DNA of 64,000 bases from SAR324 cluster bacterium (lineage in GTDB: Bacteria > SAR324 > XYD2-FULL-50-16): positions 86,439-150,438 of the forward strand of contig JANQGX010000032.1 in assembly GCA_028282885.1 (NCBI GenBank), given 5' to 3'. The translations under genes were made by a program, and so were the position numbers. The notes beneath the pieces are model-generated. The model had not been told where the DNA came from. It searched no databases and was given only the letters and a program-made list of their open reading frames with translations. Below are positions 1 through 64,000 of the stretch, one piece after another. Every line of letters begins with the position of its first letter. The stretch's first letter is position 1.

Positions 1-10
1 AGACCACGAC

Positions 11-1033
11 TTGCCCGTATCCCGTTTGGATGCGGGCATTGTTCAAAAAGGAGATTTTCAATTGACATCACGTTGGTGGATTAACCGGGGAGTTTCCAGC
101 TTGCTGGTACTGGTTGCGGCCTTGGTGGTCAACTTCGCCATTCCGCGATTAATGCCCGGCAGTCCCGTGGACATTTTCTCCGGTGGAGTGAAACTCACCC
201 GGGAGGCTCGACAGGCTATTGTGGAGCGTTTCGGTCTTGATGAGTCCGTCTGGGAACAATTCTATAAATATGTCGTCAATGCCGTCCAGGGTGATTTCGG
301 CGTTTCTTTCTTCTACTACCCCCAGCCGGTTATTGAGGTGATTATGGAAGCCCTTCCCTGGACGTTGCTGATTCTGGTGACTGCAATGATCTTTCAGGTC
401 GTTATCGGCTATTGGCTGGGAGCGATGGCTGCCTGGAAGGCCGGATCCAAAACGGATGCCATTCTCCAGGCGGTTTCGCTGTTTGTGTTTTCGACACCGC
501 TTTTCTGGGTAGCCATGGTCTTGCTCTATGTCTTTGGATATCAACTGGGCTGGTTTCCTTTGGGAGGCGCATACACCATCGGAGAAATATATGAGTCTGC
601 CTGGGACCAAGCATTGGATGTTATCAAGCATGCAACCCTGCCTGTGATATCATTGATCATTGCCCAGTACGCGACCTACCAGTTGATTCTAAGAAACAGT
701 ATGGTCGCTGTTCTCAAGGAGCAGTATATTCTTACTGCCGAAGCCAAAGGTTTGAGTAAGGGCCGGGTTAAACACCGGCACGCTGCCAGGAATGCCCTGT
801 TGCCCATGGTTACTTTCCTAAGCCTGAGCTTTGCCATCAGCCTGGGGGGATCAGTGTTTGTGGAAACTGTCTTTTCCTACCCCGGTGTTGGCAAACTGAT
901 TTTTGATTCGGTGATGTCCCGTGATTACCCGATGTTGCAGGGGTGTTTCTTTCTGTTTTCCCTGGTTGTCATTGCGGTTAATATCTTCGTGGATCTCATT
1001 TATCGATTTCTGGATCCAAGGATAGCGTACTGA
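11..1033 (+). CDS. ABC di/oligopeptide transporter permease, DppB/OppB family (N-terminus may extend upstream of window)
   Basis: 340-aa multi-TM protein with conserved BPD_transp_1 core (...EAKGLSKGRVKHRHAARNAL...); frame is open to position 2 so true start may be outside window; first of four contiguous Dpp/Opp-type genes. Confidence 0.85.
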   Translation: MPVSRLDAGIVQKGDFQLTSRWWINRGVSSLLVLVAALVVNFAIPRLMPGSPVDIFSGGVKLTREARQAIVERFGLDESVWEQFYKYVVNAVQGDFGVSFFYYPQPVIEVIMEALPWTLLILVTAMIFQVVIGYWLGAMAAWKAGSKTDAILQAVSLFVFSTPLFWVAMVLLYVFGYQLGWFPLGGAYTIGEIYESAWDQALDVIKHATLPVISLIIAQYATYQLILRNSMVAVLKEQYILTAEAKGLSKGRVKHRHAARNALLPMVTFLSLSFAISLGGSVFVETVFSYPGVGKLIFDSVMSRDYPMLQGCFFLFSLVVIAVNIFVDLIYRFLDPRIAY

Positions 1034-1165
1034 GACAAAAAGCAGTTCATCAAAAACCTGATATCCCCGATAGTCAACCGGGGTGAAGCCCCCGGAATTA
1101 GCGGTTAAGGGGCATTTCTGGTCTTTAATTGAGCGTTTCACGCAATTGAACGTGACACCGGTGTT

Positions 1166-2020
1166 ATGAGATCTGAACTACGAAAAATCGATCGATTCTG
1201 GCGAGTATATAAAAAAAGAAAATCGGCCGTTGCCGGATTGATTATTTTGACGGTGCTGGTAACAATTATCGTATTTGCACCAGTCTTCAGCCCCTACGAT
1301 CCTGATGCCAAAGATGCCATCCCCTTTACACCTCCGGGTTCGGAACATTTGCTGGGAACCAATGACATCGGAGTGGACATCCTCAGCGAAATGATCTATG
1401 CGGGCCGCGTATCCCTGATTGTGGGAATCACAGCCGCAGGGATCGTTGTTTTTATCGGATCCCTTATCGGGCTGTTCGCCGGTTTTCTGGGTGGATGGGT
1501 GGACGAGATTCTGATGAGAATAACGGATATCGTTATCATTTTGCCAAGATTCCCGCTGATGATCGTGATGGCTGCTTACCTGGGACCGGGAGTCTGGACC
1601 ATCATTTTTGCATATTCAATCGTCGGTTGGCCCAGTCTGACTAGACAGATCCGATCCCAAATACTATCCGTTAAGGAGGCTTCATTCATAGAAGCTTCCA
1701 GGGCGACGGGAGCCGGTAACATCCGGATTATGTTTACCCATGTTCTGCCCAATATCCAGGGAATCATCATCGCCAATGGTGTAATGGAGATCATGTTTGC
1801 CATTCTCACCGAAGCCGGATTGAGCTTCTTGGGACTGGGCGACCCCACCCAGAAAAGCTGGGGTGTGATGCTCTATTTTGCCCAGATTCAGGGTGCTTTT
1901 TTAAGAGGTGCCTGGTGGTGGATTTTTCCCCCGGGAATCTGCATTGCCTTGATTAGCTGTTCTTTTAACTATATCGGAACCGCCCTGAATGATCTTTTTG
2001 GATTGAAACTGGGCAAATAA
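1166..2020 (+). CDS. ABC di/oligopeptide transporter permease, DppC/OppC family
   Basis: 284-aa membrane protein, N-terminal OppC_N-like region followed by permease core; immediately follows DppB-like gene. Confidence 0.85.
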   Translation: MRSELRKIDRFWRVYKKRKSAVAGLIILTVLVTIIVFAPVFSPYDPDAKDAIPFTPPGSEHLLGTNDIGVDILSEMIYAGRVSLIVGITAAGIVVFIGSLIGLFAGFLGGWVDEILMRITDIVIILPRFPLMIVMAAYLGPGVWTIIFAYSIVGWPSLTRQIRSQILSVKEASFIEASRATGAGNIRIMFTHVLPNIQGIIIANGVMEIMFAILTEAGLSFLGLGDPTQKSWGVMLYFAQIQGAFLRGAWWWIFPPGICIALISCSFNYIGTALNDLFGLKLGK

Positions 2021-2114
2021 CAAGCTGGGGTTCAATGGAACAGGGATTTATCTGGGCATGTTTTCAAACTGGACATGCCAGGTAAGGCACTTATCCAAAT
2101 AAGAGGTTCGCTGA

Positions 2115-3083
2115 ATGAGTCTGCTGTCGATCGAGAATCTGAAAACCCACTATTATACTGATAGCGGTGTTGTAAAAGCGTTGGGAGGCGTGGACCTCAT
2201 CCTGGAAAAAGGAGAGTCCGTTGGGATTGCCGGCGAGTCCGGGTGCGGAAAAAGCACCTTGGCCTTGTCTTTGATCAGGCTGATTAAAAACGGAGAAATC
2301 ATCCATGGCAAGATTCGACTGGAGGGGCAATCCCTGTTGGAATTACCGGAAAAGGAGTTCAACAGGATACGGTGGAACAGGATTTCCATGATCTCGCAGG
2401 CAGCTATGGGCGGTCTGAATCCGGTCTTTACCATCGGAACCCAGATTGTGGAAGGGATTCTCCAACATCGAAAAATGAAGAAGAGAGCAGCCATGGCGCT
2501 GGCCAGGGAACTGTTGAGAAAGGTGGAGATTGATCCGGATATGGTGAAAAATTACCCACATCAACTCAGCGGAGGAATGAAACAGAGAGCCATGATCGCC
2601 ATGGCACTGGCTCTGGAACCGGATGTGGTTATAGCGGATGAACCGACTACGGCACTGGATGTGGTTATTCAGGCGCAGATTATCAAAATGCTGAGAAAGC
2701 TCCAGAAAGAGATGAATCTCTCGGTGCTTTTTATCTCACACGATCTCTCCATTCTGGCCCAGGCCTGTGACAGGATCATGATTATGTATGGCGGTAAGTG
2801 TATGGAATCGGGAGACACCGCTACCCTTTTTAAAAATCCGCAACATCCCTATACCAGGGCCCTGATCAATGCTTTTCCGGATTTGAAATCCAGGAGGGAT
2901 AAACTGACCGGCCTTCCCGGTAATACCCCGGATATGACAAACCCGCCAACCGGATGTTGCTTTCATCCCAGGTGTGCTCTGGTCAAAGATCGATGCATTT
3001 CTGAGCAACCGGTACGACAGGAAATCAATGGGGATCATGTGGTCTATTGCCATTTTGCAAAACCGTTATCAGAGGAGAATTAA
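2115..3083 (+). CDS. ABC transporter ATP-binding protein, DppD/OppD family
   Basis: Walker A GESGCGKST, ABC signature LSGGMKQR, Walker B VVIADEPTTALD, C-terminal oligopeptide-type extension with Cys cluster. Confidence 0.9.
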   Translation: MSLLSIENLKTHYYTDSGVVKALGGVDLILEKGESVGIAGESGCGKSTLALSLIRLIKNGEIIHGKIRLEGQSLLELPEKEFNRIRWNRISMISQAAMGGLNPVFTIGTQIVEGILQHRKMKKRAAMALARELLRKVEIDPDMVKNYPHQLSGGMKQRAMIAMALALEPDVVIADEPTTALDVVIQAQIIKMLRKLQKEMNLSVLFISHDLSILAQACDRIMIMYGGKCMESGDTATLFKNPQHPYTRALINAFPDLKSRRDKLTGLPGNTPDMTNPPTGCCFHPRCALVKDRCISEQPVRQEINGDHVVYCHFAKPLSEEN

Positions 3084-4051
3084 CAGTGGATGCGATTTAT
3101 CGGATAACCGATTTAACAAAATCATATCCGCTACCGGGGGGTGGACTGCTTAAAAAAAACCGAAAAGTATTCAGGGCAGTCGACAAGGTCAGTCTGGAGA
3201 TCAACTCCGGGGATACCTTTGGTATTGTTGGCGAGAGCGGCAGCGGTAAAACAACACTGGCCAGACTGCTGTTGCGCTTGATCGAGCCGACCGACGGCAA
3301 TGTCTATTATAAGGGAAGAGATGTATTCAGGCTTAACCGTAGTGAACTTAAGAAGACCCGCAAGGAAATCCAGATGATTTTTCAAGATCCTTATAGTTCC
3401 CTGGATCCCAGAAAATCGATTTTTAACATCATAGCGGAACCTCTGAAGGTCCATAAAACAGGCAGCCTGTCAGACATTCATACCAGAATTGTAGAGACAC
3501 TGGAATTGGTCGATTTGCCGACTTCGGATGATTTTCTCAGTAAAACACCGGGAGAAATCAGTGGTGGGCAACGACAGCGGATCGGTATTGCCAGAGCGCT
3601 TGTTTTAAAACCGGAATTCGTGGTGGCGGATGAGCCGGTCAGTATGCTGGATGCCAGCATCAAGGCTGGAATTATCGAGTTGATGACACAACTGAAAAAA
3701 AAGATCAATCTTACCTATGTCTTCATCACCCATGAACTGGCATTAGCATATCACTTCTGTAACCGGATTGCAGTGATGTACCTGGGTGAAGTGGTGGAGA
3801 CGGGGAATATCGATGATGTGATTCAATCTCCGGCACACCCTTATACCAGGCTGCTATTAGATTCCATACCACCGACCGAGCCCGATCCGGATTGGCTTGA
3901 CAAACGGTTTGGAAAATCAGATTTTTCCAGAAACGCCGAAGGATGCAAGTTTTTTGTGAGATGTCCAAATCCCAAGGATTCCTGTCTCCATTTCAGACCT
4001 TCGCTATCGGAAATCAAAAGAGGCCACATGGTAGCCTGCCAGTTGGGTTAA
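3047..4051 (+). CDS. ABC transporter ATP-binding protein, DppF/OppF family
   Basis: Walker A GESGSGKTT, signature ISGGQRQR, Walker B VVADEPVSMLD; overlaps upstream ATPase gene by 37 nt (operonic). Confidence 0.9.
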   Translation: MPFCKTVIRGELTVDAIYRITDLTKSYPLPGGGLLKKNRKVFRAVDKVSLEINSGDTFGIVGESGSGKTTLARLLLRLIEPTDGNVYYKGRDVFRLNRSELKKTRKEIQMIFQDPYSSLDPRKSIFNIIAEPLKVHKTGSLSDIHTRIVETLELVDLPTSDDFLSKTPGEISGGQRQRIGIARALVLKPEFVVADEPVSMLDASIKAGIIELMTQLKKKINLTYVFITHELALAYHFCNRIAVMYLGEVVETGNIDDVIQSPAHPYTRLLLDSIPPTEPDPDWLDKRFGKSDFSRNAEGCKFFVRCPNPKDSCLHFRPSLSEIKRGHMVACQLG

Positions 4052-4196
4052 ACTTTTTAGCCGACTATAATATTGCAGCGGTAAAACTAGAAAATGAACA
4101 TGCATTCGTTGTGTGTTCCTCATTTAGGTGACAATCAATGAAACAACCTGAAATAGGTTTTGTCCCCTTATTTATAGCAGTTTTTGAAGGAGAAAT

Positions 4197-6131
4197 ATGA
4201 ACCCGGAAGAGTATCTGATTGAGACAGGTAAGCCGTTTGAGTGGCAGTACCCCCTTGACTATAATGAAGTAATCGAAACCGAATGCGATGTACTGGTCCT
4301 TGGCGGTGGAGTTTCCGGTTGTTTTGCCGCCATTGCTGCCGCCAGAAAAGGCCTGCAGGTGACTCTGGTGGAAAAAGGATGTGTTAAACACAGTGGTGCT
4401 GCGGGTAGCGGTGTTGATCACTGGATGGATTGTCCTAGCAACCCTGCCAGCAGAATCACTCCGGAAGACTATATTAAGCCCCTGGACGTCCATAAGGGAG
4501 GATATGCCAACTACATTGGATCATACATCACTGCCAGGGATAGCTGGGAAACGTTACGTGAACTGGAAGAGATGGGGATGAAGATTCGCGATGAGGATGA
4601 TGTCTTTAAAGGAGCCGATTTTCGCGACGAGAAAAGCAAGCTTCTTTTTGCCTACGATTATACGACAAGACATTGCATCCGGATCTGGGGAACCCAGATG
4701 AAACCGGCTCTTTTCAAAGAGTGTAAAAGGCTGGGGGTAAACATGGTGGAAAGAACCATGGCAACAGATCTTTTGAATGAAAACGGAGAACAGGGTGCCA
4801 GGGTGGTGGGAGCAACAGGGATGAATGTACGAACCGGTGCCTTTCATGTTTTCAAAGCCAAAGCTACTGTACTCGCCATGGCAACCCCGGAAAGAGTCTG
4901 GATTTTCTCAACGGAACATACCGGACTTGTCGGCAGAGATGGTCCCCCCACCAACGCCGGAAACGGGTTTGCCATGGCCTGGAAGGCAGGAGCTGAATTT
5001 GTGCGTATGGAAGCCTCCAGCCACGAAGAGTGGGGTGGTAGTACAGGAATCGGAACCGTCATGTTTGGCAGCGGATCCAATTTTGCGACCTGGTTTCCCT
5101 GCTCTATTGTGGATGCCGAAGGCAAGGAGGTGCCCTGGATTGGTAAAAACGGAGAGATTATCGACAACTTCTCGCGGAGGGCTAATCCCGGTCCCGATGA
5201 CGACTTCTACTGCCTGGTACTGGGAGGTAAGGAAGATGTTTCAGTGGCCTTGCCCCAGCTTGTGCCGGACCTGAGAGAGAGAATTAAAAAAGGCGAGTTC
5301 AAACTGCCTCTCTATGCCGATCTTCCCGGGATTTCGGAACATGAACGACGTGCTATATTCGGCCTGATGGTCGGACAGGAAGGGCACACCTGGCCGGTTT
5401 ATCGAAATCTGACCAGGGCCGGCTTCGATCCGGATAAAGACATGCTCCAGGTTTACGAGTTGGGGGATGCCCCCTTGGGCTGGAGAAGATTAAGATACGG
5501 GGGTGTGATCACCGGATGGGACCTTCAGACCTCAGTGGAGGGGCTGTTTGCGGCAGGACAACAACTCTTCGACGGGATGGGCGTTGCCCATGCCTGCAGT
5601 ACGGGAAGATGGGCCGGCCGACATGCGGCCGAATTTGCGAAAAACGCAGATGAACCGGCAATCAGCACGGATCAAGTGAGCCGGGAAAGACAGAGAATCT
5701 ACTCTCCACTCAAAACAGAACAGGGAATTAACTGGAAGGAGCTAGCCGCTGGAATTGCCAAGGTTATGCAGGACTACTGCGGAGATACCAAAACCGATGA
5801 ACTGATGAAAATCGGGACCCTGGCCATCGATGAAATCAAACACTCCGAAGCTACCCAACTCCATGCCAGAAATCCTCATGAACTGATGAGAGCACTGGAG
5901 ATTCTGGATGTTCTGACGGTATGTGAAATGATTCTCGCTGCCTGCCGTGCCAGAAAAGCCAGCAATAGCTGGATTTTCTTCGAACACCTGGACTACCCCG
6001 AAAACGATCCTGATGACTGGCGCAAGTGGATTACTATTAAACTGGAAAAAAACGAAGAGGTTGTCGGTGAAGCCCCCTTGGATTTTTACGGCTCGCTGAC
6101 CGAAAATTATGAAAAGTATAAAATCGATTAA
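4197..6131 (+). CDS. FAD-dependent oxidoreductase, adenylylsulfate reductase alpha (AprA)/fumarate reductase flavoprotein-like
   Basis: 644 aa; N-terminal dinucleotide fold DVLVLGGGVSGCFAAIAAARKGLQVTLVEKG resembles AprA; size matches AprA (~660 aa); GAAGGAG RBS before ATG. Confidence 0.6.
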   Translation: MNPEEYLIETGKPFEWQYPLDYNEVIETECDVLVLGGGVSGCFAAIAAARKGLQVTLVEKGCVKHSGAAGSGVDHWMDCPSNPASRITPEDYIKPLDVHKGGYANYIGSYITARDSWETLRELEEMGMKIRDEDDVFKGADFRDEKSKLLFAYDYTTRHCIRIWGTQMKPALFKECKRLGVNMVERTMATDLLNENGEQGARVVGATGMNVRTGAFHVFKAKATVLAMATPERVWIFSTEHTGLVGRDGPPTNAGNGFAMAWKAGAEFVRMEASSHEEWGGSTGIGTVMFGSGSNFATWFPCSIVDAEGKEVPWIGKNGEIIDNFSRRANPGPDDDFYCLVLGGKEDVSVALPQLVPDLRERIKKGEFKLPLYADLPGISEHERRAIFGLMVGQEGHTWPVYRNLTRAGFDPDKDMLQVYELGDAPLGWRRLRYGGVITGWDLQTSVEGLFAAGQQLFDGMGVAHACSTGRWAGRHAAEFAKNADEPAISTDQVSRERQRIYSPLKTEQGINWKELAAGIAKVMQDYCGDTKTDELMKIGTLAIDEIKHSEATQLHARNPHELMRALEILDVLTVCEMILAACRARKASNSWIFFEHLDYPENDPDDWRKWITIKLEKNEEVVGEAPLDFYGSLTENYEKYKID

Positions 6132-6137
6132 AGGATT

Positions 6138-6488
6138 GTGAACATGAAGGAATCAAAAGTATATGCCCTCCCGAACAGAATCACCCCCAATCAGCCGGTA
6201 CTGATCGATGTCGAGGTCTGTATCGGCTGTAACCTTTGCGTTGAGGCTTGTCCCAACGATGTAATGATGCCCAATCCTGAGAAGAAAGAGGTACCGATCA
6301 TACTCTACCCTGAAGAATGCTGGTACTGCGCCTGTTGTGTCATGGAATGTCCCGTGAAAGACAAGAATGCCATTGAGGTCAACTGGCCCATGATGCAGCG
6401 TGTACGCTGGAAACGCAAGGAGACCGGTCAGCATTATCGAATTGGTATGCCCAATCCACCGGCTCCCAACACCAAACCCCCGGTTTAA
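6138..6488 (+). CDS. AprB-like 2x[4Fe-4S] ferredoxin
   Basis: 116 aa; two cluster motifs CIGCNLCVEACP and CWYCACCVMECP with the AprB-like spacing and a basic C-terminal tail; 6 nt downstream of flavoprotein gene. Confidence 0.6.
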   Translation: MNMKESKVYALPNRITPNQPVLIDVEVCIGCNLCVEACPNDVMMPNPEKKEVPIILYPEECWYCACCVMECPVKDKNAIEVNWPMMQRVRWKRKETGQHYRIGMPNPPAPNTKPPV

Positions 6489-6849
6489 AGTTGCTCGGTC
6501 AAAGTTTCTTTTAAAACCTTGTAGGTGCTGCCGCCAGGTGGTAATCAAATCAATTATCCAGGCCAGATTACGCAAAAATGCAACTACCTCAGTAACGCAA
6601 TCTCCATTGCGTGTTTCTTCCAAATACAGTTTTTCGGGAAACAGGGAGAAGTTTCCGGGAAGAGATATATTTTTCATTTATGTCCCTCCGAACTATCCGG
6701 CATACTTCTCACGGTTCGGCCGCTTGCAAAAGTGCTCAATTAGATGAATAATTACCGATAAAAGAACAATTGGAAACAAGAGTACACTTTTGCCGGCCGG
6801 TTCGGCACGAGCAAATCTAACCGAATTCAACCCGAATCAAACCACCATC

Positions 6850-8253
6850 ATGTCAGACACCATTTATGATATTGCCGTTATCGGTTCCGGTCCTGCCGGT
6901 GAGAAAGCCGCACTGGAAGCTGCGGGACTGGGAGCCAGTGTAGTTGTTATCGAAAAAGGAATCAGACCGGGGGGAGCTTCGGTTATTACCGGTACTATTC
7001 CCAGCAAGTCGTTGCGGGAGACGGTAAAGCATGTCGAACTCCTTTCCGGTGGCGAGATCAGTGGCATTGATGTCCGTCTTGATCGGAAGCTGACCATACC
7101 GGAGCTGATGAATCACAAAAACAATGTTATCTCCGAGCGGGTGGAGGATATTGTGTCAACCTACGAAAATGCCGGGGTGGATTATGTTTTCGGTAAGGCC
7201 CGCTTTCAAACTCCCCATGAGCTGTTTGTCGACTGTACTGAAAACAGCGAGTCCATGGTCATCAAAGCTGAAAAATTTATCATCGCCGTGGGGACCAATC
7301 CGTACCACCCTGAAGATATCGAATTTGACGGCAAATATATTCTTGATTCGGATACCATTCTGCAGTTGGAAGAGATACCCGAATCGCTTGTCATCATCGG
7401 TGGCGGTGTTATTGGTTGTGAATATGCTTCCATTTTCTGCAGATTGGGCACCAGGGTATCCCTGATTGATCCCAGGGGGGCATTGCTCGATTTCATCGAT
7501 CACGATATTTCCGAAGCCTTGGCAGGTCAAATGAGGGAGGATGGCATCAATCTCTGCCTTGCCTGTAATTACAAGGAAGTAAGAGTGGAAAACGGGTCGG
7601 TTGCTATATACCTGGACGATGGAAATAAGGTCCTGGCTTCTGCCATGCTGTTTGCAAACGGGCGCCAGGGAATGGCAGACGAGTTGAATCTAGACGTATG
7701 CGGGCTGGAGATCAACAGGCGAAATCAACTGGAAGTCAACGACAACTACCAGACCAGGGTTCCCCATATTTATGCCGTCGGAGATGTGATCGGTTTTCCC
7801 TCCCTGGTTTCCGTCAGCAATGAAGAGGGTCGTATGGCCGCCAGAAGTGCGGTATTAGGAGAGCATACCCAAAGGGTTGGATCCAACATCCCTTACGGCA
7901 TTTATACGATTCCCGAGATTTCCATGATCGGTCCTACGGAGAAAGAACTGATCGATCAGGGGGTCTCGTACGGGATTGGAATCTGTCGATTCAAAGACCT
8001 GGCCAGGGGGCTGATCATCGGCGATCGAATCGGGATGGTCAAACTGCTTTTTCACAAGGAAACAAAAGAGCTGCTGGCTGTCCATATGTTTGGTAAAACA
8101 GCATCGGAGCTGGTCCATATTGCCCAGGCCGTGATTCATTACAGGGGTAAGATCGACTATTTCCTGGACAATGTTTTCAATTTTCCCACCCTCTCCTCTT
8201 CCTTCAAGGTCGCCGCCCGGCAGGGATTAATGGAAATTGATCAATCGGATTAA
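6850..8253 (+). CDS. sthA: soluble pyridine nucleotide transhydrogenase
   Basis: Near-collinear similarity to E. coli SthA (IYDIAVIGSGPAGE..., KFIIAVGTNPYHPEDIEFDGKYILDSDTIL..., VIGCEYASIF..., YAVGDVIGFPSL..., IPYGIYTIPEIS...); start reassigned to ATG 6850 by alignment with SthA N-terminus (ORF track gives 6790). Confidence 0.8.
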   Translation: MSDTIYDIAVIGSGPAGEKAALEAAGLGASVVVIEKGIRPGGASVITGTIPSKSLRETVKHVELLSGGEISGIDVRLDRKLTIPELMNHKNNVISERVEDIVSTYENAGVDYVFGKARFQTPHELFVDCTENSESMVIKAEKFIIAVGTNPYHPEDIEFDGKYILDSDTILQLEEIPESLVIIGGGVIGCEYASIFCRLGTRVSLIDPRGALLDFIDHDISEALAGQMREDGINLCLACNYKEVRVENGSVAIYLDDGNKVLASAMLFANGRQGMADELNLDVCGLEINRRNQLEVNDNYQTRVPHIYAVGDVIGFPSLVSVSNEEGRMAARSAVLGEHTQRVGSNIPYGIYTIPEISMIGPTEKELIDQGVSYGIGICRFKDLARGLIIGDRIGMVKLLFHKETKELLAVHMFGKTASELVHIAQAVIHYRGKIDYFLDNVFNFPTLSSSFKVAARQGLMEIDQSD

Positions 8254-9041
8254 CCGGGGATCTCCAAATCGATTCCGACCGGACAGTGGTCGGAGCCGAA
8301 TATGTCATTGTCGATAAAGGCTTCCTTTAACCAGTTTTGTTCGATCAGGTTACGGGTAACAAAGAAATAGTCAATACGCCACCCTGCGTTTGTTTTTCGA
8401 GCGTTAAACCGGTAAGACCACCATGAATACTTGACGGTATCGGGGTAAAGGTGCCGGAAGGTATCCACGTAGCCCTCTTCTATGATCCTGTCCAGCCAGT
8501 CTCTTTCGATGCGTAAAAATCCCGATCGCTTTTCGTTGGATTTTGGGTGTCGCAGATCGATCTCGTTGTGTGCCGTGTTGTAATCACCGGTAATAACCAG
8601 GGGAATGTCCTTCTTTTTGAACTGATCCAGATACTTGAAAAAGGCGTCGTAAAAATCCAGCTTGTACTGCAGGCGCTCATCATCCTTCTGACCGTTGGGG
8701 AAGTAAATATTGTAAAGCCTGAAGTTTTCAAAAACCAGTTCCAGAATCCTCCCTTCCTGGTCGAATTTCTCGATCCCAACTCCGTGATTGACTTCCAGCG
8801 GTTTAATCCTGGAGTAGACGGCTACACCGCTATAACCTTTTTTTACTGTTGAATAGGACCAGTAGGACTCATACCCTTTCATGTTGATCATGGCATCCTC
8901 TCGCTGGTGATCCTGCAGTTTGGTTTCCTGGATGCAGAGCACATCGGCATCCATCTGTTTGACCAGCTTGGGGAAATCTTTTTTCATCACGGCCCTGAGT
9001 CCGTTAACATTCCAGGAAATTATTTTCATATTCCGGCTCAT
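8250..9041 (-). CDS. xth: exodeoxyribonuclease III
   Basis: 263 aa, MKIISWNVNGLRA... N-terminus and Xth/APE1 fold motifs throughout (QETK, GDYN, SDHCPV). Confidence 0.9.
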   Translation of the reverse strand: MSRNMKIISWNVNGLRAVMKKDFPKLVKQMDADVLCIQETKLQDHQREDAMINMKGYESYWSYSTVKKGYSGVAVYSRIKPLEVNHGVGIEKFDQEGRILELVFENFRLYNIYFPNGQKDDERLQYKLDFYDAFFKYLDQFKKKDIPLVITGDYNTAHNEIDLRHPKSNEKRSGFLRIERDWLDRIIEEGYVDTFRHLYPDTVKYSWWSYRFNARKTNAGWRIDYFFVTRNLIEQNWLKEAFIDNDIFGSDHCPVGIDLEIPG

Positions 9042-9047
9042 ATCTTT

Positions 9048-9212
9048 TTACTCCTCATATTTTCTGAATTCTGATTTTGGAAGTCCGCAGGCGGGGCAGA
9101 TCCAATCCTCAGGGAGATCCTCAAATGGGGTACCGGGTTCGATTCCCATATCCGGAATTCCTTCGTCCGGATCGTATGTATAAAAACAGCTGCTGCAGAC
9201 ATATCTCACCAT
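9048..9212 (-). CDS. rubredoxin (54 aa; absent from ORF track because <60 aa)
   Basis: Manual translation of minus strand: [54 protein letters not shown]; two CxxC knuckles with canonical rubredoxin spacing; AGAGG RBS 6 nt upstream; ends 7 nt before xth start. Confidence 0.8.
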
Positions 9213-9268
9213 GTTAACCTCTTGCTTGTTTTGTTGCTCGATTCACGGTTTCCCGTGTTCACTTAACT

Positions 9269-9934
9269 TCATCGCTGCTCACCCGGGGCTAAATCAGAAC
9301 TACTCCCGCGCTCATCCTTCTTCCCGGATCTTACCAGGGTGTGGTATCCGGCAAAGATCCGCAGAATGGTAGTAATCCAGCAGAGAATCGCAAATCCATA
9401 AGCCAAAATCGGAAAATGGGAGGGAAAAAGACAGAACAGAACCATGATGGCGATGGTTTCGGTTCCTTCGGTCAGCCCTTCAAGATAGTAAAGACTTTTC
9501 TGGGGATACACAATACTCTTGATGTCCTGTTTGGCTGCCATAACCGCAAAGGCCAGAAAACTGGTTCCGGTTCCCATGAATGAAACCACAAGGGTGACAG
9601 CCGGAAGCCCGTTAACTTCGGGGTTTGCCAGCGCGAAGCCCCAGACTACCCCTGAATAGAATATAAAATCCAGCGTTATATCCAGAAAACCGCCCGCATC
9701 GGTCACTCCTCTTATTCTGGCCAACGTTCCATCCAGCCCGTCCATGATTCGGTTAATAACTATGGCGACCAACGCCAGTAAATAGCGTTCCTGCCAGAGT
9801 GCCGGTATAGCCAGAATGCCAATCAGAAAGCCGATAACGGAGATCTGGTTGGCGGTAATTCCCGTTTTTTCAACCAGATTCGCTGTTCTTTTGAGGAACG
9901 GCTTAGACCACTCAATTGTCCATCTGTCCAACAT
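9269..9934 (-). CDS. CDP-alcohol phosphatidyltransferase family protein
   Basis: Signature DGLDGTLARIRGVTDAGGFLDITLD (D-G-x2-A-R-x8-G-x3-D-x3-D); multi-TM; start moved to ATG 9934 (AAGGGGG RBS) rather than ORF-track 9994. Confidence 0.75.
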   Translation of the reverse strand: MLDRWTIEWSKPFLKRTANLVEKTGITANQISVIGFLIGILAIPALWQERYLLALVAIVINRIMDGLDGTLARIRGVTDAGGFLDITLDFIFYSGVVWGFALANPEVNGLPAVTLVVSFMGTGTSFLAFAVMAAKQDIKSIVYPQKSLYYLEGLTEGTETIAIMVLFCLFPSHFPILAYGFAILCWITTILRIFAGYHTLVRSGKKDERGSSSDLAPGEQR

Positions 9935-9935
9935 C

Positions 9936-10256
9936 TCAACCCCCTTGATCTGCCAGGTTGATGATCTGTCCGTCAGGACAGTCATAGTGATCATGAAAAA
10001 CCGGCAACACCGGGATATTCATTTCTTTGGTGGTTTCAAAATCGAAGCAATGAATGTGATTCTTAGTCATGGAATCAATAATCGGTTTATGACGCAAACC
10101 ACGACACATCAGCACCAGGATCCTACGTCCAGGCTGACAGGTTCCGTTACAATCGTATCGATTCGCGTCATGCTCATAAACAGCGTTGGCAAGTATCGGG
10201 CCACGAAATAAGAAAAACCGGTGAAAAGATAAACCAACTCCTCTTAATGATATCAC
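9936..10256 (-). CDS. CGGC-domain-like Cys/His-rich small protein (start uncertain)
   Basis: 106-aa ORF with CNGTCQPG and multiple conserved C/H residues resembling the CGGC domain; its stop abuts the downstream start with the RBS embedded (translational coupling), supporting that it is coding; only a GTG start without clear RBS. Confidence 0.4.
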   Translation of the reverse strand: MISLRGVGLSFHRFFLFRGPILANAVYEHDANRYDCNGTCQPGRRILVLMCRGLRHKPIIDSMTKNHIHCFDFETTKEMNIPVLPVFHDHYDCPDGQIINLADQGG

Positions 10257-10429
10257 AGAAGGAGTCTAAAATAAATATCCTAGACTCTATCGGCAATTGT
10301 CGGAGTTATCGTCATCTTCCTGGTGAGATCCGACCCTCGCAACTACGAAACCCGAAATACCAATCCTGTCAATCCTTTTTTGAAGATCCTAATTTAAACA
10401 TTCAACTTGGAAAAGTGACTCAGGTAAGA

Positions 10430-10462
10430 AAAACCTGTCTCAAGACACTAGCTGAGACAGGT
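10430..10462 (-). terminator. rho-independent terminator after sterol-desaturase-family gene
   Basis: 11-bp perfect stem AACCTGTCTCA/TGAGACAGGTT followed on the minus strand by TTTTTCTT, 9 nt downstream of the stop at 10471. Confidence 0.5.
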
Positions 10463-10470
10463 TTGAAGGC

Positions 10471-11262
10471 CTATCGTTTGTTGATAAAGGGTTGGATTAA
10501 CAACCAATGCAGGTGGGAATACTTGGGGTTCCTGAAGAGCTCTATACCGATAGCCATGTTTTCATGCCCTTGTTCAGGCTGGTCACGATAAGTGCCAAAT
10601 AACTTATCCCACCAGGAAAGAAAAAATCCATAATTACTATCGGTTTCACGGCGCATGATGGAATGATGAACCCGATGCATATCGGGAGTGACGATAAACA
10701 GGCGAAGTATGCGGTCGATGGCTCCCGGTAATCTGATATTACCGTGGTTGAACATGGCCGAGCTGTTTAGAATCAGTTCAAAAACCAGTACAGCCAGAAC
10801 CGGTGGCCCGAGCACGACAACCACCGACATTTTGACAAACATGGACAGTATAATCTCAATGGGGTGGAAGCGTAGCGCAGTGGTGACATCGAAATCCATG
10901 TCGGTGTGATGCATGCGGTGCAAAAGCCATAATCGAGGCACCATGTGAAAGACCAGGTGCTGAAAATAGATGGTCATATCCAGCAGCAAAACCGATAAAA
11001 TGAAGGCAAGTTCGTAGGGAACCCGGAAATTGTTGAACAATCCCCAGCCTCTTTGTGTAGCCAGGTGTGCCAATCCCACGGCCAAAATGGGAAAAAGCCA
11101 GCGCAACAAAGCGCTGCTGACCACCACAATTCCGAGATTACTGTACCACCTTATAAGTCGTGAAACGGTTGCCTGTCTTCGCGGAAGTAGAAACTCCCAT
11201 ACAGCGATCACAACCAGCGTTCCAAGAAATATGCTTAGGCGGATTGTAAGTTCGTTTTCCAT
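10471..11262 (-). CDS. fatty acid hydroxylase/sterol desaturase family protein
   Basis: Histidine boxes HRMHH and HRVHH in a multi-TM protein; start placed at ATG 11262 (MENELTIRLSIFLG..., GGGGG RBS) instead of ORF-track 11361. Confidence 0.7.
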   Translation of the reverse strand: MENELTIRLSIFLGTLVVIAVWEFLLPRRQATVSRLIRWYSNLGIVVVSSALLRWLFPILAVGLAHLATQRGWGLFNNFRVPYELAFILSVLLLDMTIYFQHLVFHMVPRLWLLHRMHHTDMDFDVTTALRFHPIEIILSMFVKMSVVVVLGPPVLAVLVFELILNSSAMFNHGNIRLPGAIDRILRLFIVTPDMHRVHHSIMRRETDSNYGFFLSWWDKLFGTYRDQPEQGHENMAIGIELFRNPKYSHLHWLLIQPFINKR

Positions 11263-11850
11263 GTTTGCCCCCGAGATCCGATGCCTGATGAGAAGGCGAT
11301 CCTTAATGTTTAATTGGCACTGTTTGCTGCCAAGTATAAGAGAATAATTCGAGGTTGTCATCCGATACTAAAACCCATGGCAACAACTTTATTCCGGATA
11401 ACTTGGACTGCGAAAAATGATCAGTTCAAGAGATACGCTCATAAGGCACAACAGGACTGAAATCCATTTGAGTTGATAGCGAAAATCGGGGTATAATGGG
11501 TAGAAGTAAATCTGAAGAGAAGTTCTTTCGGACCCGGTCCGCTGAGCAACACTTGCTAAAACTCCATGGATATTGCCACGACATCTATTCTGCTGAATCT
11601 CAATGGCGGAACGGACTGAAGGTGGTATCAAACTTGCTGAAAGTGCCCTTTGTGATCAATATAGAAAAATCGGTAAGATGGGGTTGCGAGATAGCATTCG
11701 AGACAACTGGCCCGGATCAGACGTGTTGTTTAAAAAATTAACTCGATTCGATTGATGCGGAGGGAGTTGATCCATATTTGAAAACTCCGGATCGATTCTC
11801 TGGTGAGTTAATAAGTGTCTTCATTCAACCAATAAAGACAGGGGGTAACC

Positions 11851-13992
11851 GTGAACAAACAAAGGGTGCTGAGACTGGGAGTTGTTGTACTGATTATAGG
11901 ATTGATCGGATCCGTTTTCATTTTTGATCTGCAGCAGTATTTTACCCTGGAATATATCAAAAGCAGGCAACAGCTATTCGGCGACTACTACAGGGACAAC
12001 ACGGCATTCACAATCCTGGTGTTTTTGGGGGTTTATGTTATCTCTACTGCCATCTCCATCCCCGGGGCCGCTGTTCTAACCCTGATGGCCGGCGCTCTTT
12101 TTGGCCTCCTCTGGGGAACTGTCATCGTCTCCTTCGCCAGTTCCATCGGGGCAACCCTGGCGTTTATCACCTCCCGCTTTCTTTTGAGGGATTTTGTGCA
12201 AAAGAAGTTCGGGAGCCAGTTGGAAACCATTAACAAAGGGATTCGTAAGGAAGGGGAATACTATCTTTTTACCCTGCGATTGATACCGGTTTTTCCTTTT
12301 TTCCTGATTAATCTCTCTATGGGACTAACACCGATTGGACTGCTCAAGTACTATGTGGTTAGTCAGATCGGAATGCTCCCCGGCACCATTGTTTATGTTT
12401 TCGCCGGAACCCAGTTGGCGAAAGTCGAATCGCTCGGGGGGATTCTGTCACCCGGTCTGATTGCAGCTTTCACCCTTCTGGGACTATTTCCCCTTATCGC
12501 TAAAAAAGGAGTCGCCATGGCTAACTCGCGAAGAGCCCTGAAAAAGTACAAATCTCCCGGGAATTTTGATTATAACGTTGTGGTGATCGGAGCCGGATCC
12601 GGCGGTCTGGTTGCATCGTACATTTCGGCTGCCGTCAAGGCCAAAGTCGTTTTGATCGAGAAGCACAAGATGGGGGGTGATTGCCTGAATACCGGTTGTG
12701 TTCCCAGCAAAGCCCTGATTCGTTCCGCTAAAATGCTATCCTATGCGGAACGGGCAAAGGATTTCGGATTTGAAAAAACCAAGGTGGACTTCGACTTCAA
12801 GACAGTCATGGAGCGGGTAGCCGGGGTGATAAAGAAGGTCGAGCCCCATGATTCCGTTGAACGCTATCAGGATCTTGGCGTGGAGTGTATCACCGGTGAA
12901 GCCGAAATAATCGATCCATATCGTGTCAAGGTAAATGGCAATGTCATTACAACCAAAAACATCGTCGTGGCCAGCGGTGCCTCTCCGTTTGTTCCCCCAA
13001 TTCCGGGTATCGATCAGATGGATTACCTGACCAGTGACACGCTGTGGAACATCAGGGACCTCCCTAAACGTTTGATTATCCTGGGTGGCGGTCCGATCGG
13101 CAGTGAAATGGCTCAGACGTTTGCTCGACTGGGCTCGGAAGTTTCCCAGGTCGAGATGGCGCCTCAAATTCTGATCCGTGAGGATGAAGAGGTCAGTAAT
13201 CTGGTCGCGGAAAAGTTCAGAAAGGAAGGGGTCAAGGTCCTTACCGGGCACCGGGCCAAGGAGTTTCTAAAGGAAGACGGTGAGAAGATCCTGGTTTGTG
13301 AAGCCGAAGGAAAAGATGTCAGGATTCCTTTTGACCAGGTTATCGTAGCAGTCGGTCGCAGGGCGAATACCAAGGGATTCGGACTTGAGGAGCTGGGTGT
13401 TGAAATCGCCAAAAATGGAACCATCTCGCATGATGAGTATCTGAGGACGAATTACCCAAATATCTTCGTTTGTGGCGATGTGGCGGGACCTTATCAATTT
13501 ACCCATACAGCATCCCATCAGGCCTGGTATGCAGCCGTTAATGCTCTCTTTCGACCTTTCAGACAATTCAAGGTGGATTACCGCGTTATTCCCTGGTGTA
13601 CCTTCACTGATCCGGAAGTTGCGCGGGTCGGTTTGAATGAAAAGGAGGCCATGGAAAAGGATATCCCTTATGAAGCCACTGTCTACGGTATCGATGATCT
13701 GGACAGGGCTATCGCTGACAGCGAAGATCACGGATTCATAAAGGTTATAACCCCGCCGGGAAAAGACAAGATACTGGGCGTAACCATTGTTGGTACCCAT
13801 GCGGGCGACCTGATAGCAGAGTTTGTGTTGGCCATGAAGAATGGTCTGGGGCTGGGAAAGATTCTGGGAACCATCCATATCTACCCGACCCTGGGAGAAG
13901 CCAACAAGTATGCGGCTGGTAACTGGCGGAAGAATCACATACCGGAGAGACTGATGAGGTTTCTGGAGAAGTTCCATGCCTGGCGACGATAG
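11851..13992 (+). CDS. bifunctional DedA/TVP38-TMEM64 family membrane protein fused to FAD-dependent pyridine nucleotide-disulfide oxidoreductase
   Basis: 713 aa; N-terminal ~230 aa multi-TM with DedA-like region (...GAAVLTLMAGALFG...), C-terminal ~480 aa with FAD fold YNVVVIGAGSGGLVAS, redox-active disulfide GGDCLNTGCVPSK, NAD fold LIILGGGPIGSEMAQ and dimerisation domain. Confidence 0.8.
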   Translation: MNKQRVLRLGVVVLIIGLIGSVFIFDLQQYFTLEYIKSRQQLFGDYYRDNTAFTILVFLGVYVISTAISIPGAAVLTLMAGALFGLLWGTVIVSFASSIGATLAFITSRFLLRDFVQKKFGSQLETINKGIRKEGEYYLFTLRLIPVFPFFLINLSMGLTPIGLLKYYVVSQIGMLPGTIVYVFAGTQLAKVESLGGILSPGLIAAFTLLGLFPLIAKKGVAMANSRRALKKYKSPGNFDYNVVVIGAGSGGLVASYISAAVKAKVVLIEKHKMGGDCLNTGCVPSKALIRSAKMLSYAERAKDFGFEKTKVDFDFKTVMERVAGVIKKVEPHDSVERYQDLGVECITGEAEIIDPYRVKVNGNVITTKNIVVASGASPFVPPIPGIDQMDYLTSDTLWNIRDLPKRLIILGGGPIGSEMAQTFARLGSEVSQVEMAPQILIREDEEVSNLVAEKFRKEGVKVLTGHRAKEFLKEDGEKILVCEAEGKDVRIPFDQVIVAVGRRANTKGFGLEELGVEIAKNGTISHDEYLRTNYPNIFVCGDVAGPYQFTHTASHQAWYAAVNALFRPFRQFKVDYRVIPWCTFTDPEVARVGLNEKEAMEKDIPYEATVYGIDDLDRAIADSEDHGFIKVITPPGKDKILGVTIVGTHAGDLIAEFVLAMKNGLGLGKILGTIHIYPTLGEANKYAAGNWRKNHIPERLMRFLEKFHAWRR

Positions 13993-14041
13993 AGTACGCG
14001 GGGGGCAGATAGATCATAATAAGTTTTGCCTCCCCTAAGTG

Positions 14042-15502
14042 TTATTCTCCGGAGTCCTTGAACTCCTGCGCTATTTTTTTGAACTCCTCCTCAATAGCCA
14101 GGTAAGCATCCACTACCGCGGGGTCGAAATGGGATCCTTTTCCTTCCCGAATAATCTGACCTGCTTTTTCATGTGAAAAGGCAGGTTTGTAGACCCGTTT
14201 ACTGATCAGGGCGTCATAGACATCCGCCACGGCCATCAGTCTCCCAGCCAGGGGAATATCTTCGCCCTTCAGCCCGTTTGGATAGCCGGAACCATCCCAT
14301 TTTTCATGATGGGTCAGGGCAATCTCCCTGGCCAGTCTCAAAAAGTAATTGCTTCCAAGTCGTTGCTCTGCCACTTCCAGGGAGTCTCCTCCCAGCTTGG
14401 CATGAGTCTGCATGATATCAAACTCATCCTTTTCCAATTTACCGGGTTTCAGCAAAATATGGTCCGGAATACCCACTTTCCCGATATCATGTAATGGAGC
14501 TGATTTAAACAACAGGTCGATGATTTGAGGATTAAGACGATCCTGAAAGGCCGGTTTCTTGTAAAGCTCTTCGGCGAGGATTTTGACGTATCGTTGGGTT
14601 CTGAGAATGTGGTTTCCGGTTTCATTGTCCCGCGTTTCCGCCAGGGAAGCCAGTGTCAGGATGGTTGTATCCTGGGTCTGCTGTAACTCTTCTGTCCGTT
14701 TTTTTAGTCCTTCCACCATGATGTTGGTATGCTTGGCCATGACACCAAACTCATCGTTGCTGCTGATGGGAACAAAGACATCAAAATTACCGTTTGTGGC
14801 TTTTTGCAGAGCAGAGGTTTCCTTCACCAGAAAATTCTGCAGATTACGGGAATAGGAGATCACCAGGTTGAAGACGTGGATCAGAATGGTTGCCGCAACA
14901 AAACCGAATTCGAGCAGAATGGCACGCTGGGCTGTATCAATGCGGATCGCATTGCCTACCTCTGCAAGCCAGTCCAAATCTTTGCTGATAATCAGAAAGA
15001 TAACACCAATGATAAGACAGACACTGATGCTGGCAAAAAAACCAAATTTTTTAGGCTGCGAGAAATAATGGTCATCCGGGGAGATCTGTCTACCTGTTTT
15101 GGCAAAAAACTGGCTCAGATTCCATTCCAGCTCCAGACTCAGATCCGCCGCAGTAAAAAAGCCGATGAGTGCCAACGCGACCAGGTACTTCAATCCACTT
15201 TCCAGGGGAAACCCATAGTAGATCGTGTTAAAAACAGTCAGTATCAACCCGATGGTCAGAAATAAAATCAGCTCCCACTGAAATACCCTTCGGGATTGAA
15301 ACTGGTAAGGGCTTTTGCGGATCAGACGTTTTATTATCCATACCTGGACCAGGAACAGAACAGAGAACAGAACCACTACCGGTACCGCCAATTGCGGAAG
15401 GGTAAGAGTCTCCAGAAAGGGACAAACCTGGCCTCCATAAATAACGATAACCACAATGGCTGCTGCATAATGAATCACTCTTCTGACCATTGAGACTCCC
15501 AT
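14042..15502 (-). CDS. membrane-bound HD-GYP domain c-di-GMP phosphodiesterase
   Basis: N-terminal multi-TM region plus linker; C-terminal HD-GYP (LHDIGKVGIP..., HHEKWDGSGYPNGL..., VADVYDAL). Confidence 0.85.
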   Translation of the reverse strand: MGVSMVRRVIHYAAAIVVIVIYGGQVCPFLETLTLPQLAVPVVVLFSVLFLVQVWIIKRLIRKSPYQFQSRRVFQWELILFLTIGLILTVFNTIYYGFPLESGLKYLVALALIGFFTAADLSLELEWNLSQFFAKTGRQISPDDHYFSQPKKFGFFASISVCLIIGVIFLIISKDLDWLAEVGNAIRIDTAQRAILLEFGFVAATILIHVFNLVISYSRNLQNFLVKETSALQKATNGNFDVFVPISSNDEFGVMAKHTNIMVEGLKKRTEELQQTQDTTILTLASLAETRDNETGNHILRTQRYVKILAEELYKKPAFQDRLNPQIIDLLFKSAPLHDIGKVGIPDHILLKPGKLEKDEFDIMQTHAKLGGDSLEVAEQRLGSNYFLRLAREIALTHHEKWDGSGYPNGLKGEDIPLAGRLMAVADVYDALISKRVYKPAFSHEKAGQIIREGKGSHFDPAVVDAYLAIEEEFKKIAQEFKDSGE

Positions 15503-15724
15503 TCACTTGGTTGATATGATTAAGGCAGTTCCGGAATTATAATCTTTTCAGCCATCTTTTAAAATACAAAAGTGAGGATCAACCCATATAGATCCCGGAG
15601 ATTGCAGAAGAATTGAATTCGGATTTTTTATTCTCAGATAGACAAGCGGTTCAAATCACTATAAGATTATGTTAATTTCCTCATTTTCACTCTTTATGGC
15701 TACAACCCCAACTTTGAACCTTAA

Positions 15725-16060
15725 ATGAGCCAATCGGACAGAAAACCCTTTTTCATTGCCTCCCGCAGCGAATTGACTGATGAGCTGATTTCCCTGGCTG
15801 TGGGGGATAAAGAACTGGTCATTGTAAAACACGAAGGAGAAGTATCGGTTTTTAGCGGACTCTGCCTGCATGAGGAGGCCTTGTTGGCTGACGGCTTTCT
15901 GGAGAACGGATTTATCACCTGCGGCAAACACCTCTGGCGTTACAGCCTGGAAAATGGCGAGTTGGACAAGCAACCCGGTGTCGGGATCAAGAAACTGACC
16001 ACCTGGTTTGAAGGCGATGATCTTTACCTGGATCTCAACGAACTGGATGCAATGGACTAG
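15725..16060 (+). CDS. Rieske [2Fe-2S] domain protein (NirD-like small subunit)
   Basis: 111 aa with CLH...CGKH Rieske ligand boxes at typical spacing. Confidence 0.65.
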   Translation: MSQSDRKPFFIASRSELTDELISLAVGDKELVIVKHEGEVSVFSGLCLHEEALLADGFLENGFITCGKHLWRYSLENGELDKQPGVGIKKLTTWFEGDDLYLDLNELDAMD

Positions 16061-16221
16061 ATAACCGGAACAACAAGAGTAAATATCCCCGCAACAGGTC
16101 CGGGTTTGCTATTGAAAACCAGCCAAAAACCCGAAGGCAGATTCAACGGAAGGCAAAGATATTTGCACGATTAGTGCAGATAGTTTTTCTTATAACACTA
16201 TCAAAACACTGCCAATAAGGT

Positions 16222-16803
16222 TTGATCATGCAAAATAGATCCAAGAACGCTCTCCTGGCAGGGGCCATATCAGGGCTGCTGATTCTGTTGTCTTTTCAGA
16301 ACCTGCTCGCTTACTCTCCATGGGAAGATAACGCTAACTACAATCCCGAATTAAAGAAAGCAAAAATTCTGCGATTTTCCGGGATCGAAGAGGTGGATGT
16401 CTATCCCATCACCCAGAAAAACTGTATCTATGAGCAATTGGAAGAGCAGGCGGATGTCCGGACCAGCGAATCGTACCGTCAGCCCCATTGTGCCAGCCTG
16501 AGAAACCAACGAATCAAAGCCAGTGATAACAATGAAATGCCTGCGGGGACAAGAGTCACCAAGGTACCGGCCGATCAGTATTTTAAGATCGAAATGCATA
16601 TCAGTCCCCAGATGTCCAACCGGGTCGGTGAAGCGTTTGGAGTGCAGATTATAGATGCTGAAACCCATGAGACCATGTTTCTCCAGGGGGGATGGAAGGC
16701 CGGCGACAAGCGACTGTCCAAAGCCATAAAACTGAAACCGGGTCGTTACTATTGGCGTTGCCCCGTGAATCCGACTCCCTGGTACGGATTGATTGCCGAA
16801 TAA
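16222..16803 (+). CDS. exported hypothetical protein
   Basis: 193 aa, N-terminal signal peptide (ALLAGAISGLLILLSFQNLLA), no family recognised; C-terminal half may be cupredoxin-like (speculative). Confidence 0.5.
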   Translation: MIMQNRSKNALLAGAISGLLILLSFQNLLAYSPWEDNANYNPELKKAKILRFSGIEEVDVYPITQKNCIYEQLEEQADVRTSESYRQPHCASLRNQRIKASDNNEMPAGTRVTKVPADQYFKIEMHISPQMSNRVGEAFGVQIIDAETHETMFLQGGWKAGDKRLSKAIKLKPGRYYWRCPVNPTPWYGLIAE

Positions 16804-16861
16804 GCTTTTACTCAGGTCAATACGCCTAACCCTTTCATCTAATTCAAAACCACGTTAAGAG

Positions 16862-19207
16862 ATGAAGTCATCAAAGTCGAGTTTGGGATCGGTCTCCGAA
16901 TGGTGGCAAAACAGGATCATCCGTACAAAGATACTGATTGGAATATTTGTGGGTGTATTTCTATTTCAAACCATCAGCACAACCTATCAAATGCAGCAGG
17001 TTGAAAAAGATATACTGGACACCTACAAACAGAATGCTCTCAACCTTTCCGTATCGGTCGATTGCATTATGCTCAAGGATCCCATTCTCTTTTTCAACCT
17101 GCTGGACCGAATCGGCAGAACAGAAGTGGTGGGAATCAAAATTGATGATAACCACCCTTCCTGCGTCGAACGCGACTCCTACCTGAAACGGTTGAAGAGT
17201 GCCTTTCTGGCAGAATTTGAACAGAAAAACCAATCAGACAACCAATCCGAACCTGTTCCGGCTGTTGATGAAGACATCGAGGTGATCAATGAAGAACCAG
17301 TAGAATCAAACCTCCCGGCGGCCACGCTGCTCAGCGGCAACGCTATCGACCTGAATTTCGATCTGGCAAGAGTCGAAGGTCAATTGGAGACAACGGAGAT
17401 CTTCATCAACGGAGAACTGCAACCCCAACTGCTCTATACGGTTAAAGTAAACGGGGTTGAGCTGACCTTCGACCTGACCGATCTGCCGGAACAGAAATTG
17501 AACCGCTTCCTGTTTCTCTTTTTCACCGCCCTGGGAAACCTGCTGGTCCTTTTTATTATCATCTGGCTGCTTAGTGGACGCCTGGTCGATCCGTTGAAGA
17601 AACTAACCCTTTTTGCACAGCATATCATGACCTCCGGAGTCCTTGAATCCGGGGGCGATATCGGACAGGTCAAGATCGAAACCAGGGATGAGATAGGTAT
17701 CCTGGCCAGGGCGATCAACAATATGACGGCAAAAATCCAGCAAAGCTACCGCCAGATCATTAAAAGCAAGGCTGCCATTGGCGATCTGCTGAATAATACC
17801 GGCCAAGGATTTTTCAGCTTCGGACCGGATTACTTGATAGATGAGGAGTATTCCAAAGCCTGTGACCTCTATTTTAAATCTTCTATATCGGGCCTGAATG
17901 CCCTGGAACTGATGGTGCCTGAGAATCTGAAAGAGGTAAAAGAGCTAACCGATCTCCTGTTTGACGGTGTCGGGGATCTCTCCCTGCTGGAAGATCTGCT
18001 GCCACGGGAGATATCTCTTCACCGGAGAATCCTGTCTGTGGAATATCGATTCATTAAGGCTGCCGGAGAAGAGCTGAAGGATAAGATGATGGTCATTCTG
18101 ACCGACATCACCCAGGAGAGAGAGCTTGAACACCAATTACAGAAAGATGAAGCCCTCAACGAACTGGTCATCAAAATAGCCAGGGACAGGGATGGTTTTA
18201 TGCAATTCGTTCAGGACACCAACAAGCTTTTGGGTTCTATGTCAACCGATCTGAAAGATCCGTCAGTGACGATTGACCCGGTAGCGGTTATGCATGACCT
18301 GCACACTGTCAAGGGTATTTCAGCCAGCTACGGCCTGGGCACCGTTGCAGAAACAACCCATCGCATCGAGGACTGGATTCAGGAAACAGGACCCGATGAG
18401 GTCTTTTCCAGCGGGGAGAATATTAAATCACTGGAATCATCCCTGCTTGAGCTGCGGCGAAACCTGAAGGATTCATTGGAGAATGTAAGGGATATCATCA
18501 CCTGGGACGAGATTGTTGGCAGCAAGCAGCGGTATTACAAAGTCAATGAGGAAAAAGTGGTGAGGCTGGAGGCAATGTTCAGCGATACCAAAAAGGTTCG
18601 TCTGAATGAGATTCGACAGGCTCTCTATGAGTTCCGTAAAGAGCCAATTCTGCCGGTTTTCAGGAAGTACGCGGGAACAGCCGAGAAGCTGGCAGAAAAA
18701 CTGGGCAAGCAGATCAAAGTGGAACTGGCAGGCACCGACGTGGAAGTTTTTTACAAACGTCTTGAACCCCTGTTTGATGTATTGGTACATCTGGTGCGAA
18801 ACTCGGTAGATCATGGTTTGGAATCTACTGAAAAACGATTGAAAACGGGGAAACCGGAAACCGGGGTCCTGGAACTGTCGGCCGGCTATCAGGACAATGA
18901 TCTGATCCTTGCGATAGCCGATGACGGTGGCGGTATTGAAACAGCTAAGGTGGTTAAGGCAGCCCTGGAGCGAGGGCTGATAACCGCAGAAGAGGCAGAT
19001 CAACTGGGGCAGGATGATGCCATCAGGTTGTTATTCAAACCCGGATTTTCAACCAGCGAAAGTGTCTCGGATATTTCCGGGCGAGGTATAGGCATGGACG
19101 CTGTAAAGTCCAAGGTTGCGGAACTGGGTGGCTCCATCTCGGTAAAAACCCGGAAAGGCAGAGGCACCACCTTTAGAATCCGGATTCCCGATCACCCATC
19201 GTCATGA
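16862..19207 (+). CDS. membrane sensor kinase with HAMP, Hpt and CheA-type ATPase domains
   Basis: 781 aa: TM - ~170-aa periplasmic region - TM - HAMP; Hpt-like motif HTVKGISASYG; CheA-like N box HLVRNSVDHGLE, G1 DDGGGIE, G2 GRGIGMDAV; no CheW-like or receiver domain. Confidence 0.7.
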   Translation: MKSSKSSLGSVSEWWQNRIIRTKILIGIFVGVFLFQTISTTYQMQQVEKDILDTYKQNALNLSVSVDCIMLKDPILFFNLLDRIGRTEVVGIKIDDNHPSCVERDSYLKRLKSAFLAEFEQKNQSDNQSEPVPAVDEDIEVINEEPVESNLPAATLLSGNAIDLNFDLARVEGQLETTEIFINGELQPQLLYTVKVNGVELTFDLTDLPEQKLNRFLFLFFTALGNLLVLFIIIWLLSGRLVDPLKKLTLFAQHIMTSGVLESGGDIGQVKIETRDEIGILARAINNMTAKIQQSYRQIIKSKAAIGDLLNNTGQGFFSFGPDYLIDEEYSKACDLYFKSSISGLNALELMVPENLKEVKELTDLLFDGVGDLSLLEDLLPREISLHRRILSVEYRFIKAAGEELKDKMMVILTDITQERELEHQLQKDEALNELVIKIARDRDGFMQFVQDTNKLLGSMSTDLKDPSVTIDPVAVMHDLHTVKGISASYGLGTVAETTHRIEDWIQETGPDEVFSSGENIKSLESSLLELRRNLKDSLENVRDIITWDEIVGSKQRYYKVNEEKVVRLEAMFSDTKKVRLNEIRQALYEFRKEPILPVFRKYAGTAEKLAEKLGKQIKVELAGTDVEVFYKRLEPLFDVLVHLVRNSVDHGLESTEKRLKTGKPETGVLELSAGYQDNDLILAIADDGGGIETAKVVKAALERGLITAEEADQLGQDDAIRLLFKPGFSTSESVSDISGRGIGMDAVKSKVAELGGSISVKTRKGRGTTFRIRIPDHPSS

Positions 19208-19333
19208 GAAATCGATCTCTGTTGCAGGCTCCGATCCTGTCTCACGGTATTGAAGGAAAGATGTTTTGTGTTTGGGGGAACAGCAGTTATACTATTGAAT
19301 TGCACCATGGAATCGACAATCAATGGAGGAAAT

Positions 19334-19990
19334 ATGAGACACCTGTTTCAAATTATTGTTATGATACTCTTATTAGGCCCGGCCTTTTCCCCGGAGTCAA
19401 TCGGTGACACCACTGTTCCCGTGGGAACATTCTCCAAAGGAGATATAGAAGGATGGCAAAACAAGAGCTTTGAGGGTGAAACCGATTATCAACTGGTGAC
19501 TGTCGATAACCTCCAGGTTATCAAAGCTGAAAGCCGGCAGACATCTTCCGGCTTTTACAAGGAGATCGAAGTGGACCTGACCAAAACACCCTATCTGAAC
19601 TGGTCATGGCAGACGAATCGTATGCTTGAGGGAAACGATGAAAAAGCCAAATCCGGCGATGACTACGTAGCCAGGATCTATGTGGTGACCAAAACCGGTC
19701 CCTTTTTCTTTAGCCTCAAGGCATTGAACTATGTCTGGAGCTCACATAATCCGGAGGGGAGCGATTGGGCCAATGCTTTTACCTCCAAGGCGTGGATCGT
19801 GACGGTGCGATCCGGAACCGAAAAAACGGGTCAGTGGATTCATGAGAAGCGAGATGTGCGTAAGGATTTTGCCAGGTATTTCGGAACTGATGTGGACTCC
19901 ATAAACGCCGTAGCTATCATGACTGATACGGATAATAGCGGACAAGAGGCAACAGCCCTTTATGGTGATATCTATTTTACTGCCGAGTAA
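19334..19990 (+). CDS. exported hypothetical protein
   Basis: Start placed at ATG 19334 (GGAGGA RBS) giving signal peptide MRHLFQIIVMILLLGPAFS; ~218 aa; possible DUF3047-like, not certain. Confidence 0.5.
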   Translation: MRHLFQIIVMILLLGPAFSPESIGDTTVPVGTFSKGDIEGWQNKSFEGETDYQLVTVDNLQVIKAESRQTSSGFYKEIEVDLTKTPYLNWSWQTNRMLEGNDEKAKSGDDYVARIYVVTKTGPFFFSLKALNYVWSSHNPEGSDWANAFTSKAWIVTVRSGTEKTGQWIHEKRDVRKDFARYFGTDVDSINAVAIMTDTDNSGQEATALYGDIYFTAE

Positions 19991-20296
19991 TTTATTTGGC
20001 ACACTTCTTTCAGAAGGATTGTCATGGTTTGACTCAACCTGATCGAATCAATTCCCTCAGGTTTTACCGGAGAGAAGAGCTTTCTCCGACTCAGGAATGA
20101 GTGCAACGATAACATTCGATTTTCGGATAATTTGACAGCGTCGTCCGATCAAGGTAGATTTCAGTTAATCATCTGAATTCCGGGTTAGCAGTAACCGGTT
20201 GAATATTGAAGCTCCGAATGTTTTACCTTTTGGGCGAGGGGACAGGAAGGGGTGCGAAGCAATCTGCTTATCAATCTATAATTCTATATTTTTGCT

Positions 20297-21139
20297 ATGA
20301 AATGGAATAGTATAATAAACAAAGTGGAGACCATCTCCATTGAGGATGCCAAGGCATATTTCAATTCTCACGGCTCCGACGAATACCAACTGGTAGATGT
20401 CCGGCAGCCCGAGGAATACAGCAAACGTCATCTTCCCGGTTCCCTTTTGATCCCTTTGGAAGAATTAATAGAAGGAAAGGGAGGCCTGGACAAGGAAAAA
20501 GCGGTTTTTGTTTACAGCGGAGGCAACAACCGCAGTCTGGCGGCCGGTCAGTGGCTTAATAGTCAGGGCTTTCGGGAGGTACGGTACCTGGAGGGTGGAA
20601 TCTCTTCCTGGTACGGAGAGCTGGCCTTTGGTCATTTCGAACTGAATCTGAATCTCCTGGATCCGAACGTGGAATATGAAGATGCCATCAGCATGGCCTA
20701 CGCCATGGAAGAGGGTCTGCAACAGTTTTACATCATGCTTGCCCGGGAAACGGAAGATGAAGCGTTTAAGAGGCTGTATCGTAAACTGGCTTCATTTGAG
20801 GTGGATCATAAACGCGACCTTTCCAGGATCTATTCCATCTCCCAGGGTAAAGAGATGGTTCAGAAGGAATTTGCCGAACATGACGGCCAGATTCTCGAAG
20901 GGGGCGGCTATGCCGATATCACCTTGATTAAGACCCTGGCTAACACCGAAAGCGCCCGGGACGTGTTTGGCCTTGCTGCCGCGTTTGAAACCCAGGCCAT
21001 GGATTTTTATACAAGGCTGGCGGTGAAAGCGGAAAAACCGGAGGTAAAAAAATTCTTTCTTGAGATGGCCGATGCCGAGAAAAAGCATCTGGCTTTTGTG
21101 GCCAGTGAACTGGACCAATATTTGAAAAAAAATAATTAA
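20297..21139 (+). CDS. rhodanese-domain / rubrerythrin-like (ferritin-like diiron) fusion protein
   Basis: N-terminal rhodanese fold (...VDVRQPEEY..., active-site loop VYSGGNNRS with Ser where the catalytic Cys is expected); C-terminal four-helix domain with two E...ExxH motifs (FEVDH; AEKKH). Confidence 0.7.
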   Translation: MKWNSIINKVETISIEDAKAYFNSHGSDEYQLVDVRQPEEYSKRHLPGSLLIPLEELIEGKGGLDKEKAVFVYSGGNNRSLAAGQWLNSQGFREVRYLEGGISSWYGELAFGHFELNLNLLDPNVEYEDAISMAYAMEEGLQQFYIMLARETEDEAFKRLYRKLASFEVDHKRDLSRIYSISQGKEMVQKEFAEHDGQILEGGGYADITLIKTLANTESARDVFGLAAAFETQAMDFYTRLAVKAEKPEVKKFFLEMADAEKKHLAFVASELDQYLKKNN

Positions 21140-21162
21140 ACAGTCTAAAAAAATCAAACACT

Positions 21163-21813
21163 ATGGATTCAAGCAAGATACTGGATAAGCTCAATGTCAG
21201 GGATGGTATCGTCAATAATCGTCAACATCCCAGCCTCAATCTGCAAGCCAGGGAAGCGGGATTTGAGATCTACAATTTCCTCAGTCAGGATGGGAAACCT
21301 TACTCACTCGGAGATGACGCGGATTACCTGAAACTTTTCATGCAGATGGCTGAAAGCATCTATCTTAACAATGGGACATTCCTTGGAACGTGCCTTGTCG
21401 CTTCCGATATGGGTGGCAGCCGTCTTTTTGTCAAGGAGTTTACCGATCAGGAAAAAGAGGAGTTCAAATATGCGCATGTATGCCTGCTTAGCACCATGAA
21501 AAGGCTTTCTGATGAAAACAGGCCGGAAACCTTCAGCTTTTTCGGAGAGCTGAACCTGGTGGATTCCAAAGAAGAGAAATTCGAAAGAGAATCCAGAAAG
21601 ACCGCCAGGGTTCTCTCCGGAGAGGAACGGGAAAACTGGCTGGAGATCATTGACAAGCGATATCAATTTCTCAAAACCGATGTGTATGTCTATTCGCTGT
21701 TAAAGCTCTTCTCCTGGGGATTTCAGGTCATCGAATCGGAAGGTAATGTCCGGGAAGAGCAGAACCTTGTCAGACCCAACCGACCCAAACCCAGGGGGGC
21801 GAGTCGAAAATAG
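21163..21813 (+). CDS. hypothetical protein
   Basis: 216-aa ORF 24 nt downstream of previous gene, no recognisable motifs. Confidence 0.45.
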   Translation: MDSSKILDKLNVRDGIVNNRQHPSLNLQAREAGFEIYNFLSQDGKPYSLGDDADYLKLFMQMAESIYLNNGTFLGTCLVASDMGGSRLFVKEFTDQEKEEFKYAHVCLLSTMKRLSDENRPETFSFFGELNLVDSKEEKFERESRKTARVLSGEERENWLEIIDKRYQFLKTDVYVYSLLKLFSWGFQVIESEGNVREEQNLVRPNRPKPRGASRK

Positions 21814-21914
21814 AAGCAAACCATTTGTTACTACTGTTCCGAACCAGCCTGGCCGGGAAGCCTGGCCCTGCTGCAATGAAGAGCAGTCAACCCTTAACCC
21901 GAAAAGGAGAAACC

Positions 21915-22424
21915 ATGGATCTCGGAGAAGCTATCAAAACAGCAATTGCGCTGGAAGACAAGATCGTTAACGTCTACACCAAGTACGCAGATAAGTTCAG
22001 CTCACCCGTTGCCAGCAAGATTTTCAAACTGCTGGGCGAAGAGGAAGAAGGCCATACCGCCTATTTAAAGGCGAAACTTGAGCAGTGGCAAAACTCGGGA
22101 AAGATTACCGTTGATGACATCAAAACCATTGTTCCCGACAAAGAGGTGATCAAGGAAAATGTTAAAAAACACAAAGCCGCGGCAAAACAGGCCAACATTG
22201 ATGACGAAATTGAAGTCTTCAAAAAGGCGTTGGAGATGGAAAGCCAAGCTTCGGCTTTTTACAAGGATCTTGTAGGTAAGCTGGCACCTGAAGACCAGGT
22301 TTTGTTCAAACGTTTTATCGAAATTGAAGAGGGACACGAAGCCATTGTCAAAGCCGAAATCGACAATGCACGAGGTTTCGGATTCTGGTTCGATTTTCAG
22401 GAATTTGATCTGGAAAGTGCATAG
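21915..22424 (+). CDS. rubrerythrin/ferritin-like diiron-carboxylate protein (paralog 1)
   Basis: Start at ATG 21915 (AAAAGGAGA RBS); two-repeat E...ExxH architecture (EEEGH; EEGHEAIV); paralogous to 26162..26677 and 28408..28884. Confidence 0.65.
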   Translation: MDLGEAIKTAIALEDKIVNVYTKYADKFSSPVASKIFKLLGEEEEGHTAYLKAKLEQWQNSGKITVDDIKTIVPDKEVIKENVKKHKAAAKQANIDDEIEVFKKALEMESQASAFYKDLVGKLAPEDQVLFKRFIEIEEGHEAIVKAEIDNARGFGFWFDFQEFDLESA

Positions 22425-22522
22425 AAAAAGCTACTTTGACAGAGAATCTGATTGCCAACCGGGCAATGAGCCCGGTTGGATTGAAATGGAAGATTTGAGA
22501 CAATTTAAAACAGGAAAATCTG

Positions 22523-23035
22523 ATGCTTACAGAAAAAATGGAAGCCAAGCTGAACGAGCATATTAATGCCGAACTCTATTCAGCTTATCTGTATCTATCC
22601 ATGTCGGCTTATTTCAAGTCGATTGATCTGCCCGGTTTTGTCAACTGGATGCAAGTACAATTCGAAGAAGAAATGTCCCATGCGATGAAATTCTTTGAGT
22701 TTGTTGATAATATGAACGGTAGAATTCGCCTGGCGACTATCCAGGCGCCGCCTGTGGAATGGGAGTCTCCCGTTGAAGTCTTTCAGGAGACCTATGATCA
22801 TGAGCGTTCGGTCTCCGAACAGATCTTTAAGCTGGTGAGCCTGTCGCTGGAAGAAAATGACCATGCCACCAATAACTTCCTGCAATGGTTTGTTGCAGAG
22901 CAGGTCGAAGAGGAATCATCGGTGAAATCAATCCTCAGTAAGCTGAAATTTATCGGGGATTCCAAGTCAGGACTCTTCATGGTGGACCAGGAGCTGGCCA
23001 AACGGACCGTCTCAACGGACACGGCACCTGTGTAA
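22523..23035 (+). CDS. ftnA: non-heme ferritin
   Basis: 170 aa with classic Ftn ferroxidase-centre residues (...NAELYSAYLYLSMSAY...EEEMSHAMKFFEF...QETYDHE...). Confidence 0.85.
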   Translation: MLTEKMEAKLNEHINAELYSAYLYLSMSAYFKSIDLPGFVNWMQVQFEEEMSHAMKFFEFVDNMNGRIRLATIQAPPVEWESPVEVFQETYDHERSVSEQIFKLVSLSLEENDHATNNFLQWFVAEQVEEESSVKSILSKLKFIGDSKSGLFMVDQELAKRTVSTDTAPV

Positions 23036-23133
23036 CCGAAACCCGGTAAATTGATATCAATTGTAACCGGGCGGGCCCGTGCTATCGGGCCCGTATGCTT
23101 TCCCGGAACTATCCAACCTTTTGACAATCAAAC

Positions 23134-23490
23134 ATGAAAAAAGCAACCATCTATCACAATCCCAAGTGAAGCACCAGTAGAAAAGCACTGGCAGTGCTTG
23201 AAGAGAGTGGTGTGGAATTCCGAATCGTTGAATACCTGAAAAACCCACCTTCGGTGGCTGAATTGAAAAAAATAGCCAAAGGGATCGGAGTCGATCCTGT
23301 TGAATTGCTTCGACCAAAAGACAAACGCTTTAAAGAACTGGGATTGTCCAAGAAAGATGACAGGAGCCAGGATGATTGGTTACGCCTGATGAACAAAAAT
23401 CCCAGTATCATTGAACGTCCCATCGTGGCATATGCAGGTAAATATGCCATGGGAAGACCGCCGGAAAGCATTTGGGAAATTCTGAACTGA
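23134..23490 (+). CDS. arsC: ArsC-family arsenate reductase/thiol-disulfide protein with in-frame TGA (putative selenocysteine) at the catalytic-Cys position
   Basis: ATG 23134...MKKATIYHNPK-TGA(23167-23169)-STSRKALAVLEESGVEFRIVEYLKNPPS... matches E. coli ArsC TIYHNPACGTSRNTLEMI...YLENPPS...; TGA aligns with Cys12; same frame as ORF-track 23194..23490; 7-bp stem-loop 23183..23199 lies 13 nt after TGA (SECIS-like). Confidence 0.65.
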
Positions 23491-23547
23491 TGCGAAGAGA
23501 AACCTCATGCGACAGGCATATTAATCCCAACCCGAACAAGGAAAACA

Positions 23548-25239
23548 ATGGATATTGATATTTCAATAAAAATTGGCGGTGAAGCCGGGCAGGGTATCCA
23601 GACTGTGGGTGACCTCCTGGCCAATGTCTGCCGTGAAGCAGGGCTCTATATCACTGGCATCAATGATTTCGAGTCCAGAATCAGGGGCGGACACAGTTAT
23701 TTTCAGATCAGAATATGCAATACGTCGGTTTCAGCTCCGGAAACCACTGCCCACATGGTGGTTGCGCTGAATGAACAGACCTATGAGTTGCATCACCAGG
23801 ATATTCATGAGGGTGGGCTTGTTATAATGGATGCCCGTGAAGCCCCGGCTGAAAACGTGATTGCGGTTCCCATCAGGGAGTTGGCAGTGGAAGCCGGGGG
23901 CAGGGTGATGGCCAACACGGTTGCTGTCGGTGCTGTGCTCGGTTTGCTGGGTGCCCCTTTTCACATCCTGGAAGGCTTGCTGACCAGACGCTTTTCCAGA
24001 AAAAGCCAACAGATCGTGGATAACAATATTGCAGCTGCCAAACTGGGTTTTGAGGCCGTCAAAGATACTTCTTTCAAATGGTCCTTCGACTGGAACAGGG
24101 GAGAACCCAAGGGAACCCTTATCAACGGTTCTAAAGCGGTAGCTCTCGGGGCTCTGGCTGCAGATTGTCGATTCGCCGCATTTTACCCCATGTCTCCGGC
24201 TACCTCCGTCATGCAGGATCTGAACTCCTTTTCCGGTAAAATTCCCATGATAGTGGAACAGGTGGAGGATGAGATCGCCGCAGTCAACGCCATCATTGGG
24301 GCTTCATATGCCGGGATTCGATCAATGACCTCCACGTCGGGCGGCGGATTTTCCCTGATGGTGGAAGGACTCGGTCTGGCCGGGATTACGGAAACTCCTA
24401 TTGTTGTCGTCGATGCCCAACGACCCGGACCTGCTACCGGATTGCCGACCCGTACCGCCCAACCCGACCTGCTTTTTGCCATCAGGGCGTCCCAGGACGA
24501 ATTCCCCAGGTTTGTGCTGGCCCCGGGATCGCCGGGAGAGGCCTATACCATTACCACCAGGGCGTTCGAACTGGCCGACAAGTACCAGGTGCCGGTTATC
24601 ATCCTGGTTGACCAGTATCTCTGCGACTCTCTCTTTATCGAAGAGAACCCATTTAAAATTCCCACCGAGATTAATCGTTATACCGTCACCGACGAGGATA
24701 TGGCTGACCCGAGACAATATGTCCGTTATGCCCTGACCGAAGACGGCGTCTCTCCAAGAGCCCTGCCATGCAATGGTGAAGCCCTGGTGATGGCCTCCGG
24801 GAATGAGCATACGGAAGACGGCCATATCAGTGAAGATCCTGCCAACCGGGTTGCCATGATGGATAAACGCGCCGCTAAAATCCCGAGGATGATTGATGAA
24901 CTGGATCCGCCCGAAACTTATCATGGTGAAAGCGAATTGCTGGTTGTGGGATGGGGATCCACCAGGGGCGCTATCAGAGAAGCGGTAGAGATCCTGAGAA
25001 ACGGGGGAATGGATATCGGCTGCCTGCATTTCACGGACATCTGGCCGTTTCCCACAGATGTTGTGACGGCCGCACTTGAAAAAGCCGAACGGTTTGTCAT
25101 GGTGGAGCAAAACTCATCGGCCCAGTTTGGACAGTTGATCAGGGAACAAACCGGTCTGTCTTACTCCGCATCAATCCTCAAATATGACGGCAGGCCTTTC
25201 TATACTGATGAGGTTGTTGAGAAAATCAAACAGATATAA
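23548..25239 (+). CDS. 2-oxoacid:ferredoxin oxidoreductase, fused gamma/alpha subunit
   Basis: 563 aa; N-terminal gamma-like domain (MDIDISIKIGGEAGQGIQTVGDLLA...) followed by alpha (KorA-like) domains. Confidence 0.8.
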   Translation: MDIDISIKIGGEAGQGIQTVGDLLANVCREAGLYITGINDFESRIRGGHSYFQIRICNTSVSAPETTAHMVVALNEQTYELHHQDIHEGGLVIMDAREAPAENVIAVPIRELAVEAGGRVMANTVAVGAVLGLLGAPFHILEGLLTRRFSRKSQQIVDNNIAAAKLGFEAVKDTSFKWSFDWNRGEPKGTLINGSKAVALGALAADCRFAAFYPMSPATSVMQDLNSFSGKIPMIVEQVEDEIAAVNAIIGASYAGIRSMTSTSGGGFSLMVEGLGLAGITETPIVVVDAQRPGPATGLPTRTAQPDLLFAIRASQDEFPRFVLAPGSPGEAYTITTRAFELADKYQVPVIILVDQYLCDSLFIEENPFKIPTEINRYTVTDEDMADPRQYVRYALTEDGVSPRALPCNGEALVMASGNEHTEDGHISEDPANRVAMMDKRAAKIPRMIDELDPPETYHGESELLVVGWGSTRGAIREAVEILRNGGMDIGCLHFTDIWPFPTDVVTAALEKAERFVMVEQNSSAQFGQLIREQTGLSYSASILKYDGRPFYTDEVVEKIKQI

Positions 25240-25250
25240 GGAGCAGGATC

Positions 25251-26105
25251 ATGGTGAAAATCGAAGATTATCATAATGACTACGAAAACAAATGGTGCCC
25301 GGGTTGCGGAAACTTCGGCCTTTTGGATGCCATGAAAGATGCACTGGTCAACCTGGATATTGCTCCCCGTGATATTCTCCTCATTTCCGGAATCGGTCAG
25401 GCTGCCAAAACGCCCCATTTCATGAATTGTAATTTCTTTCACACCCTACACGGCCGGGCATTGCCGATTGCAACCGGTGCCAAGCTGGCCAATCATGACC
25501 TGAAAATTCTGGTTAATTCGGGGGATGGAGATTGCTATGGTGAGGGGGGGAATCATTTTATCAATGCCATTCGTCGCAATCTGGATATCACCCTTTTGGT
25601 TCATCACAACAAGGTTTATGGTTTGACCAAAGGCCAAGCAGCTCCGACATCGGATATGGGATTTGTCACCCCGCAACAACCCGATGGCGTCAGAACTGAT
25701 CCGTTGAATCCAGTCAAACTAGCACTCAGTCTGGGAGCGAGTTTTGTGGCAAGGGGATTTTCCAACAACCGGAAGCACCTGAGCCGGTTGATACAGGATG
25801 CCATCCAGTACAGGGGATTCTCCCTGGTGGACATACTTCAGCCCTGTGTCACCTATAACAAGATCAATTCCCACGCCTGGTTCAAGAAGCGGGCTTATGA
25901 TCTGTATGAAACGGATTACCAACCCGATAAACTGGACGAGGCACTCTTTCTGGCCGAGGAGTGGGAAGATAAAATCCCAATTGGTATTCTTTATCGTAAG
26001 GATTCAATTCCCTTTCATGAAAGAATAGGCCAGCTCAAAGAGGGAACATTGATATCTCGTCCTTATGATGCGGCGACGATTCAGGAAATTCTCTCCGCGG
26101 TCTGA
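25251..26105 (+). CDS. 2-oxoacid:ferredoxin oxidoreductase beta subunit (TPP-binding)
   Basis: 284 aa, CPGCG N-terminal motif and TPP-binding GDGDCYGEGGNHFINAIRRN; 12 nt downstream of alpha gene. Confidence 0.8.
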   Translation: MVKIEDYHNDYENKWCPGCGNFGLLDAMKDALVNLDIAPRDILLISGIGQAAKTPHFMNCNFFHTLHGRALPIATGAKLANHDLKILVNSGDGDCYGEGGNHFINAIRRNLDITLLVHHNKVYGLTKGQAAPTSDMGFVTPQQPDGVRTDPLNPVKLALSLGASFVARGFSNNRKHLSRLIQDAIQYRGFSLVDILQPCVTYNKINSHAWFKKRAYDLYETDYQPDKLDEALFLAEEWEDKIPIGILYRKDSIPFHERIGQLKEGTLISRPYDAATIQEILSAV

Positions 26106-26161
26106 GAAAAGGTGTTAAGAACTGCAGTGGCGATAGCGCTGCTGCAGTTTTAAAGGAACTG

Positions 26162-26677
26162 CTAACCATCCAGCAGGGATTTTTCGGAACTCATCATCCA
26201 GCCTTCCGGATCTTCAAAGTAGAGCAGGGTGTTTTCCAGCGACGCCACGTGTTTGTGTTCAACGGCAGCCATATATTCGAAAAACTTTTTCTCATCCGGA
26301 TCTTCGGTTTTTTTGATCAGATCCTTGTAAAAGAGATGGGCTTTGGTTTCGAAATCGATGGCAATCTGCACTGCTTCCCTGTCATCGGTCGTTGATTTGG
26401 CGGCTCCCTCGGCGGATGCAATCATCTCTTTCAATCCTTCCTTGATATCGGTTTCATCCACAACAGGTGATATCTCCTCCGGCCATTCCCCCCTCTCTTC
26501 AAGGTTTTTGTGAATCTTCAGCAACTGCTCATAGTGCATGTCCTCTTCTTTGGCGATGGTTTCGAACATTTTTTTTCCAACCGGATTGGTCACCTTCTTG
26601 CTCAATGTGGTATAGTAATCCTTCTCTTCTTTTTCATTGTTTAATGCTACCTCGATAGCTTTTAAACTTGGCTTCAT
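26162..26677 (-). CDS. rubrerythrin/ferritin-like diiron-carboxylate protein (paralog 2)
   Basis: 171 aa; two E...ExxH repeats (EEDMH; EHKH); paralog of 21915..22424 and 28408..28884. Confidence 0.65.
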   Translation of the reverse strand: MKPSLKAIEVALNNEKEEKDYYTTLSKKVTNPVGKKMFETIAKEEDMHYEQLLKIHKNLEERGEWPEEISPVVDETDIKEGLKEMIASAEGAAKSTTDDREAVQIAIDFETKAHLFYKDLIKKTEDPDEKKFFEYMAAVEHKHVASLENTLLYFEDPEGWMMSSEKSLLDG

Positions 26678-26989
26678 GGGTTTCTCCTTCTTCCGGTGTT
26701 GATGATAATCAAGTACCTATCCGGCCCTGTATACCCCGCAACCGTTCCAAATAGGTACCATAATGCGTTGTCAAACCTCAATCAGGATGTATCAGTGCTA
26801 CATCCCTCCGTTTTCGGTCTCGGACCTTCGCAACTCTGTTCAGATTTTTATATTTTTCCCACAAGGCGGGATGGATATAAAAAAATTCTGCAAAGCCTGT
26901 GCCCGCTTTTTTCCCGATTTCATGGGATTTTCCCTCCCGAGGGCCTCAATCCGCCATGAGAAAGAGGGATAAAGCGTATTGTACAACTA

Positions 26990-27002
26990 TGTATCATAAA
27001 AA
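26990..27002. promoter_or_regulatory. TGTATCATAAAAA motif copy 1 (Fur/PerR-like hexamer array) in divergent promoter region
   Basis: 13-nt motif repeated exactly at 27227..27239; surrounding sequence carries nATwAT-type hexamers typical of Fur-family boxes. Confidence 0.3.
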
Positions 27003-27226
27003 CCTATGAGACATAAGCATTATTTAAAAGATCAATAATTCTAAAAATGTACACTCGAAACTGAACATTAATCTGTCCTATGGCTGCAGGATTCGGAGCT
27101 GTGTGACATTTTTTATTTTGAAAAGTTTGGACATTTGCCATGGAATCCTGTATAAAGACTATATAAATCAAATGATTAAAAAAATGGCACGCATCCTGAA
27201 ACATAGAGATCAAAAATTATCATCAT

Positions 27227-27239
27227 TGTATCATAAAAA
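27227..27239. promoter_or_regulatory. TGTATCATAAAAA motif copy 2 (context TTATCATCATTGTATCATAA)
   Basis: Exact repeat of 26990..27002; 34 nt upstream of the small ORF/rubrerythrin gene pair. Confidence 0.3.
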
Positions 27240-27272
27240 TCAGTCAAAACCAATTTTCCAGAGGCTAGATAA

Positions 27273-27485
27273 GTGGAGTTAAGGAGATGCGACCAGAACA
27301 TTATTGAGACACTCAAACTGGTCGAAAAGATGTTAAAGCTGGCGCAGCAGGGTGATGCTGAAAGGGAGGATGTTGCCTGTGGAGTGTTGTACGGGGTTAT
27401 GCTCGATTCCGCTTTTAAGATTAAAAAGCTGGCGGAACAGGAGAGAGACTCGCATATCAAAAAAGGCTGGTGGAAAAAAGCCTGA
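27273..27485 (+). CDS. small hypothetical protein (70 aa, GTG start)
   Basis: ORF directly upstream of rubrerythrin; helical, no motif; start uncertain. Confidence 0.3.
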   Translation: MELRRCDQNIIETLKLVEKMLKLAQQGDAEREDVACGVLYGVMLDSAFKIKKLAEQERDSHIKKGWWKKA

Positions 27486-27540
27486 AGTTTTCCATGCTCT
27501 CATAATTCTATGAGATTTTTTATTCAACCCAAAATCAGGA

Positions 27541-28098
27541 GTGTTTATGAAAAAATGGGTATGTTCAGTATGTGGTTATGTTCATGATGGTGATAACCCG
27601 CCGGAGGAGTGTCCGCAATGTAAGGCCAGCTCGGATAAGTTTTACGAGCAACAGGCAGGTGATCTCGCATGGGCAGATGAACACAGGATTGGTGTGGCAG
27701 CGAAGGATATTGATCCTGAGGTTCTGGATGGATTAAGGGCGAATTTTACGGGTGAATGCACGGAAGTTGGGATGTACCTTGCCATGAGCCGTCAGGCGGA
27801 TCGGGAAGGGTATCCGGAGGTTGCAGAAGCCTACAAGCGTATAGCCTGGGAGGAGGCTGAGCACGCATCCAAGTTTGCGGAGTTATTGGGCGAAGTGGTT
27901 GTAGCCGACACCAAAGCCAATCTCAAGGCAAGAGTTGAAGCTGAGCACGGTGCCTGCAAAGGCAAAAAGGATTTGGCAACCAAAGCCAAGCAGCTCAACT
28001 ATGATGCCATCCACGACACCGTTCACGAAATGTGCAAAGACGAAGCCCGACATGGTGCTGCCTTTGCCGGATTGCTCAAGCGATACTTCGGTGAATAG
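27541..28098 (+). CDS. rbr: reverse rubrerythrin (N-terminal rubredoxin-like domain + diiron ferritin-like domain)
   Basis: N-terminal CSVCGY...CPQCKA FeCys4 knuckles followed by rubrerythrin diiron domain ([16 protein letters not shown]...EEAEHASKF...; [12 protein letters not shown]...CKDEARHG). Confidence 0.85.
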
Positions 28099-28407
28099 GG
28101 TCGGATTCAATCGATCATTTGTTTAGATTCTAATTCCACCATACCATGATTTAACCGGGAAGCGGGTTGAAATTCATAACAGTTTGTCTTGTTAAAAGGA
28201 AATCATGTCTGGTATGAATACCTTTAAGACAAAACGTTAAGATGTTGATCTCCCCTTGCTCGAACATGCGGAACTCTTCCGATATGATGCGGGGGCGAAG
28301 ACAACAAATTGAGTCCCGTGATCGATGAGGGGTAATGGCTTTAAGAAGCGAAAAAGCGATTATCCCTCCCGCTGATCGATCATGCCAAACATTAATGGAG
28401 AATTGTG

Positions 28408-28884
28408 ATGTATCATAAGTTTAATGCCAAGGCTATTTTGGAAATGGCTGAAAACATTGAAAAAAACGGATATGCCTTTTATCGAAAGGCAGCAGATGAT
28501 GTTAAAGACCCTGAAATCAAAACTTTTTTGCTGGAACTGGCCGAAATGGAAGTCGGGCACGAGAAGTTATTTACCTCCATGAAATCAAAACTTTCGGACA
28601 AAGAGAGTGAAGATATCGTTTTCGATCCCTATGATGAAGCTGCTCTTTATATTGAGGCCCTGGCCGACACCAGGGTGTTCTATGAAAAGACCATCGATAC
28701 CTCGTCAGCGGAAGAGGTTTTCAAAGCAGCTATTGAAGCAGAGAAAGAATCCATCGTATTTTACCTGGGGATGAAAGAACTGGTTCCCGATGAGGCCGGG
28801 AAAGATAAAATTCAAGAAATCATCAAAGAAGAGATGAAGCACATTCAGACCATCAGCAAAAAGCTGCTGGCTATTAAAAGATAA
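28408..28884 (+). CDS. rubrerythrin/ferritin-like diiron-carboxylate protein (paralog 3)
   Basis: Start at ATG 28408 (GGAG RBS 7 nt upstream); two E...ExxH repeats (EMEVGHE; EEMKH). Confidence 0.65.
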   Translation: MYHKFNAKAILEMAENIEKNGYAFYRKAADDVKDPEIKTFLLELAEMEVGHEKLFTSMKSKLSDKESEDIVFDPYDEAALYIEALADTRVFYEKTIDTSSAEEVFKAAIEAEKESIVFYLGMKELVPDEAGKDKIQEIIKEEMKHIQTISKKLLAIKR

Positions 28885-29021
28885 CATTCGTCCGGGTGTT
28901 TTGGCTTTCACCCGCTACCAAAAATCGCTGACAGTGTCCTGTTCACCCTCCTGTTTGCCGGAAGACACCGGCAACCGGATTTTTATCATAAACCCAAACA
29001 CACTTAACAACGGAGAAGAAA

Positions 29022-29183
29022 ATGGCAAAATACAGATGTGAAACCTGCGACTACATTTACGATCCTGCCGAAGGTGATCCCGATTCCGGAATCGATCCCG
29101 GCACTTCGTTTGAGGACCTGCCGGATGATTGGGAATGTCCCGTTTGCGGCGTCGGCAAGGAAGACTTTGTCAAAGAGGGATAG
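29022..29183 (+). CDS. rd: rubredoxin (53 aa; absent from ORF track)
   Basis: [53 protein letters not shown]; canonical CxxC...CPxCG; GGAGAAGAAA RBS; 5 nt upstream of flavodiiron gene. Confidence 0.85.
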
Positions 29184-29188
29184 GAGAT

Positions 29189-30373
29189 ATGCACACGGAA
29201 ACAATTAAGGAAGGGATATACTGGGTAGGCGCTATCGATTGGGATGTAAGGAACTTTCACGGTTACCTGACCCAGCAGGGAACCAGCTATAACGCTTACC
29301 TGATTATAGATGAGAAGATCACCCTGGTGGATACCGTAAAGCCGGATAAATTCGGACAGATGATCGACCGAATCAGTCGCTACGTTGACCCCTCCAGGAT
29401 AGACTATGTCCTCTCCAATCATGTGGAAATGGATCATTCGGGAGGTATTCCCGAACTGATGGAATTGATTCCACAGGCAACCGTTATCACCTCTAAAGCC
29501 GGTGAAAAAGGGCTACGCCAACACTATAAAAAAGAGTGGAACTTTCGGGTCGTGAAATCCGGTGACAGCATCGACATTGGAAAACGAACTCTCAGTTTTG
29601 TTAATACGCCGATGGTGCACTGGCCGGACTCCATGGTGACCTATATTCCTGAGGAGAAGATACTTTTCTCCAATGATGCCTTCGGGCAGCATCTGGCAAC
29701 TTCCGAACGGTTTGATGACGAGCTTGGCTGGAGCGCCGTCAGAAAAGATGCCGCCAAATACTACGCCAACATCGTTTTGCCGTTTGGTAAACAGGTACAA
29801 AAAGCTCTTTCCGCCCTCTCTTCCATGGAAATCGAATTGATAGCACCAAGCCATGGCCTGATGTGGAAATCTCACATTCAGAAGATTATGGCGGAATATC
29901 AGAAATGGTCTAACCACGAAGCTCCCAATAGAGCCCTGATCGTTTATGACTCGATGTGGCAATCAACAGAGAAAATAGCAACCGCACTGGAAAAAGGCCT
30001 GTCCGAATCCGGAATCTACACAACCTTGCGTAATTTAAAGGTTAATCATATTTCGAACATTATGCCGGATGTGATGGAATCGAAACTGGTTCTGCTGGGA
30101 TCTCCTACTTTGAATAACAGTATACTGCCTACCATGGGTCAGTTTTTAACCTACCTCAGGGGACTCAAACCGCAGAACAAGATCGGATTTGCCTTTGGTT
30201 CCTACGGTTGGGGCGGTCAAGCTGTCAAAGAGCTGGTCCAAACCATCGAGGATTTAAACTGGGAAAATCCCCTGGAGGGAGTCAATATTGAATATATTCC
30301 CGATACCGAGGAACTGTCTGCAACGGTGGATATCGGAAAAAGCCTTGCAGAAATTTTGATGAAGTCAAATTGA
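29189..30373 (+). CDS. roo: flavodiiron protein (rubredoxin:oxygen oxidoreductase / FprA-type)
   Basis: Start re-assigned to ATG 29189 (GGGATAGGAG RBS) rather than 29129, which overlaps rubredoxin; metallo-beta-lactamase-like diiron motif HVEMDHSGG; C-terminal flavodoxin-like domain (ALIVYDSMWQSTEKIA). Confidence 0.85.
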   Translation: MHTETIKEGIYWVGAIDWDVRNFHGYLTQQGTSYNAYLIIDEKITLVDTVKPDKFGQMIDRISRYVDPSRIDYVLSNHVEMDHSGGIPELMELIPQATVITSKAGEKGLRQHYKKEWNFRVVKSGDSIDIGKRTLSFVNTPMVHWPDSMVTYIPEEKILFSNDAFGQHLATSERFDDELGWSAVRKDAAKYYANIVLPFGKQVQKALSALSSMEIELIAPSHGLMWKSHIQKIMAEYQKWSNHEAPNRALIVYDSMWQSTEKIATALEKGLSESGIYTTLRNLKVNHISNIMPDVMESKLVLLGSPTLNNSILPTMGQFLTYLRGLKPQNKIGFAFGSYGWGGQAVKELVQTIEDLNWENPLEGVNIEYIPDTEELSATVDIGKSLAEILMKSN

Positions 30374-30621
30374 TGTGGTAGTCTTAATCAGAATCAGTCC
30401 GTTCCTCAATGGAAAGATTAATTCCTGATCCGAAAGCGCTCCGAATCATCACTTTTTGGAGGGGCTTATGTTTTTCGATAAGGTATCATAGGGGCTGATC
30501 AACTCTGGTGTTAAAACTCCCGACATTCGGTTACGTCGGGAGATTGACAAATTTATCGGTGGTCGGTTTCAAACTGCAGACCCCGTTCCAACAGCATATA
30601 ACTGCAAAAGGAGGTAAACCT

Positions 30622-31944
30622 ATGGATCCAGTTTTATTAGCGCGAATCCAGTTTGCTGTTACGGTGGGATTCCACTATATTTTCCCAACCATCACACTGG
30701 GATTGGCTTTTCTGATCGTTATATTTCTTGGATTGTATCTGAAAAAGGAAGACGAGTTGTATGAAAAAATAGCCCGTTTCTGGATTGGAATTTTTGCCAT
30801 CGTATTTTCCATGGGGGTGGCTACGGGGATTGTAATGGAGTTTCAGTTCGGCACCAATTGGGAGAAATATTCCAGATTTGTCGGTGATATCTTCGGGGCA
30901 CCTTTAGCAGCCGAAGGCGTTTTTGCCTTTTTTCTGGAGTCCACCTTTTTAGGAATTCTGCTCTTCGGTCGGAACAAGGTTTCCAAAAAAGTGTACTTTA
31001 TTTCGGCCCTGATGGTATTGATCGGGTCCACCCTGTCCGCTTTCTGGATCATCGTTGCCAATTCCTGGCAGCAGACTCCGGCAGGATACCACATTATCAA
31101 TGGTCGGGCGGAACTGACCAGCTTCTTCGATGCTGTTTTTAATCCTTCCACACTTTACAGATACTCACATGCAGTGGTTGGTGGCTGGGTAACGGGTGGT
31201 TTCTTCGTAGCAGGGCTTAGCGGTTATTTCCTTTTGAAAAAACGACATGTCGAATTTGCCAAGCGCTCCATCTGGATCGCCCTGGTCTTTACCTTGATCA
31301 GTTCGGTTATTCAGATTGAACTGGGACATCTCCATTCAGTTCAGGTGACCAAAACCCAGCCTGAAAAGATGGCGACTTTCGAGTCCATGTTCGAATCCCA
31401 GGCCAATGCACCTCTGGTCATCCTGGGTATCCCCAACGAAGAAGAGAAAAGGATTGATTATGAAGTCAGTATCCCCGGACTATTGAGCTTTATGGTCGGT
31501 TTTGATTCGGATTACGTCGTCAAGGGACGTAATGATTTTCCTGCTGATGAACTGCCCCCGCTGATGCTTCCTTTCTTCTCCTACCGGGTAATGGTGGGGC
31601 TGGCATTTTACTTCCTCCTTGTTGCATTGATCGGAACCTATCTGGCCTGGAAAGATAAGATCGCAGATGCCAGGCGATACCTGTGGGTTTTGTTGCTCAC
31701 TATACCGCTACCGGTCATATCGAACGAGATGGGCTGGATTGCCGCCGAGGTAGGCAGGCAACCCTGGATTGTCTACCGGGAACTGAAAACAGCAGATGCC
31801 ATATCGACGGTTGTCTCCGCCGGAGAAATACTGTTTTCCCTGATCCTTTTCAGCGTTTTGTATGTTGTTCTTTTTTCTCTCTTTGTATTTCTGGTTCGGA
31901 AGAAGATGTTAAAGGGGCCGGAATCCGTTTCTGAAGCATACTAG
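30622..31944 (+). CDS. cydA: cytochrome bd ubiquinol oxidase subunit I
   Basis: Start at ATG 30622 (AAGGAGG RBS): MDPVLLARIQFAVTVGFHYIFPTITLG... canonical CydA N-terminus and Q-loop. Confidence 0.9.
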   Translation: MDPVLLARIQFAVTVGFHYIFPTITLGLAFLIVIFLGLYLKKEDELYEKIARFWIGIFAIVFSMGVATGIVMEFQFGTNWEKYSRFVGDIFGAPLAAEGVFAFFLESTFLGILLFGRNKVSKKVYFISALMVLIGSTLSAFWIIVANSWQQTPAGYHIINGRAELTSFFDAVFNPSTLYRYSHAVVGGWVTGGFFVAGLSGYFLLKKRHVEFAKRSIWIALVFTLISSVIQIELGHLHSVQVTKTQPEKMATFESMFESQANAPLVILGIPNEEEKRIDYEVSIPGLLSFMVGFDSDYVVKGRNDFPADELPPLMLPFFSYRVMVGLAFYFLLVALIGTYLAWKDKIADARRYLWVLLLTIPLPVISNEMGWIAAEVGRQPWIVYRELKTADAISTVVSAGEILFSLILFSVLYVVLFSLFVFLVRKKMLKGPESVSEAY

Positions 31945-31995
31945 GTAAAAAATTGTGAACTTGACTAAAAATAACATACAAAAGGGAGGGACATC

Positions 31996-32982
31996 ATGGA
32001 TCTGAACATTATCTGGTTTTTGCTGATTGGCGTCTTGCTGGTTGGATACTCTGTTCTTGACGGGTTCGACCTGGGAGCGGGAATCCTGCAATTGTTTACA
32101 AAAGGAGAAGAGGAGAAAAAAGCGCTTTTAAAATCGATAGCGCCATTCTGGGACGGAAACGAAGTCTGGTTGTTAACCGGGGGCGGGGCTCTCTTTGCCG
32201 CTTTTCCGCACGTCTATGCCACGGTTTTCAGCGGTTTTTACCTGGCTTTGATGCTGCTTCTGGTAGCCCTTATCTTCAGGGCTGTATCCATTGAATTCCG
32301 AAACCAGGTGGAATCCGAGGGTTGGAAGGGATTCTGGGACATAACCTTTACCGTCTCCAGTTTTGTCACAGCCCTGCTCCTGGGAGTAGCACTTGGTAAT
32401 ATCTTTACCGGAATTCCACTTGACGGTGAGATGAACTATACCGGCTCATTCTTCACTTTATTAAGGCCTCTGCCTCTGTTCGTCGGGCTGACCGGTGTGG
32501 CAATGATTATCACCCAGGGAGCTGCCTACTTGCTGATGAAAACGGATGGAGATCTGCAGGCAAGAGTCAAAGTTTGGATAAAACGTTCGTGGCTGGCTTT
32601 TGTCATTCTTTCGGTACTAACCACCCTGCTGACCCTTATCATTGATTCCAGTAAGGTTTCAGCGATATTCTGCGGATTAGCGGGTTGGATCGCACTGGCT
32701 GTGTTTCTGGTCGGGGTGATATTGGTGCGGGTATTTCTGGCAAAGGATGAATTTTTCAAGGTTTTTATCGCATCATCCCTGATCATTGTCTCCATGTTCC
32801 TGGTCGTGGGCGCCGCTATTTACCCGAATCTGGTACCTGCACTGGAGGCAGCGAACAGCCTGAATATCTACAACTCATCTTCCAGTCAACTGACCCTGAC
32901 TGTTATGCTGGTCATTGCCCTGATCGGAATGCCTGTTGTGATTGCTTATACAATCTACATTTACAGGGCTTTCAGGAAGTAG
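31996..32982 (+). CDS. cydB: cytochrome bd ubiquinol oxidase subunit II
   Basis: MDLNIIWFLLIGVLLVGYSVLDGFDLGAGIL... canonical CydB N-terminus; 328 aa multi-TM. Confidence 0.9.
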   Translation: MDLNIIWFLLIGVLLVGYSVLDGFDLGAGILQLFTKGEEEKKALLKSIAPFWDGNEVWLLTGGGALFAAFPHVYATVFSGFYLALMLLLVALIFRAVSIEFRNQVESEGWKGFWDITFTVSSFVTALLLGVALGNIFTGIPLDGEMNYTGSFFTLLRPLPLFVGLTGVAMIITQGAAYLLMKTDGDLQARVKVWIKRSWLAFVILSVLTTLLTLIIDSSKVSAIFCGLAGWIALAVFLVGVILVRVFLAKDEFFKVFIASSLIIVSMFLVVGAAIYPNLVPALEAANSLNIYNSSSSQLTLTVMLVIALIGMPVVIAYTIYIYRAFRK

Positions 32983-33296
32983 AAGTTTGCTCCCCCGGAC
33001 CATTTTTTGCAGGTAAAACTCGGGGGATGCGAAACGGGTGCAAGTATCGCCAACAGAAAAAACCGACCAGGCGGTGGAGTTCAACGGCATCTCTCATCTT
33101 CCACGATATAGAATCAGGAGTTTCCCGGGCATCAAGTTCCCTGGTCAGTTCTGCCAAAGTAGTAGATGATCAATGAAAACGGCAAAACGAACCCGCCGAG
33201 GCTCCATCATTTCAATAATCGGGAGAAATCCCCGGTTAAGGTTGTATTGCAGAACCTTGCGAATAAAACTGAACCGGTATAGTTTTTAAACCCATC

Positions 33297-34214
33297 ATGA
33301 AAAAAGTAGAATCTGTTGAAGATGTAACTAACATTCTGGCCAAGCAGGGATATGTGAGTTCTGAGGAGATATCCACAATTGTCTATCTGGCCATCAAAAT
33401 GAAACGCCCTATTCTGGTTGAGGGGCCTGCGGGTGTCGGTAAAACCGAACTGGCTAAATCGCTTTCCAGGGCATTAGCGCTGGAATTGATTCAGTTGCAG
33501 TGTTACGAAGGACTGGACGAATCAAAAGCTATCTATGAATGGGAATACGCCAAGCAGCTTCTTTATACCCAGATCCTTAAGGAGAAAATCAACGATGTCA
33601 TCGGGGACTCTTCGGATCTGAATGACTCCATCAAAAAACTGGTTGGGTTGGAAGACGCGTTCTTCTCCGACCATTTTCTGCTGCCGCGCCCTTTGCTTAA
33701 ATCAATTCGATCCGAAAAGCAGACGGTTCTGCTGATCGACGAGGTGGATAAATCCGATCCCGAGTTCGAAGCCTATCTGCTGGAAGTCCTGAGTTCCAAC
33801 GAAATTACCATTCCGGAGATAGGTACGCTGCAGGCTAAAGAGATTCCCATTGTCTTTCTCACCTCTAATAACGTCAGAGACCTCAGTGATGCCTTGAAGC
33901 GCCGTTGTCTGAATCTATATGTCGATTTTCCAACAGAGGAGTTGGAAGCGCAGATCGTGAAATCGAAGTTTCCTCACATCAGGGATGAGCTGGTTGACAA
34001 GCTGGTCAAAGCCGTGCATGCCATCCGTGAGTTGGAGATCAAAAAGAAACCCTCTATTTCCGAGACCATTGATTGGGCCGAATCTCTGCTGACGCTTCAG
34101 GTGGAGGATATTACACCCAAGGAGCTGCAACAGACATTGGGTATTCTCAGTAAATATAAAACCGACATGGATCAGATCATGCAGAATTCGGACAAAGTTC
34201 TGGGAGCAGCCTGA
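33297..34214 (+). CDS. MoxR-family AAA+ ATPase (CoxD/NorQ-like)
   Basis: Walker A GPAGVGKT, Walker B LLIDEVDK, ~305 aa, MoxR-like architecture. Confidence 0.8.
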   Translation: MKKVESVEDVTNILAKQGYVSSEEISTIVYLAIKMKRPILVEGPAGVGKTELAKSLSRALALELIQLQCYEGLDESKAIYEWEYAKQLLYTQILKEKINDVIGDSSDLNDSIKKLVGLEDAFFSDHFLLPRPLLKSIRSEKQTVLLIDEVDKSDPEFEAYLLEVLSSNEITIPEIGTLQAKEIPIVFLTSNNVRDLSDALKRRCLNLYVDFPTEELEAQIVKSKFPHIRDELVDKLVKAVHAIRELEIKKKPSISETIDWAESLLTLQVEDITPKELQQTLGILSKYKTDMDQIMQNSDKVLGAA

Positions 34215-35584
34215 TGGTCAGCATGGTCCTCAAGTTTGCCGGTTATATGCGATATAACGGGCTGACGGTTTCCACCTCCGCTCTTCACAACACCATTTCA
34301 GCCATGCAGTGGGTCAATCCGCTGAACAGAACCCAGGTTTATGCCGCATTGGAGAGTTGCCTGGTGCAAAACATGACCGAGCGGAAAAAGTTCAGGAAGA
34401 TCTTTCAGAAGTTCTTCGAAGAACAATCCCTGATCGAACTTGAACACGAGGAGGTTGCCTACAAAATGCAGGTGCAGGAGTTTGCATCGCAACTGCGTGA
34501 AGAAGGCGACTATGTGGGTAAAATCCTGTCAGACTATATGGATGGCGAAGTGGCCGGGCTTCTTCAAAACATGGGAGATAATCAGACGTTCAGAACCGTC
34601 TACGACGAAACGGCATCCGGTATAGGGATGAACAAGGAGAAGGTCCGGGCGGATATCATCAAACGTATCGACAGGTTGAAGGACAAGGCTGTTGATTTTG
34701 CCGACGCCTCTTTTCACCTCTCGAGGGAAAAGAGGGAAGCACTTTCCGACTACCTCAGGCAGCAGCTTGAGGACGCCAGGGAACTGCTTAAGAATAATCC
34801 CAGGAAACGCAAGCTGAGAAATCACCTGATGCCCTGGGAACGGCAGAAGGCAATATCCAGTATCAGCTTCGACAAACTGACCATGGAGGAGCAGGAGAAG
34901 GTCAAACAAGAAGTGGAAAGGATTGCTCAAAAACTGAAGGACGCCCTCTCCAGGCAGAAAAAAAAAGCAAGACGGGGACACCTGGATGTCAAAAACACCA
35001 TTCGACATTCCATGAAATTCAACGGGATACCCTTCAATATTAAAACCCGCAGACCAGCCAGAAAAAAGGGGAAGATTATCGCACTTTGCGATATTTCCAT
35101 GTCAGTGGCTTATGCTGCCCAGTTTACACTTCTGCTGCTCTATCGCCTGCAGAACCGATTCTCAAAAATCCGATCCTTTGTTTTTATCAGAAACGCCTAT
35201 GAGATATCCGATCTTTTTAAGAAGTATCCTCTGGAAACGGCCCTGAAAAAGGCAATCAAGCAGCATCATATCGGTATGGGCCAGTTGACCAATTACGGGG
35301 CAACGTTCAAATCCTTTCTCACAAATTATCCCAATGCTATTACTCGGGATACCACCATTCTTATTTTAGGAGATGCGTTAAACAACTGTGTTGATCCCCA
35401 GGTTCAATACCTGAAGGAGATGTCGGATAAGGCTCTCAGAACGATCTGGCTTAATCCCGAAGAGGAGAAATACTGGTACACAACCAGCAGTGCTATCAAA
35501 GACTATGAGCCTTACTGCAGCCAGGTAGTGGAATGCGCCACCATAGACCAGCTTTCGGATTTTGCTAAAAACCTCGTTTTATGA
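34214..35584 (+). CDS. VWA domain protein, CoxE-like (MoxR partner)
   Basis: 456 aa; start overlaps MoxR stop (ATGA); C-terminal VWA_CoxE-like region (KIIALCDISMS...ILILGDALNN). Confidence 0.7.
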   Translation: MVSMVLKFAGYMRYNGLTVSTSALHNTISAMQWVNPLNRTQVYAALESCLVQNMTERKKFRKIFQKFFEEQSLIELEHEEVAYKMQVQEFASQLREEGDYVGKILSDYMDGEVAGLLQNMGDNQTFRTVYDETASGIGMNKEKVRADIIKRIDRLKDKAVDFADASFHLSREKREALSDYLRQQLEDARELLKNNPRKRKLRNHLMPWERQKAISSISFDKLTMEEQEKVKQEVERIAQKLKDALSRQKKKARRGHLDVKNTIRHSMKFNGIPFNIKTRRPARKKGKIIALCDISMSVAYAAQFTLLLLYRLQNRFSKIRSFVFIRNAYEISDLFKKYPLETALKKAIKQHHIGMGQLTNYGATFKSFLTNYPNAITRDTTILILGDALNNCVDPQVQYLKEMSDKALRTIWLNPEEEKYWYTTSSAIKDYEPYCSQVVECATIDQLSDFAKNLVL

Positions 35585-35814
35585 AAACTTTTCGAAAAAA
35601 CCCTCCCTAGTCAACCCACTGAATTAAGGAACGATCCACTATATTTGATCTTTTTCCGAATCCCACCTTTGATCCCGGCTAAACCATCCGCCATCTAAGG
35701 GCTGCATTCCCCCCGTTTGTATGCTAAAATCTAACTTTATTTTATGCTTTGGATTATCCGGAGCGGGTTTCCGCAACCCATCGTATTGCACCGTGTTAAT
35801 CGTTCAGATACGAA

Positions 35815-38601
35815 ATGAGTGGATCAATAACCGAGAAAGATCTGAAAAGGCACAAACTGCCAAGCCTGTTTACCGGTTTTGCTTTTGTGTTGCTGGCAAT
35901 CATTGTCGCCGATGCGGTGATCGTTATTCTTACCCGATTCGATCTCCGGGAGTTATTATCCCGGCAAAATGTTGATCCGTCTTCCCTGGTTGATTTTCAG
36001 TTTTTTGGATTCATTATCAAAACTTCCCTTGTAATGGCGGGAGTTGCCATTCTGATCCTTATCGCCCGGCAAAACACCACCATTGTCAGACAGTTGCAGA
36101 AGTCGATCAAACGGCAAAAAGAAAAAGAGGAACACAATCACACCAAATCGGCAGAACTTTCTGATATGATGAGGAGACTTGGGGACAAAAACAGGGATCT
36201 TGAGAAATACCAGGATCAGTTGGACAATGCCCTTTCCATAATTGCCCAAAAAGAAAGAGACCTGCGTATCATCTTTGAGAAATCTCCCTTGGGAATGATC
36301 AGGGTAGATGAAACTGGAGTGATCAGGGAGTTCAATGATCGCTCTTTTGAGATTTTGGGCTCCCAACGAGACAGACTTCAGGATTACCCGACTCTTGATA
36401 ACACCGTTCCCGAACTCCAAAAAACAATCAAACAGGCCATCAACGGGGAAAAAGCGATTTTTGAAGATACCTACACCTCGATAACCGGAACCCGTACTCT
36501 CTACATGAGGGTCATTGCCAATCCGGTCAATCCCGACAACCCCCCTACGGAAATCATCTGCTCTGTTGAGGATATTACCTATCGCAAAGAGATTGAAGAT
36601 CAGCTTTTGCAGTCCCGCGACAATCTTGAGAATCTGGTTAACCAGCGCACCACCGCTTTGCTGAGGGAGATTGAAGAAAGGAAACATGCCCAGGAAGAGT
36701 TAAGAAAAAGCGAAGAGCGTTATCGACTGATTACCGAGAACTCATCCGATGTGATCTGGACCCTCGATTTTTCAGGGAAATTCACTTATGTAAGTCCGTC
36801 CGTTAAACAACTGACCGGACATACCCAGGAGGAGATGCTGGCATTGCCAATGGATCAGACCCTTGTCCCCGAATCTGTGCAAAAGGTAATGAATACTCTT
36901 GAGCGGGAGTTGAGCAGACCGGAGGCCGAAAGAAAAACGCATGATTCCTTGGAGGTTCAACAATATACCAAAAACCGAGAAATCATCGATATCGAAGTAT
37001 CAGTAAGCTGGATTCTGGATGATGATAACCAGCCAATCGGTATCCAGGGCATCAGCAGGGATATTTCAGAGAGAAAACGGACAGAACAGGCGTTGCTTAA
37101 AAGTGAAGAAAAACACAGAACCATCCTGGAGAGCATTGATGACGCCTATTTCGAAAGCGATCTGGATGCCAATCTGACCTTCATCAATCGGGCTATGGAG
37201 GAGATGACCGGATATTCGGAAGCCGAACTGTTGGGGATACCCTTTCGGAAATATAACGATGAGAAGAGCTACGATATTGTTCACAATACTTTTTCCGAAG
37301 TCATCAAAACAGGCCGGAAACGTGGTCAGATCTACTGCAGCATTGTCACGAAGCAGAACAAAGTCAAACACATCGGTATGGTAGCAACCCCCAAAAGAGG
37401 TAAGGATGACACGATCATCGGCATCCAGGGAGTGGCCAGGGATATTACTGATCAGAGAAACCTGGAACAGAAACTGAGACAGACCCAGAAAATGGAGGCT
37501 ATCGGTAACCTCGCAGGTGGGGTTGCCCATGATTTCAATAATATTCTGGGCGGAATCCTGGGCTATGCCCAGTTAATTAAAAGCCATCCCGATTCCAAAA
37601 CCCGGGTTCTCTCTTTTGTGGATCATATCATTAAAGCCAGCAGCAGGGCGACCGGACTGATTAACCAGATTCTGCTCTTTTCCCGAAAAGGAGAAAGCCG
37701 GAAAATTCCCACCGATCTGGGCCTGATTACTGAAGAGGTGCTTAAACTCTTGCGAGCGTCAATTCCTGCAACAATCAAGATCAAACATCACTTTGAGAGC
37801 AATCTCAATCCGGTCCTGGCCGATCAGACACAGATTCACCAGGTCCTCATGAACCTGAGTAACAATGCGGCCCATGCCATGCGAGAGAACGGTGGCACTC
37901 TTGAGTTAAAACTGGAAAACTACTGGATCAACGAATCGGAAATCTTTAAATCTCCTGGTATGTCTTTGGGCTCCCATGTAAAACTATCGTTGATAGATAC
38001 GGGGCACGGGATGGATACAGCCACGCTGGAACGAATCTTTGATCCCTATTTCACAACAAAAAAGCAGGGAGAAGGAACCGGTCTTGGCCTGTCAAGTGTT
38101 CATGGCATAGTAGAGGACCATGGTGGCCACATACAGGTGGAAAGCCAACCCGGAGTAGGTACGACATTCTTCGTCTGCCTGCCTGCTATCGAACAGAATA
38201 TTGAGTCTGCAGAACTGGAGGATGATGCTCCCATGGGAAGTGAATCGATCCTCTTTGTGGATGATGAGGAATATCTCAGCAGTATCGGGAAAGAGATGCT
38301 GGAAGACTATGGTTACTCCGTTGAGGCATTGACAAATCCTGTTGAAGCCTTGAAGCTTTTTGAAGAGAATCCCGACAGGTTTGATCTCCTTATTACTGAT
38401 TTCACCATGCCGGAGATGACGGGGGACAAACTGGTTGACCGTATTCTGGAATTAAAGTCCCAATTTCCGGTTATCATGTGCACGGGGATTGTTCTTCCTC
38501 CCGAGATTCAGCAAAAACCAGGAATCAGCAGAATCGTCATGAAACCCCTGGATATGTACGCCCTCTTGAAAGTCATCAGGAAAACCCTGGACTCAAAATA
38601 G
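35815..38601 (+). CDS. hybrid sensor histidine kinase (TM, multiple PAS, HisKA, HATPase, C-terminal receiver)
   Basis: 928 aa; H-box HDFNNILGGILGYAQL, N/G boxes (NLSNNAAHAM; DTGHGMD; GTGLGLS), receiver ILFVDDEEY...DLLITDFTMPEMTG. Confidence 0.85.
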   Translation: MSGSITEKDLKRHKLPSLFTGFAFVLLAIIVADAVIVILTRFDLRELLSRQNVDPSSLVDFQFFGFIIKTSLVMAGVAILILIARQNTTIVRQLQKSIKRQKEKEEHNHTKSAELSDMMRRLGDKNRDLEKYQDQLDNALSIIAQKERDLRIIFEKSPLGMIRVDETGVIREFNDRSFEILGSQRDRLQDYPTLDNTVPELQKTIKQAINGEKAIFEDTYTSITGTRTLYMRVIANPVNPDNPPTEIICSVEDITYRKEIEDQLLQSRDNLENLVNQRTTALLREIEERKHAQEELRKSEERYRLITENSSDVIWTLDFSGKFTYVSPSVKQLTGHTQEEMLALPMDQTLVPESVQKVMNTLERELSRPEAERKTHDSLEVQQYTKNREIIDIEVSVSWILDDDNQPIGIQGISRDISERKRTEQALLKSEEKHRTILESIDDAYFESDLDANLTFINRAMEEMTGYSEAELLGIPFRKYNDEKSYDIVHNTFSEVIKTGRKRGQIYCSIVTKQNKVKHIGMVATPKRGKDDTIIGIQGVARDITDQRNLEQKLRQTQKMEAIGNLAGGVAHDFNNILGGILGYAQLIKSHPDSKTRVLSFVDHIIKASSRATGLINQILLFSRKGESRKIPTDLGLITEEVLKLLRASIPATIKIKHHFESNLNPVLADQTQIHQVLMNLSNNAAHAMRENGGTLELKLENYWINESEIFKSPGMSLGSHVKLSLIDTGHGMDTATLERIFDPYFTTKKQGEGTGLGLSSVHGIVEDHGGHIQVESQPGVGTTFFVCLPAIEQNIESAELEDDAPMGSESILFVDDEEYLSSIGKEMLEDYGYSVEALTNPVEALKLFEENPDRFDLLITDFTMPEMTGDKLVDRILELKSQFPVIMCTGIVLPPEIQQKPGISRIVMKPLDMYALLKVIRKTLDSK

Positions 38602-38662
38602 GGGACGTAGTTGAAATATTTCGATTTGTGCAAATCGAAATATTTCAACTACGTCCCCTATT
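38597..38662. terminator. bidirectional intrinsic terminator (perfect 32-bp inverted repeat)
   Basis: AATAGGGGACGTAGTTGAAATATTTCGATTTG-tg-CAAATCGAAATATTTCAACTACGTCCCCTATT between convergent genes; overlaps stop codon of kinase and sits immediately before stop of TauE gene. Confidence 0.65.
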
Positions 38663-39418
38663 TCAACCAAGAAGCAGGTTTGTCGCGATAATCAGGATTG
38701 CAATCCCCAGGACCAGTCTTACCACTTTTTCACCCCTCACGATCGAGATTTTAGCAGACCACCAGGCCCCAACCGCATAACCGCCAGCCAGAAAAATGGC
38801 GCAGAACCAATCGATATTCCCGGTCAACCCGAAGATGAAGAGAATGGGAATGGTGTATATGAAAACGATAAACACCTTATGCATATTAACCCTGATCAGA
38901 TCCAGCCCGAGTAGATGGCGCAGGGCGCCCATCAGGATAAAACCGATCCCGACCTGCACAAAACCCCCGTAAAATCCGATCAGGAACATAGCCGGATAAA
39001 TCATCAGTTTTTTCCTGTCACTTACAACAGCTTGTTCGGGGTGACCTTTTTTGACCGGTATAAACAGCGATAACAGGATCAGGATCATCACGACTCCGAG
39101 TATCTGCTGAAACAGTTCATTGCTGATTCTCACTGCGGAGAGCGCACCCAGGATGGCGCCGGGAAGGGTAAACAGTGACAATTTGAAACTTTCGCCAAAG
39201 GCGGAATATTTCTCGGACCGAAAAGCCAACACGCCGGATGTGCTTTCCACCATCAAACCAATTCTGTTGGTGCCGTTGGCAACCGAGGCGTCCATTCCCA
39301 GAAATATCAAAACGCCAAGCGTAATGGTGGACCCCCCCCCGGCCATGATGTTAATAACTCCGGCAGTCAGACCGGACAAGAAAACGACAATCACTTCAAA
39401 AATTGTAATATCCATCAA
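38663..39418 (-). CDS. TauE/SafE (DUF81) family sulfite/anion exporter
   Basis: 251 aa, 7-8 TM, two internal repeats with glycine-rich GGGS/ AGG motifs typical of TauE/SafE. Confidence 0.75.
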   Translation of the reverse strand: MMDITIFEVIVVFLSGLTAGVINIMAGGGSTITLGVLIFLGMDASVANGTNRIGLMVESTSGVLAFRSEKYSAFGESFKLSLFTLPGAILGALSAVRISNELFQQILGVVMILILLSLFIPVKKGHPEQAVVSDRKKLMIYPAMFLIGFYGGFVQVGIGFILMGALRHLLGLDLIRVNMHKVFIVFIYTIPILFIFGLTGNIDWFCAIFLAGGYAVGAWWSAKISIVRGEKVVRLVLGIAILIIATNLLLG

Positions 39419-39780
39419 TGCAGTCTCCCCGCCGCAACTGTTGCATCATATACCTGAAAATCCTTCCAGTTTCTCAACATCCAAACACCAGCCTGTCATG
39501 GTTAACCTTTTTTGCCAATGTCAGGAATATTCAAGAACCACCACCGAAAGCCCATTTCGAATCGTAATAGCCTTGAAATTTCAAAACAGATTTCCCGTCT
39601 GATTGATTTACCCGGATTTTGATCAGGTGATCTTGCTTGCATCGCTGTTGAGCTTGAACTGGCTGGAGTCCGCAAAATCTTTAACTATGAGCTTGTTTTC
39701 CTTTCTGTTTCCTGTAAATTGTAAATATCCATTTTTACTTGTATTGATCAGTATTTTGCCGGTTCCGAGTTGAGGGAAGA

Positions 39781-40365
39781 TTGAATGACGGCAAAATCGA
39801 TTCAGGGATGTCCATGAGAAAACTGCTTATTGCTGTATTGATTCCGCTGCTGTGTTCGGCTTGTGGGGGTGGCGGCGATACAGCCGACGATTCCAATTCC
39901 GGTTCCACCCATACGGTGAATTTTACCCTGTACTCCAGCGACGGGAACTTACCTGCGGGAAGAAAAGTGGTGTACCTCTACGCCAATTGTCAGGATGGAT
40001 CAACCTGCTCCCAACCTGATTCTCCTTTCCATGTTTATGAAGCTGCTGTCGAAGCCGAAGGGGAGGTGAGCATTTCCTTTTCTCATGATCACGTGGGTTA
40101 TTTCTGGACCAGCATTTATATCGATATCGATCAATCCAACACCCTGAACCCCGGGGACCTCGTCTGGGGTACCGATCCGTACAAAATATTCGGCGGAGTC
40201 ATCGAGTTCACATCTTCCCGAACTTCCCATTCTTCCAATTATACCTGGGAGGATATTGCCACTTCGGAGTTTGGAGGATACAGTACCTACAGCGGTAGTT
40301 CCCAAAACTGGAATATTCGAATGAAATCGGAGTTGCTGCACCAATCTTTCTCCACAGCAAACTAA
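39781..40365 (+). CDS. hypothetical lipoprotein
   Basis: Signal peptide with lipobox LLCSAC followed by Gly/Asp-rich linker; possible start at internal ATG ~39811. Confidence 0.5.
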   Translation: MNDGKIDSGMSMRKLLIAVLIPLLCSACGGGGDTADDSNSGSTHTVNFTLYSSDGNLPAGRKVVYLYANCQDGSTCSQPDSPFHVYEAAVEAEGEVSISFSHDHVGYFWTSIYIDIDQSNTLNPGDLVWGTDPYKIFGGVIEFTSSRTSHSSNYTWEDIATSEFGGYSTYSGSSQNWNIRMKSELLHQSFSTAN

Positions 40366-40543
40366 AACCGAAATTCAAAGCCCGCTCCTGCTGCAGACAG
40401 AAAACCACCAACAACAGCGCCTTTCAAGGTTTCAAACTGATACTACAATCCCGGATCAGGGATAAAATCCGATTTTTCCCTCGAAAATTTGAAACAGATT
40501 CGGTAAAAAAATAGAAAACAACAACTCACAATCGGAGCAGCCC

Positions 40544-40930
40544 ATGAAAATCTTCGCCAGGACCATAACGCTACTATTGAGTATTGCATTGATAATAACC
40601 ATTGGACTTTCCCAGTCCGCTTACTCTGCAGGAAAATTATCATCCGCGATAATCGGTCATCTGCTGGATAAGGATAAACTGATTACCATTGTTTCCGGTA
40701 ACGGGGGACCTGTTTATACGGTAAAAGAGGTTGGTGGAGAAATCCTGGCAACCGGAATTCCTGCATCTATCCTGTTTGCCAGATTCCCTGAATTAAAAAA
40801 TGTCATTGAACACGGATTTGCCGGAAACGACGCAAGTCTGGGGCCTAAACCTGAAGTATATCAAAAAAACAGCATGGATGGGATAGCAAATCCCGGTTTA
40901 CTTATTGACCACTCTTTTCTGCTTGACTAG
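40544..40930 (+). CDS. exported hypothetical protein
   Basis: 128 aa with N-terminal signal peptide (TITLLLSIALIITIGLSQSAYSA). Confidence 0.45.
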   Translation: MKIFARTITLLLSIALIITIGLSQSAYSAGKLSSAIIGHLLDKDKLITIVSGNGGPVYTVKEVGGEILATGIPASILFARFPELKNVIEHGFAGNDASLGPKPEVYQKNSMDGIANPGLLIDHSFLLD

Positions 40931-40943
40931 ATCAAATCAAGAC

Positions 40944-41012
40944 ACAGGGGTGGCATAACGCCTGAGATCAGACCCTTTGAACCTGACCCGGATAATACCG
41001 GTGTAGGGAACA
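40944..41012 (+). promoter_or_regulatory. TPP (thiamine pyrophosphate) riboswitch aptamer
   Basis: ACAGGGGUGGC...GCCUGAGAUCAGACCCUUUGAACCUGACCCGGAUAAUACCGGUGUAGGGAACAGC matches THI-box conserved core (GGGGUG, CUGAGA, ACCCUUUGAACCUGAUCUGGAUAAUGCCAGCGUAGGGAA) in plus orientation. Confidence 0.75.
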
Positions 41013-41563
41013 GCTTCTTTTTTGGCCTCTTCTCACTGCTTCCGTTCATTCCTGTCTTTTTCAAGTCATACCAAATTCTGTATACAATTGCTGTTTATCC
41101 AATGCATTGATCGTCGTAGCCGGTTTTTTGTTGGGCCATTTTCCGCCTCCTGATTCTCCCGGCAGATGTGGTTACGTCCAATCTGCCGGGAGCAGAAATC
41201 CTTTCAGAAAAAAAACCAACCGGAGACAGCTAGGTCGAAGACATGGCCGGTTCCCTGTTAAACGGTGGATTCAGTCAGTCAACAGTCACGTTTGCATCAG
41301 GTCCATGAGGGCAGTTCATTCTCCTTGGTGCTTAAAAAGAAATCGAGCCTGGTTCGGGAAAAGTTTAGTCCCGAAAATTTATGAATTTTTAAAGATACCT
41401 GACATGATGGTGTCAAAGATCCCTTTTATAGTATTAGGACAATCTTTTCCGAATCAAATCGGGATAGCTGATTGGCGGTCAAGCAGTTTATTGATTTGAC
41501 ACTGTTTCATTTATTTGTAATGACTGATGAATATAAAACGCAACACCTGAAGGGAGATTGATC

Positions 41564-41917
41564 ATGAAAGAGATAGTTGCCGACAAAGCTTTGGTGGCCT
41601 ATTGCGGACTGTATTGCGGAGCTTGCAGAAAATATCGCGTTGGAAAATGCCCGGGATGTCATGAAAATGAAAAAGCATCCTGGTGCAAAGTGAGATCCTG
41701 TTGCGTGGAAAATGGACATACGAGTTGTGCGGATTGTCATCAGTACGATGATATCATGGAGTGCAAGGGATTCAATAATTTCATCTCCAGGATCTTCTCC
41801 CTGGTTTTCAATTCGAACCGGGAATCCTGCATCAAACGCATTGGTGAAGCAGGGCTGGAAACCTTCGCGAGTGAAATGGCCCAAAAGGGCATGATGTCCC
41901 ATAAACGAAAACCTTAA
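41564..41917 (+). CDS. DUF3795-like cysteine-rich protein
   Basis: 117 aa with YCGLYCGACRKYRVGKCPGCHE...CKVRSCCVENGHTSCADC Cys-rich pattern; AGGGAG RBS before ATG 41564. Confidence 0.5.
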   Translation: MKEIVADKALVAYCGLYCGACRKYRVGKCPGCHENEKASWCKVRSCCVENGHTSCADCHQYDDIMECKGFNNFISRIFSLVFNSNRESCIKRIGEAGLETFASEMAQKGMMSHKRKP

Positions 41918-41946
41918 GAGAAAACAGGGACACGCAAGATCATTTT

Positions 41947-43356
41947 TTATAACCTATTCAGGCATCGGAAAGACCAGAGTACCGCTGCCATAAGAGTGGC
42001 CAGGTTGCCGAAGACCAGGATGATGAACAGGCTTGTGATTCCCGATTCCAGGCGGATGATTGCAAAGTATGATAAGGGGAGGATCAAACCGGCTACTCGG
42101 AGCAGGTTCAGAATCAACCCGGGCATGGCTCTGCCAATCGCCTGGAACATGGAATTGCTGACCAGCAGGCCCAACACGCCGAGAAAGGAGAAGGAAACAA
42201 TCCTGACCTGACGGACACTTCCCTGCACCACCTCAGCTACTGAAGAGAAGAGGGAAAACAGGTGATGGGCTATCAGGTTGTAGATTATGATAACACAGAC
42301 ACCTACCACCATTGAGAAGAGTAGATTGGTTTTGTAAATCTCCTTCAGTCTCGACATATTCCCGCTGCCGAAGGTTTGTCCCACCTGCGTCAGGGTGGCA
42401 TTACCGATCGCATAACCGAATATCAGAATAATCTCGTCCATTCTTCCCACCAGCACCCAGGCGTTCATGTGCGTTTCACTGATCGACCCGACCATAAAGT
42501 TCAACACTATCATTCCAAGGCTGAGCACGGAAAGACTCAGCACCTGCGGAATCGCGATTCTTACAATCTCCTTGATGTGAGTGAGACGGCTTACAGCCAG
42601 TCTGAGTGTCAGCCCCAGTCCGTCTGTATTGGACTTCAACTTAGTATAGAGCAGGATTAATGAGATAAAGATTGACAGACTTGAAGCCAGGGCGGCTCCT
42701 TTAACCCCTAAACCCAAGGCAAAGATACAGATGGGATCTAAAATCATGTTACATATGGTGGAGGCCATCATGGCCATGGCGAAGTATTTTACCAACCCTG
42801 CGCCTTGGGCTGCCCCGGCCAATGAAAAAAACAGCAGTAAGAAGAACATTCCGGGCAGAAAATAGAGCAGATACTGATTCCCGTGATGCATGGCCTCTTC
42901 GCTGATCCGATCCCCGGCAATGACCCGGATGATCTCTGTTCTTCCCAGGAACAAAACTATTATAAGCAAAATACCTGCAATAATCGCCACGGAGAGGCTT
43001 GATGAGATAATGGATTGGGTGGATTGATGTCGGTTATCGCCCAGAAAACGTGCCAGCAGGGAGCTGGTGCCGGCAAAGATTCCCGTGCCGAGGGCAACCA
43101 TTAACAGGAAAATGGGGAGTATAATTCCAATGCCGCTGATTATGGCTGTTGAGGATTCGTCCAGCATGGAAATAAAAAGCGTGTCGACAATAGCATAACT
43201 TAAATTGAGCAGGTGCCCGATCAACACCGGAATAGAAAGTTGAATAGTCATGGGCAGGATCGACCCGGAAGTGATGGGATTGGTACTGGACAATGGTTTT
43301 TCTAAACTACGCACGGCAGCCTCCTTCGCATTTAGGTTTGTTCCGTTCAAAAACAT
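41947..43356 (-). CDS. MATE family efflux transporter
   Basis: 12-TM protein with MATE duplicated architecture; probable true start at internal Met (MTIQLSIPVLIGHLLN, ~43251). Confidence 0.8.
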   Translation of the reverse strand: MFLNGTNLNAKEAAVRSLEKPLSSTNPITSGSILPMTIQLSIPVLIGHLLNLSYAIVDTLFISMLDESSTAIISGIGIILPIFLLMVALGTGIFAGTSSLLARFLGDNRHQSTQSIISSSLSVAIIAGILLIIVLFLGRTEIIRVIAGDRISEEAMHHGNQYLLYFLPGMFFLLLFFSLAGAAQGAGLVKYFAMAMMASTICNMILDPICIFALGLGVKGAALASSLSIFISLILLYTKLKSNTDGLGLTLRLAVSRLTHIKEIVRIAIPQVLSLSVLSLGMIVLNFMVGSISETHMNAWVLVGRMDEIILIFGYAIGNATLTQVGQTFGSGNMSRLKEIYKTNLLFSMVVGVCVIIIYNLIAHHLFSLFSSVAEVVQGSVRQVRIVSFSFLGVLGLLVSNSMFQAIGRAMPGLILNLLRVAGLILPLSYFAIIRLESGITSLFIILVFGNLATLMAAVLWSFRCLNRL

Positions 43357-43484
43357 ATACGAACTCAGCTTAACACAACGGAAAGCCCGATTTATGTCGG
43401 GAAGTGCTCAATTTTTGATGATTTGTGCTAAAATGCGGCGATACAAAACCTATTTTGCAATAAACTGGCCTCGTGTCCTCGTGT

Positions 43485-44363
43485 TTAGAGAAGGTCGATT
43501 GGGATATGGATCTTGAATTCGATTGAATCAGGATCCCCGGGATCAATGGGGTGATCGTAGAACTCGAAGTCGTAGAGAGCAGCCGGGCCGAATTCGGATT
43601 GGGAAAACCAGGTGCCGTAAATATACTCGTAGGAATGCGGGATTTTTTCCACGGCTCCCTGGTGGGTGAAAACGGCATATTTCGCAGCCGGCAGGGCTTT
43701 CAGGCAAAACTCAAGAGGGATCTGACTGAAAACCGGAACCAGATCGGTCCTTAATTCATAAGCAGCCAGATAATTGATATCCCTGTTTTTAAAAAAACTT
43801 TCTCCATAATAGACAAGACCGTATGCCCTGCAAGGCTTAACAATGTCCTCAATTTCGTCGGACCTCTTGAGCAGGTTTTGCCAGATCTCCCGGACCTCTT
43901 CCTGGTTGTGACCATAATAGGGGAAACCAACCAGGGGGATGATATCACGGGTGATAAAGTCTGGTTCACGGGAGATTCCGGAACTCAGGTGGTCCAGAAC
44001 TCTGGATTCGAGCCGATTCTTTTTCCCGGCAATGCCATTGTTTTTTTGCCGGCGATATTGATGAGGCGTCTGTCCAAACTGTTCCTTAAACGAGCGACTG
44101 AACGACTCCTGGGATTGAAATTGAAAATCCAGGGCGATATCGATGATGGTTCTTTCACTTTCTATCAGTTGCCGGGCGGCTTCTGTAAGACGCCGCTTGC
44201 GTAGATAGCTGCCCACTGTATCTCCTGTTACAACGGAGAATAATCTTTGAAAATGATATTTAGAATAGCGGGCAACGGAAGCGATGTCATCAATCCGTAT
44301 CGGAGAGCAGAGATTCTTCTCCATGAACTCGACAGATCGATTAATGGACTCAATATAGTTCAT
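43485..44363 (-). CDS. AraC-family transcriptional regulator with GyrI-like effector domain
   Basis: N-terminal AraC HTH (IDDIASVARYSKYHFQRLF...), C-terminal GyrI-like small-molecule-binding domain. Confidence 0.8.
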   Translation of the reverse strand: MNYIESINRSVEFMEKNLCSPIRIDDIASVARYSKYHFQRLFSVVTGDTVGSYLRKRRLTEAARQLIESERTIIDIALDFQFQSQESFSRSFKEQFGQTPHQYRRQKNNGIAGKKNRLESRVLDHLSSGISREPDFITRDIIPLVGFPYYGHNQEEVREIWQNLLKRSDEIEDIVKPCRAYGLVYYGESFFKNRDINYLAAYELRTDLVPVFSQIPLEFCLKALPAAKYAVFTHQGAVEKIPHSYEYIYGTWFSQSEFGPAALYDFEFYDHPIDPGDPDSIEFKIHIPIDLL

Positions 44364-44679
44364 GTTGTCTGATCAAAAAGATTAAAACTTTCAAAAATAC
44401 CAAAGACAATCCCGGAATCAGTTTCGATCAGGTATGGCAAAGTGTCAAGAATCCTTCCCGGGCGAGGAGCGATTGGGTTATCAGGAAGGATCATAATTAA
44501 AAACCGTAACCGATAAAGACGGTTGTCTCTTCCCCCTCGGCTCCCGTGGCATAATCGGCTCGCAAAACAACTGAGGAAAAGACAAACCGCAGGTCTACCC
44601 CTGTCGAAGATTTAAGATGCTGAAACAGCGATTCATCATTTTCGGAGGAAACCTGTCCCGGCTTATAATTAATAATTCC

Positions 44680-45576
44680 TCAGGATTTTGTCAGTGCAGA
44701 TTTCAGGGATTCGGGATAATCCGGCTGGGCGCCGGGTATGGTAGCTGTGTACGAGCCGAAAGAGTTGGCGATGCGAACGGCCTCTGCGGATGGGATTCCA
44801 AGGAATCTTGCCACGGCGTAACTTCCCACAAAAGCATCCCCGGCTCCGGTTGTATCGACCGGTGTGATAGCCGTGGTGGGAATTTCGGTTGAAATGCCTT
44901 TTTCCAAAATCTCTGCTCCGGCCTTGCCTTTGGTCAGAATGACTGTTTCGATATCCAAAGTTCCTCCCAGGTCTTCAAAGGAATGAATTTCAAAATTCCT
45001 CTGCAAGGCGTCACATTCGGTCTCATTGACAACCAGGGTGTGAACTCCGGCAAACACTTCCCTGGCAAAAGCTGTGAAAGGGGCGAGATTGAAGACTACT
45101 TTGATGTCACGAGACTTTAACCAGTCGATAATGCGGGCGGTTTCCTTCGGATCCAGCTCTGCTTGTAAGACTGCCATATCCCCGGGATTAAAGAGATCCG
45201 AAAACCCGGTGACTGATTCCAGGGTGAGGCATTTGTTAGCCCCCGAGTGAACGACAATGCTGTTCTCACCTTCATCATTAACCTGGATGTAAGCTGCACC
45301 GGTCGGTTGGTCGTTGATTTCCGCAATGGTTGCCTGATCAAAACCGCCCTGTGCAAGTTTGGTCCTGATCAGTTCGGCATCCTGATCTGCGCCGATAGCA
45401 GAAACAAAGCGCGTTTCGGTCAGCAATTGCCTGCAGGTAACCGCCTGGTTGAAGCCCTTACCCCCGGTGTACTTTGCCAGGGAATCCGCGATTATTGTCT
45501 CGCCGGGCATAGCGATGGATGGGGTTCTCAGGACATAGTCAACGTTGGAACTGCCGATAATCCATAATGTGGTCAT
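44680..45576 (-). CDS. rbsK: ribokinase (PfkB family)
   Basis: N-terminal GSSNVDY...GGKGFNQAV and C-terminal GAGDAFVGSYA motifs of ribokinase. Confidence 0.8.
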   Translation of the reverse strand: MTTLWIIGSSNVDYVLRTPSIAMPGETIIADSLAKYTGGKGFNQAVTCRQLLTETRFVSAIGADQDAELIRTKLAQGGFDQATIAEINDQPTGAAYIQVNDEGENSIVVHSGANKCLTLESVTGFSDLFNPGDMAVLQAELDPKETARIIDWLKSRDIKVVFNLAPFTAFAREVFAGVHTLVVNETECDALQRNFEIHSFEDLGGTLDIETVILTKGKAGAEILEKGISTEIPTTAITPVDTTGAGDAFVGSYAVARFLGIPSAEAVRIANSFGSYTATIPGAQPDYPESLKSALTKS

Positions 45577-45591
45577 TACATTTCTCCCGGA

Positions 45592-46230
45592 TTAAAGATT
45601 CAGCAGAATCGTGTTTCGGGTGGAGATAATATGTTCCCGCATCTTTTTTTCCGCGGCTTCTTCATCCCGGTCTAAAATCGCTTTGCAGATATCCCTGTGC
45701 TCCCTGCCCATGATGGGATATCGGCCCGGTATCGTATTGGCAATCTCCCTTTCCTGTCTCAGGATGGTTTTGTAGTTGGACAGAATCTGTGAAATACGAA
45801 CGTTACCGCTGGATTCAACAAGTTGGTCGTGAAATTCGTCACTAAGCTGATTGATGACTGCCGCATCGGTGATTTCGCCTTCGGCAATTTTGCCGAACTG
45901 ATCATGAAAGAACTCAAATTTCTCAACCGGGAACTGTCTTCCCGCTGTTTTTCTGGCTGCCAGTCCCTCCAGCATTTCGCGAATTTCAAAGAAATCCTTT
46001 ATGTTTTGCAGGCTGATGTTGGCGACAATAACACCACGATGGGGGATCCGTTCCAGTAGCCCTTCGGTTTCAAGCCGGTTAATGACTTCCCTCACCGGTG
46101 TGCGACTGATGTTCAGCTTAGCCGCAAGTTCCCCTTCCACAAGGGCTTCCCCCGGTTTAAAGGTGCCATCCATGATCCATTCGGAGATTTTTTCGTAAGC
46201 CTCATCGCTGAGGGGTTTCTTTTTAGCCAT
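45592..46230 (-). CDS. GntR-family transcriptional regulator (FadR/FCD subfamily)
   Basis: N-terminal wHTH (GELAAKLNISRTPVREVINRLETEGLL) and C-terminal FCD domain; 15 nt upstream of ribokinase gene. Confidence 0.85.
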   Translation of the reverse strand: MAKKKPLSDEAYEKISEWIMDGTFKPGEALVEGELAAKLNISRTPVREVINRLETEGLLERIPHRGVIVANISLQNIKDFFEIREMLEGLAARKTAGRQFPVEKFEFFHDQFGKIAEGEITDAAVINQLSDEFHDQLVESSGNVRISQILSNYKTILRQEREIANTIPGRYPIMGREHRDICKAILDRDEEAAEKKMREHIISTRNTILLNL

Positions 46231-46395
46231 AAATTGTTCCGGAGGTGAACATTGTTACGCCGGGTTGACGACAATCATCTATAGATATTAGGTGTCACCG
46301 GATGCGTCAACACGTATCTGAAAGGTCGCCGCGTTTTGTGTTTTAAGGATCTCATTCTACATTACCCGCTCTCCCTGGTAAATGGCGAGAGTTCT

Positions 46396-47121
46396 CTAGC
46401 CGGCTTTACTATTGATTACCAGTGGTGTGGCTGCGCTTTTAAACCTCTCAATCTCTTCGGGTTCGATGGGCAGTACAAACTCTACCAACCCCATGAATTC
46501 ACCGTTTTCATACCAGGGCGACTGGTAACAGAAAATCCCGCTGTCCGGGTGACTTTTGGGTTTGTATCTCAGGTAGGAATGGGTTTTCTGCTCGGATAAG
46601 AGCTTTCTGATAATCTCCTGGGTTGAAGCTTGATGGCATTGAATGCCGTTTTTACCGATTACCTCTTCTCCACCTGCATATTCGAAGGCTTTAATCGCCT
46701 CGTCGTTCAAACCGACGATGGTACCATCCTTGGCCATAACCGAAACCTCTGCCGGAAAATCCTTGACCCATCGGACCAGGGGTGGGAGCTCAACAGTCAT
46801 TGGGGTTTTAAATCCGTCTTCCGCTCGATCCAATTGGCTGATATGTCTAATGGCCTGTTGATTGATAGCTCCGTAAATCCTGGGGACCTCTTGATCCGAG
46901 TCGGGACATCGTTCGACCTTCATCTCTGCAGACAGTTTCCCGGGATCAATACAGAGCAGACAGGGTTCATCCTTTGCCCCGTATAGTCGGTTGGTTCTCT
47001 CCATAACCTGGTAGGAAAAACTGCAGGGGATAAATCCGTCGGTTTTTAATTCGGCAGGAGCAAAGGTTCCTTCCCGGCGATTAGAAATGTAATCCTCAAA
47101 CAGGCAGATGTAATATATCAT
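46396..47121 (-). CDS. DUF952 domain protein with C-terminal PAS-like domain
   Basis: N-terminus MIYYICLFEDYIS...DGFIPCSFSYQ typical of DUF952; C-terminal ~120 aa PAS-like. Confidence 0.5.
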   Translation of the reverse strand: MIYYICLFEDYISNRREGTFAPAELKTDGFIPCSFSYQVMERTNRLYGAKDEPCLLCIDPGKLSAEMKVERCPDSDQEVPRIYGAINQQAIRHISQLDRAEDGFKTPMTVELPPLVRWVKDFPAEVSVMAKDGTIVGLNDEAIKAFEYAGGEEVIGKNGIQCHQASTQEIIRKLLSEQKTHSYLRYKPKSHPDSGIFCYQSPWYENGEFMGLVEFVLPIEPEEIERFKSAATPLVINSKAG

Positions 47122-47400
47122 TATGGTTCCTTTAGATAACTGAAATGTAATTGTTTAGCTGATGTTCTTCGAAATACCAAAGATGTTGAGTTTTTGGATT
47201 CCTGTAAGCGAGAGACGGCCTTATGGAGTTCCTGATCCAAATCTCACCAGTTACAGGTGGATTCACGTGCTTCCGGAAAGCAACAGCTTTGCGTGATTAC
47301 CAGCATTCTATTACGTTAAAACAAAACTATTCAAGTTAAAAACTTCCGGGAGCACTGACCCATTGCGCAGGAACGATCGGACATTGATGCAGTTCCTTCG

Positions 47401-48255
47401 TTAACCCCGCTCCAGACAATCGATTAGCTGATCGATGTGAACGATTTTTTTATTCAATCCCAACCGGCCGGCCAAAATCGAAACCGGTAGTTGTTTGATG
47501 GCGCTTTTTTCCAGGATCTCAAAATTCCAGAAGATCTCGCTGCAAGTGTCATCCGCAATGATCTTCTTATCCGTCATGACAACCACCCGCTCGAAGTTTT
47601 CAGCCACAAATTCCATGTCGTGGGTAATGGTCACTACGGTCTTGCCCCGTTTCAGCAGTTCCAATATGATGCTTCTCTGTCGTTCCAGACCGACAAGATC
47701 CTGACCTGCGGTGGGTTCATCCAGGATAATATACTTGGCGCCCATGGCAATCACCGAGGCGATGGTTACGAATTTCCTTAAGGAAAAGGGTAGATCGTAG
47801 GGATTCAGTTTCAGATCATCGGTCACCCCGCAGAGTTCTGCCGCATCCATGACCTTCTCTTCCACTTCGCTCTCCGGCAGCTTACGATAGCGCAAAGTAT
47901 AAGCAATTTCGTCAAATACGGTACGATTGAAGATTTGATCTCCCGGATTCTGGAAAACATAGCCCACCTTCTTTGAAAGCTGGGCGACGGTCTGGTCGGA
48001 AGTGTTCTCTCCATCTACCAAAATGGTTCCTTGCTGCGGTCGCAGTAACCCGTTGAACATTTTGACGAAAGTGGTTTTTCCGGCACCGTTCTGCCCGACA
48101 ATGGCAATATTCTCACCACTATCGATCTGCAGTGAAACATCGTCTACAGCCAGAAAACCGTTTTCATAGGAGAAGCTGACATTGCTGATTTTAATTCCTT
48201 CCATCACTCGCCTCCTCCTGAAGCAGTTCCTTAAATACCGAAACCGCATTGTCAA
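47401..48255 (-). CDS. ECF transporter ATPase component (EcfA2-like)
   Basis: Walker A GQNGAGKTT, signature/Walker B present; likely start at internal MEGIKISNV (~48204). Confidence 0.85.
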   Translation of the reverse strand: MTMRFRYLRNCFRRRRVMEGIKISNVSFSYENGFLAVDDVSLQIDSGENIAIVGQNGAGKTTFVKMFNGLLRPQQGTILVDGENTSDQTVAQLSKKVGYVFQNPGDQIFNRTVFDEIAYTLRYRKLPESEVEEKVMDAAELCGVTDDLKLNPYDLPFSLRKFVTIASVIAMGAKYIILDEPTAGQDLVGLERQRSIILELLKRGKTVVTITHDMEFVAENFERVVVMTDKKIIADDTCSEIFWNFEILEKSAIKQLPVSILAGRLGLNKKIVHIDQLIDCLERG

Positions 48256-49063
48256 TGGTGGTGGGAATTCTTTTCAGCTTTTTCCCCGTTCTTTTTTCAT
48301 ACGCAAGCCCCACCTTGGCTATCTGCGGCAAGTTCACACCATGGTTCGGCACGGCTTCATTGGTCAGTACATTTTCAGTCTTATCGTCAAAGATAATTCG
48401 TTTATCATCCAGTAAAATCACCCGATTGGCATATTCACTGATCAGATCCATTTTGTGTTCGACCAGGATAATGGTCTTGTTCTTCTCCTTGAGTAATCTG
48501 ATAATTTCAAAGACCTTTTCTGTTCCCTGCGGATCCAGTTGGGAAGTCGGTTCATCTATGATGAGGATGTCGGGATCCATCACCAGGACTGATGCCAGGG
48601 CAATTCTCTGCCTCTGACCTCCTGAAAGATCGATGGGGTGCTTGTCTGCCAATTCAGAGATCTTGAGTTCTTCCAGAATAGAGGTAACCCGCGGTATAAT
48701 CTCATCTCTTTCAATTCCAAGGTTTTCAAGACCGTAAGCCACTTCATTGAACACGGTTTTCTTGACCCCGCTGACCTGTATGAAAGGATTCTGAAAGACA
48801 AACCCGATTTTTATGGCAATTTCGCCCATGGACATCTCATCGATATTCCTGCCTTCGACAAAGACCTCTCCTTGGAACTTGCCTTTATGAAACCCTGGAA
48901 TAAACCCCCTCAGGATATTGCAGAGAGTTGTTTTTCCGCTGCCGTTCCTGCCGATAACAGCGACAAAATCCCCCCTGTCCACTGTCAATGAAATATCTTC
49001 CAAAACCGTGGATTTACCGATGGGGTATCGGTAGCTGACATTTCTCACTTCCAGGGCTTTCAT
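48191..49063 (-). CDS. ECF transporter ATPase component (EcfA1-like)
   Basis: Walker A GRNGSGKTT, LSGGQRQR, Walker B ILIIDEPTSQLD. Confidence 0.85.
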   Translation of the reverse strand: MKALEVRNVSYRYPIGKSTVLEDISLTVDRGDFVAVIGRNGSGKTTLCNILRGFIPGFHKGKFQGEVFVEGRNIDEMSMGEIAIKIGFVFQNPFIQVSGVKKTVFNEVAYGLENLGIERDEIIPRVTSILEELKISELADKHPIDLSGGQRQRIALASVLVMDPDILIIDEPTSQLDPQGTEKVFEIIRLLKEKNKTIILVEHKMDLISEYANRVILLDDKRIIFDDKTENVLTNEAVPNHGVNLPQIAKVGLAYEKRTGKKLKRIPTTIDNAVSVFKELLQEEASDGRN

Positions 49064-49833
49064 AGAATAAACCTCCAGATTAAAAAGAGGACAAAGCCCA
49101 GGATTGCCAGGCCGATCACAATCTTGTCCCGGGAGGCCATGTTAATCTCTTTCAGGTGAGTCTTCTTGACCTCAACGGAAAATGCCCTCGCCTCCATGGT
49201 AATCACCTTGTCTTCAATATCGGCAATGGATGAAATGATCAGCGGTGTCAGCGTTGGTAAAAAGGCCTTGAGCCGCACCAGCAAATTACCTTCAGTCTCG
49301 ATTCCCCTGGCTCGCTGTGCCTGCATGATGGTCTTGCTCTTTTTGATGAAATCGGGGATCATCTGCAAGGTCGATAAAAACACGTATGAACCGATATGTG
49401 AAATCCCCACCTTTTGCAGCGATATCATGAAATCCTCGATATCCGTGGTCTCAAAAAAGAGCAGAATCGTTCCACCGGCAACAAGAATAATAGACGTCAG
49501 GCTCAGTGCATCGGCCAGTCCCTGCTCATAAATCTTCAGGATTCCCCACCTCCACAACACTGTTTCCGAGGGAACCAGGCAGGCCTTGATCAAAAAGATA
49601 AACAGGAACATGATGACGATGGCACTGACCAGCTTTTTCGCATAGGGAACGAACTGTCCCTCCAGAAGCGCCAGAATCAGCAGACAGGGAAACACCACAA
49701 AGTAGCCGAACCGAAAATCCCCGGCAATAAAGGCCGAAAGACAGACGAAGAAGACAACAGTTAATTTTGTCATCGGGTAAAGGCCCGATAAAACTCCCTT
49801 CCTATTCATTACCTGACACTCCTTGTTATACAA
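49060..49833 (-). CDS. ECF transporter transmembrane component (EcfT/CbiQ family)
   Basis: ~250-aa 5-6 TM protein with CbiQ-like conserved ARxxRG region (QAQRARGIETEG). Confidence 0.8.
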   Translation of the reverse strand: MYNKECQVMNRKGVLSGLYPMTKLTVVFFVCLSAFIAGDFRFGYFVVFPCLLILALLEGQFVPYAKKLVSAIVIMFLFIFLIKACLVPSETVLWRWGILKIYEQGLADALSLTSIILVAGGTILLFFETTDIEDFMISLQKVGISHIGSYVFLSTLQMIPDFIKKSKTIMQAQRARGIETEGNLLVRLKAFLPTLTPLIISSIADIEDKVITMEARAFSVEVKKTHLKEINMASRDKIVIGLAILGFVLFLIWRFIL

Positions 49834-49869
49834 CCGGGAGCAAACATCGCTCCCGGCTGATGAAGATCC

Positions 49870-50454
49870 CTAGGCTGCTTCCTCAACATATCGGGAACCC
49901 AGGTTGAACTTGATCAATGTGCTTTCCGGGATTCGTTTAATAACGAAATAGACGATGAAGGTCGCCAGCAATTTATCAACGGTCTCAACAATAATACTCT
50001 GACTGAAAACAGCTTCCCAGATTCCCTTACCGGATGCCAGGAAAAAGGAGGTGATAACGGAAGAACCGCCACCTGCCGTTCCACCGAACAGGATGACAGT
50101 CATGGGAACCGCGGTTACCTGCACAATGGCCCAGATCAGGATACTGGTTACGACAGTCATCTTGAAGGTGGTAAACCAGCCTTTTCTGGCACAAAGACCG
50201 GCCACGATACCAACAGCAATGTTAACAACCGCAAAAGGTATCAAAACGGGGTTTCCAATACCGGTAATCAGGTTGGTCACCAATCCGACCAAAGCGCCAC
50301 CGATTGGGCCTGTTAAAGCACCTGCCAGAATCGTCCCGATGACGTCCAGATAGAGCGGCAGTTTCAAAAGGGTTACAATATAGCCCCCGACCACGTTTAC
50401 GGCAATACAGATCGGAATCAGCAGTGTTGTCATCATTCCCAGTTTTTTCAGCAT
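49870..50454 (-). CDS. ECF transporter substrate-specific (S) component, substrate unknown
   Basis: 194-aa 6-TM protein; start placed at ATG 50454 with GAGGAG RBS (ORF-track TTG 50469 upstream is probably non-coding); first gene of S-T-A-A' operon. Confidence 0.6.
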   Translation of the reverse strand: MLKKLGMMTTLLIPICIAVNVVGGYIVTLLKLPLYLDVIGTILAGALTGPIGGALVGLVTNLITGIGNPVLIPFAVVNIAVGIVAGLCARKGWFTTFKMTVVTSILIWAIVQVTAVPMTVILFGGTAGGGSSVITSFFLASGKGIWEAVFSQSIIVETVDKLLATFIVYFVIKRIPESTLIKFNLGSRYVEEAA

Positions 50455-50489
50455 CTCTCTTCTCCTCAAAAAATTAACATTCGAAAAAG

Positions 50490-50509
50490 TGTCAATTCCA
50501 CAATTGACA
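50490..50509. promoter_or_regulatory. perfect palindrome TGTCAATT-ccac-AATTGACA (candidate operator) upstream of ECF operon
   Basis: 8-bp arms, 4-nt spacer, 36-55 nt upstream of S-component start; GT-N14-AC pattern compatible with GntR/FadR-type sites. Confidence 0.35.
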
Positions 50510-50698
50510 AACTCTCCTTACAAAACGCCGGAGAACGGCGTGCAACCAACGCCGAAATGAAGAACGGTTCGCATTCCCACCCCGCACCGTTTCGGCGGAC
50601 TAAAAGCAATCGAAATCATGTTCAAACCAACCTGCTTGCCATTGAGCATGATCCCGATTGCTTGAGAACTGCTACGGGCTTTGAGCGACTCCCGCCCG

Positions 50699-51694
50699 TC
50701 AGCTTCTTACAAACTTTCGATACAGGTCGACCACATCTCCAAAAACAATCTCAATAAACAACTCCTTGAACCTGCGACTATCGGCATTCATAACGACATA
50801 AGCATTTTTGGTGAAATTGAATCGGTCGACCAGGTCTACAATGGTCTGCCCCTGTGTCAAACCGGGTTCGCAACAGACCGTCAAAGCGCTTCGATAGACA
50901 TCTTCCGGTTTACTGATACCAGGATCGATGGCATAGATAATGGGCACCAGGTCGTGTATCACCGCCCCGGTTATTCGTCGGTTCGACCAATAGGACCCGG
51001 CGTAGGCCAGGGTCATGTCATACATGATCCGCCCGATCTCTCCTCCTTCCTGTCTCAGAAAAAAGAGATCGTTCATAGTGAAAAACGTGTTGTAGGTAAC
51101 ATCGAGGCCAAACATGTAAATATCAACATCAGTGCCGATACCGTACATCACTTCCACTGCTTCGGGATCGAACCAGTAGTTGAACTCGGATACCGGCGTC
51201 ATGTTGCCCCGATGAACACCACCTCCCATGGACCAGATGGTTTTAACCGTTTTCATTACCTCCGGTTCCTTCCTGATCGCCAGGGCGATATTGGTCACCG
51301 GGCCGATAGCCAGAATCTCGACTTTCCCGGGGTTCTGTCTGACCGTGTCAATGATAAAATCAACAGCATGCGTATCCGATCGGGTTGCTTCATCAAAGGA
51401 GAGGTCTACATCACCCAAGCCGTCTGATCCGTGGGTGTTGCCGGCGTCCTTTAACTCGCCTGTAGCACTCTCAAGATCCTTCAGGGAGGCAATGGAGCCC
51501 GGGTAAACCTTACAATCCGCTCTCATCAACCTGATCAGCTTCATGGCATTCACAGTCACATATTCCAAACTTTTATTGCCGGCAACGGTGGTTATGCCCT
51601 TGACCTCAAACTGTGATGAACTCAGCGCGGTGATGATGGCAAACGCGTCATCAACCCCGGGATCGGTGTCTATAATCAGTTTTCTTCTCTTCAT
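50699..51694 (-). CDS. inosine-uridine-preferring nucleoside hydrolase family protein
   Basis: N-terminal IIDTDPGVDDAFAI aspartate cluster (Ca2+ site) and overall IU-NH fold length (331 aa). Confidence 0.85.
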   Translation of the reverse strand: MKRRKLIIDTDPGVDDAFAIITALSSSQFEVKGITTVAGNKSLEYVTVNAMKLIRLMRADCKVYPGSIASLKDLESATGELKDAGNTHGSDGLGDVDLSFDEATRSDTHAVDFIIDTVRQNPGKVEILAIGPVTNIALAIRKEPEVMKTVKTIWSMGGGVHRGNMTPVSEFNYWFDPEAVEVMYGIGTDVDIYMFGLDVTYNTFFTMNDLFFLRQEGGEIGRIMYDMTLAYAGSYWSNRRITGAVIHDLVPIIYAIDPGISKPEDVYRSALTVCCEPGLTQGQTIVDLVDRFNFTKNAYVVMNADSRRFKELFIEIVFGDVVDLYRKFVRS

Positions 51695-52203
51695 AACGCC
51701 CCTGAATAGGTAGACTTGTTGTCTTATTCAAAAAATATACGGATTGTATACAGTAAATATCCAGCTCATGTCAAGGCTTTCCAATTTTCTTGTATAAGCC
51801 TTTGAAATATTGAAAAATTGCACTGAAAATCAGCAGGGAAATTCTCTAATTTGCCGGAATTTATCAGAGATCGTGCATTGAAATCACCCGAACTCCCGAT
51901 TTTGATTACAGGTAATCTTGATTCGAGTTGCCAACAGGAGTTGAAAAAAGCAGGGAGCAAACAGGGAACAGATATGAATTCAGATGGTTAAATTGAAATC
52001 GAATCACTCCCATAATTTTTGCCTACTATTGTCAATGATTGATCCGCATCTATAAACCCGGGAGAAGGAGACGCTGAAATTGACTCAACAAATACCGAGA
52101 GTCCAATTGACCTGTCATACTATCGGGACCAGATGCGATAAATCCAACCTTAACCGTAATCATAGAATCGGAGAAGAAAACCTTAGCATTTCACGGAGGG
52201 ATT

Positions 52204-53823
52204 GTGACCCTTGACATCAAGACACTGATGATCTGCAACGTCATCATCGCCTTGTTTTTCTGTATGGCTTTCTCGTTTTACATGGTGGGTCGGAAAACCC
52301 AGGCCGGATTTCGTTTATGGACCGTCGGCATCCTCTTTCACGCTCTCGGATTCCTGTTTTTGGTTATGCGCGGTACAATCCCCACCGGCCTTAGCATTTT
52401 GCTAGCCAACGGATTAATTATCCTGTCCGTTGTCTTAAGGCTGGACGCCATTTACCGGCTTGTCGGTAATAAAACCCTGGCAAAGTCCATCTACCTGGTT
52501 CCTTTGGTTGTCTGCCTGGTCTGCTTCTATTTTTATCGGTTTATCGACCACATCGGCGTCCGCAGTCTGGTTGTCAGTATCACCCTCTTTTTACTGGCTC
52601 TTGCTTTTGCCAGAAAACTGATCCAAAAGCGCTCTCCGCGAAATCGATATCTCTATTATTTTGCTGCGGGATTTATCCTGATCAGGGGATCGAGTCTGAT
52701 GATCAGGGCTCTGGACTGTTTGGTTCATCCGGAGATAAACATTTTTACAGCGGGACCGCGACATTCGACGCATTTTCTGATCGCTTTAATAGCCGAGGTC
52801 GGAATTAACATCATTTTTCTAATGATGAATATGCAACAGGCGGAAGAGGAGTTGTACCGGGTACACGTCAAGATGGCGGAGAACCATGACGAATTGAGAC
52901 GCCTTTCCATGACCGATACCCTTACAGGGCTTTTGAATCGAAGGGCCGCGATGCCGATCATCAACAGGGAGATGGAAAGAACCAACCGTTTTGGTCAACC
53001 GGTGAGTCTGATCATCCTGGATATCGATCATTTCAAAAAGGTGAACGATACCTGTGGACACGATGTAGGGGACAAGGTTTTGGTCGGCTTTTCCGATCTT
53101 GTCAGGGAGAATTGCCGGAAAATCGATTCCGTGTCCCGCTGGGGTGGAGAAGAGTTTGTCATCATCGCCAGTCACACCAATGCTGACAATGCCGCGATCC
53201 AGGCGGAGAAAATTCGTCGGACGATAATGAACCGCCGGTTTGACAAGATTGGCACCGTCACTATCAGTGCCGGGATCTCGACTTACCACCCACGCGAGTC
53301 ATTTGAAGAGTGGTTCAAACGGGCAGACGAGGCCCTGTACATGGCCAAGGAAAACGGTCGTAATCGAGTGGATATCCATCCCCTGGATCGGGTAACAGAG
53401 AAGTCAATGGATACCATTCAACAGGTTTTCAGTATCAACTGGCAAGAGGAGTTCAGTTCAGGGAACGACCTGATTGACGCCCAGCACAGGGGCCTGATTA
53501 AACAGTCGAACCTGATCATTGATGCGATCATGAACAATAGTGAGACCGCGATTCTCAAAAGCGAGCTTGATAAACTCCTGAGTCTGACCTTAAGGCATTT
53601 CCAGGATGAGGAAAAGATCCTGCGTGATCATCAATTTTCGCTACTGGACAGTCATGCGGAGGAGCATCGAAGATTTACGGAAGAACTGCAACAAAACATC
53701 CGCCGCTTTTCTGAAGATGACTTGGATGCGTATCACCTTCTGAGATTTGTCTGCCACGATCTCGTGATCGGCCATATGATTAACAAGGACAAATCCTACC
53801 ACTATTGTCTGAACATGAATTGA
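52204..53823 (+). CDS. membrane diguanylate cyclase (GGDEF) with C-terminal hemerythrin-like domain
   Basis: N-terminal ~200 aa multi-TM; GGDEF domain with active site RWGGEEFVII; C-terminal ~130 aa with hemerythrin H/E ligand pattern (HR...H...HF...E...H...H). Confidence 0.8.
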   Translation: MTLDIKTLMICNVIIALFFCMAFSFYMVGRKTQAGFRLWTVGILFHALGFLFLVMRGTIPTGLSILLANGLIILSVVLRLDAIYRLVGNKTLAKSIYLVPLVVCLVCFYFYRFIDHIGVRSLVVSITLFLLALAFARKLIQKRSPRNRYLYYFAAGFILIRGSSLMIRALDCLVHPEINIFTAGPRHSTHFLIALIAEVGINIIFLMMNMQQAEEELYRVHVKMAENHDELRRLSMTDTLTGLLNRRAAMPIINREMERTNRFGQPVSLIILDIDHFKKVNDTCGHDVGDKVLVGFSDLVRENCRKIDSVSRWGGEEFVIIASHTNADNAAIQAEKIRRTIMNRRFDKIGTVTISAGISTYHPRESFEEWFKRADEALYMAKENGRNRVDIHPLDRVTEKSMDTIQQVFSINWQEEFSSGNDLIDAQHRGLIKQSNLIIDAIMNNSETAILKSELDKLLSLTLRHFQDEEKILRDHQFSLLDSHAEEHRRFTEELQQNIRRFSEDDLDAYHLLRFVCHDLVIGHMINKDKSYHYCLNMN

Positions 53824-53967
53824 TATAACGGCCCTCGCTTACACCGTTCACTTACCTGAGTCCCCTGGTTTTGCAGGATTTCTGATCAACCAAGTGCGAC
53901 AGAAACCCGAAGTTAATTACATTTCATCGATATCTGTCGACAACGTTCATTTGATTCCTGACAGGTC

Positions 53968-55164
53968 TCAATCCAGAAGATCCAGATTGAGCCTGGCTAT
54001 CATGATGTCGGAGGGTTCAAGCATGCCGTCAAGCCAGATAAAATCCCTATCGATGTCATTAGTGTAATAACACACTGTCAGCTCATTTCCTCTGACCACG
54101 ACGCCGGCATAGGCTGTATCACCGGCGCTGGGAAAATCCGTCAGACGTTCCAGTCCTTTTTCCCTGACCCGGAAAAGGGAGGTTCTTTTGGAAGTAAAAC
54201 AGCTACCCTGGCGGCTTATCAGGCCAGTGGTTCTGGGCTGATATCGTCCGACCGCGTAGATTTTCTCTTTATAGGAAAAAAGACAGGGACCGTCCAGGCG
54301 GGTCAGGTAACACTTGGTGGATGCCTGCCAGGCAGTATAGGGAGGAGAGGCCACGGAAACCTGGGTGCAACCCCGGATGTCTCCGGTCAGCATTTCGCTG
54401 TATTCCAATCGGGCAGTGGCTATCAGACTGCCATCCTCCATGAACTCGATGGCGGTTTCATCGTTTCTGCCGCCATTATGGATCTCGGAGACATACTCCC
54501 AGTTTATACCGTCTTCAGACCGAAACAGGGCCGATTTACCATGTTCCCACCAATAGGCCGGCAGATACCAGGTTTTACCATCCCGGGTTTTGGGTCTCCA
54601 GAATAACCAGCCTTCATGTTCCAGGCTTTTGAAAGATGTCCAGTTGATCGCATCTTCACTACAGGCATAAACCGTTTTATATGGCTCCGGATTCATGGCA
54701 ATATTGAGCAGGGCGTAGACAAATAACCTACCTTTGATCACAGCAAATTTGGGATCGCGAATATCCTGACCGGCTCCATCCAAGCGGGATATCTCTTCCC
54801 ACCCGGACCCGTCCTCGGATCTCCGAATCACCAGGTGACAACTACTGCTGGCCAGGTGAAAGGGTGAAGTGGCATGAATCATATAAAACGCGTCATTCCA
54901 ATAAATCATATCAGTGTTGGAATTGTGCGATCCATCCTGTACCGCCACCCAGCTTTGAAGATTCAAATCGGGATTAATCCAGGCTCTGTTTCCACGAAAG
55001 AACTGATATAGGAGCAGAATGCCGAGCACCGCAAGACCGCTGCCGGGAACATAAAGCAGAACAGAAATCATCGTTGATGGACTGTACGTGCCAAGAAACA
55101 ATAACAGCAGACCGGCAGGCAACCCGCCCCATTTCAGGCTTCTCATAAAAATCAATATGGCCAT
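53968..55164 (-). CDS. BNR/Asp-box repeat protein, sialidase-like beta-propeller, membrane-anchored
   Basis: N-terminal TM anchor; Asp-box repeats RSEDGSGW, RSEDGINW. Confidence 0.55.
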   Translation of the reverse strand: MAILIFMRSLKWGGLPAGLLLLFLGTYSPSTMISVLLYVPGSGLAVLGILLLYQFFRGNRAWINPDLNLQSWVAVQDGSHNSNTDMIYWNDAFYMIHATSPFHLASSSCHLVIRRSEDGSGWEEISRLDGAGQDIRDPKFAVIKGRLFVYALLNIAMNPEPYKTVYACSEDAINWTSFKSLEHEGWLFWRPKTRDGKTWYLPAYWWEHGKSALFRSEDGINWEYVSEIHNGGRNDETAIEFMEDGSLIATARLEYSEMLTGDIRGCTQVSVASPPYTAWQASTKCYLTRLDGPCLFSYKEKIYAVGRYQPRTTGLISRQGSCFTSKRTSLFRVREKGLERLTDFPSAGDTAYAGVVVRGNELTVCYYTNDIDRDFIWLDGMLEPSDIMIARLNLDLLD

Positions 55165-55214
55165 ATTTTACTTTTTAAATTCGAAAATCTCATGGTTTTA
55201 AAAAAATAAAAACC

Positions 55215-55226
55215 GTAAACGTTTAC
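55215..55226. promoter_or_regulatory. GTAAACGTTTAC perfect palindrome, copy 1
   Basis: 12-bp palindrome in divergent intergenic region; identical copy exactly 200 bp downstream. Confidence 0.35.
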
Positions 55227-55414
55227 GTCTTATTATCGTAACCCCTTTGAATCGTCAAGTGGTATAAATCACATATCCCAAGCATCATAACCATAGCAAC
55301 GGATAGCTTATACCCTGTATAAATTCAAATTTACGTCCTTGATACGTTTTATCTGGTAATATGGAATTACCTCTGTCGGGTTAAAAAATACAAGATATCC
55401 GGTCAAAATAAGAT

Positions 55415-55426
55415 GTAAACGTTTAC
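55415..55426. promoter_or_regulatory. GTAAACGTTTAC perfect palindrome, copy 2
   Basis: Identical to 55215..55226; partial third copy (AACGTTTACGTTT) at ~63803 inside cas4. Confidence 0.35.
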
Positions 55427-55671
55427 CCTTGAAGACAGTCCGGCAGACATGGTTCTGCCGAGCCAGTTTTCAAACCAAAACCGGTAGATCGGAGGAACCA
55501 CCATGGTGAATCACGGATCTCCCAATGTCTGCGTTCATGGGGATTTGTCGTCGAGAGTAAACATGATGCCGGAAGATAAATCGGTCCGATTACAATCTCT
55601 TCTTCGTTTTTAAAAACCGGGTCGACCTTGACAAGCCCGAACAGGGGGATCATTCTGACTGGAGTGATCTG

Positions 55672-57051
55672 TTGTTGAATATCCTATTCCCGGGATTGAT
55701 CACTGTTAAGGAAACCCGGGAGATAATGATACATAGCAGGCCGTCATTCCGGCGGCGAGGTAATCAATTGAGAAAACAGGAAACAGATATTCGTAACCAG
55801 ACAACGCTGGTGCAGGATTCATCGCGGAAGAATTCGGCAGGGGACTGTCACAGGGCGATACAAAAATCAGAAGGAGAGTCTGAAAAAAGCAAATCGATCA
55901 TCAAGGTATTGATTTTGCCCATTTATCTTCCCTCTATCCTGATGTCCATCGGAACGGGCATGATTTTACTGGTTATTCCTCTTTTAGCTGCAGAGCTGAC
56001 CGGGGAGTATGCCACAGCCAGTCTTATTTTCGCAATGTTTGGGGCGGGAACCCTGGCCTCCGATTTGCCCTCGGGAGTGCTGGTATCCCGTCTTGGTATT
56101 AAACCGGCCATGATGATGGGTATTATCTTTTCCGCTACTTCAGCGATTGTTGCAGGTCTCATTGGAACGGCATTCATCCTCGGCCTCGCCGGTTTTTTTC
56201 TGGGTGCGGGTCGGGGATTGGTTATGATTTGTCGAATGACCTATATTGCCGATGCCACCGACACCGAGAGAGGAAAAGCCATGGCCACGGTAGGCGGCAT
56301 GATGCGTGTGGGTATGCTGACAGGTCCCGTGCTCGGAGGATACCTGGCCAGATCGTTCGGTTTCGGTACAACCCTGGTCATCGCCGGTATCTTTACCGGA
56401 AGCTCTCTTCTCTTTGTTTCTTATCTCGCTGCCTCACGCAAAAGTGCAACAGCTATACACCATGGAAACCCTTTCAAGGCGATCGGTTCGATTCTGGTGC
56501 GTTACCGGCAGGTTTTTTTAACAGCAGGTTCCGCACTGATCGGATTGCAGTTATTACGCGCAGCACGGATTGTGATTGTGCCTTTTTGGGGGAACTCGAT
56601 TGGATTGGATGTTGCCCAAATCGGCTTGATCACCGGTATTTCCATGGGACTGGAACTGGCCATGTTTTACCCGGTTGGTGTCGTTATGGATCGCTATGGC
56701 AGAAAATGGACTGCTGTACCCTGTATTGCCATCCTGGGCCTCTCGTTCGCTTTAATCCCTCTCAGTTATGATTTCACAAGCCTGCTATTGGTGGTTTTGG
56801 TCGCAGGACTGGGAAACGGGCTGGGGAGTGGAATTTTCCTGACCCTGGGAGCAGATTTCTCTCCGGCAGATGACAGAAGCAGTTTTATGGGAGTCTGGCG
56901 TTTGATTGGCGATAGCGGGCACACTTCAGGGCCTTTTCTGATAGGCTTGTTGACCGGTGTTTTTACCTTGGCAATGGCATCCCTGGTGACGGCAGGCATC
57001 GGACTCTGTAGTGCAGCCATGATGCTTTTTCTGGTAAAAGAGAGTCGTTAA
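55672..57051 (+). CDS. MFS transporter
   Basis: 12-TM MFS architecture from ~aa 85 onward; first ~90 aa hydrophilic so true start may be internal (MSIGTGMILL..., ~55945). Confidence 0.75.
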   Translation: MLNILFPGLITVKETREIMIHSRPSFRRRGNQLRKQETDIRNQTTLVQDSSRKNSAGDCHRAIQKSEGESEKSKSIIKVLILPIYLPSILMSIGTGMILLVIPLLAAELTGEYATASLIFAMFGAGTLASDLPSGVLVSRLGIKPAMMMGIIFSATSAIVAGLIGTAFILGLAGFFLGAGRGLVMICRMTYIADATDTERGKAMATVGGMMRVGMLTGPVLGGYLARSFGFGTTLVIAGIFTGSSLLFVSYLAASRKSATAIHHGNPFKAIGSILVRYRQVFLTAGSALIGLQLLRAARIVIVPFWGNSIGLDVAQIGLITGISMGLELAMFYPVGVVMDRYGRKWTAVPCIAILGLSFALIPLSYDFTSLLLVVLVAGLGNGLGSGIFLTLGADFSPADDRSSFMGVWRLIGDSGHTSGPFLIGLLTGVFTLAMASLVTAGIGLCSAAMMLFLVKESR

Positions 57052-59357
57052 TCCCTGTCCCCGGCTTTTTTCCTGGGCTTTCCACCGGTGGGCAGTTTGA
57101 TAATGAACTTAGCTCCCTTTCCCGGCTCGGATTCAACGACCATCTCACCACCATGGTTTTCAGTAATAATAAAATACGAGACGCTCAATCCGAGACCGGT
57201 TCCTAATCCTGCTGACTTGGTAGTGAAAAAGGGTTCGAAGACCCGCTTGCGAGTGAACTCATCCATTCCGGGACCGTTATCCTCGATCTCCAAACAGATC
57301 CTTTTCCGTTCTTTCTCAAATCCGATCCGGAGGATAAAGGTCGGATTGATTGTCCCAGATTTCTGCATGGACTGCGCTCCGTTACTGAGGATATTGAGAA
57401 TAACCTGCTGAATTTTGGCTCCTTCGCAGGGTACCGGGGGTATATGTTCTTCATACTCCTTTACGATCTGCACTTTTTTGAAATCATAATGCTTTTTCAG
57501 ACTATAATCGGCAGCCGCCAGTTCCAGGGTCTTGTCCAGTAATTGTGGTAAATAGTGGGACGATTTCTGATCATCGCTCTTTCGTGCAAAACTGAGCATA
57601 TTGGAGACGATTTCAGAGACTCTCTGCCCGGATTCATTGATCGCGTCAATCATAGTGGGGATACCCCGGGTTTCCATATAGGTTTTGATATCCCTGAGAT
57701 CAATGCCGATCGATTCCGCAACCTTCTGATTGGCCTGCATGGAGATATTGATTAACCGCTCCTTCATTACATTCGCGGTTTGTATCATCCCGGCCAGTGG
57801 ATTGTTGATTTCATGTGCCATCCCGGCTGCGAGACCACCAACGCTGAGCATTTTTTCGCTTTGGATCATCATCTCTTCCATACGCACTTTATCCGTCACC
57901 TCGTCAATTCGGATAACTGCACCTTCGGTTCCGTTGGTGATCAGGGGGTAGATGGTGATATCTTCATAACGAAGCTTGCTGCCGTCAGCTACTTTCTTTT
58001 TTCGTTCCTGGATTACACTACGGGTGCGAATACTTTCGGAAATCTTGTTGAACTCCTCCGCTAACCTTGGAAAAAGCGATTCCAGGGTTTTCCCCAGGGC
58101 ATCACTGGCTTCGATGCCGGTGCGATTTTCTGTTGCCTTGTTCCACTGGGTCACATTTCCATCGTTATCTACGCCTACCAGGATGGATGGCATGGAATTG
58201 ATGATGTTGGAGAGATAGTTGCGCAATTGAATAATCTTCTCTTCCGCTTTTTTTTGCTCGGAGATATCGCTTGCAGTGATTCCCAGGCCGTCGTCCACCT
58301 TAAATACTCGAACATAAAGATGCATCTTTCCGTAGCTGAGATTGACTTCATCCGTTTCGTAGTGGTGGGGAACACCCGTTTCCATCACCTTCCTGTAGGC
58401 TTCCAACCGCCCTCTCTCTTCAATACCCGGAACGAGAGTTCGTATGTTTTTCCCTACCAGGTCTTCCTTGAGGGTGCCCGGGGGACTCAAAGCAAGGGCA
58501 GCCAGATTCATATCCACCAGGTTCAGTTCAGTATCCCAGAGTGTGCTCGCATCCACAGCCGAGTCCATGAAGTTTTTCATTTTTAACTGGCTGAGCCTTA
58601 ACTCTTCCTGTGCTTCCTTAATTTCAGTGCACTCTTCTGCCACTCCATGAAACCAATCTTTCTCCGGAATCAGATTCCCGGAATATCGCACCCACATGAT
58701 AGAACTGTCGTTGCGGTAAAATCGAGCTTCAAAACTGGAAATCTGTCCTTTGGCTATCAGTTCGGATGCCATTCTTTCCCTGGTTCCGGGATCGACATAT
58801 CTGTCGATTATATTAAAATTGTCAGACAGCATCTCTTCTCGGTTTTGGTAACCAAAAAGATGGGCTAAACGGTCATTACAATCCACCAGATATCCATCGC
58901 CAATCGATGATCTGAACATGCCGACCTGCGAATTCATAAACATGTGTTGATAGGTGTCTTCCGCCAGTCTTCTTTCGGCTTCCATGCTTGCCATACGCAA
59001 AGCCATTTCCACGGTCACTTTGACAGCCTGGTCACGGATGGGTTTTATCAGAAATCCATAACTGGTAGGGATTTTATCCTTCTCAATCTGATCAATGTCT
59101 CTATCGTAAAGGCAGAAGATGATCGGTACATCCGATTTGGAAAGAATGATTCCGGCCGCGTCACCTCCTTTGATCGGTCCTTTCAGCTCCAGATCCATCA
59201 GGATAAGGTCGGGTTTTTCCTGATCAGCCAGGTTAATAATGGCATCACCGCTGTCAACCAAAACGATTTGACTGTAACCCAGACTTTTCAAACTGATTTC
59301 CAATTCAGCGGAAGTATACGGATCTTCTGCAGCTATCAGAATTCTGGTGTTCTCCAT
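57048..59357 (-). CDS. hybrid signalling protein: N-terminal receiver, PAS domains, HisKA, HATPase
   Basis: Receiver (ILIAAEDP...DLILMDLEL), two or more PAS, H-box HEINNPLAGM, N/G boxes (NILSNGAQSM; DNGPGMD; GTGLGLS). Confidence 0.85.
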   Translation of the reverse strand: MENTRILIAAEDPYTSAELEISLKSLGYSQIVLVDSGDAIINLADQEKPDLILMDLELKGPIKGGDAAGIILSKSDVPIIFCLYDRDIDQIEKDKIPTSYGFLIKPIRDQAVKVTVEMALRMASMEAERRLAEDTYQHMFMNSQVGMFRSSIGDGYLVDCNDRLAHLFGYQNREEMLSDNFNIIDRYVDPGTRERMASELIAKGQISSFEARFYRNDSSIMWVRYSGNLIPEKDWFHGVAEECTEIKEAQEELRLSQLKMKNFMDSAVDASTLWDTELNLVDMNLAALALSPPGTLKEDLVGKNIRTLVPGIEERGRLEAYRKVMETGVPHHYETDEVNLSYGKMHLYVRVFKVDDGLGITASDISEQKKAEEKIIQLRNYLSNIINSMPSILVGVDNDGNVTQWNKATENRTGIEASDALGKTLESLFPRLAEEFNKISESIRTRSVIQERKKKVADGSKLRYEDITIYPLITNGTEGAVIRIDEVTDKVRMEEMMIQSEKMLSVGGLAAGMAHEINNPLAGMIQTANVMKERLINISMQANQKVAESIGIDLRDIKTYMETRGIPTMIDAINESGQRVSEIVSNMLSFARKSDDQKSSHYLPQLLDKTLELAAADYSLKKHYDFKKVQIVKEYEEHIPPVPCEGAKIQQVILNILSNGAQSMQKSGTINPTFILRIGFEKERKRICLEIEDNGPGMDEFTRKRVFEPFFTTKSAGLGTGLGLSVSYFIITENHGGEMVVESEPGKGAKFIIKLPTGGKPRKKAGDRD

Positions 59358-59630
59358 TTGTTTGGACTATTGGTTTTCAGGTCGGTTTTTGAATTGTTTT
59401 GGATAAACCGATAATCAATCAAATGCCAGGGGTGATTATCCATTTGGATCAGGCTTCATGGTACAGGAAAAGCTCCAGAACCTCAAAAGGTATTTACAGG
59501 AGCTTTCCTGCTCGGGATTGCTAAGATTTTGGGGGCAATTTCTAATTAAAATGTCAACAGAAAATGCAGCCCTTCCTACTGCAGTAGAAGCCACACATAA
59601 AGGTCAGAATAATAATGATTCTTTTATCTG

Positions 59631-62256
59631 GTCTCATTCCACGCTCCCGCGGGGGGAGTGACGAGTTATCATTCTGGAAAACCATTCAGCAAGCGGAGTT
59701 TCAATCCACGCTCCCGCGGGGGGAGCGACCCAGGCCCATATGGCGAGAGTTGGTATTTATGGAGTTTCAATCCACGCTCCAGCGGGGGGAGCGACGCCGT
59801 CTTATCGCCTCAATCGAAGTATTGTCATAGTTTCAATCCACGCTCCAGCGGGGGGAGCGACGATCTGTTGGAAAAAATTAAATATACCCAGCGAGGCTTC
59901 AATCCACGCTCCCGCGGGGGGAGTGACGCGTCTGCAATCTTTTGTTCGTCGATTTCATACCAGTTTCAATCCACGCTCCAGCGGGGGGAGCGACTCAATA
60001 GCAATGCGTATTTCCAGAGCTGCTAAAGTTTCAATCCACGCTCCCGCGGGGGGAGCGACAAACTTTTGATGATGAATCGACTGTCCAGGGCTGTTTCAAT
60101 CCACGCTCCAGCGGGGGGAGCGACTTCATCGGAGGGGATGATTTTCTCTTTGGAGTCATAGTTTCAATCCACGCTCCCGCGGGGGGAGCGACTTTTGGGC
60201 GCAACGGTATTTTTACCAAACACTTATTGTTTCAATCCACGCTCCCGCGGGGGGAGCGACTGATTTTCGATTAACCGGCGCTTCAGCAGGGTCTTGTTTC
60301 AATCCACGCTCCCGCGGGGGGAGCGACCACTGATACTGAGGGGGTTTTCACTTTCACCGAAGTTTCAATCCACGCTCCCGCGGGGGGAGCGACGAGGTAA
60401 GGTGGAGATTGTATCAATCAGCTGATTGTGTTTCAATCCACGCTCCCGCGGGGGGAGCGACGAAGTTGATCGGGAAAGACTGCAATTCGGTCAACTGTTT
60501 CAATCCACGCTCCCGCGGGGGGAGCGACTGTCAGTTCCCTACAGCATAGGGAAATCAAAGAAGTTTCAATCCACGCTCCCGCGGGGGGAGCGACTTATGT
60601 TCAATCCAGCGGGAGCGATGATGTCAACTGTTTCAATCCACGCTCCCGCGGGGGGAGCGACCCGAGATCGGAAAGACAATCTTGATCGTTTCATAGTTTC
60701 AATCCACGCTCCCGCGGGGGGAGCGACCACCGTTGCTCCTATTACAGCAAATGATCAAATTTAGTTTCAATCCACGCTCCCGCGGGGGGAGCGACGGATT
60801 ACTTTATTTCTTCATGCTCGATTTTTTCAAGTTTCAATCCACGCTCCCGCGGGGGGAGCGACCACTCATAACAATGGTATCTGGAAATGATGAAATAGTT
60901 TCAATCCACGCTCCCGCGGGGGGAGCGACGAGTTTGCTTCCTTGAGCGCCCCATCTATCTTGATGTTTCAATCCACGCTCCCGCGGGGGGAGCGACGAAG
61001 TAGGATTCAGAGACTTTAGCCGGATCAGTGGGTTTCAATCCACGCTCCCGCGGGGGGAGCGACATCACATAGCCTTTCTTGATATACATTCCAGGTGTGT
61101 TTCAATCCACGCTCCCGCGGGGGGAGCGACGAAACTGGATGCCAGGGACTTGTGGTTTGGAATGTTTCAATCCACGCTCCCGCGGGGGGAGCGACATGGA
61201 AGATAAAATCGTTGAACTAACCCCCGAAGTTTCAATCCACGCTCCCGCGGGGGGAGCGACACGATTGCCCCATTAAACAGTCTGACTATCCTATCGTTTC
61301 AATCCACGCTCCCGCGGGGGGAGCGACTTGGTGTAATTCTGGATTATCCATTCCATTAATGGTTTCAATCCACGCTCCCGCGGGGGGAGCGACGTTCAGG
61401 ATGCCAATCTTTCCGCTCATGTTTATAGTTTCAATCCACGCTCCCGCGGGGGGAGCGACCGAATTTCAGCCGATCCTGTTCATTGCAGATGAGTTTCAAT
61501 CCACGCTCCCGCGGGGGGAGCGACTAAACATAGAGATCATCAAGAACGGCAATTAAAAGTTTCAATCCACGCTCCCGCGGGGGGAGCGACGCAAGCTTCA
61601 AAAAGGCCCATGCTTCAAAGACGGAGTTTCAATCCACGCTCCCGCGGGGGGAGCGACTTTTAAACATATTCCGAGACGTTCTCAAATTAATGTTTCAATC
61701 CACGCTCCCGCGGGGGGAGCGACACTTCCTTGATATTTATCATCTCTCCTTCGACGTCGTTTCAATCCACGCTCCCGCGGGGGGAGCGACCCTCTGTTCA
61801 GGGCTCCGGAAGCTTCGAAATATTGTTTCAATCCACGCTCCCGCGGGGGGAGCGACACTGAAATATTCTGTTGAAAAGCCATTGTTGGATAGTTTCAATC
61901 CACGCTCCCGCGGGGGGAGCGACGCAAAAAATGCAAAACTGCAGTTTCAAAAAAATGGTTTCAATCCACGCTCCCGCGGGGGGAGCGACCATCAAAGAAA
62001 CGCTCTTCTTTGTGATATCCAGTGTTTCAATCCACGCTCCCGCGGGGGGAGCGACTTTTTCTGCTTCGGGTATTTGCGGGCAATAGCGGTGTTTCAATCC
62101 ACGCTCCCGCGGGGGGAGCGACTCGCTGTCTCTTGCGACTGAAAGCGAACCTAGAACTGTTTCAATCCACGCTCCCGCGGGGGGAGCGACTCCAGGTAGA
62201 ATCGAGTATTATCACCGCTGTATCGTTTCAATCCACGCTCCCGCGGGGGGAGCGAC
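59631..62256 (-). CRISPR. type I-C CRISPR array, 40 repeats / 39 spacers
   Basis: 32-bp repeat, plus-strand form GTTTCAATCCACGCTCCCGCGGGGGGAGCGAC = reverse complement of I-C-type GTCGCTCCCCCCGCGGGAGCGTGGATTGAAAC; spacers 33-36 nt; degenerate/variant repeats (GTCTCATTCC..., ...CCAGCGG..., ...GAGTGAC) cluster at low-coordinate (leader-distal) end. Confidence 0.95.
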
Positions 62257-62445
62257 TGTAGCGGTATTAAAGTTAGATTTTTCAATCCATTAAGCTACTT
62301 GTACCGCTAACCACTGTTTTCTTCGTTAAACAAGAAAACGTATTTTTTATCAAATCAATGAAAATCATTATTTTAATCAAATATTTCAGAATGATACTGT
62401 ACTGCGCTAATCCAACGGCAACTTCTTATGAACTTAGGGGTAGCG
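62257..62445 (-). promoter_or_regulatory. CRISPR leader (AT-rich) between cas2 and array
   Basis: AT-rich 189-bp segment adjacent to newest repeat; contains a truncated repeat remnant TTTCAATCCA at ~62277..62289. Confidence 0.5.
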
Positions 62446-62751
62446 CTATACGATTATTGGATCATCGGGAGAAGAAACTGCTTTAGCTCCGAAATGTTCA
62501 ACCCTGCGTTTCCAATTTGAACCAAGGTAGTAGAAACGAAGTGAATCCTCTTCGGGGTAATAGGTGCTCAACAAACGAGCTTTCAATTTTTCCCATTGTC
62601 CCGGATCGACATTACACTCGAAGACTGAATACTGAACACGTTGTCCAAAATCCAGACAGTGTTTGGCAATTCGCCTCAGTCTTCGTTCTCCGTCTCTCTC
62701 AATTGTTGCCACGTCATAAGATACAAGAACCAGCATTTGAATCATCTCCAA
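62446..62751 (-). CDS. cas2: CRISPR-associated endoribonuclease Cas2
   Basis: 101 aa, MLVLVSYDV... Cas2 N-terminal motif; overlaps cas1 end. Confidence 0.9.
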   Translation of the reverse strand: MEMIQMLVLVSYDVATIERDGERRLRRIAKHCLDFGQRVQYSVFECNVDPGQWEKLKARLLSTYYPEEDSLRFYYLGSNWKRRVEHFGAKAVSSPDDPIIV

Positions 62752-63773
62752 ATAAAAGCAGGATAATAGTCCAGATCACCTCTGATATGTCTTGATAGCA
62801 GTATGGTTTGTACATGGAATAGCAGTCCGATCTTGATCTTTTCCTTCAAAATCGGATGGTTAAGTGTTTCCTGTTTTCGCTTCTGGTAGGCTGTGAGCAA
62901 TGTTTTCCTTGCTGTGTCAGACATTAACACAGCTCCGTTTTCAGTATTCTTAAAATCGCTAATCTTCAGTTGCTGAAGATTGATGAGGCTTAGAGCAAGG
63001 CGATCCCCAAGAAAAGCCCTGAACTCTTCCAGCAGATCCAAAGCCAGACTTTGTCGGCCGGGGCGGTCTCTATGTAGAAAACCAACATAAGGATCTAATC
63101 CCACACCTTCCAGCGCAGAAACGCAATCTTGTAACATAATGGCGTAAATGAATGAAAGAAGGGCATTTACCGGATCTCTCGGAGGTCTTCTGTTTCTTCC
63201 TGCAAATTTAAAATCATCCTTTTGCTGTGTAATCAGATTTTGAAAATTCTTAAAATAGCAGTTGGCAGCTTCACCTTCTCTACCACGAAGAGAATCAAGA
63301 TCCGCTATGTTCTGAACTTTTCCAAGTGTTCTTTTTAATTCCGCGACGGCGATTTTGAGATCTGTAGCTCCGGCACATTCAGGATTATTACGCAACATTC
63401 TCTGGAATACCGTCCGGCTGTTAGAGATTTTTGAAGCTACTATGAACCGGGATATACTTGTCGATTTAACGGGGTCATCAGCCCATCGGTATTGCTCCCT
63501 TCTCAACAGCACGTTACCGGTTTGAGGTCCCTGAATCCTTGCCTGGAATCGACCATATTCACTGAAATGAGCTATACCAATGCCGTTCTGGCTGCAGGCA
63601 AGCATCAGTTGAGGTGAAAGCGATATCCTTCCGAGACAGAAGATATTGGATAAGGTCAATAGAGGAAGCTGCAGTGCTTTTTTTCTTTCAATCTCCACAA
63701 CCACGGTTTCCCGATCTTTATGGAGGTATGCTCCTTCTGTAGTTACAAAGAGTGTATTCAGTAGTTTCTTCAA
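62742..63773 (-). CDS. cas1: CRISPR-associated endonuclease Cas1 (type I-C)
   Basis: 343 aa, MKKLLNTLFVTTEGAYL... typical Cas1 N-terminus and conserved acidic residues; TTG start overlapping cas4 stop. Confidence 0.9.
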   Translation of the reverse strand: MKKLLNTLFVTTEGAYLHKDRETVVVEIERKKALQLPLLTLSNIFCLGRISLSPQLMLACSQNGIGIAHFSEYGRFQARIQGPQTGNVLLRREQYRWADDPVKSTSISRFIVASKISNSRTVFQRMLRNNPECAGATDLKIAVAELKRTLGKVQNIADLDSLRGREGEAANCYFKNFQNLITQQKDDFKFAGRNRRPPRDPVNALLSFIYAIMLQDCVSALEGVGLDPYVGFLHRDRPGRQSLALDLLEEFRAFLGDRLALSLINLQQLKISDFKNTENGAVLMSDTARKTLLTAYQKRKQETLNHPILKEKIKIGLLFHVQTILLSRHIRGDLDYYPAFIWR

Positions 63774-64000
63774 TCATCCTCCTGAAAAAGGATTTCTTCA
63801 TAACGTTTACGTTTTATCACACTGTTCAATTTAGGATTGCATATGTCAAAGAGAGAGCAACTTTTGCATCTTTTCTCATATTCAGGTTTCGGAGTTACGC
63901 CCTTTGAGATTAGACGATGCAGTTTTTCCGTGAGTCTTTTTGTTTCCTCTCTCAGGTTGTCATCAAAGCAGATATTTGTTCGGCGTCGTTTTTCTCCATA
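63770..64000 (-). CDS. cas4: Cas4 (C-terminal fragment; gene continues beyond window end)
   Basis: Manual translation ...YGEKRRRTNICFDDNLREETKRLTEKLHRLISKGVTPKPEYEKRCKSCSLFDICNPKLNSVIKRKRYEEILFQEDD*; C-terminal Cys cluster C-x2-C-x5-C typical of Cas4 Fe-S site; stop overlaps cas1 start. Confidence 0.75.
   Translation of the reverse strand, partial: YGEKRRRTNICFDDNLREETKRLTEKLHRLISKGVTPKPEYEKRCKSCSLFDICNPKLNSVIKRKRYEEILFQEDD

Follow-up and report, generated by a model that had tools for sequence, protein, structure and literature searches.

An uncharacterised family of AprA-like flavoproteins with dedicated ferredoxins, lacking the AprA catalytic residues, encoded beside a Dpp-type importer in a SAR324 cluster bacterium

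One of the nearest characterised relatives of the enzyme discussed here is AprBA of Archaeoglobus fulgidus (PDB 1JNR/2FJA), in which a 643 aa alpha subunit, made up of FAD, capping and helical domains, binds its FAD non-covalently and is partnered by a beta subunit with two [4Fe-4S] clusters and a tryptophan, Trp-B48. The catalytic residues of AprA are Asn74, Trp234, Arg265 and His398 (PMC2211403), and these are kept by MtPAPSR of Methanothermococcus thermolithotrophicus (PDB 8A8O; PMC10322725), which is 38% identical to AprA. MtPAPSR and the 'AprAB-like' proteins (Neukirchen & Sousa 2021; PMC8477390) are soluble alpha-beta enzymes outside dissimilatory sulfate reduction, having a beta subunit without the AprB tail, and their relatives are found in sulfur-assimilation gene neighbourhoods (PMC10322725, PMC8477390). 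The PRK08275/PRK13800 proteins, an uncharacterised family named 'fumarate reductase/succinate dehydrogenase flavoprotein' and found for example on Rhizobium and Mesorhizobium plasmids, also pair a flavoprotein with a small ferredoxin.

We analysed a 64,000 nt stretch of a SAR324 cluster bacterium genome (GCA_028282885.1, JANQGX010000032.1:86439-150438; hereafter the window), in which a flavoprotein gene (alpha) and a ferredoxin gene (beta) follow the genes of an ABC importer. The features are:

62..1033, + strand: DppB/OppB-type ABC permease (Pfam BPD_transp_1 and BPD_transp_1_N; gene call)
1166..2020, + strand: DppC/OppC-type ABC permease, 284 aa (Pfam OppC_N and BPD_transp_1)
2115..3083, + strand: DppD/OppD-type ABC ATPase (Pfam ABC_tran and oligo_HPY)
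3086..4051, + strand: DppF/OppF-type ABC ATPase (Pfam ABC_tran and oligo_HPY; gene call)
4197..6131, + strand: flavoprotein gene (alpha), 644 aa, ATG start
6144..6488, + strand: ferredoxin gene (beta), 114 aa from the preferred start
6595..6612, + strand: terminator-like hairpin and T-rich tail, past the end of beta (consensus scan)
6850..8253, + strand: SthA-type flavoprotein of the NAD(P) transhydrogenase family (563 bits on NF003585, cut-off 465)

A preliminary description of this DNA had reported the pair at 4197-6488, and both open reading frames are present there, encoding a flavoprotein of 644 aa and a ferredoxin of 114 or 116 aa; the twin [4Fe-4S] motifs it gave for the latter, CIGCNLCVEACP and CWYCACCVMECP, were each found letter for letter. 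The ferredoxin frame runs from 6138 to 6488 on the + strand if read from a GTG codon (116 aa), but the ATG at 6144, which has an AAGGA site 7 nt before it and is the start chosen by the gene callers, is more likely to be used. Beta then begins 12 nt past the alpha stop codon, with its own ribosome-binding site. The pair was found again at more than 160 loci in many phyla, and therefore is not a chance juxtaposition of open reading frames. Amongst the upstream genes, the start at 1166 is favoured by the location of OppC_N at residues 10-51 of the 284 aa frame; the NCBIfam model Opp4C scored 263 bits on this permease, under its cut-off.

The AprA-like FAD fold previously ascribed to the flavoprotein was borne out. 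Pfam FAD_binding_2 and Succ_DH_flav_C matched residues 31-272 and 520-622, respectively, and the capping domain between them (about 273-440) was matched by no Pfam model. When an AlphaFold2 model of alpha (pLDDT 86, pTM 0.90) was searched with Foldseek, the best match was AprA (2fja_A; E 1e-32, TM 0.72, 22% identity), followed by PAPS reductase (8a8o_A; E 1.3e-32), with Frd and Sdh behind at about 1e-25. At the sequence level, the best phmmer match among solved structures was 8a8o (6e-29), a profile of the alpha family scored 158 bits against 8a8o_A (2e-45) and 135 bits against 1jnr_A, and hhalign aligned the family with AprA at a probability of 99.9 and 26% identity. The domain layout is that of AprA, whilst identity lies at 22-26% and the capping domain is not alignable by sequence. 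As Gly67 replaces the histidine to which FAD is covalently linked in Sdh and Frd, the flavin is predicted to be bound non-covalently, as it is in AprBA. Within the fumarate-reductase superfamily, non-covalent FAD is typical of reductases, AprA and NadB, and not of enzymes that oxidise succinate.

Alpha has 2847 homologues at E<=1e-10. Members of its family are about 640 aa in length, contain the motifs G-x-D-H-W and W-x-x-C-x-x-V-D-A-x-G-K and adjoin a beta gene encoding a …WKRK-TGE-FR… extension, and all of these marks are present in the window. In the first motif (G-x-D74-H75-W76) Asp74 is invariant and the His75 and Trp76 columns nearly so; Trp299, Cys302 and Asp306 are further invariant columns. 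The family is rich in paralogues, with tandem copies at 29 of 164 loci, and is represented in Dehalococcoidia, Acidobacteriota, Marinimicrobia and Heimdall-, Thor- and Promethearchaeota, as well as in likely aerobes of the Burkholderiales, Actinomycetota and Acidobacteria. In a simple neighbour-joining tree with few reference sequences, the family was monophyletic (100%) and grouped with Apr/PAPSR and PRK08275 to the exclusion of Sdh, Frd and NadB (100%); AprA and MtPAPSR came together at 100% with the alpha family outside them, as their sister at only 61% bootstrap. The tree thus places alpha inside no characterised non-Apr family. It represents an uncharacterised family without a public name. 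Together with Apr/PAPSR and PRK08275, this family makes up the Apr-like part of the fumarate-reductase superfamily, to which it contributes a third deep branch that bears on the function of the ancestral AprA-type enzyme.

PRK08275 shares this part of the tree, along with the A-B gene order and a small ferredoxin partner, and the representative in Rhizobium sp. BT04 also adjoins an ABC importer. However, it is only 28% identical to alpha, is shorter at about 578 aa, has a ferredoxin of 77 aa, and keeps an Asn aligned with AprA Asn74, which the window alpha does not; its companion genes, encoding a HEAT-repeat protein and DUF971, were not found at the window locus. PRK08275 (NF006131) is nevertheless the best NCBIfam model for alpha, at 232 bits (cut-off 587), as compared to 1082 bits for a Rhizobium member. 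No curated model reached its cut-off on alpha: TIGR02061 (aprA) gave 108.5 bits (cut-off 641.75), NF005331 (PRK06854) 150.3 bits (cut-off 557), and the Sdh, Frd and NadB models were all far below threshold. On beta, TIGR02060 (aprB) gave 28.6 bits against a cut-off of 135.65.

The preliminary description had suggested checking the AprA active-site residues, and alignments and residue scans showed no catalytic or APS-binding residue to be kept in the flavoprotein. Using reference numbering confirmed on a rebuilt A. fulgidus-type AprA, hhalign placed Asn74, Trp234, Arg265 and His398 opposite Asp74, Gly249, Gly280 and Ala425 of alpha, whilst MAFFT placed them opposite Met77, Asp248, Trp279 and a gap. 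Capping-domain alignments are uncertain, with the two methods a few residues apart and flavin-facing positions read from the alignment only; alpha has no Arg or Lys between residues 273 and 309, and no His between 405 and 445. The AMP-binding set, taken as the Arg317/Leu278 adenine clamp, His446, Phe448 and Val273/Gly274, was likewise not found in alpha: Arg317 is opposite a gap (in a low-confidence alignment) and Leu278 opposite Thr298, with His446 aligned to Met461 or a gap, and Phe448 to Val463 or Gly462. Of the fumarate-reductase set (FrdA His232, Arg287, His355 and Arg390), the HPT, TEG and HGANRLG segments are absent from alpha or deleted. A residue test sets the family cleanly apart: its members have G-x-D-H-W and lack Asn74, Trp234, Arg265 and His398.

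The ferredoxin has eight cluster cysteines and an additional one, Cys64. Its first motif is CxxCxxCxxxC, rather than the CxxCx7CxxxCP of AprB, and Trp60, the residue that follows the first Cys in the second motif, is at the position of AprB Trp48. This position is aromatic in all 44 of the family beta sequences compared, and seven Cys are invariant. That the tail is shorter than in canonical AprB, as had been reported, was confirmed: 44 residues follow the last Cys-Pro, compared to 93 in the 150 aa Archaeoglobus protein, and Pfam APS-reductase_C (PF12139), corresponding to a C-terminal beta-sheet segment and a tail of roughly 45 residues with which AprB wraps AprA, matches the latter but not beta. 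A tblastn search with AprB aligned only its residues 2-65 to beta, whereas the 104 aa MtPAPSR subunit, 8a8o_C, matches the 114 aa beta with an E value of 3e-10. The C-terminal extension that beta does have (…RVRWKRKETGQHYRIG…) is conserved and specific to the family. Genes of the beta type adjoin 145 of 204 family flavoprotein genes, being downstream of 132 and upstream of 13. Beta is hence a dedicated 2x[4Fe-4S] electron-transfer subunit and not a generic ferredoxin. The preliminary description had named two findings that would count against it, a flavoprotein belonging to a characterised non-Apr family and a generic ferredoxin as its partner; given the position of the family in the tree and the dedication of beta, neither was made. 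It was also right that canonical aprBA has the opposite order, the Archaeoglobus contig reading sat-DUF6955-aprB-aprA. However, the A-B order loses its value as a telling feature, as it is normal in this family and is shared by the PRK08275 cassette.

Immediately beyond the left edge of the window, a GntR/FCD regulator and an SBP_bac_5 binding protein are encoded at 1254-1952 and 2228-3853 of L001, one of the contigs of this genome, from whose coordinates those of the window are obtained by subtracting 3855. The series of GntR regulator, SBP_bac_5 protein, two permeases, two ATPases, alpha and beta is found at L001, L003, L004, L005 and L011, and in L003-L008 and L011 the genes for the 62..1033 permease and the flavoprotein are collinear. 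More widely, an SBP_bac_5 gene lies within 5 kb at 29 of 164 loci, an SSF symporter gene abuts alpha at seven and an MFS transporter gene at L178, whilst at L177 a Liv-type binding protein adjoins alpha and a GntR gene comes after a fused beta gene. The conserved context of the pair is therefore a GntR regulator and a Dpp-type importer, with SSF, MFS or Liv-type systems in other clades, and not sthA. AprBA is found with sat and qmoABC (or aprM) instead of an importer and a GntR regulator, and MtPAPSR-type enzymes with sulfur-assimilation genes. A search of the window by tblastn with Archaeoglobus Sat, AprA and AprB matched only the pair itself; in agreement with what had been stated before, Sat matched nothing, and neither sat, an upstream aprB nor other Apr-context genes recurred among the neighbour clusters of 164 loci. 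Neighbouring enzymes vary from locus to locus, including M19, M20, M28 and M61 peptidases, amidohydrolases, URO-D/MtaA-like and Amidohydro_2 proteins, AFOR (aldehyde:ferredoxin oxidoreductase), SDR proteins and sulfatases, none of them significantly enriched.

An sthA gene does follow the pair, the CDS at 6850-8253 passing the SthA model, but the functional link to it that had been proposed is weak. Amongst the first 83 loci, sthA is a neighbour of the pair on two contigs only, L001 and L002, both from this genome, and it is absent from this position in the closest relatives, L003, L004, L005 and L011. The 361 bp gap between beta and sthA contains the hairpin at 6595..6612 and a promoter-like site at 6724-6752 (both from consensus scans). 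The hairpin is likely to be the end of the operon, although as evidence it is weak, seven terminator-like sites having been found in the region where 3.8 are expected from shuffles. Overall, sthA is probably a separate transcription unit, not part of the system. Hence the description of a non-canonical AprAB-like oxidoreductase stands with regard to the AprAB-type architecture, the nearest fold and the departure from the canonical system, but not with regard to the association with SthA.

A different connection to pyridine nucleotides exists elsewhere in the family. In at least 19 protein clusters, of 582-608 aa, the family beta is split by a GltD-like insertion of Fer4_20 and Pyr_redox_2 domains, and these genes lie directly after family flavoproteins that have the GVDHW motif and are 45-47% identical to the window alpha. 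The same domain types occur in PreT/PreA of dihydropyrimidine dehydrogenase, glutamate synthase and NfnAB, and the layout in the sublineage, NAD(P)H to FAD to an Fe-S chain to the catalytic flavin, resembles that of DPD or GltBD. However, the module is here inserted between the two halves of a ferredoxin, and the catalytic subunit has a fumarate-reductase fold rather than a TIM-barrel FMN domain. GltD-like modules in characterised enzymes usually feed NAD(P)H electrons inward. With this insertion, NAD(P)H is likely to be the redox partner in the split-beta sublineage, so that partners linked to pyridine nucleotides are a genuine theme of the family; the module is absent from the window's own beta and from this genome.

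The explanation we prefer, and to which we would give about an even chance, is that alpha and beta form a soluble flavo-iron-sulfur oxidoreductase of APS-reductase build with an active site of its own, working reductively together with the upstream Dpp-type importer and GntR/FCD regulator. That it is a transporter-linked enzyme acting on an imported solute is probable. The compound brought in by the importer would be organic and anionic, most likely a carboxylate that may derive from an amino acid or peptide, and would be held in alpha between the FAD domain and the capping domain specific to the family. A two-electron reaction could then take place at flavin N5, with Asp74-His75, near the flavin, as candidate acid/base, whilst one-electron steps between FAD and an external partner would run via Trp60 and the two clusters of beta. 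A low-potential or NAD(P)H-derived donor may reduce the substrate through beta, this direction being slightly favoured, by analogy. Several observations count against this explanation: the neighbouring enzymes differ between loci and so name no substrate; the direction is argued by analogy only, and there are members in likely aerobes; the capping-domain alignments are uncertain; the tree groups the family with Apr/PAPSR at only 61%; and the NAD(P)H-module fusion is confined to a clade with 45-47% identity.

Furthermore, an operon of a regulator, an importer and one enzyme would equally suit a catabolic dehydrogenase. This reading, which we regard as possible but distinctly less likely, keeps the transporter link and has an imported amino-acid-, peptide-, amine- or hydroxy-acid-type compound oxidised, as by L-aspartate oxidase of the same superfamily, with electrons leaving via beta to ferredoxin, rubredoxin or another acceptor. 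It would fit the Dpp/Opp type of the importer and the presence of the family in aerobic lineages. L014 has genes for M19 and M28 peptidases, an amidohydrolase and a YheO-type (PAS_6 + HTH_22) regulator; M20/M28 peptidases are encoded directly upstream at L095, with M19 at L085, M61 at L025 and GGACT on the P0004 contig also near family members, at several loci that are unrelated. However, such peptidase neighbours are no commoner than gene density predicts, no acceptor is encoded in the operon, and non-covalent FAD with a low-potential-type 2x[4Fe-4S] subunit is more reductase-like, as is the usual inward flow of electrons through GltD-like modules. A three-component NAD(P)H-dependent system in this genome, along the lines suggested by the preliminary description, in which NAD(P)H would be oxidised by the SthA-type flavoprotein and electrons would reach alpha through beta, is doubtful. 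The gene is next on the same strand, and the Pyr_redox_2 module built into other family betas is a precedent for such a partner, but besides the limited adjacency and the intervening gap, the protein passes the SthA equivalog model, has no Fe-S domain, and resembles the GltD-like module at the Rossmann level only; a role for SthA as partner of the pair, in whatever form, is unlikely.

The remaining alternatives take the resemblance to known enzymes further. AprAB and MtPAPSR, the nearest characterised relatives, both use an N5-sulfite adduct mechanism, and the family could be a new branch of flavin-N5-adduct enzymes applying Apr/PAPSR chemistry to an imported non-nucleotide substrate, with sulfite (or another oxyanion) released reductively, for instance from an organosulfonate or sulfate ester. 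Sulfatase genes lie near members at L039 and L096, and an arylsulfotransferase-like gene at L073 belongs to a cluster found in about four loci. Nevertheless, we consider this very unlikely, the sulfate-polarising Asn74, Trp234, Arg265 and His398 all being replaced, sulfatases occurring in only about two of 164 loci, and no sulfite reductase, exporter or sulfite-handling gene recurring nearby. If it were true, it would represent an unrecognised organosulfur-cycling step in Dehalococcoidia, Desulfobacterota, Acidobacteriota, Marinimicrobia and Asgard archaea. A divergent but true APS or PAPS reductase, as might be proposed from the top fold and sequence matches and from a tailless beta like those of MtPAPSR and the 'AprAB-like' proteins, is extremely unlikely: catalytic and nucleotide-binding residues are missing, when even MtPAPSR keeps the catalytic ones, the Apr models all fall far short, the family forms a separate clade, and neither sat, APS kinase nor a sulfite-reductase context was found, whether in the window or at those related loci that were examined. 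The pair is thus almost certainly not an APS/PAPS reductase. Equally improbable is that the pair is a soluble enzyme of the fumarate reductase, succinate dehydrogenase or L-aspartate oxidase type, as suggested by the Pfam domains and by homologue names such as 'succinate dehydrogenase/fumarate reductase flavoprotein subunit' (JGI). Alpha has in common with these enzymes the FAD-binding and helical domains and a conserved 'DP-K-[DE]' stretch, which precedes the second segment of the FAD domain. The covalent-FAD His, HPT His, capping-domain Thr/Glu/Arg and the substrate Arg of H-G-A-N-R-L-G are missing or deleted, the Fe-S partner is a 2x[4Fe-4S] ferredoxin rather than an SdhB-type protein, the corresponding models score far under their cut-offs, and the tree separates the family from all three at 100%.

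Public names of the family, 'succinate dehydrogenase/fumarate reductase flavoprotein' or 'FAD-dependent oxidoreductase', and the likeness to AprA at a quick glance could therefore lead reconstructions of uncultured lineages to credit them in error with a TCA-cycle step or with sulfate/sulfite metabolism. For enzyme discovery, the family combines an Apr-like electron-transfer scaffold with a new active site, importers are its recurrent partners, and one sublineage has an NAD(P)H module built in. Experimentally, the substrate can be approached directly through the binding protein and the GntR regulator. Both this regulator and the four importer genes directly upstream of the pair (62-4051) had been missed by the preliminary description, and are informative context for the locus.

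The flavoprotein (alpha) and ferredoxin (beta) represent an uncharacterised family which has kept the electron-transfer scaffold of the dissimilatory APS reductase, AprAB, with a different active site, and which is functionally tied to solute importers. Both open reading frames are found where the preliminary description placed them, and the two cysteine motifs it quoted from the ferredoxin are exact; overall, what it observed was confirmed, whilst its interpretation is supported in part. The pair, and the matches in the 361 bp gap between beta and the SthA-type gene (sthA) on its 3' side, are as follows:

4197-6131 (+): alpha flavoprotein, 644 aa, ATG start preceded by a GGAG site
6138-6488 (+): beta ferredoxin, 116 aa if translated from a GTG start
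6595-6612: terminator-like hairpin in the gap (consensus match, weak evidence)
6724-6752: promoter-like site in the gap (consensus match, weak evidence)

Gene callers choose an alternative start for beta, the ATG at 6144, which lies 7 nt past an AAGGA site and gives a protein of 114 aa. A 174 aa antisense frame at 6153-6677 (-) was rejected as a gene, being called by no gene finder; roughly a dozen relatives share the open frame, most likely as a by-product of the codon structure that the conserved ferredoxin gene has on the sense strand.

The only Pfam matches to alpha are the generic FAD_binding_2 and Succ_DH_flav_C families, with no Pfam model matching its capping domain (residues ~273-440), and it falls below the cut-off of every NCBIfam model. 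The best of these scores are for PRK08275, an uncharacterised relative family (232 bits; cut-off 587), and then PRK13800 (168 bits), with the AprA models PRK06854 and TIGR02061 reaching 150 bits (cut-off 557) and 108 bits (cut-off 642) respectively. Among solved structures, its sequence is most similar to the alpha chain of MtPAPSR, the PAPS reductase of M. thermolithotrophicus (8a8o_A; 6e-29), and next to that of A. fulgidus AprA (1jnr_A; 2e-25); a profile of 32 family sequences ranks the two alike. An AlphaFold2 model of alpha (pLDDT 86, pTM 0.90) matches the folds of AprA and the PAPS reductase at E ~1e-32, with TM 0.70-0.72 and 22% identity, and those of Frd/Sdh flavoproteins at E ~1e-25. 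A simple neighbour-joining tree (554 columns, 200 bootstraps) was built from 24 family members, AprA, a partial MtPAPSR, two PRK08275 proteins, E. coli SdhA, FrdA and NadB, and one Sdh-like protein. The family is monophyletic, AprA and MtPAPSR group together, and all of these, with PRK08275, are separated from Sdh, Frd and NadB, in each case with 100% support; the family is sister to Apr/PAPSR at 61% support only. Hence the AprA-like fold originally proposed for alpha is correct, and these structure matches and the tree place it on the Apr-like side of the superfamily, albeit outside AprA itself.

The catalytic residues of AprA are Asn74, Trp234, Arg265 and His398; the adenine is clamped by Arg-A317 and Leu-A278, and the ribose and phosphate site has Val273, Gly274, Tyr95 and His446 (PMC2211403). 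MtPAPSR keeps the catalytic Apr residues (PMC10322725). A homologue search seeded with a 203 aa AprA fragment returned only partial AprA sequences, and the reference used instead was a 643 aa A. fulgidus-type protein rebuilt from an Archaeoglobus assembly (GCA_001684035.1), in which aprA is split into three open reading frames by two frameshifts (locus L088, 2614-4543). The frameshifts probably arose during sequencing or assembly, as all 18 published AprA residue numbers hit the correct amino acid once the pieces are joined and translated. Family and AprA profiles were aligned with hhalign (probability 99.9, 26% identity), and a second alignment was made independently with MAFFT:

AprA active-site residues and the alpha positions aligned with them
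Asn74: Asp74 by hhalign, Met77 by MAFFT
Trp234: Gly249 by hhalign, Asp248 by MAFFT
Arg265: Gly280 by hhalign, Trp279 by MAFFT
Arg317: gap in both
His398: Ala425 by hhalign, gap by MAFFT
His446: Met461 by hhalign, gap by MAFFT
Phe448: Val463 by hhalign, Gly462 by MAFFT

The two methods agree that alpha keeps none of these residues, alignments being uncertain within the capping domain; independently of any alignment, residues 273-309 contain neither Arg nor Lys, and residues 405-445 lack His. The fumarate reductase elements are also missing from alpha, namely the HPT histidine, the capping-domain T-E-G/Arg and the HGANRLG arginine, and Gly67 stands in place of the His to which FAD is covalently attached in Sdh/Frd. 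Identification of the pair as either an APS reductase or a succinate/fumarate enzyme is therefore rejected. Residues that are instead invariant across the family include G-x-D74-H75-W76, in a loop which, in this fold, is turned towards the flavin, a capping-domain motif, W299-x-x-C302-x-x-x-D306-x-x-G309, and R131/D132, R143/D144, R328 and R384, whilst the subclade to which the window's protein belongs has an Arg-rich W429-R-R-L-R-Y-G-G at the site of the Frd His-Tyr-x-Met-Gly-Gly. Asp74 and His75 are the putative catalytic residues.

The small protein is an AprB-like partner, as first suggested, rather than a generic ferredoxin, judging by its adjacency to alpha, its invariant cysteines and a conserved C-terminal extension of ~40 residues (…A-I…N-x-P-L-x-Q-R-V-x-W-K-R-K-x-T-G-E-x-F-R…). 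Its tail is indeed shorter than that of AprB, the tail domain of which is missing, and it scores 29 bits against the AprB model (cut-off 136). Seven cluster cysteines are invariant in 44 aligned beta partners, and the position equivalent to Trp48, the electron-relay residue of AprB, follows the first cysteine of motif 2 and is always aromatic (W in 37, Y in five and F in two). The second cysteine of this motif, presumed by analogy with AprB to be a ligand of the flavin-proximal cluster, is present in only 20 of the 44, being replaced by Gly in 11, Asp in eight and Glu in five (examples of the family ferredoxins are L025 11926-12198, L005 7711-8049 and L067 4986-5282); the Gly-type members often have an additional cysteine two residues further on. 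The window's beta has all eight cysteines, the variable one being Cys62 of the 114 aa form (~6327-6329), and an additional Cys64. This variation suggests tuning of cluster ligands or potential, or 3Fe/4Fe variation, across the family.

The preliminary description had also pointed to the A-B order of the genes, the reverse of the canonical arrangement. The canonical order, sat-DUF6955-aprB-aprA, can be seen directly in the Archaeoglobus contig, and the lack of sat nearby was borne out: tblastn searches of the 64 kb window with Archaeoglobus Sat, AprA and AprB matched only the alpha-beta pair, and no sulfur-metabolism gene was found in a sample of ten other large open reading frames. However, both orders occur within the family: across 164 loci, beta is directly downstream of 132 of the 204 flavoprotein genes and directly upstream of 13, a layout typical of the proteobacterial members. 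Of those with no adjoining ferredoxin, 19 lie where a contig ends, and tandem paralogues with one common ferredoxin account for many. Gene order is therefore uninformative as to function.

Nor is the family rare, with 2847 proteins at E<=1e-10 in a 90%-clustered collection; a 50%-clustered library contains about two dozen full-length clusters above 560 bits, below which are relatives of ~560 aa that match in two stretches. We found no paper on either this family or PRK08275. The 'AprAB-like' proteins of Neukirchen & Sousa have a tail-less AprB and gaps in the AprA capping and helical domains, and their genes adjoin sulfur-assimilation genes (PMC8477390); MtPAPSR, an enzyme of this tail-less AprAB type, has been characterised biochemically and its structure solved (PMC10322725). 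Relative to these, the alpha-beta family is a more distant branch that lacks the catalytic residues and occurs in another gene context. Another relative, likewise uncharacterised, is PRK08275, in which a 578 aa flavoprotein is accompanied by a 77 aa ferredoxin, a HEAT-repeat protein and DUF971 on rhizobial plasmids (L089 7676-10914, Rhizobium sp. BT04 plasmid; L090 7677-10913, Mesorhizobium japonicum pMLa); tblastn searches of plasmids found only relatives of this type, at no more than 34% identity. This conserved four-gene cassette of cultured rhizobia is an experimentally accessible relative. The finding represents an annotation caution and a tractable target for enzyme discovery, and does not overturn current understanding.

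Overlooked in the preliminary description are the four genes directly upstream of alpha (62-4051), which encode a Dpp/Opp-type ABC importer (two permeases, two ATPases); in a longer assembly that covers this DNA, an SBP_bac_5 binding protein (L001 2228-3853) and a GntR/FCD regulator lie just past the left edge of the window. The binding protein, permeases, ATPases, alpha and beta form a conserved unit in the window's subclade (at least 57% identity), joined by the regulator in L001, from the same genome, and L004, and found in Actinomycetota, Heimdallarchaeota, Acidobacteria and Dehalococcoidia MAGs, as well as unclassified metagenome contigs. The nearest solved relatives of the binding protein bind peptides, nickel, mannosides or chitin oligomers, which does not point to one substrate; the best model for the regulator is the phosphonate-associated PhnR, at 91 bits (cut-off 271).

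Members of other clades often have another type of importer beside alpha. An SSF symporter, recognisable by superfamily-level scores only, is directly beside alpha in seven loci, from Marinimicrobia, Pirellulales, Phycisphaerae, Gemmatimonadota, Vicinamibacterales and Eubacteriales; in L178 alpha adjoins an MFS transporter, in L177 a Liv-type binding protein, and Liv-type ABC systems are found in about 10 loci. On the basis of crude ORF calling, the commonest neighbours within 5 kb in the 164 loci are ABC ATPases (32 loci), SBP_bac_5 proteins (29) and Dpp permeases (24); SDR (11), URO-D/MtaA-like (10), Amidohydro_2 (nine), aldehyde:ferredoxin oxidoreductase (nine) and MarR (six) genes also recur. 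This heterogeneous set also includes various peptidases and amidohydrolases and occasional sulfatases; the peptidase enrichment near family members is suggestive, yet no higher than expectation. The metagenome scan returned mostly relatives of 45-54% identity and few close orthologues, and so broadened the picture of the family rather than that of the window's subclade. Tandem alpha paralogues occur in 29 of the 164 loci, with two to four per locus (L050 1658-14468, L014 5647-12880, L051, L108 and L167) in contigs from Chloroflexota, Bacillota and sediment, often with an importer and either URO-D/MtaA-like or Amidohydro_2 genes interspersed among them. This suggests substrate diversification, with different members handling different imported compounds.

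In one sublineage, beta is split by a GltD-like module (Fer4_20 and Pyr_redox_2):

L119 8114-9946: fused beta gene
L128 2422-4248: fused beta gene
L177 8001-9755: fused beta gene, with a GntR gene on its 3' side
L178 8001-9809: fused beta gene
P0395-P0415: proteins with this domain insertion

In L119 and L128, a true family alpha (47% identity to that of the window) and the fused gene overlap at the alpha stop codon. The N terminus of the ~610 aa fused product contains the first cluster motif, matching residues 10-44 of the window's beta, and the C terminus has the second motif and family tail, matching residues 51-101 at 53% identity, with the ~480 aa module inserted in the linker between them. 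In a database search, proteins with the N-terminal motif and a C-terminal CWFCG-CV--CP…WKRK-TGE-FR tail make up at least 19 clusters (582-608 aa), and in two further contigs the fused gene is directly 3' of a family alpha (45-47% identity, with the GVDHW motif); hence this is an established architecture. The JGI names of these proteins, 'formate dehydrogenase major subunit' or 'glutamate synthase beta-like', look like misannotation. GltD-like genes in L062, L068 and L071 were not counted, as the preceding flavoprotein is different (27% identity).

As the module is built into beta next to a family alpha, the beta clusters of this sublineage almost certainly connect NAD(P)H electronically with the catalytic flavin. 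In characterised GltD-type systems, such as DPD and glutamate synthase, the module feeds NAD(P)H electrons inward for substrate reduction. Together, the fusion, the lack of a covalent bond to FAD and the fact that the nearest characterised relatives are reductive in their physiology tilt the balance modestly towards the family being a reductase, with a dehydrogenase only slightly less probable.

The open reading frame downstream of beta passes the NCBI SthA equivalog model (563 bits; cut-off 465), and its best start is the ATG at 6850. The proposal that it is a functional partner of the pair is improbable: sthA adjoins alpha and beta on contigs from this genome only, and its product has no Fe-S domain. 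The GltD-like fusion is a precedent in kind for this idea, yet does not rescue it as evidence, because the similarity of SthA to the module is only at the Rossmann level and the adjacency is unconserved. A second gene of the pyridine-nucleotide-disulfide oxidoreductase family lies within 6 kb of sthA at 11851-13992 (+), encoding a 713 aa fusion of an N-terminal VTT/DedA membrane domain to a complete oxidoreductase (Pyr_redox_2 and dimerisation domain), an unusual membrane-tethered flavoprotein.

Other redox genes in the window are:

9048-9212 (-): rubredoxin, 54 aa
23548-25239 (+): 2-oxoacid:ferredoxin oxidoreductase fusion (POR, POR_N and PFOR_II)
29129-30373 (+): flavodiiron protein (ODP beta-lactamase fold and flavodoxin)
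30508-31944 (+): cytochrome bd subunit I

This set is typical of an oxygen-tolerant anaerobe, and its members are possible sources or sinks of low-potential electrons for alpha and beta. No Rfam family was detected in the 361 bp gap 3' of beta, the only one above threshold in the window being a TPP riboswitch (RF00059) at 40936-41026 (+), with 61.2 bits (gathering score 54.3). Lying amongst several PAS histidine kinases (35815-38601, 57048-59357) is a gene at 52204-53823 (+) for a GGDEF diguanylate cyclase with a C-terminal hemerythrin domain, suggesting O2- or iron-sensing c-di-GMP signalling.

Follow-up and report, generated by a model that had tools for sequence, protein, structure and literature searches.

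DedA proteins are near-universal and are actively studied as transporters of lipids and lipid carriers; for the COG0398 branch of the family we know of no substrate in bacteria and of no scramblase assay on a bacterial member. The eukaryotic lipid scramblases TMEM41B, VMP1 and Tvp38 share the VTT/DedA domain (PF09335) with the protein described here, have COG0398 as their nearest bacterial subfamily and, like it, lack acidic residues in the re-entrant loops; unlike our protein, they have no flavoprotein domain. Precedents for an enzyme joined to a DedA domain exist in the DedA-PAP2 and DedA-rhodanese fusions, which belong to another DedA subfamily (COG0586), and the plant class IV glutaredoxins (Grx-DEP-DUF547) combine a thiol-redox enzyme, of another kind, with a membrane-targeting module and DUF547. 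To the best of our knowledge, no mechanism that would carry over to the present protein has been demonstrated for any of these. A DedA domain fused to a flavoprotein reductase is already known and not a novelty, being the commonest COG0398 DedA fusion in a 2023 mBio survey (PMC10127716). In the literature searched, we found no published function or experiments for this fusion, nor for YnjF, YdjX/YdjZ or the bacterial DUF547 and DUF3047 proteins. When an enzyme is covalently joined to a DedA transporter, it gives a strong hint of the cargo. New here are a DedA part that looks YdjX/YdjZ-like, a reductase that belongs to a distinct clade, and two operon modules that alternate beside the fusion.

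The fusion gene lies on the plus strand of a 64-kb stretch of DNA, referred to below as the window.

11851..13992, plus strand: fusion gene, 713 aa, stop codon counted in (ORF call, domain hits, homologues)
11840..11845, plus strand: AGGGGG, Shine-Dalgarno-like, 5 nt before the GTG start (sequence read directly)

The frame opens with GTG, a start that is supported by the 713-aa homologues, which span 100% of the query. A sequence-only reading of the window had proposed that a single 713-aa ORF combines a DedA domain with a disulfide oxidoreductase; the ORF call and Pfam confirm this, and the domain search that it suggested finds VTT/DedA, Pyr_redox_2 and Pyr_redox_dim. Another of its suggestions, a look at the distribution of the fusion, reveals a widespread protein with >8000 homologues and recurrent neighbours across 85 loci. 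The best 120 of these homologues are all ∼713 aa long and all carry the three Pfam domains. The DedA-to-reductase order occurs in 74 of the best 150 cluster representatives at 50% identity, and the reverse order in 2 of the same 150, in independent clusters. In one relative (L099) the halves are separate genes that overlap by an ATGA start/stop and are followed by a DUF547 gene. That split directly follows a poly-A stretch; indels can therefore occur at the fusion junction, and this is the one observation in favour of the frameshift that the sequence-only reading had named as its possible undoing, i.e., two genes joined by a sequencing or assembly error. Such an artefact has virtually no chance of being the explanation: the identical 713-aa ORF is present in two independent assemblies, on contigs of separate runs (SRR20820739 and SRR20820740), and thousands of full-length homologues with 35–81% identity keep both the junction and the length unchanged. 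We conclude that the fusion is a real, widely conserved gene and no frameshift artefact. Its AlphaFold2 model is graded confident (pLDDT 90.8, pTM 0.78).

The membrane part and its connection to the reductase occupy the first third of the protein.

11851..12546, plus strand: YdjX/YdjZ-type (COG0398, TVP38/TMEM64-like) DedA domain, residues 1-232 (Pfam, YdjX identity)
12502..12570, plus strand: basic linker KKGVAMANSRRALKKYKSPGNFD, residues 218-240, from the last transmembrane helix to the reductase (sequence)

The proposed DedA-family membrane domain is borne out by a match to VTT_dom/DedA (PF09335) over residues 74-187 (nt 12070-12411) with 76.2 bits (cut-off 33.9). Along its whole length (237 aa) this half shows 31% identity to E. 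coli YdjX (3e-23). In the AlphaFold2 model the helices break at residues 68-72, 145-149 and 158-163, which suggests two re-entrant hairpins that turn at conserved Pro/Gly residues and are flanked by transmembrane helices. P71, G81 and R143 are invariant in the fusions, with R143 present in 47/47 family members, and conservation reaches 90% or more at P146, P149, F150 and N154. No conserved membrane Asp or Glu was found in the DedA half among the 47 family members. According to PMC10127716, the acidic residues found in the PMF-driven UndP flippases are missing from COG0398 proteins, which resemble scramblases; judged by this acidic-residue criterion and by the identity to YdjX, the DedA half appears to be COG0398 YdjX/YdjZ-like and to stand apart from the YqjA type. 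Hydropathy and charge place clusters of basic residues in the N terminus, the 109-136 loop and the 218-235 linker, and the seven Lys/Arg residues of the linker would, by the positive-inside rule, put the linker and the reductase on the cytoplasmic side. The DedA half probably has four transmembrane helices and two re-entrant hairpins, with both termini cytoplasmic.

The remainder of the protein is a flavoprotein reductase with a modified active site.

12571..13524, plus strand: FAD/NAD(P)H-binding domains, Pyr_redox_2 (PF07992), residues 241-558 (Pfam, 228 bits)
12589-12606, plus strand: GAGSGG, FAD site (sequence motif)
12682..12699, plus strand: CLNTGC, redox-active disulfide, Cys278/Cys283, residues 278-283 (sequence motif)
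13084-13101, plus strand: GGGPIG, NAD site (sequence motif)
13588..13914, plus strand: dimerisation/interface domain, Pyr_redox_dim (PF02852), residues 580-688 (Pfam, 103 bits)
13882..13899, plus strand: YPTLGE, with Tyr678 at the catalytic-His position and Glu683 retained (alignments to 5x1y, 1ebd and RclA)
13915..13989, plus strand: C-terminal extension AGNWRKNHIPERLMRFLEKFHAWRR, conserved, basic and amphipathic, two short helices (alignment, model)

This half has the features of a class I flavoprotein disulfide reductase, namely the Rossmann motifs, the CxxxxC pair and the dimerisation domain, and Foldseek on the model gives a TM-score of ∼0.9 to lipoamide dehydrogenases and MerA. The CLNTGC pair noticed in the sequence-only reading is indeed at residues 278-283, and both cysteines are kept in 44/47 diverse family members; the other 3/47 have lost one or both, and two of these (P0141 and P0156) have neither. 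The description of the enzyme as a complete class-I oxidoreductase holds for the fold and the cofactor motifs and fails at the His-Glu dyad of lipoamide dehydrogenase (E3) and glutathione reductase (GR), whose His is replaced by Tyr678. This Tyr, found in 44/47 members, aligns with a Tyr in MerA 5x1y and with the His of lipoamide dehydrogenase 1ebd, and RclA also has a His there; the Glu683 position is Glu in 38/47. The NAD beta-2 strand ends in Glu or Asp in 34/47 members, at an acidic position that E. coli lipoamide dehydrogenase presumably uses for NADH, and the reductase is probably NADH-preferring. The C-terminal tail, which ends ...FLEKFHAWRR, contains no Cys; stand-alone relatives and reductases of the NF004991 type have it as well. 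That uncharacterised family (PRK06370.1-3) gives the best NCBIfam score, 505.8 bits, which is under its cut-off of 620; the match reaches the last residue of the tail, and the YPT motif and the tail are common to its stand-alone members. On these alignments the reductase is not a standard class-I disulfide reductase and belongs instead to a distinct clade, with a Cys pair and a Tyr, a conserved basic tail and none of the C-terminal Cys pair of MerA. The same clade reaches the membrane by unrelated means in other proteins, through a single transmembrane anchor (P0181) or a DEP domain (P0236, P0262).

The genes around the fusion were said in the sequence-only reading to include a divergent sterol-desaturase-family gene and a CDP-alcohol phosphatidyltransferase, and both are there.

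10471..11361, minus strand: fatty-acid-hydroxylase/sterol-desaturase superfamily (PF04116), membrane di-iron enzyme, divergent from the fusion (Pfam)
9939..10219, minus strand: remnants of a ynjC-like permease (aa 499-559) and a ynjD-like ATPase (aa 132-210) (tblastn against the L004 genes)
9269..9934, minus strand: YnjF orthologue, CDP-alcohol phosphatidyltransferase (homology); the longest ORF starts at 9994 (9269-9994)
9048-9212, minus strand: rubredoxin gene, in the same minus-strand block as the hydroxylase (gene call)
19334..19990, plus strand: DUF3047 protein with a signal-peptide-like N terminus, 5.3 kb downstream of the fusion

The YnjF orthologue is 53.5% identical to E. coli YnjF (1e-67) and its catalytic motif DxxDGxxAR...G...D...D is complete; the hydroxylase has all of its His boxes, i.e., the full 8-His motif. 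With both motifs intact and both genes recurring beside fusion orthologues elsewhere, the suggestion of a lipid-related neighbourhood is upheld. The neighbourhood is of the ydjX-ynjBCD-ynjF type with a degenerate ABC part, and the ynjC and ynjD remnants are best read, from the tblastn matches, as the deletion scar of an ABC importer that is intact beside the fusion in two relatives (L004 and L100), where the ynj arrangement is preserved. DUF3047 lies directly downstream of the fusion in many relatives. The window thus holds a reduced ynj-type version: ynjF, the hydroxylase, DUF3047 and the ynjC/ynjD remnants. Searches at 1e-4 found no ArsS, ArsM, TIGR04282/4283 or DUF547 genes in the 64-kb window. 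The sole arsenic-type gene near the fusion in the window is an ORF of the ArsC/Spx family 9 kb away. Genes typical of anaerobes are also present in this organism.

We then counted neighbours at 85 non-redundant loci of fusion orthologues. Partner genes abut or overlap on one strand in tight operons, and two modules recur. The first consists of arsenosugar genes (ArsS, TIGR04282, TIGR04283 or ArsM-like), which share operons with the fusion in 23/85 loci, ArsS being identified by TIGR04167 (450 bits, cut-off 300). The second is the E. coli-type ynj module of an ABC importer (ynjBCD) and a CDP-alcohol phosphatidyltransferase (ynjF), with ynjB/C/F genes by the fusion in 14/85 loci and a YnjF neighbour in 14/85. 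The modules never co-occur (0 of 85 loci) and alternate among close relatives on the tree. DUF547 or DUF3047 is found in 32/85 loci (DUF3047 in 17/85), and the PF04116 hydroxylase adjoins the fusion in 6/85, in operons of both the ynj and the ArsS type. About 35% of the 85 loci have no recurrent partner within 8 kb. The arsenic link belongs to the family, by way of orthologues elsewhere, and not to the window locus.

Our preferred reading, to which we give a probability of about 40%, is that the fusion works as an NADH reductase held at the membrane, with a lipid-linked or membrane-embedded substrate that we infer to be handled by the DedA domain. The DedA third would be an inner-membrane domain whose two ends are cytoplasmic, and the basic linker would hold the reductase two thirds against the cytoplasmic face. 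The reductase would be a dimeric FAD enzyme in which electrons pass from NADH to FAD to Cys278/Cys283, with an active site like that of the MerA core, made up of the Cys pair and a Tyr678 contributed by the partner subunit. Lipoamide, glutathione and Hg(II) are unlikely substrates because the enzyme lacks both the C-terminal Cys pair of MerA and the His base of E3; it may instead reduce a soft or hydrophobic molecule offered to it at the membrane. We propose that the reductase half reduces, or keeps reduced, the head group of a specialised lipid or amphiphile that the DedA half binds, exposes or flips. In the window, the lipid could be the product of the divergent operon, made by YnjF and the di-iron lipid hydroxylase. 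A head group bearing As, S or Se is the leading candidate, since orthologues sit in ArsS/ArsM-like arsenosugar operons. The occurrence of both fusion orders, the split form and the retained DedA motif residues support functional coupling of the two halves, and the conservation of catalytic residues together with the biosynthetic operons fits a catalytic reductase that works with a transporter better than it fits a regulator, although the sequence-only reading had drawn from the fusion a redox control exerted on or by a membrane process. Against our reading stand the reduced state of the window locus, where the ABC importer is deleted and arsenosugar and DUF547 genes are absent, the ∼35% of loci that have no recurrent partner, the oxidative-stress genes around the fusion in Desulfobacterota-like relatives, and the 3/47 members that have lost one or both cysteines.

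Several other explanations account for part of these data. Homologues are named dihydrolipoyl dehydrogenase or mercury(II) reductase in the source databases, and a membrane-anchored version of either enzyme would agree with the best PDB sequence matches of the reductase (MerA and E3), a marginal pass of TIGR01350 lipoamide_DH (413.6 bits, cut-off 408.8) and a TIGR02053 score of 398 bits. The latter, however, is below the MerA cut-off of 454.45, among NCBIfam models the uncharacterised NF004991 family scores best, and the protein has no NmerA/HMA domain, no C-terminal Cys-Cys and no Cys in its membrane domain. Genes for 2-oxoacid dehydrogenase E1/E2 or glycine cleavage are absent from the genes called between 1851 and 23992 and do not recur in the 85 loci, and mer genes (merR/T/P) were not found among neighbours in the window or in those loci. 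We rejected E3 identity on the missing His-Glu dyad (YPTLGE in place of HPTxxE) and the lack of E1/E2 or glycine-cleavage genes nearby, and MerA identity on the sub-cut-off score, the missing C-terminal Cys pair and NmerA, and the absence of a mer operon. Either identity has very little chance of being right, and the database names are probably wrong because of the Tyr, the missing Cys pair and the basic tail of the clade. Distinctly improbable, too, is a role as electron donor, in which NADH would reduce the flavoprotein, the rubredoxin (9048-9212) and then the hydroxylase (10471-11361), as in AlkT/AlkG/AlkB. The hydroxylase needs electrons, its gene is the divergent neighbour of the fusion both in the window and in the closest lineages (P0016, P0008), and the rubredoxin gene is part of the same minus-strand block, but the hydroxylase adjoins the fusion at only 6/85 loci, the DedA half is left without a role, and the conserved Cys pair and Tyr would be superfluous in a rubredoxin reductase; the known rubredoxin reductases form a different, disulfide-less branch.

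A general defence reductase also fits, since oxidative-stress genes surround the fusion in Desulfobacterota-like relatives, where rubrerythrin, AhpC, rubredoxin and ferritin genes are abundant. The enzyme would then work at the membrane surface in the manner of RclA/RclC on a diffusible or membrane oxidant (a quinone, lipid hydroperoxide, hypothiocyanite/hypochlorite-type species or Cu(II)), with DedA mainly as an anchor. Across the window and close relatives, the genes around the fusion include rubredoxin, rubrerythrin, rhodanese-rubrerythrin, ferritin, AhpC, hybrid-cluster protein and nitroreductase; E. coli rclA shares an operon with the membrane protein RclC; and plain tethering can suffice, because the same clade is membrane-bound through a single transmembrane helix or DEP. 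We nevertheless doubt this explanation. The DedA signature is kept strictly in the fusions, down to R143 in every member, and the domain persists in the reverse-order and split forms, which is more than a mere anchor needs, while the tight operons are those of biosynthesis and transport (ArsS/glycosyltransferases, YnjBCD-YnjF) and not of stress. An identity of the RclA or hypothiocyanite-reductase type was itself rejected, with NF040477 at 215.5 bits (cut-off 740), NF041853 at 228.8 (cut-off 650), and the RclA His replaced by Tyr678. Clearly less plausible is a route for metalloids with no lipid involved, in which the reductase would reduce, on the cytoplasmic side, the selenite, tellurite or methylated arsenate that DedA imports or exports, giving for example the trivalent dimethylarsenic used by ArsS. 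The MerA-like Cys pair and Tyr, the ArsS and ArsM-like genes in the 23 arsenosugar loci and the occurrence of the fusion in Sedimenticola selenatireducens agree with such a route. Against it, COG0398 DedA proteins lack the acidic residues tied to ion-coupled transport (PMC10127716) and the fusions conserve none; such a route does not account for the window's own partners, a CDP-alcohol phosphatidyltransferase and a lipid hydroxylase; and the window has no adjacent arsenic genes save the distant ArsC/Spx-family ORF.

A lipid-linked substrate handled by DedA is the reading that we carry further, in a tentative form that we regard as rather unlikely: the fusion may supply a missing redox and translocation step in a bacterial pathway to an unusual membrane lipid with an As, Se or S head group, an arsenosugar phospholipid being one example. 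ArsS, ArsM-like and TIGR04282/4283 proteins would produce the head group inside the cell, unless YnjBCD imports it; its attachment to CDP-diacylglycerol would fall to YnjF, and modification of the lipid to the PF04116 hydroxylase. The fusion would then reduce the lipid and hand it on, at the other face of the membrane, to DUF547 and DUF3047 proteins of the periplasm. If the proposal is true, the orphan E. coli ydjXYZ-ynjABCDEF genes would be an unfused version of the same system, bacterial COG0398 DedA proteins would gain a first defined substrate class, and the arsenic-lipid link would provide enzymes that are still missing from bacterial arsenolipid synthesis; should that link prove false, the gene is just another representative of a common, uncharacterised family. 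The recurring special-phospholipid and arsenosugar genes are a testable lead on function, one that can be addressed directly in E. coli and cultured marine bacteria.

Among characterised enzymes, the MerA core resembles the fusion in its active site, with the same fold, a CxxxxC pair and a Tyr at the E3/GR His position, and MerA 5x1y is the best PDB sequence match (1e-76); the fusion adds the basic C-terminal tail and the membrane domain. E3 is ∼35% identical and has the domains, the Cys pair and the Glu at the end of NAD beta-2 in common with the fusion, but it has a catalytic His in place of the Tyr and is not membrane-tethered. In RclA-RclB-RclC, a class-I-type flavoprotein with CxxxxC and no C-terminal Cys pair again works alongside an inner-membrane protein; RclA, however, is only 27% identical to the fusion, keeps its His and is unfused, and its membrane partner RclC is a DUF417 protein and not a DedA. 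For the locus as a whole, the counterpart is in E. coli K-12, where ydjXYZ-ynjABCD forms an FNR-activated operon (PMC3688515); we found no functional study of ydjX-ynjF in the literature searched. The order xthA-ydjX-ydjY-ydjZ-ynjA-ynjB-ynjC-ynjD-ynjE-ynjF is the unfused equivalent of the ynj-type locus, and its YnjB, YnjC and YnjD are 50%, 36% and 49% identical to the proteins in the operons of fusion relatives. By comparison, ynjB and the greater part of ynjC and ynjD are gone from the window, and E. coli has, instead of a fused reductase, the small redox proteins YdjY (ferredoxin-type), YnjA (AhpD-like) and YnjE (rhodanese).

The gene at 11851-13992 encodes, as the sequence-only reading had proposed, one 713-aa protein in which a DedA-family membrane domain is followed by a class-I flavin disulfide reductase carrying a CLNTGC redox pair; a Pfam domain search and the sequence motifs agree on this. 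The start codon is GTG, with AGGGGG five bases upstream, and both the FAD motif GAGSGG and the NAD motif GGGPIG are found.

Features of the fusion gene
11851-13992, + strand: DedA-reductase fusion, a single ORF of 713 aa
residues 74-187: VTT/DedA domain (Pfam, 76 bits against a cut-off of 33.9)
residues 241-558: Pyr_redox_2 (Pfam, 228 bits)
residues 580-688: Pyr_redox_dim (Pfam, 103 bits)
12682-12699, + strand: redox pair CLNTGC, residues 278-283, read from the fusion sequence

A frameshift that artefactually joined two genes can be eliminated because the identical ORF occurs on contigs of two separate sequencing runs. The homologues agree: the best 120 of more than 8000 are about 713 aa long with all three domains, and in a species-level scan (one genome per species, at least 600 matches) the best 80 span nearly the whole query. 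Carriers among these 80 are spread over the Gamma-, Beta- and Alphaproteobacteria, Desulfobacterota and Bdellovibrionota, with cultured examples in Sedimenticola, Nitrococcus, Grimontia, Photobacterium, Marinomonas and Limnobacter. Among named relatives of the protein, the closest (78% identity) comes from a SAR324 MAG. The architecture itself is already known as the commonest COG0398 fusion (PMC10127716, mBio 2023), and the family is abundant. That mention is the sole record we found in the literature, which yielded no functional study of the fusion, and its members are uncharacterised.

The DedA and reductase halves belong with each other. Of the best 150 representatives of 50%-identity clusters, checked with Pfam, 74 have the DedA-reductase order, two independent fusions (P0192 and P0201) have the reverse order, and the rest are reductases that lack a DedA domain. 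One of the apparent stand-alone reductases, P0139, has a YdjX-like DedA coding region immediately 5' on every contig found. A split form at another locus (L099, 5267-8381) consists of a 245-aa DedA gene and a 491-aa reductase gene that share an ATGA overlap (TGA over ATG), with an overlapping DUF547 gene 3' of both; a poly-A run lies just 5' of the junction, and a sequencing indel is possible in that contig. When 47 diverse fusions are aligned, P71, G81 and R143 of the DedA domain never vary, and conservation reaches at least 90% at P146, P149, F150 and N154, which is more than would be expected of a mere anchor.

The fold of the reductase half resembles lipoamide dehydrogenases and mercuric reductase (MerA) with TM-scores of about 0.9, and its top PDB sequence matches are MerA (5x1y) and dihydrolipoyl dehydrogenase (E3; 1ebd). 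The top NCBIfam model is the uncharacterised NF004991, which scores 506 bits, short of its 620 cut-off; the lipoamide dehydrogenase model TIGR01350 is passed marginally (413.6 against 408.8) and the MerA model is failed (398 against 454), which accounts for the mixed database names of the homologues. The fusion has YPTLGE at the site of HPTLGE in E3 and HPSMSE in RclA, an E. coli flavoprotein reductase, and its Tyr678 aligns with a Tyr of MerA. Cys278/283 and Tyr678 are each retained in 44 of the 47 fusions and Glu683 in 38, and this predicted active site is diagnostic. Neither the MerA-type C-terminal Cys pair nor an NmerA domain is present in the fusion by sequence or Pfam; the C terminus is instead a conserved tail, basic and amphipathic, whose last residues are HxWRR. 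The equivalent Tyr and the tail are also retained in stand-alone relatives and reverse-order fusions, and a distinct Cys-pair-plus-Tyr reductase clade is one lead to come from this work. Members of the clade reach membranes by other routes too, through a single N-terminal transmembrane helix (P0181) or an N-terminal DEP domain (P0236 and P0262). Glu or Asp ends the NAD beta-2 strand in 34 of 47 fusions, a position that is acidic in E. coli E3 as well, and this residue suggests a preference for NADH. Another Pyr_redox_2 protein is encoded 3.6 kb upstream of the fusion, at 6790-8253 (+). It is SthA, the soluble NAD(P) transhydrogenase (563 bits, above cut-off); it has no redox Cys pair and is no paralogue of the clade.

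The DedA half is 31% identical to E. coli YdjX over its whole length and 35% identical to YdjZ over 129 residues (BLAST), which assigns it to the COG0398 subfamily, whose eukaryotic relatives include TMEM41B, TMEM64 and Tvp38. Across the 47-member alignment the membrane part has no conserved acidic residue, a lack that this subfamily shares (PMC10127716). The same alignment has no conserved cysteine in the DedA half, which eliminates a DsbD-like thiol relay across the membrane. In the AlphaFold2 model (pLDDT 90.8, pTM 0.78), helices break at 68-72, 145-149 and 158-163, the expected sites of re-entrant hairpins. The N terminus, loop 109-136 and the linker KKGVAMANSRRALKKYK each hold a cluster of basic residues. 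From these clusters and the positive-inside rule, we infer four membrane crossings and two hairpins with both termini cytoplasmic, which would place the whole reductase half in the cytoplasm, in agreement with its requirement for FAD and NAD(P)H.

The genes around the fusion bear out a divergent sterol-desaturase-family gene and a nearby CDP-alcohol phosphatidyltransferase, which correspond to the hydroxylase and ynjF of a minus-strand block.

Features flanking the fusion
8250-9041, - strand: exodeoxyribonuclease III (xth)
9048-9212, - strand: rubredoxin, 54 aa, two CxxC motifs, between xth and ynjF
homology from 9934, - strand: ynjF, complete DxxDGxxAR...G...D...D motif
9939-10219, - strand: remnants of ynjC (aa 499-559, permease-like) and ynjD (aa 132-210, ATPase-like)
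10471-11361, - strand: PF04116 hydroxylase, divergent from the fusion, complete 8-His motif
14042-15502, - strand: MASE10-HD-GYP-type phosphodiesterase, convergent with the fusion
15725-16060, + strand: small Rieske ferredoxin
16862-19207, + strand: HAMP-Hpt-HATPase kinase
19334-19990: DUF3047, 5.3 kb downstream of the fusion

The ynjC and ynjD fragments sit between the hydroxylase and ynjF, where two relatives (L004 and L100) have intact ynjB-ynjC-ynjD, and the interval 9939-10219 is a deletion scar of the importer genes. Close relatives (75-77% identity) keep an intact ynjBCD-ynjF operon and have DUF547 immediately 3' of the fusion; the window lineage has lost both the importer and DUF547. 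Where closer relatives have DUF547, the phosphodiesterase, Rieske ferredoxin and kinase here stand between the fusion and DUF3047. No ArsS, ArsM, TIGR04282/4283 or DUF547 gene occurs within the 64-kb window. Genes for rubrerythrin, ferritin, pyruvate:ferredoxin oxidoreductase and rubredoxin indicate an anaerobe. An unusual redox fusion of rhodanese and rubrerythrin (280 aa, 20297-21139, +), conserved in a relative's locus (L008, 16139-17014), adjoins rubrerythrin, ferritin and an ArsC/Spx-family ORF (23194-23490). The 489-bp divergent intergenic region yielded no Rfam match, inverted repeat, terminator-like site or block conserved with two relatives, and its promoter-like matches were no more frequent than in shuffles. 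GC content is 0.538 at 60001-62000 against a window average of about 0.47.

At 89 loci, 85 of them non-redundant, we grouped every ORF lying up to 8 kb from the fusion into clusters and named the recurrent ones by Pfam and NCBIfam.

Recurrent neighbours among the 85 loci
DUF547: 20, usually the next gene downstream, same strand, often overlapping
DUF3047: 17
ArsS radical-SAM (TIGR04167): 16, 450 bits against a cut-off of 300
YnjF-type CDP-alcohol phosphatidyltransferase: 14
TIGR03169-like flavoprotein: 13
TIGR04282 "arsenosugar glycosyltransferase": 12
YnjB / YnjC: 10-11
TIGR04283: 9
ArsM-like methyltransferase: 7, below NCBIfam cut-offs
PF04116 hydroxylase: 6

These genes form tight arrays on one strand. 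The order is ArsS-fusion-TIGR04283-TIGR04282 at L018, L022, L072 and L078, fusion-DUF547-YnjB-YnjC-YnjD-YnjF-hydroxylase in Salinimonas (L083) and Pseudocolwellia (L086), and YnjBCD-YnjF-fusion-DUF3047 at L056, L062 and L080. At least one arsenosugar gene is present at 23 of the 85 loci and a ynj gene at 14, with no locus of the 85 holding both. In a neighbour-joining tree built from the fusion proteins, loci of the two kinds are interspersed, so the same orthologue alternates between two partner modules. The hydroxylase accompanies either one (L078 of the ArsS type; L083 and L086 of the ynj type). Our literature search found nothing that combines arsenosugars or ArsS with DedA, and the link to arsenosugar genes, also a lead from this work, is apparently unreported. 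ArsS-type operons also contain a 326-aa protein that matches nothing in Pfam or NCBIfam (cluster c27, e.g., L042 8532-9509; also L021, L023, L025, L046, L051 and L079) and a 460-aa membrane protein weakly resembling sodium:solute symporters (cluster c34, e.g., L072 4746-6125).

The DUF547 and DUF3047 proteins have signal-peptide-like N termini and are predicted periplasmic partners. DUF547 carries an invariant H...C-A-S-x-G-C-P motif (CX4C), with FDHxH immediately after the signal-peptide-like sequence; its predicted structure (pLDDT 93.7) gave no informative PDB match.

The best-supported account is that the fusion would be a dimeric reductase held at the membrane, passing electrons from NADH through FAD and Cys278/283 to a substrate at the membrane surface, which the DedA half may bind or move. 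What the data show directly is the architecture, the conservation and the gene associations; we infer the substrate and transport direction, as we do the NADH preference. The operon partners point to the kind of substrate: YnjF, with the importer, would join a head-group alcohol to phospholipid, the other module would make arsenosugars, a lipid hydroxylase is common to both, and exported proteins are encoded directly downstream. Each of these partners is compatible with a specialised lipid whose head group contains As, S or Se and can be reduced. As an account of function, this arsenolipid or special-lipid reading is tentative, with a probability of roughly one in five.

Four alternatives stay beside it. 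The fusion may be a general defence reductase at the membrane surface, in keeping with the stress genes nearby, or may couple transport to metalloid reduction, for which a DedA-selenite precedent exists. It may also donate electrons to the adjacent hydroxylase via rubredoxin, and the 9048-9212 protein could be the electron carrier of the di-iron hydroxylase in its block. The annotated E3 or MerA function is likewise retained as an alternative, but it fails the tests for the defining features of these enzymes.

The fusion system has a close known counterpart in E. coli, whose two COG0398 genes adjoin ynj genes; the annotated K-12 record gives the order xthA-ydjX-ydjY-ydjZ-ynjA-ynjB-ynjC-ynjD-ynjE-ynjF. 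The neighbour clusters are orthologues of E. coli YnjB (50% identity), YnjC (36%), YnjD (49%) and YnjF (59%) by BLAST, and the YnjF protein of the window is 53.5% identical to that of E. coli. We found no functional study of these genes in the literature; PMC3688515 lists ydjXYZ-ynjABCD among FNR-activated operons. An xth gene adjoins the DedA/ynjF block both in the window (8250-9041, -) and in E. coli (L089, 3429-4235, xthA beside ydjX); we take this as probably coincidence because, among the 85 loci, it is seen in the window lineage alone. E. coli differs in that its DedA genes have no fused reductase; they are instead co-transcribed with the small redox proteins YdjY (ferredoxin-type) and YnjA (AhpD-like), and the rhodanese YnjE adjoins the operon. 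Equivalence of the fusion system with this orphan locus is another lead. A further parallel comes from plants, where a single protein combines glutaredoxin, DEP and DUF547 domains (class IV glutaredoxins, Grx-DEP-DUF547; PMC13621322), much as the bacterial set combines reductase, membrane module and DUF547. By this analogy and from the DEP-reductase fusions P0236 and P0262, DUF547 appears to recur across kingdoms together with a thiol-redox enzyme and a module that targets membranes.

Follow-up and report, generated by a model that had tools for sequence, protein, structure and literature searches.

Among the closest described systems, the persulfide dioxygenase-rhodanese proteins (BpPRF, PDB 5ve4; S. 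aureus CstB; Blh) join a rhodanese domain to a dioxygenase, and separate rhodaneses occur in sqr-pdo operons, as reported in PMC9163753. Rhodanese domains without the catalytic Cys are also found, as in Anabaena Alr3790 (3hix/3ilm), where this residue is replaced, in the inactive N-terminal domain of bovine rhodanese and in the docking domains of MAP-kinase phosphatases. Such domains usually lose the whole loop signature. A regulatory role was reportedly assigned to them by Bordo and Bork in 2002. With regard to diiron proteins, rubrerythrin and erythrin domains (D. vulgaris rubrerythrin, 1lkm; the N-terminal erythrin domain of MbfA) are bundles with E, ExxH, E and ExxH ligands and paired Tyr residues, and the COG1633-type proteins of P. 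furiosus (2fzf), T. maritima (TM1526, 1vjx) and Magnetospirillum (2oh3) are stand-alone, uncharacterised proteins of about 150-175 aa without a rhodanese domain. An Anabaena protein in which a DJ-1/ThiJ/PfpI domain precedes a ferritin-like domain (3fse) is likewise uncharacterised.

The protein studied here is encoded in a 64,000-nucleotide stretch of DNA, called the window throughout, and combines a rhodanese domain with a ferritin-like diiron bundle. The gene and its domains are located as follows:

20297..21139, plus strand: complete gene for the rhodanese/ferritin-like diiron fusion protein, Ser74 variant, defined by its ORF and homologs
20324..20626, plus strand: rhodanese homology domain, about aa 10-110
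20510..20536, plus strand: active-site loop VYSGGNNRS, aa 72-80, with the C/S-X4-R spacing of the short sulfurtransferase type
20669..21133, plus strand: ferritin-like four-helix diiron domain (erythrin/COG1633-type), aa 125-279

The ORF begins with ATG and its product has 280 aa, with an N-terminus (MKW) that agrees with the family consensus and not a single Cys. The same protein (P0001) is encoded, without any difference, on three independent assemblies of one sample series. The fusion proposed in the preliminary description was borne out by Pfam, with a Rhodanese match (PF00581, aa 27-107, E=5.1e-18, 65.8 bits against a cut-off of 22.2) followed by a Rubrerythrin match (PF02915, E=2.8e-13, 50.9 bits against 22.8). 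Homologs (83 proteins, 83-31% identity) cover 95-100% of its length, and the alignment with the family is collinear over about 270-290 aa, including both domains and a conserved linker between them, AFGHxELNLNL. The AF2 model had a pLDDT of 86 and a pTM of 0.83.

Whereas the rhodanese of BpPRF, CstB and Blh is joined to a dioxygenase, here it is joined to a diiron bundle; no Lactamase_B match was found in the protein, Ser takes the place of Cys, and neither the gene cluster nor the window holds a dioxygenase gene. The Cys-less domain of Alr3790 was among the best PDB matches (E=9e-11). Compared with 3fse, the N-terminal fold is another one and only the ferritin-like part aligns.

The fusion proved to be widespread. 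By a word-indexed search, 84 proteins of about 280 aa were retrieved, each complete or almost complete, and both Pfam domains are recorded for 80 of these. Among 1.84 billion representatives, 678 representative clusters matched in a profile search at E<=1e-30, and of the 150 best matches most were single-stretch full-length proteins of 260-295 aa. For the family alignment, 213 full-length members were collected. By these numbers the architecture is not rare, a correction to the preliminary description. Counting one genome per species, carriers belong to SAR324, Desulfobulbaceae (including Desulfurivibrio alkaliphilus and Desulfocapsa), Desulfobacteraceae, Desulfatiglandaceae, Syntrophobacteraceae, Acidobacteriota and unclassified MAGs, often with two or three paralogs per genome. 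Members are named in databases only as "sulfurtransferase", "rhodanese-like domain-containing protein" or "hypothetical". No NCBIfam model scored above its cut-off for the window protein, no PDB entry combines both domains, and full-text literature searches (rhodanese with rubrerythrin, ferritin-like, diiron, persulfide dioxygenase or SAR324) returned no description of the fusion, in agreement with the earlier remark that it corresponds to no characterised family. No description of it was found in PMC8346489, PMC13047784 or PMC9163753 either, and a cable-bacteria paper deals with a different fusion, rhodanese-PDO. The architecture is therefore common yet uncharacterised, both folds being textbook ones.

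The N-terminal part is a single-domain rhodanese with the CH2A (DVR..E) and CH2B motifs of the fold. Ser74, encoded by AGC at nt 20516-20518, is the counterpart in the alignment of the catalytic Cys in the P. aeruginosa thiosulfate sulfurtransferase 1yt8 and falls in a family column that is Cys in 179 of the 213 members (84%) and Ser in the other 34, with no further residue, so the Cys-to-Ser substitution read from the loop in the preliminary description is correct. Arg79, which supplies the cationic, anion-cradling loop of sulfurtransferases, is invariant in all 213 members, every Ser form included, and Ser80 is conserved in 96%. The nucleophilic Cys of active GlpE/PspE-type sulfurtransferases is missing, Ser74 being at its place, and the GlpE model scored 38.6 bits against a cut-off of 102; the name "sulfurtransferase" is almost certainly wrong for this protein. 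Unlike other Cys-less rhodanese domains, which have usually lost the signature, the window protein keeps Arg79 and Ser80, and position 74 alternates only between Cys and Ser within a single orthologous group.

No compensating Cys column was found among the 34 Ser-type sequences, and 26 of them are completely free of Cys. All Ser codons at position 74 are AGY, one transversion away from TGY; the codon family was thus uninformative on independent origins of Ser. In the nearest relatives of the window protein the loop is further degenerate (SGGNNRS, SNSVSRS, SNSASRA, SRKLARS): Gly77, 95% conserved across the family, is lost, and positions 75-78 vary freely.

Two loci beyond the 213 members, L033 (Acidobacteriota) and L034 (Desulfobacteraceae), have TGA at codon 74. 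The frame past the TGA is conserved up to the usual C-terminus, and a conserved hairpin, GCAGC-CGGGUU/A-GCUGC, begins 17 nt 3' of the TGA. Judged by these sequence features, both are read as selenocysteine forms and resemble in this respect the rhodanese-related selenoproteins (NCBIfam NF041203). The window protein itself does not belong to NF041203 (21.7 bits against a cut-off of 115) and selenocysteine was rejected for it, since codon 74 is AGC. Alternation between Sec and Cys normally marks a nucleophilic or redox catalyst. Since position 74 shows it, the fusion family would be ancestrally catalytic.

The C-terminal domain carries a complete set of six predicted diiron ligands (E/ExxH/E/ExxH), each of them kept in at least 98% of the family:

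20708-20710, plus strand: predicted diiron ligand E138
20798-20800, plus strand: predicted diiron ligand E168, of the FEVDH motif
20807-20809, plus strand: predicted diiron ligand H171, of the FEVDH motif
20987-20989, plus strand: predicted diiron ligand E231
21077-21079, plus strand: predicted diiron ligand E261, of the AEKKH motif
21086-21088, plus strand: predicted diiron ligand H264, of the AEKKH motif

The two motifs had been recognised in the preliminary description, and E138 and E231 complete the set. In the AF2 model the ligand residues lie on four long helices (127-151, 155-183, 220-244 and 248-279), and the second shell consists of Y145, Y238 and D236, with the Tyr residues at ligand +7 on helices A and C. 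D236 is invariant, and the conserved E201-G-G loop falls within the only low-confidence stretch of the model. This four-helix arrangement places the domain in the ferritin-like diiron-carboxylate superfamily, erythrin/COG1633 type, and its ligand pattern and paired Tyr are those of rubrerythrin and erythrin. PF1190 (2fzf) and TM1526 (1vjx) are its best solved relatives (E ~1e-13).

With regard to the earlier term "rubrerythrin-like", the domain is no rubrerythrin proper. Unlike rubrerythrin, the window protein has no rubredoxin domain or Cys, with no RUBY_RBDX match for the rubredoxin-like Fe(Cys)4 domain, and the seven-ligand site is lacking, since position 234, where rubrerythrin has Glu97, is Ala (Ala in 163 and Ser in 39 members of the family). 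The NF045767 rubrerythrin model gave 13.3 bits against a cut-off of 200, and PDB rubrerythrins were only marginal matches (E ~1e-3). The profile of iron-storage ferritins, PF00210, stayed below its cut-off as well (13.3 bits against 24.5). On sequence grounds, the most apt description of the domain is that of an erythrin/COG1633-type diiron domain.

In a midpoint-rooted NJ tree, which was not bootstrapped, the root state at position 74 is Cys and the Ser forms are confined to one subclade of 55 leaves that includes the window protein. Parsimony on this non-bootstrapped tree requires at least seven Cys/Ser switches. The window protein represents a derived variant and is no guide to how the whole family works. 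Outside the subclade the mean pairwise identity is 0.45 for the rhodanese and 0.31 for the ferritin-like domain; inside it the order is reversed, with 0.48 for the rhodanese and 0.60 for the ferritin-like domain in Ser-Ser pairs. At a ferritin-domain identity of 0.70-0.85, rhodanese identity is lower in Ser-Ser pairs (0.58) than in Cys-Cys pairs (0.67). Because of this shift and the loss of Gly77, the rhodanese module is regarded as degenerate in the subclade, although the restriction of position 74 to Cys or Ser, together with invariant Arg79, indicates that it is still under selection. Of the residues specific to the subclade, most are changes of aromatic residues in the core of the ferritin-like domain; none is at a ligand, and they give no mechanistic clue.

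The Cys-type members usually share one neighbour. In 13 distinct loci an ETHE1-type persulfide dioxygenase of 231-260 aa adjoins the fusion gene, directly upstream on the same strand in 10 and divergently in 3 (L017, L040, L044), and one further locus has a rhodanese-PDO fusion downstream. These dioxygenases match M. xanthus PDO (4ysb, E=3e-80) and human ETHE1 (4chl, 1e-67). The loci lie within O2-defence islands of SAR324 and Desulfobacterota, which also bear desulfoferrodoxin, rubrerythrin, a flavin reductase-rubredoxin fusion or a flavodiiron protein. In contrast, none of the nine subclade loci has the dioxygenase, tblastn detected no PDO homolog in the window, and no sulfur-metabolism gene was found in the conserved cluster or in the whole 64 kb. 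The phylogenetic distribution suggested for checking in the preliminary description is a broad one, and the Cys/Sec dependence and the dioxygenase link had been missed. A Cys-type paralog, P0071 (loop VYCRSGGRS, 43% identical), is taken to lie on the same contig as P0001, both being recorded on a contig of 159,621 bp; no PDO was found in the 401 nt of non-coding sequence available upstream of it, where the contig ends. Two side observations concern single neighbours: in two loci a gene product resembles the TIGR03169 SelD-associated oxidoreductase (240 bits, below the 310-bit cut-off), and in one Cys-type locus there is a frataxin gene at a distance of about 3.5 kb, on the opposite strand.

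In the window, the fusion gene is preceded by a gap of 306 nt and followed by genes for peroxide, O2 and iron, so that it heads an oxidative-stress cluster, as previously claimed. The elements and genes of the cluster are:

19996..20014, plus strand: sigma-54-like element TTGGCAC-N5-TTTCAGA (1 match in the window, 0.03 expected)
20132..20160, plus strand: sigma-70-like match TTGACA-17-TAGATT (consensus scan, 10/12 positions)
21163..21813, plus strand: hyp216, a partner gene of 216 aa that begins 23 nt past the fusion stop codon
21825..22424, plus strand: stand-alone erythrin/COG1633-like diiron protein (PF02915, E=3.7e-10)
22523..23035, plus strand: non-haem ferritin (PF00210, E=6.5e-44), conserved in L004-L006 and L011
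23134..23490, plus strand: ArsC/Spx-family gene (TIGR00014, E=1e-23) with TGA in frame (23167-23169) in place of the catalytic Cys codon

The sigma-54-like element, a putative promoter, is also present 5' of the orthologues in L004, L005 and L007. The number of sigma-70-like sites in the region was not above the shuffled expectation, and no Rfam family reached its gathering score between 19000 and 33000.

The hyp216 gene is directly 3' of the fusion orthologue in five other loci (L004, L006, L007, L008, L009), with a conserved C-terminal motif, VRPxxPKPRGASR. A search of 5.8 billion proteins gave only 13 homologs, and their contigs likewise encode a homolog of the fusion protein. P0245 was rejected as a homolog, being an assembly chimera with a glycine dehydrogenase fragment. 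The product has no Pfam or NCBIfam match; its AF2 model reached a pLDDT of 63.5 with the C-terminal 70 residues unmodelled, and Foldseek gave no meaningful fold match (best E=0.045). L006 and L007, whose fusion proteins are of the Cys type, show this hyp216 context as well; in part of the subclade the thiol may therefore still be important.

The erythrin-like gene that follows, for which the gene caller sets the start at about 21915 (169 aa), is conserved in L004-L007, L010 and L011. The ArsC-like gene reads YHNPK*STSRK around its TGA, with a hairpin 3' of it (z=-3.1), and the TGA is kept in L004, L005, L006 and L010; as far as can be told from these features, it is a probable selenoprotein gene. 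The alpha and beta subunits of a 2-oxoacid:ferredoxin oxidoreductase (OFOR) come next, then a minus-strand erythrin-like gene, a reverse rubrerythrin and another erythrin-like protein, and finally rubredoxin, a flavodiiron protein and cytochrome bd oxidase. The island thus contains true rubrerythrins together with rubredoxin and a flavodiiron protein, a further likeness to rubrerythrin systems. The first part of this gene order is shared by L004-L011, where the fusion proteins are 49-70% identical. In the window subclade, the conserved cluster headed by the fusion gene comprises hyp216, the erythrin-like protein, ferritin, the Sec-ArsC-like protein and OFOR.

Taken as a whole, the family looks like an accessory to the handling of persulfide and O2 stress in anaerobes. 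The reading that we favour, by some distance short of certainty, is that the window protein is a derived, Cys-free member whose active part is the diiron centre, with the Ser74 rhodanese kept as a structural, anion-binding or docking module that does not transfer sulfur. In the ancestral form, Cys (Sec in two loci) would be a redox or sulfur-carrying nucleophile, and the protein would work within O2-defence islands of anaerobes with an ETHE1-type persulfide dioxygenase as its neighbour. The window subclade has lost the dioxygenase partner and acquired hyp216, Cys and Ser alternate at its position 74, and the constraint has moved from the rhodanese to the diiron domain. The diiron centre may reduce peroxide or O2 in the manner of erythrin and rubrerythrin, or be a ferroxidase supplying the neighbouring ferritin. 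The Ser74 rhodanese should be unable to form a persulfide and was probably retained for structure, anion binding or docking, possibly to hyp216 or to an electron donor. The domains, the ligand residues, Ser74, the lack of Cys, the phylogenetic pattern and the gene contexts are what was observed; that metal is bound, that the chemistry is that of a peroxidase or ferroxidase and that the rhodanese serves for docking is what we infer, and the terms "peroxidase" and "ferroxidase" are used by analogy, the solved relatives 2fzf, 1vjx and 2oh3 being themselves uncharacterised. The preliminary view of a non-catalytic module gains support from the lack of Cys in this protein and in most Ser-type members and from the lower conservation of the rhodanese, although this falls short of proof; its further suggestion, that the protein delivers or senses a small sulfur or oxidant ligand, is speculation.

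The main competitor, clearly the less probable of the two and still a serious one, is that the Ser74 rhodanese is a working site, in essence the idea of the preliminary description. An anion bound in the Arg79 cradle, be it thiosulfate, sulfite, persulfide or a selenium species, would be presented to the diiron centre or gate it, making the protein a sensor-enzyme or a sulfur/selenium-anion oxidase. Position 74 is never Ala, Gly or Asp: it is Cys or Ser, with Sec in two loci, and none of the 213 members lacks Arg79. The loop is thus still under selection, and Ser may bind a ligand or even be catalytic. In the model, the pTM together with the conserved linker suggests a fixed arrangement of the two domains, and the family is tied to sulfur metabolism through the persulfide dioxygenase, with the TIGR03169-like neighbour, under its cut-off, pointing the same way. 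However, Gly77 is lost and positions 75-78 are free to vary in precisely the closest relatives, the rhodanese domain is under less constraint in the window subclade, and the conserved cluster and the window are without sulfur-metabolism genes or a persulfide dioxygenase.

A broader proposal, which we hold only tentatively and consider rather unlikely, is that the fusion represents an unrecognised class of enzymes in anaerobes, in which a Cys or Sec persulfide (perselenide) on the rhodanese would serve as the electron or sulfur substrate of the diiron centre. Such an enzyme might reduce peroxide or O2 in a sulfane-sulfur-dependent manner, or be a diiron persulfide oxygenase, partnering the ETHE1-type dioxygenase in cells that are sulfidic and exposed to O2. 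The Ser74 subclade would then have been neofunctionalised through hyp216, a private partner from which it would take its electrons or substrate.

The remaining two explanations are less likely than a ligand-binding site. It seems improbable that the family is a device for Fe-S assembly or repair, in which the rhodanese gives sulfane sulfur and the ferritin-like domain gives iron, the Ser variant being an iron-only donor that guards, with ferritin, the adjacent 2-oxoacid:ferredoxin oxidoreductase. The fusion of a sulfur-carrier domain to a predicted iron-binding domain, the conservation of ferritin and of the O2-sensitive Fe-S enzyme OFOR in the cluster, and the nearby frataxin gene of one Cys-type locus would fit this idea, but isc, suf and nif genes are absent from all 45 loci examined, the dominant neighbour destroys sulfane sulfur and is no donor of it, the diiron ligand set is of the catalytic type with no sign of a storage cage, and frataxin, encoded on the opposite strand, accompanies the fusion in one locus only. 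Finally, that the gene is a decaying paralog without a function of its own, as the presence of Cys-type P0071 in the same genome and the degenerate loop could suggest, is very improbable, since the ORF is intact, the 34 Ser-type sequences span 49-83% identity with all diiron ligands kept, the ferritin-like domain is more conserved in the subclade than elsewhere and synteny is maintained across several MAG lineages.

This sizeable protein family without a described function offers three experimental handles: a natural Sec/Cys/Ser series at one position, the tight link of Cys-type members to persulfide dioxygenase in SAR324 and Desulfobacterota, and the location within islands for O2 defence. 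Should a persulfide on the rhodanese be a substrate or reductant of the diiron centre, the family would add a new step to the response of anaerobes to combined sulfide and oxygen stress. The Ser subclade provides a natural "dead-nucleophile" control and a case of a domain repurposed after the loss of its catalytic residue.

Other genes were also observed beside the fusion. In five Desulfobulbaceae loci, a membrane gene of the FA_hydroxylase family is directly upstream instead of the dioxygenase. A hybrid-cluster protein is encoded in three loci, together with a nitroreductase in two of those, and a stand-alone erythrin-like protein similar to that of the window lies 3' of the Cys-type members in L013, L039 and L045.

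The catalytic codon is TGA in two distant members of the family of rhodanese/diiron proteins, the homologs of the window's fusion protein:

L033 8001-8828: family member with TGA at codon 74, in an Acidobacteriota MAG
L034 8001-8822: family member with TGA at codon 74, in Desulfobacteraceae SURF_67

A conserved hairpin lies 17 nt 3' of the TGA codon at both loci, and the occurrence of TGA together with this hairpin in each of them argues that they are probable selenocysteine forms, which protein databases would truncate.

An in-frame TGA was also found in the window, in a gene for which the listed ORF is shorter than the actual one, starting at ATG 23134:

23134-23490, + strand: ArsC/Spx-family gene with in-frame TGA at 23167-23169

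This TGA aligns with the catalytic Cys12 of ArsC (YHNPK*STSRK), and a stable hairpin is located 3' of it (z = -3.1). Since the TGA is kept in the orthologous loci L004, L005, L006 and L010, the product is probably a selenocysteine ArsC-like protein.

In two Desulfobulbales-type loci, the fusion gene is adjoined by a gene for a pyridine-nucleotide-disulfide oxidoreductase, and in the window such an oxidoreductase is part of a larger fusion:

L036 6494-7636: pyridine-nucleotide-disulfide oxidoreductase
L024 5061-6386: pyridine-nucleotide-disulfide oxidoreductase
Window 11851-13992, + strand: VTT/DedA-type membrane domain fused to a pyridine-nucleotide-disulfide oxidoreductase, 713 aa

The L036/L024 enzyme resembles TIGR03169 ('N-terminal to SelD') with 240 bits, below the cut-off of 310, and gives a faint hint of a selenium connection. 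In the 713-aa protein, the oxidoreductase part is full, with its dimerisation domain. A gene 79% identical to it is present in L005, a locus related to that of the window. L042 encodes the membrane domain and the oxidoreductase in two separate, neighbouring genes, close to a Cys-type member of the family (Cys at codon 74).

Immediately upstream of the Cys-type fusion gene, five Desulfobulbaceae loci (L020, L021, L023, L026 and L028), Desulfurivibrio alkaliphilus among them, carry a membrane FA_hydroxylase-family (PF04116) gene. The window has a homolog about 9 kb upstream of its fusion gene, and a sigma-54-like element closer to it:

10471-11361, - strand: FA_hydroxylase-family homolog, 36-38% identity
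19996-20014, + strand: sigma-54-like promoter element TTGGCACACTTCTTTCAGA, about 283 nt upstream of the fusion gene

Loci L004, L005 and L007 have near-identical elements upstream of their fusion-gene orthologues. In its -12 box, the window element reads TTTCA instead of the consensus TTGCA, and no enhancer-binding protein was identified.

Directly downstream of the fusion gene lies its partner gene:

21163-21813, + strand: hyp216, 216 aa

No known domain or fold match was found for hyp216. Its homologs number only 13 among 5.8 billion proteins, and the contigs with them also bear a fusion-protein homolog. The C-terminal third is highly conserved (FLKTDxY...LKLxSWGFQ...VRPxxPKPRGASR) and is unstructured in the AlphaFold prediction. 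The database protein P0245 (ENA contig, 1334 bp), whose own residues 1-34 are identical to hyp216 and which continues as a glycine dehydrogenase C-terminal domain, was rejected as a homolog, being almost certainly an assembly chimera.

The window also contains a dense O2/peroxide-defence island (21825-22424, 26162-26677 on the - strand, 27541-28098, 28405-28884, 29129-30373 and 30508-32982). Three of its genes encode stand-alone erythrin-like proteins, and one a reverse rubrerythrin, in which the rubredoxin domain comes first; a flavodiiron protein and cytochrome bd oxidase are encoded as well. A further small gene of the island was placed by the offset of locus L001:

About 29022-29183: small rubredoxin gene, position inferred

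Follow-up and report, generated by a model that had tools for sequence, protein, structure and literature searches.

An ArsC-family gene with an in-frame UGA at the catalytic cysteine codon: a predicted selenoprotein within an oxygen-defence gene island

The stretch of DNA analysed here (64 kb; hereafter the window) carries an ArsC-family gene whose twelfth codon is TGA. Translation from the ATG at position 23134 gives MKKATIYHNPK, the TGA at 23167-23169 and then, in one and the same frame, STSRKALAVLEESG... up to a second TGA at 23488-23490, so that the start codon, the in-frame TGA and the same-frame continuation proposed in an earlier reading of the letters alone (hereafter the sequence-only reading) are borne out by translation. 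With selenocysteine (Sec, U) at this codon, the product reads MKKATIYHNPKUSTSRKAL...ESIWEILN. The ORF list starts the gene at a downstream GTG and gives it a length of 98 aa, and the database entry P0002 is this 98-aa version (99% identity across the 83% of the query that is covered), just as the sequence-only reading had anticipated in stating that a gene caller would truncate the protein at this GTG and lose its active site. The GTG falls inside the 3' arm of a candidate hairpin (Table 1), and inspection of the sequence ahead of it revealed no Shine-Dalgarno-like motif. A promoter and terminator scan of positions 22400-23700 returned nothing exceeding background.

Table 1. Coordinates of the features discussed, in window numbering
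Feature	Position	Strand	Remarks
ArsC-family CDS, complete, predicted selenoprotein	23134..23490	+	118 codons including Sec12, plus stop
Predicted Sec12 codon, in-frame UGA	23167..23169	+	opposite catalytic Cys12 of ArsC
Candidate bacterial SECIS hairpin	23183..23199	+	AAGCACU-GGC-AGUGCUU, 7-bp stem, apical loop GGC
GTG used as start by gene callers	23194..23196	+	from ORF list; internal Val21 codon
Predicted true stop, second UGA	23488..23490	+	no comparable hairpin 3' of UGA
Pyridine-nucleotide disulfide oxidoreductase	6850-8250	+	
Pyridine-nucleotide disulfide oxidoreductase, N-terminal VTT/DedA membrane domain fused	11851-13989	+	
TPP riboswitch RF00059	40936-41026	+	61.2 bits vs gathering 54.3; sole Rfam match in window
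cas2	62446-62751	-	Pfam E = 6e-26; adjoins CRISPR array
cas1	62742-63773	-	Pfam E = 3e-103; adjoins CRISPR array

The gene, referred to below as ArsC(U), is embedded in an oxygen-defence island. Upstream of it lie a rhodanese-rubrerythrin fusion, a conserved 216-aa hypothetical protein, a rubrerythrin-like protein and a ferritin; it is followed by the alpha and beta subunits of a 2-oxoacid:ferredoxin oxidoreductase (OFOR), by a rubrerythrin on the minus strand and, further downstream, by a rubredoxin-rubrerythrin, a rubrerythrin-like protein, a flavodiiron protein and cytochrome bd subunits I and II. The oxidative-stress cluster claimed in the sequence-only reading can thus be recognised around ArsC(U). 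No arsR, arsB, acr3, arsA or other ars gene was encountered among the window ORFs scanned, and the ars-operon association used as a criterion for the ArsC family is absent from this neighbourhood. The island is syntenic in those relatives for which enough flanking DNA is available (L003/L013, L005/L014 and L007, and partly L008), and among forms of the gene that encode Cys, that of L011 has OFOR alpha after it and that of L012 has the rubrerythrin-like gene before it. Since the syntenic relatives show 65-90% identity in every island gene, they represent one lineage and do not constitute independent evidence. A Sec orthologue from a SAR324 genome (L015:3229-3585) is located between a Lon protease gene and an ORF of 229 aa (L015:3669-4358). 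By eye, the latter combines a flavin-reductase-like N-terminus with a C-terminal rubredoxin motif (CQICGY...CPICSAAK) and, if this reading of its sequence holds, would extend the oxygen-defence type of neighbour to an unrelated lineage.

Several further observations were made in and around the island. The 216-aa protein (21163-21813, plus strand) has no Pfam match; L005 and L007 encode it at 48-59% identity, and L003 lacks it. The intergenic region between ferritin and ArsC(U) contains a perfect 14-bp palindrome, AATTGATATCAATT (23049-23062), and, beyond it, an inverted repeat rich in G+C, GGGCCCG...CGGGCCC (23070-23095). As a regulon operator the palindrome was rejected, its 8 matches in the window (at most three mismatches) against 6.4 expected showing no enrichment. 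Downstream, the terminal TGA at 23488 is in frame with the ATG of OFOR alpha at 23548, with 19 sense codons in between; a read-through fusion of ArsC and OFOR was discarded as well, because the shared frame occurs here and in L003 and not in L005, L007 and L011, and is regarded as coincidence. Elsewhere in the window, positions 59620-62300 hold a CRISPR array of approximately 40 repeats of GTTTCAATCCACGCTCCCGCGGGGGGAGCGAC, with a start-to-start spacing of 65-68 nt; a few initial repeats on the 59.6-kb side are degenerate.

For profile searches and alignments of the product, U was read as C. Using this setting, the product scored 122.8 bits against TIGR00014 (arsenate reductase, glutaredoxin), above the curated cut-off of 106.05, and matched PF03960 (ArsC) with E = 2.8e-18 (66.4 versus a cut-off of 24). 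It remained below the thresholds of TIGR01617 (Spx/MgsR family; 63.1, cut-off 75.05), of NF002459, which served as the Spx/MgsR test (42.7 versus 123), and of the YffB-type and nitrogenase-associated relatives, and the profile search gave no match to NF041106. The active-site motif is U-S-T-S, i.e. UxxS, and the CxxC redox switch of Spx/MgsR is absent. The best solved relatives, 3rdw (4.8e-28) and 3f0i (3.4e-25), align over the full length of the product, and E. coli R773 ArsC (PDB 1i9d/1jzw) aligns with residues 2-117 at E = 4e-19. The UGA stands opposite Cys12 of 1i9d/1jzw (TIYHNPaCgTSR) and opposite the Cys of 3rdw and 3f0i, in agreement with the N-terminal match to E. coli ArsC, and the TGA at Cys12, that the sequence-only reading had put forward. 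Three arginines, R60, R95 and R108, are invariant across a 10-sequence alignment of the clade and align with the LLR, RPIV and CRP segments of 1i9d, respectively; we take them to be the counterparts of the arsenate-binding Arg60, Arg94 and Arg107 of R773 ArsC. As judged by profile and alignment, the product is a glutaredoxin-type member of the ArsC family, with the short YfgD/3RDW-like subgroup as its nearest relatives.

We next turn to the conservation of the UGA, for which homologues were drawn from protein databases, from a collection of one genome per species and from JGI metagenomes. The same TGA is found in two assemblies obtained from separate sequencing runs (L001 and L002; SRR20820739 and SRR20820733) and at the homologous codon in eight further orthologues (L003, L005, L007, L008, L009, L010, L015 and L174); the distinct Sec forms number nine, with protein identities of 60-81%. 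The most divergent of them, L015 from a SAR324 MAG (60% identity), was yielded by the scan of one genome per species and JGI metagenomes, the metagenome scan providing no additional Sec form except a copy of L003. About 150 other homologues, counted as relatives with a recognisable motif in the genome and metagenome scans, encode Cys at the Sec12 codon (TGC in 88, TGT in 62), and none has Trp or Gly. The sequence-only reading had left it to such an alignment whether relatives carry Cys, Sec or a shortened N-terminus: Cys is present in close and distant homologues, and UGA in the orthologues.

One explanation is that TGC or TGT was misread as TGA in sequencing or assembly. The codon is indeed one base away from the Cys codons, and the Cys orthologues P0001 and P0003 exist; set against this, the TGA is identical in the two assemblies from different sequencing runs and recurs in eight other orthologues from unrelated samples. 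We therefore regard the likelihood of an error as negligible, and the error at 23167-23169 considered in the sequence-only reading is for practical purposes excluded by these independent assemblies and orthologues.

Public records bear the marks of this codon in several ways. Full-length database homologues with Cys comprise P0001 (82% identity), P0003 and P0006, of which the orthologues P0001 and P0003 share the N-terminus MKKA.IYHNPKCSTSRKAL. Shortened calls of 92-100 aa (P0004, P0005, P0008, P0010, P0039 and P0062) are also found, and the DNA behind each of them carries a TGA at the Sec12 codon after a conserved M-K-K-A-x-I-[YF]-H-N-P-[KR]. Finally, the NCBI-derived record P0007 (L010:1523-1882) displays a W at the Sec position; the codon at this position in the L010 DNA is TGA, from which it follows that P0007 was translated with a code in which TGA specifies Trp.

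These data also bear on the possibility that the UGA is a true stop, in which case the product would be the 98-aa protein initiated at the GTG, or the gene would be a pseudogene, and the upstream codons would be leader or non-coding sequence. The 98-aa ORF is what every gene caller reports, and a stop would be in keeping with our finding no Sec machinery in the window or the fetched loci, which represent part of the genome. However, a 98-aa product would be devoid of the catalytic residue and of the first beta-strand of the fold, its GTG is preceded by no ribosome-binding motif, and the Cys orthologues are full-length with an identical N-terminus. Moreover, the upstream codons are conserved in the nine orthologues, all of which have the TGA: the nine codons preceding the UGA show a pS of 0.71, with synonymous change saturated, and a pN of 0.15. 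The resulting pN/pS of 0.21 is similar to the 0.29 of the remaining gene (0.27 in the eight codons just downstream of the UGA), which indicates that the region upstream of the UGA is translated in frame. Orthologues beginning at the equivalent of 23194, which the sequence-only reading had named as an outcome that would speak against it, are excluded by the retention of the UGA and of the upstream coding sequence. A true stop is accordingly very improbable in our estimation, and the public 98-aa annotation is a mis-annotated fragment without the active site.

In a neighbour-joining tree, three Cys forms are nested among the nine Sec forms, and the outgroups are all Cys. This topology suggests a single clade in which Sec and Cys may have been switched repeatedly.

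The bSECISearch model of bacterial SECIS elements comprises a hairpin directly 3' of the UGA with a small, G-containing apical loop. At the present locus, the candidate hairpin starts 13 nt after the UGA and, counted from the U of the UGA, spans nt 17-33 with the loop at nt 24-26. It is present in both the MFE and the centroid fold of positions 23160-23225 (-17.3 kcal/mol, z = -2.2; equally stable folds in 7 of 200 shuffles), and folding has thereby recovered the 7-bp stem-loop at SECIS spacing claimed in the sequence-only reading. All nine Sec forms have the hairpin in the same register, from nt 17/18 to nt 32/33, with an apical loop GGN that begins with GG and stems from an invariant CUG-G. 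Across these forms 88.9% of the cells are paired, versus 22-56% (maximum 55.6%) when the 3' arm is slid. In L005, L010 and L174 the hairpin forms only if a single nucleotide of the 3' arm, a U in the case of L005 and L010, is bulged out. The stem contains one compensatory change, G-C to A-U in SAR324, together with several G-U changes, and covariation is not significant, the observed score being attained by 57 of 500 shuffles.

Mean folding energies of the local hairpin are -6.1 kcal/mol for the Sec forms and -3.2 kcal/mol at the same position of 137 Cys homologues (Mann-Whitney p = 0.0015); this greater stability in Sec forms is only supportive since the Sec sequences are related and not phylogenetically independent. 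The hairpin is itself made up of codons, and Cys forms have kept a portion of it. DNA was at hand for two of the three nested Cys forms, L011 (365-721, corresponding to P0001) and L012 (746-1102, corresponding to P0003). Both retain most of the SECIS-like hairpin in a weakened state, with a U-U mismatch in L011 and loss of the closing pair in L012, and such relic hairpins suggest a recent replacement of Sec by Cys.

When the 40 nt from the Sec UGA were folded in isolation (-10.3 kcal/mol, z = -1.8), the MFE structure was a longer helix whose 5' arm starts at the UGA itself and which competes with the hairpin; this 5' arm would be inside the ribosome when the UGA occupies the A site. The 40 nt from the terminal UGA at 23488 gave -5.5 kcal/mol (z = -0.6). 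An outer helix, GCACCA/UGGUGU (23171-23176 with 23208-23213), was considered as part of the element and rejected, as it is unconserved in the orthologues. No Rfam SECIS match was obtained in a scan of the window at the gathering threshold or in a permissive scan of 23120-23280, which returned one chance match.

As to the machinery for Sec insertion, ARAGORN detected no tRNA of any kind in the 64-kb window, and neither tRNA-Sec (ARAGORN) nor SelD (tblastn with an approximate E. coli query sequence) was found in 174 sequences amounting to 1.8 Mb. Likewise, selA, selB, selD and tRNA-Sec were absent from the window and the fetched loci, which together cover part of the genome, and approximately 7 kb past the left edge of the window (L173) contain no sel genes. 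We infer that the host is capable of Sec decoding. A scan of the window for ORFs continuing through TGA produced no convincing case of a second selenoprotein. In the syntenic L003, an AhpC/TSA (Prx-like) gene (L003:1445-2119, plus strand) about 3.4 kb upstream of the L003 ArsC(U) is divided by the gene caller at an in-frame TGA into pieces of 46 aa and 171 aa; translation across this codon yields ...VLLVFYRGHW-U-PFCVNQL..., with a UxxC motif. This gene is a candidate for a second selenoprotein of a known type and lends indirect support to the use of Sec in the L003 lineage.

A further possibility is that the UGA specifies a standard amino acid, either Trp or Gly under a reassigned code or Cys or Trp through near-cognate read-through. 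Sec machinery was not found in the window or the fetched loci, i.e. in part of the genome, which would suit this explanation, as would the W in P0007, although that residue arose through translation with another code. Against it, TGA terminates 16 of the 47 long ORFs in the window, ArsC(U) among them, from which we conclude that the genetic code is standard. Furthermore, the homologues are all Cys, never Trp or Gly, and a conserved hairpin at SECIS spacing goes with the UGA. Finally, the pairing of UGA with Cys in a redox active site is a classic selenoprotein signature (PMC1088965). We consider decoding as a standard amino acid to be improbable.

Taken together, these results favour a model in which positions 23134-23490 encode a 118-residue glutaredoxin-type ArsC protein with selenocysteine in place of the catalytic Cys12, a reading to which we assign a probability of about 0.88 on the basis of sequence comparison and folding. 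With the UGA in the A site, extrapolation from the established Sec pathway would place the first ~12-15 nt downstream inside the mRNA channel, and nt 17-33 would then be free to fold as a compact hairpin. SelB-GTP carrying Sec-tRNA(Sec) would bind this hairpin and deliver Sec in competition with release factor 2, and the second UGA at 23488, having no such hairpin, would terminate translation. In the folded protein, the selenolate of Sec12, located beside the arginine oxyanion pocket, may attack arsenate, a similar oxyanion or an oxidant, and the resulting Se-adduct would be resolved by a thiol reductant. Either of the two pyridine-nucleotide disulfide oxidoreductases in the window could be an enzyme that regenerates a thiol reductant relevant to an ArsC-type protein.

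The gene context renders a redox role plausible, as opposed to an arsenate role. ArsC(U) may be a genuine selenoprotein and yet act as a selenol redox component of the oxygen/peroxide defence island instead of an arsenic-resistance enzyme, for example as a peroxidase-like protein or as an oxidoreductase of proteins or low-molecular-weight thiols working with OFOR and the rubrerythrins. In the window and in the syntenic relatives, the gene is flanked by ferritin on one side and OFOR alpha/beta on the other, OFOR alpha likewise comes next after the Cys form L011, and the gene downstream of the SAR324 orthologue resembles, by eye, a flavin-reductase/rubredoxin fusion. The lack of arsR, arsB, acr3 and arsA among the scanned window ORFs points in the same direction, and the closest solved relatives, 3rdw and 3f0i, are short ArsC-family proteins, 3rdw having been deposited as a putative arsenate reductase. 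On the other hand, the product scores above the arsC equivalog cut-off with the three arsenate-binding arginines all in place, and synteny drawn mostly from one close lineage (65-90% identity) counts for little as independent support for a functional link. We consider this role possible, though short of an even chance. A broader proposal assigns the whole clade of Sec-containing, YfgD-like ArsC proteins a dedicated selenol redox function in the oxygen/peroxide defence of an anaerobe, with coupling to OFOR and rubrerythrin/ferritin and no part in arsenic detoxification; it is put forward tentatively and appears less likely than not. If this proposal holds, the short-ArsC (YfgD-type) subfamily, which is large and uncharacterised, would gain its first physiological role.

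ArsC(U) can be compared with several known systems. R773 ArsC and ArsC(U) have the fold and family in common, together with the nucleophile at position 12 and the arginine equivalents. They differ in that ArsC(U) has Sec for Cys12, comprises 118 instead of 141 aa with no C-terminal extension, and is not part of an ars operon. The similarity to 3rdw and 3f0i is closer still in length (~117-121 aa) and in the common motifs IYHNP[KR]-C/U-S-x-SR and GRPPE, whereas these two proteins carry Cys where ArsC(U) carries Sec; to our knowledge, the physiological function of the YfgD-like 3rdw and 3f0i is unproven. Spx/MgsR and the "arsenate reductase-like UxxC" selenoproteins (cd03032/NF041106) belong to the same ArsC/Spx superfamily fold and include some selenoproteins, but have CxxC or UxxC in place of the UxxS of ArsC(U).

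With regard to the hairpin, the SECIS of E. coli fdhF, in the description attributed to Huttenhofer and Bock, reportedly places Gs in its small apical loop, at a distance of ~21-24 nt from the U of the UGA, and is said to carry a bulged U on its 5' arm. Akin to it, the ArsC(U) hairpin follows closely on the UGA within the coding region and has apical Gs. The two share no sequence similarity, the loop being GGN versus GGUC and the bulge, in L005, L010 and L174, being on the 3' arm and not on the 5' arm as in fdhF, and the ArsC(U) hairpin is a candidate element only.

The closest counterpart is the UxxS family of selenoproteins. Zhang, Fomenko & Gladyshev 2005 (PMC1088965) introduces "Arsenate reductase" (COG1393, UxxS) as a new Sargasso Sea selenoprotein family with 14 sequences and a drawn SECIS, and describes the bacterial SECIS consensus as a hairpin that directly follows the UGA and has G in its small apical loop. 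The GOS study of 2008 lists 77 "ArsC 1, pfam03960, UxxS" selenoproteins versus 784 Cys homologues (PMC2398784), ArsC-like selenoproteins have been noted in Desulfotalea psychrophila and Desulfuromonas acetoxidans (PMC1794560), and a 2026 review lists "Arsenate reductase, TIGR00014, UxxS" as largely uncharacterised functionally (PMC13188914). The statement in the sequence-only reading that Sec-containing ArsC-like proteins have been predicted in some anaerobes therefore needs qualifying, in that the family (arsenate reductase/ArsC 1, UxxS) has carried a name since 2005 and counts 77 members in the GOS data.

Membership in TIGR00014, Sec for the catalytic Cys, a SECIS-like hairpin with an apical G and widespread Cys homologues are all common to this family and to ArsC(U). 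Nothing essential differs apart from the origin of the ArsC(U) copy in an uncultured lineage and its placement in a conserved oxygen-defence island, a context of which the passages searched in PMC1088965, PMC2398784 and PMC13188914 offer no description. By its predicted features, ArsC(U) agrees with the catalogued UxxS family at every sequence-level criterion and is not a new kind of system, and the picture of known selenoprotein families and Sec decoding is unchanged by it. The only mildly new element is its conserved island placement, with the possibility of a role in redox defence rather than in arsenic resistance. Recognition of the Sec codon restores a catalytic residue that is absent from public records (the 98-aa P0002 and others, and Trp in P0007), and the nine Sec and three nested Cys orthologues would provide a compact example of repeated Sec/Cys switching. 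The fixed place of ArsC(U) in an oxygen-defence island offers a testable hint on the function of Sec-containing ArsC proteins.
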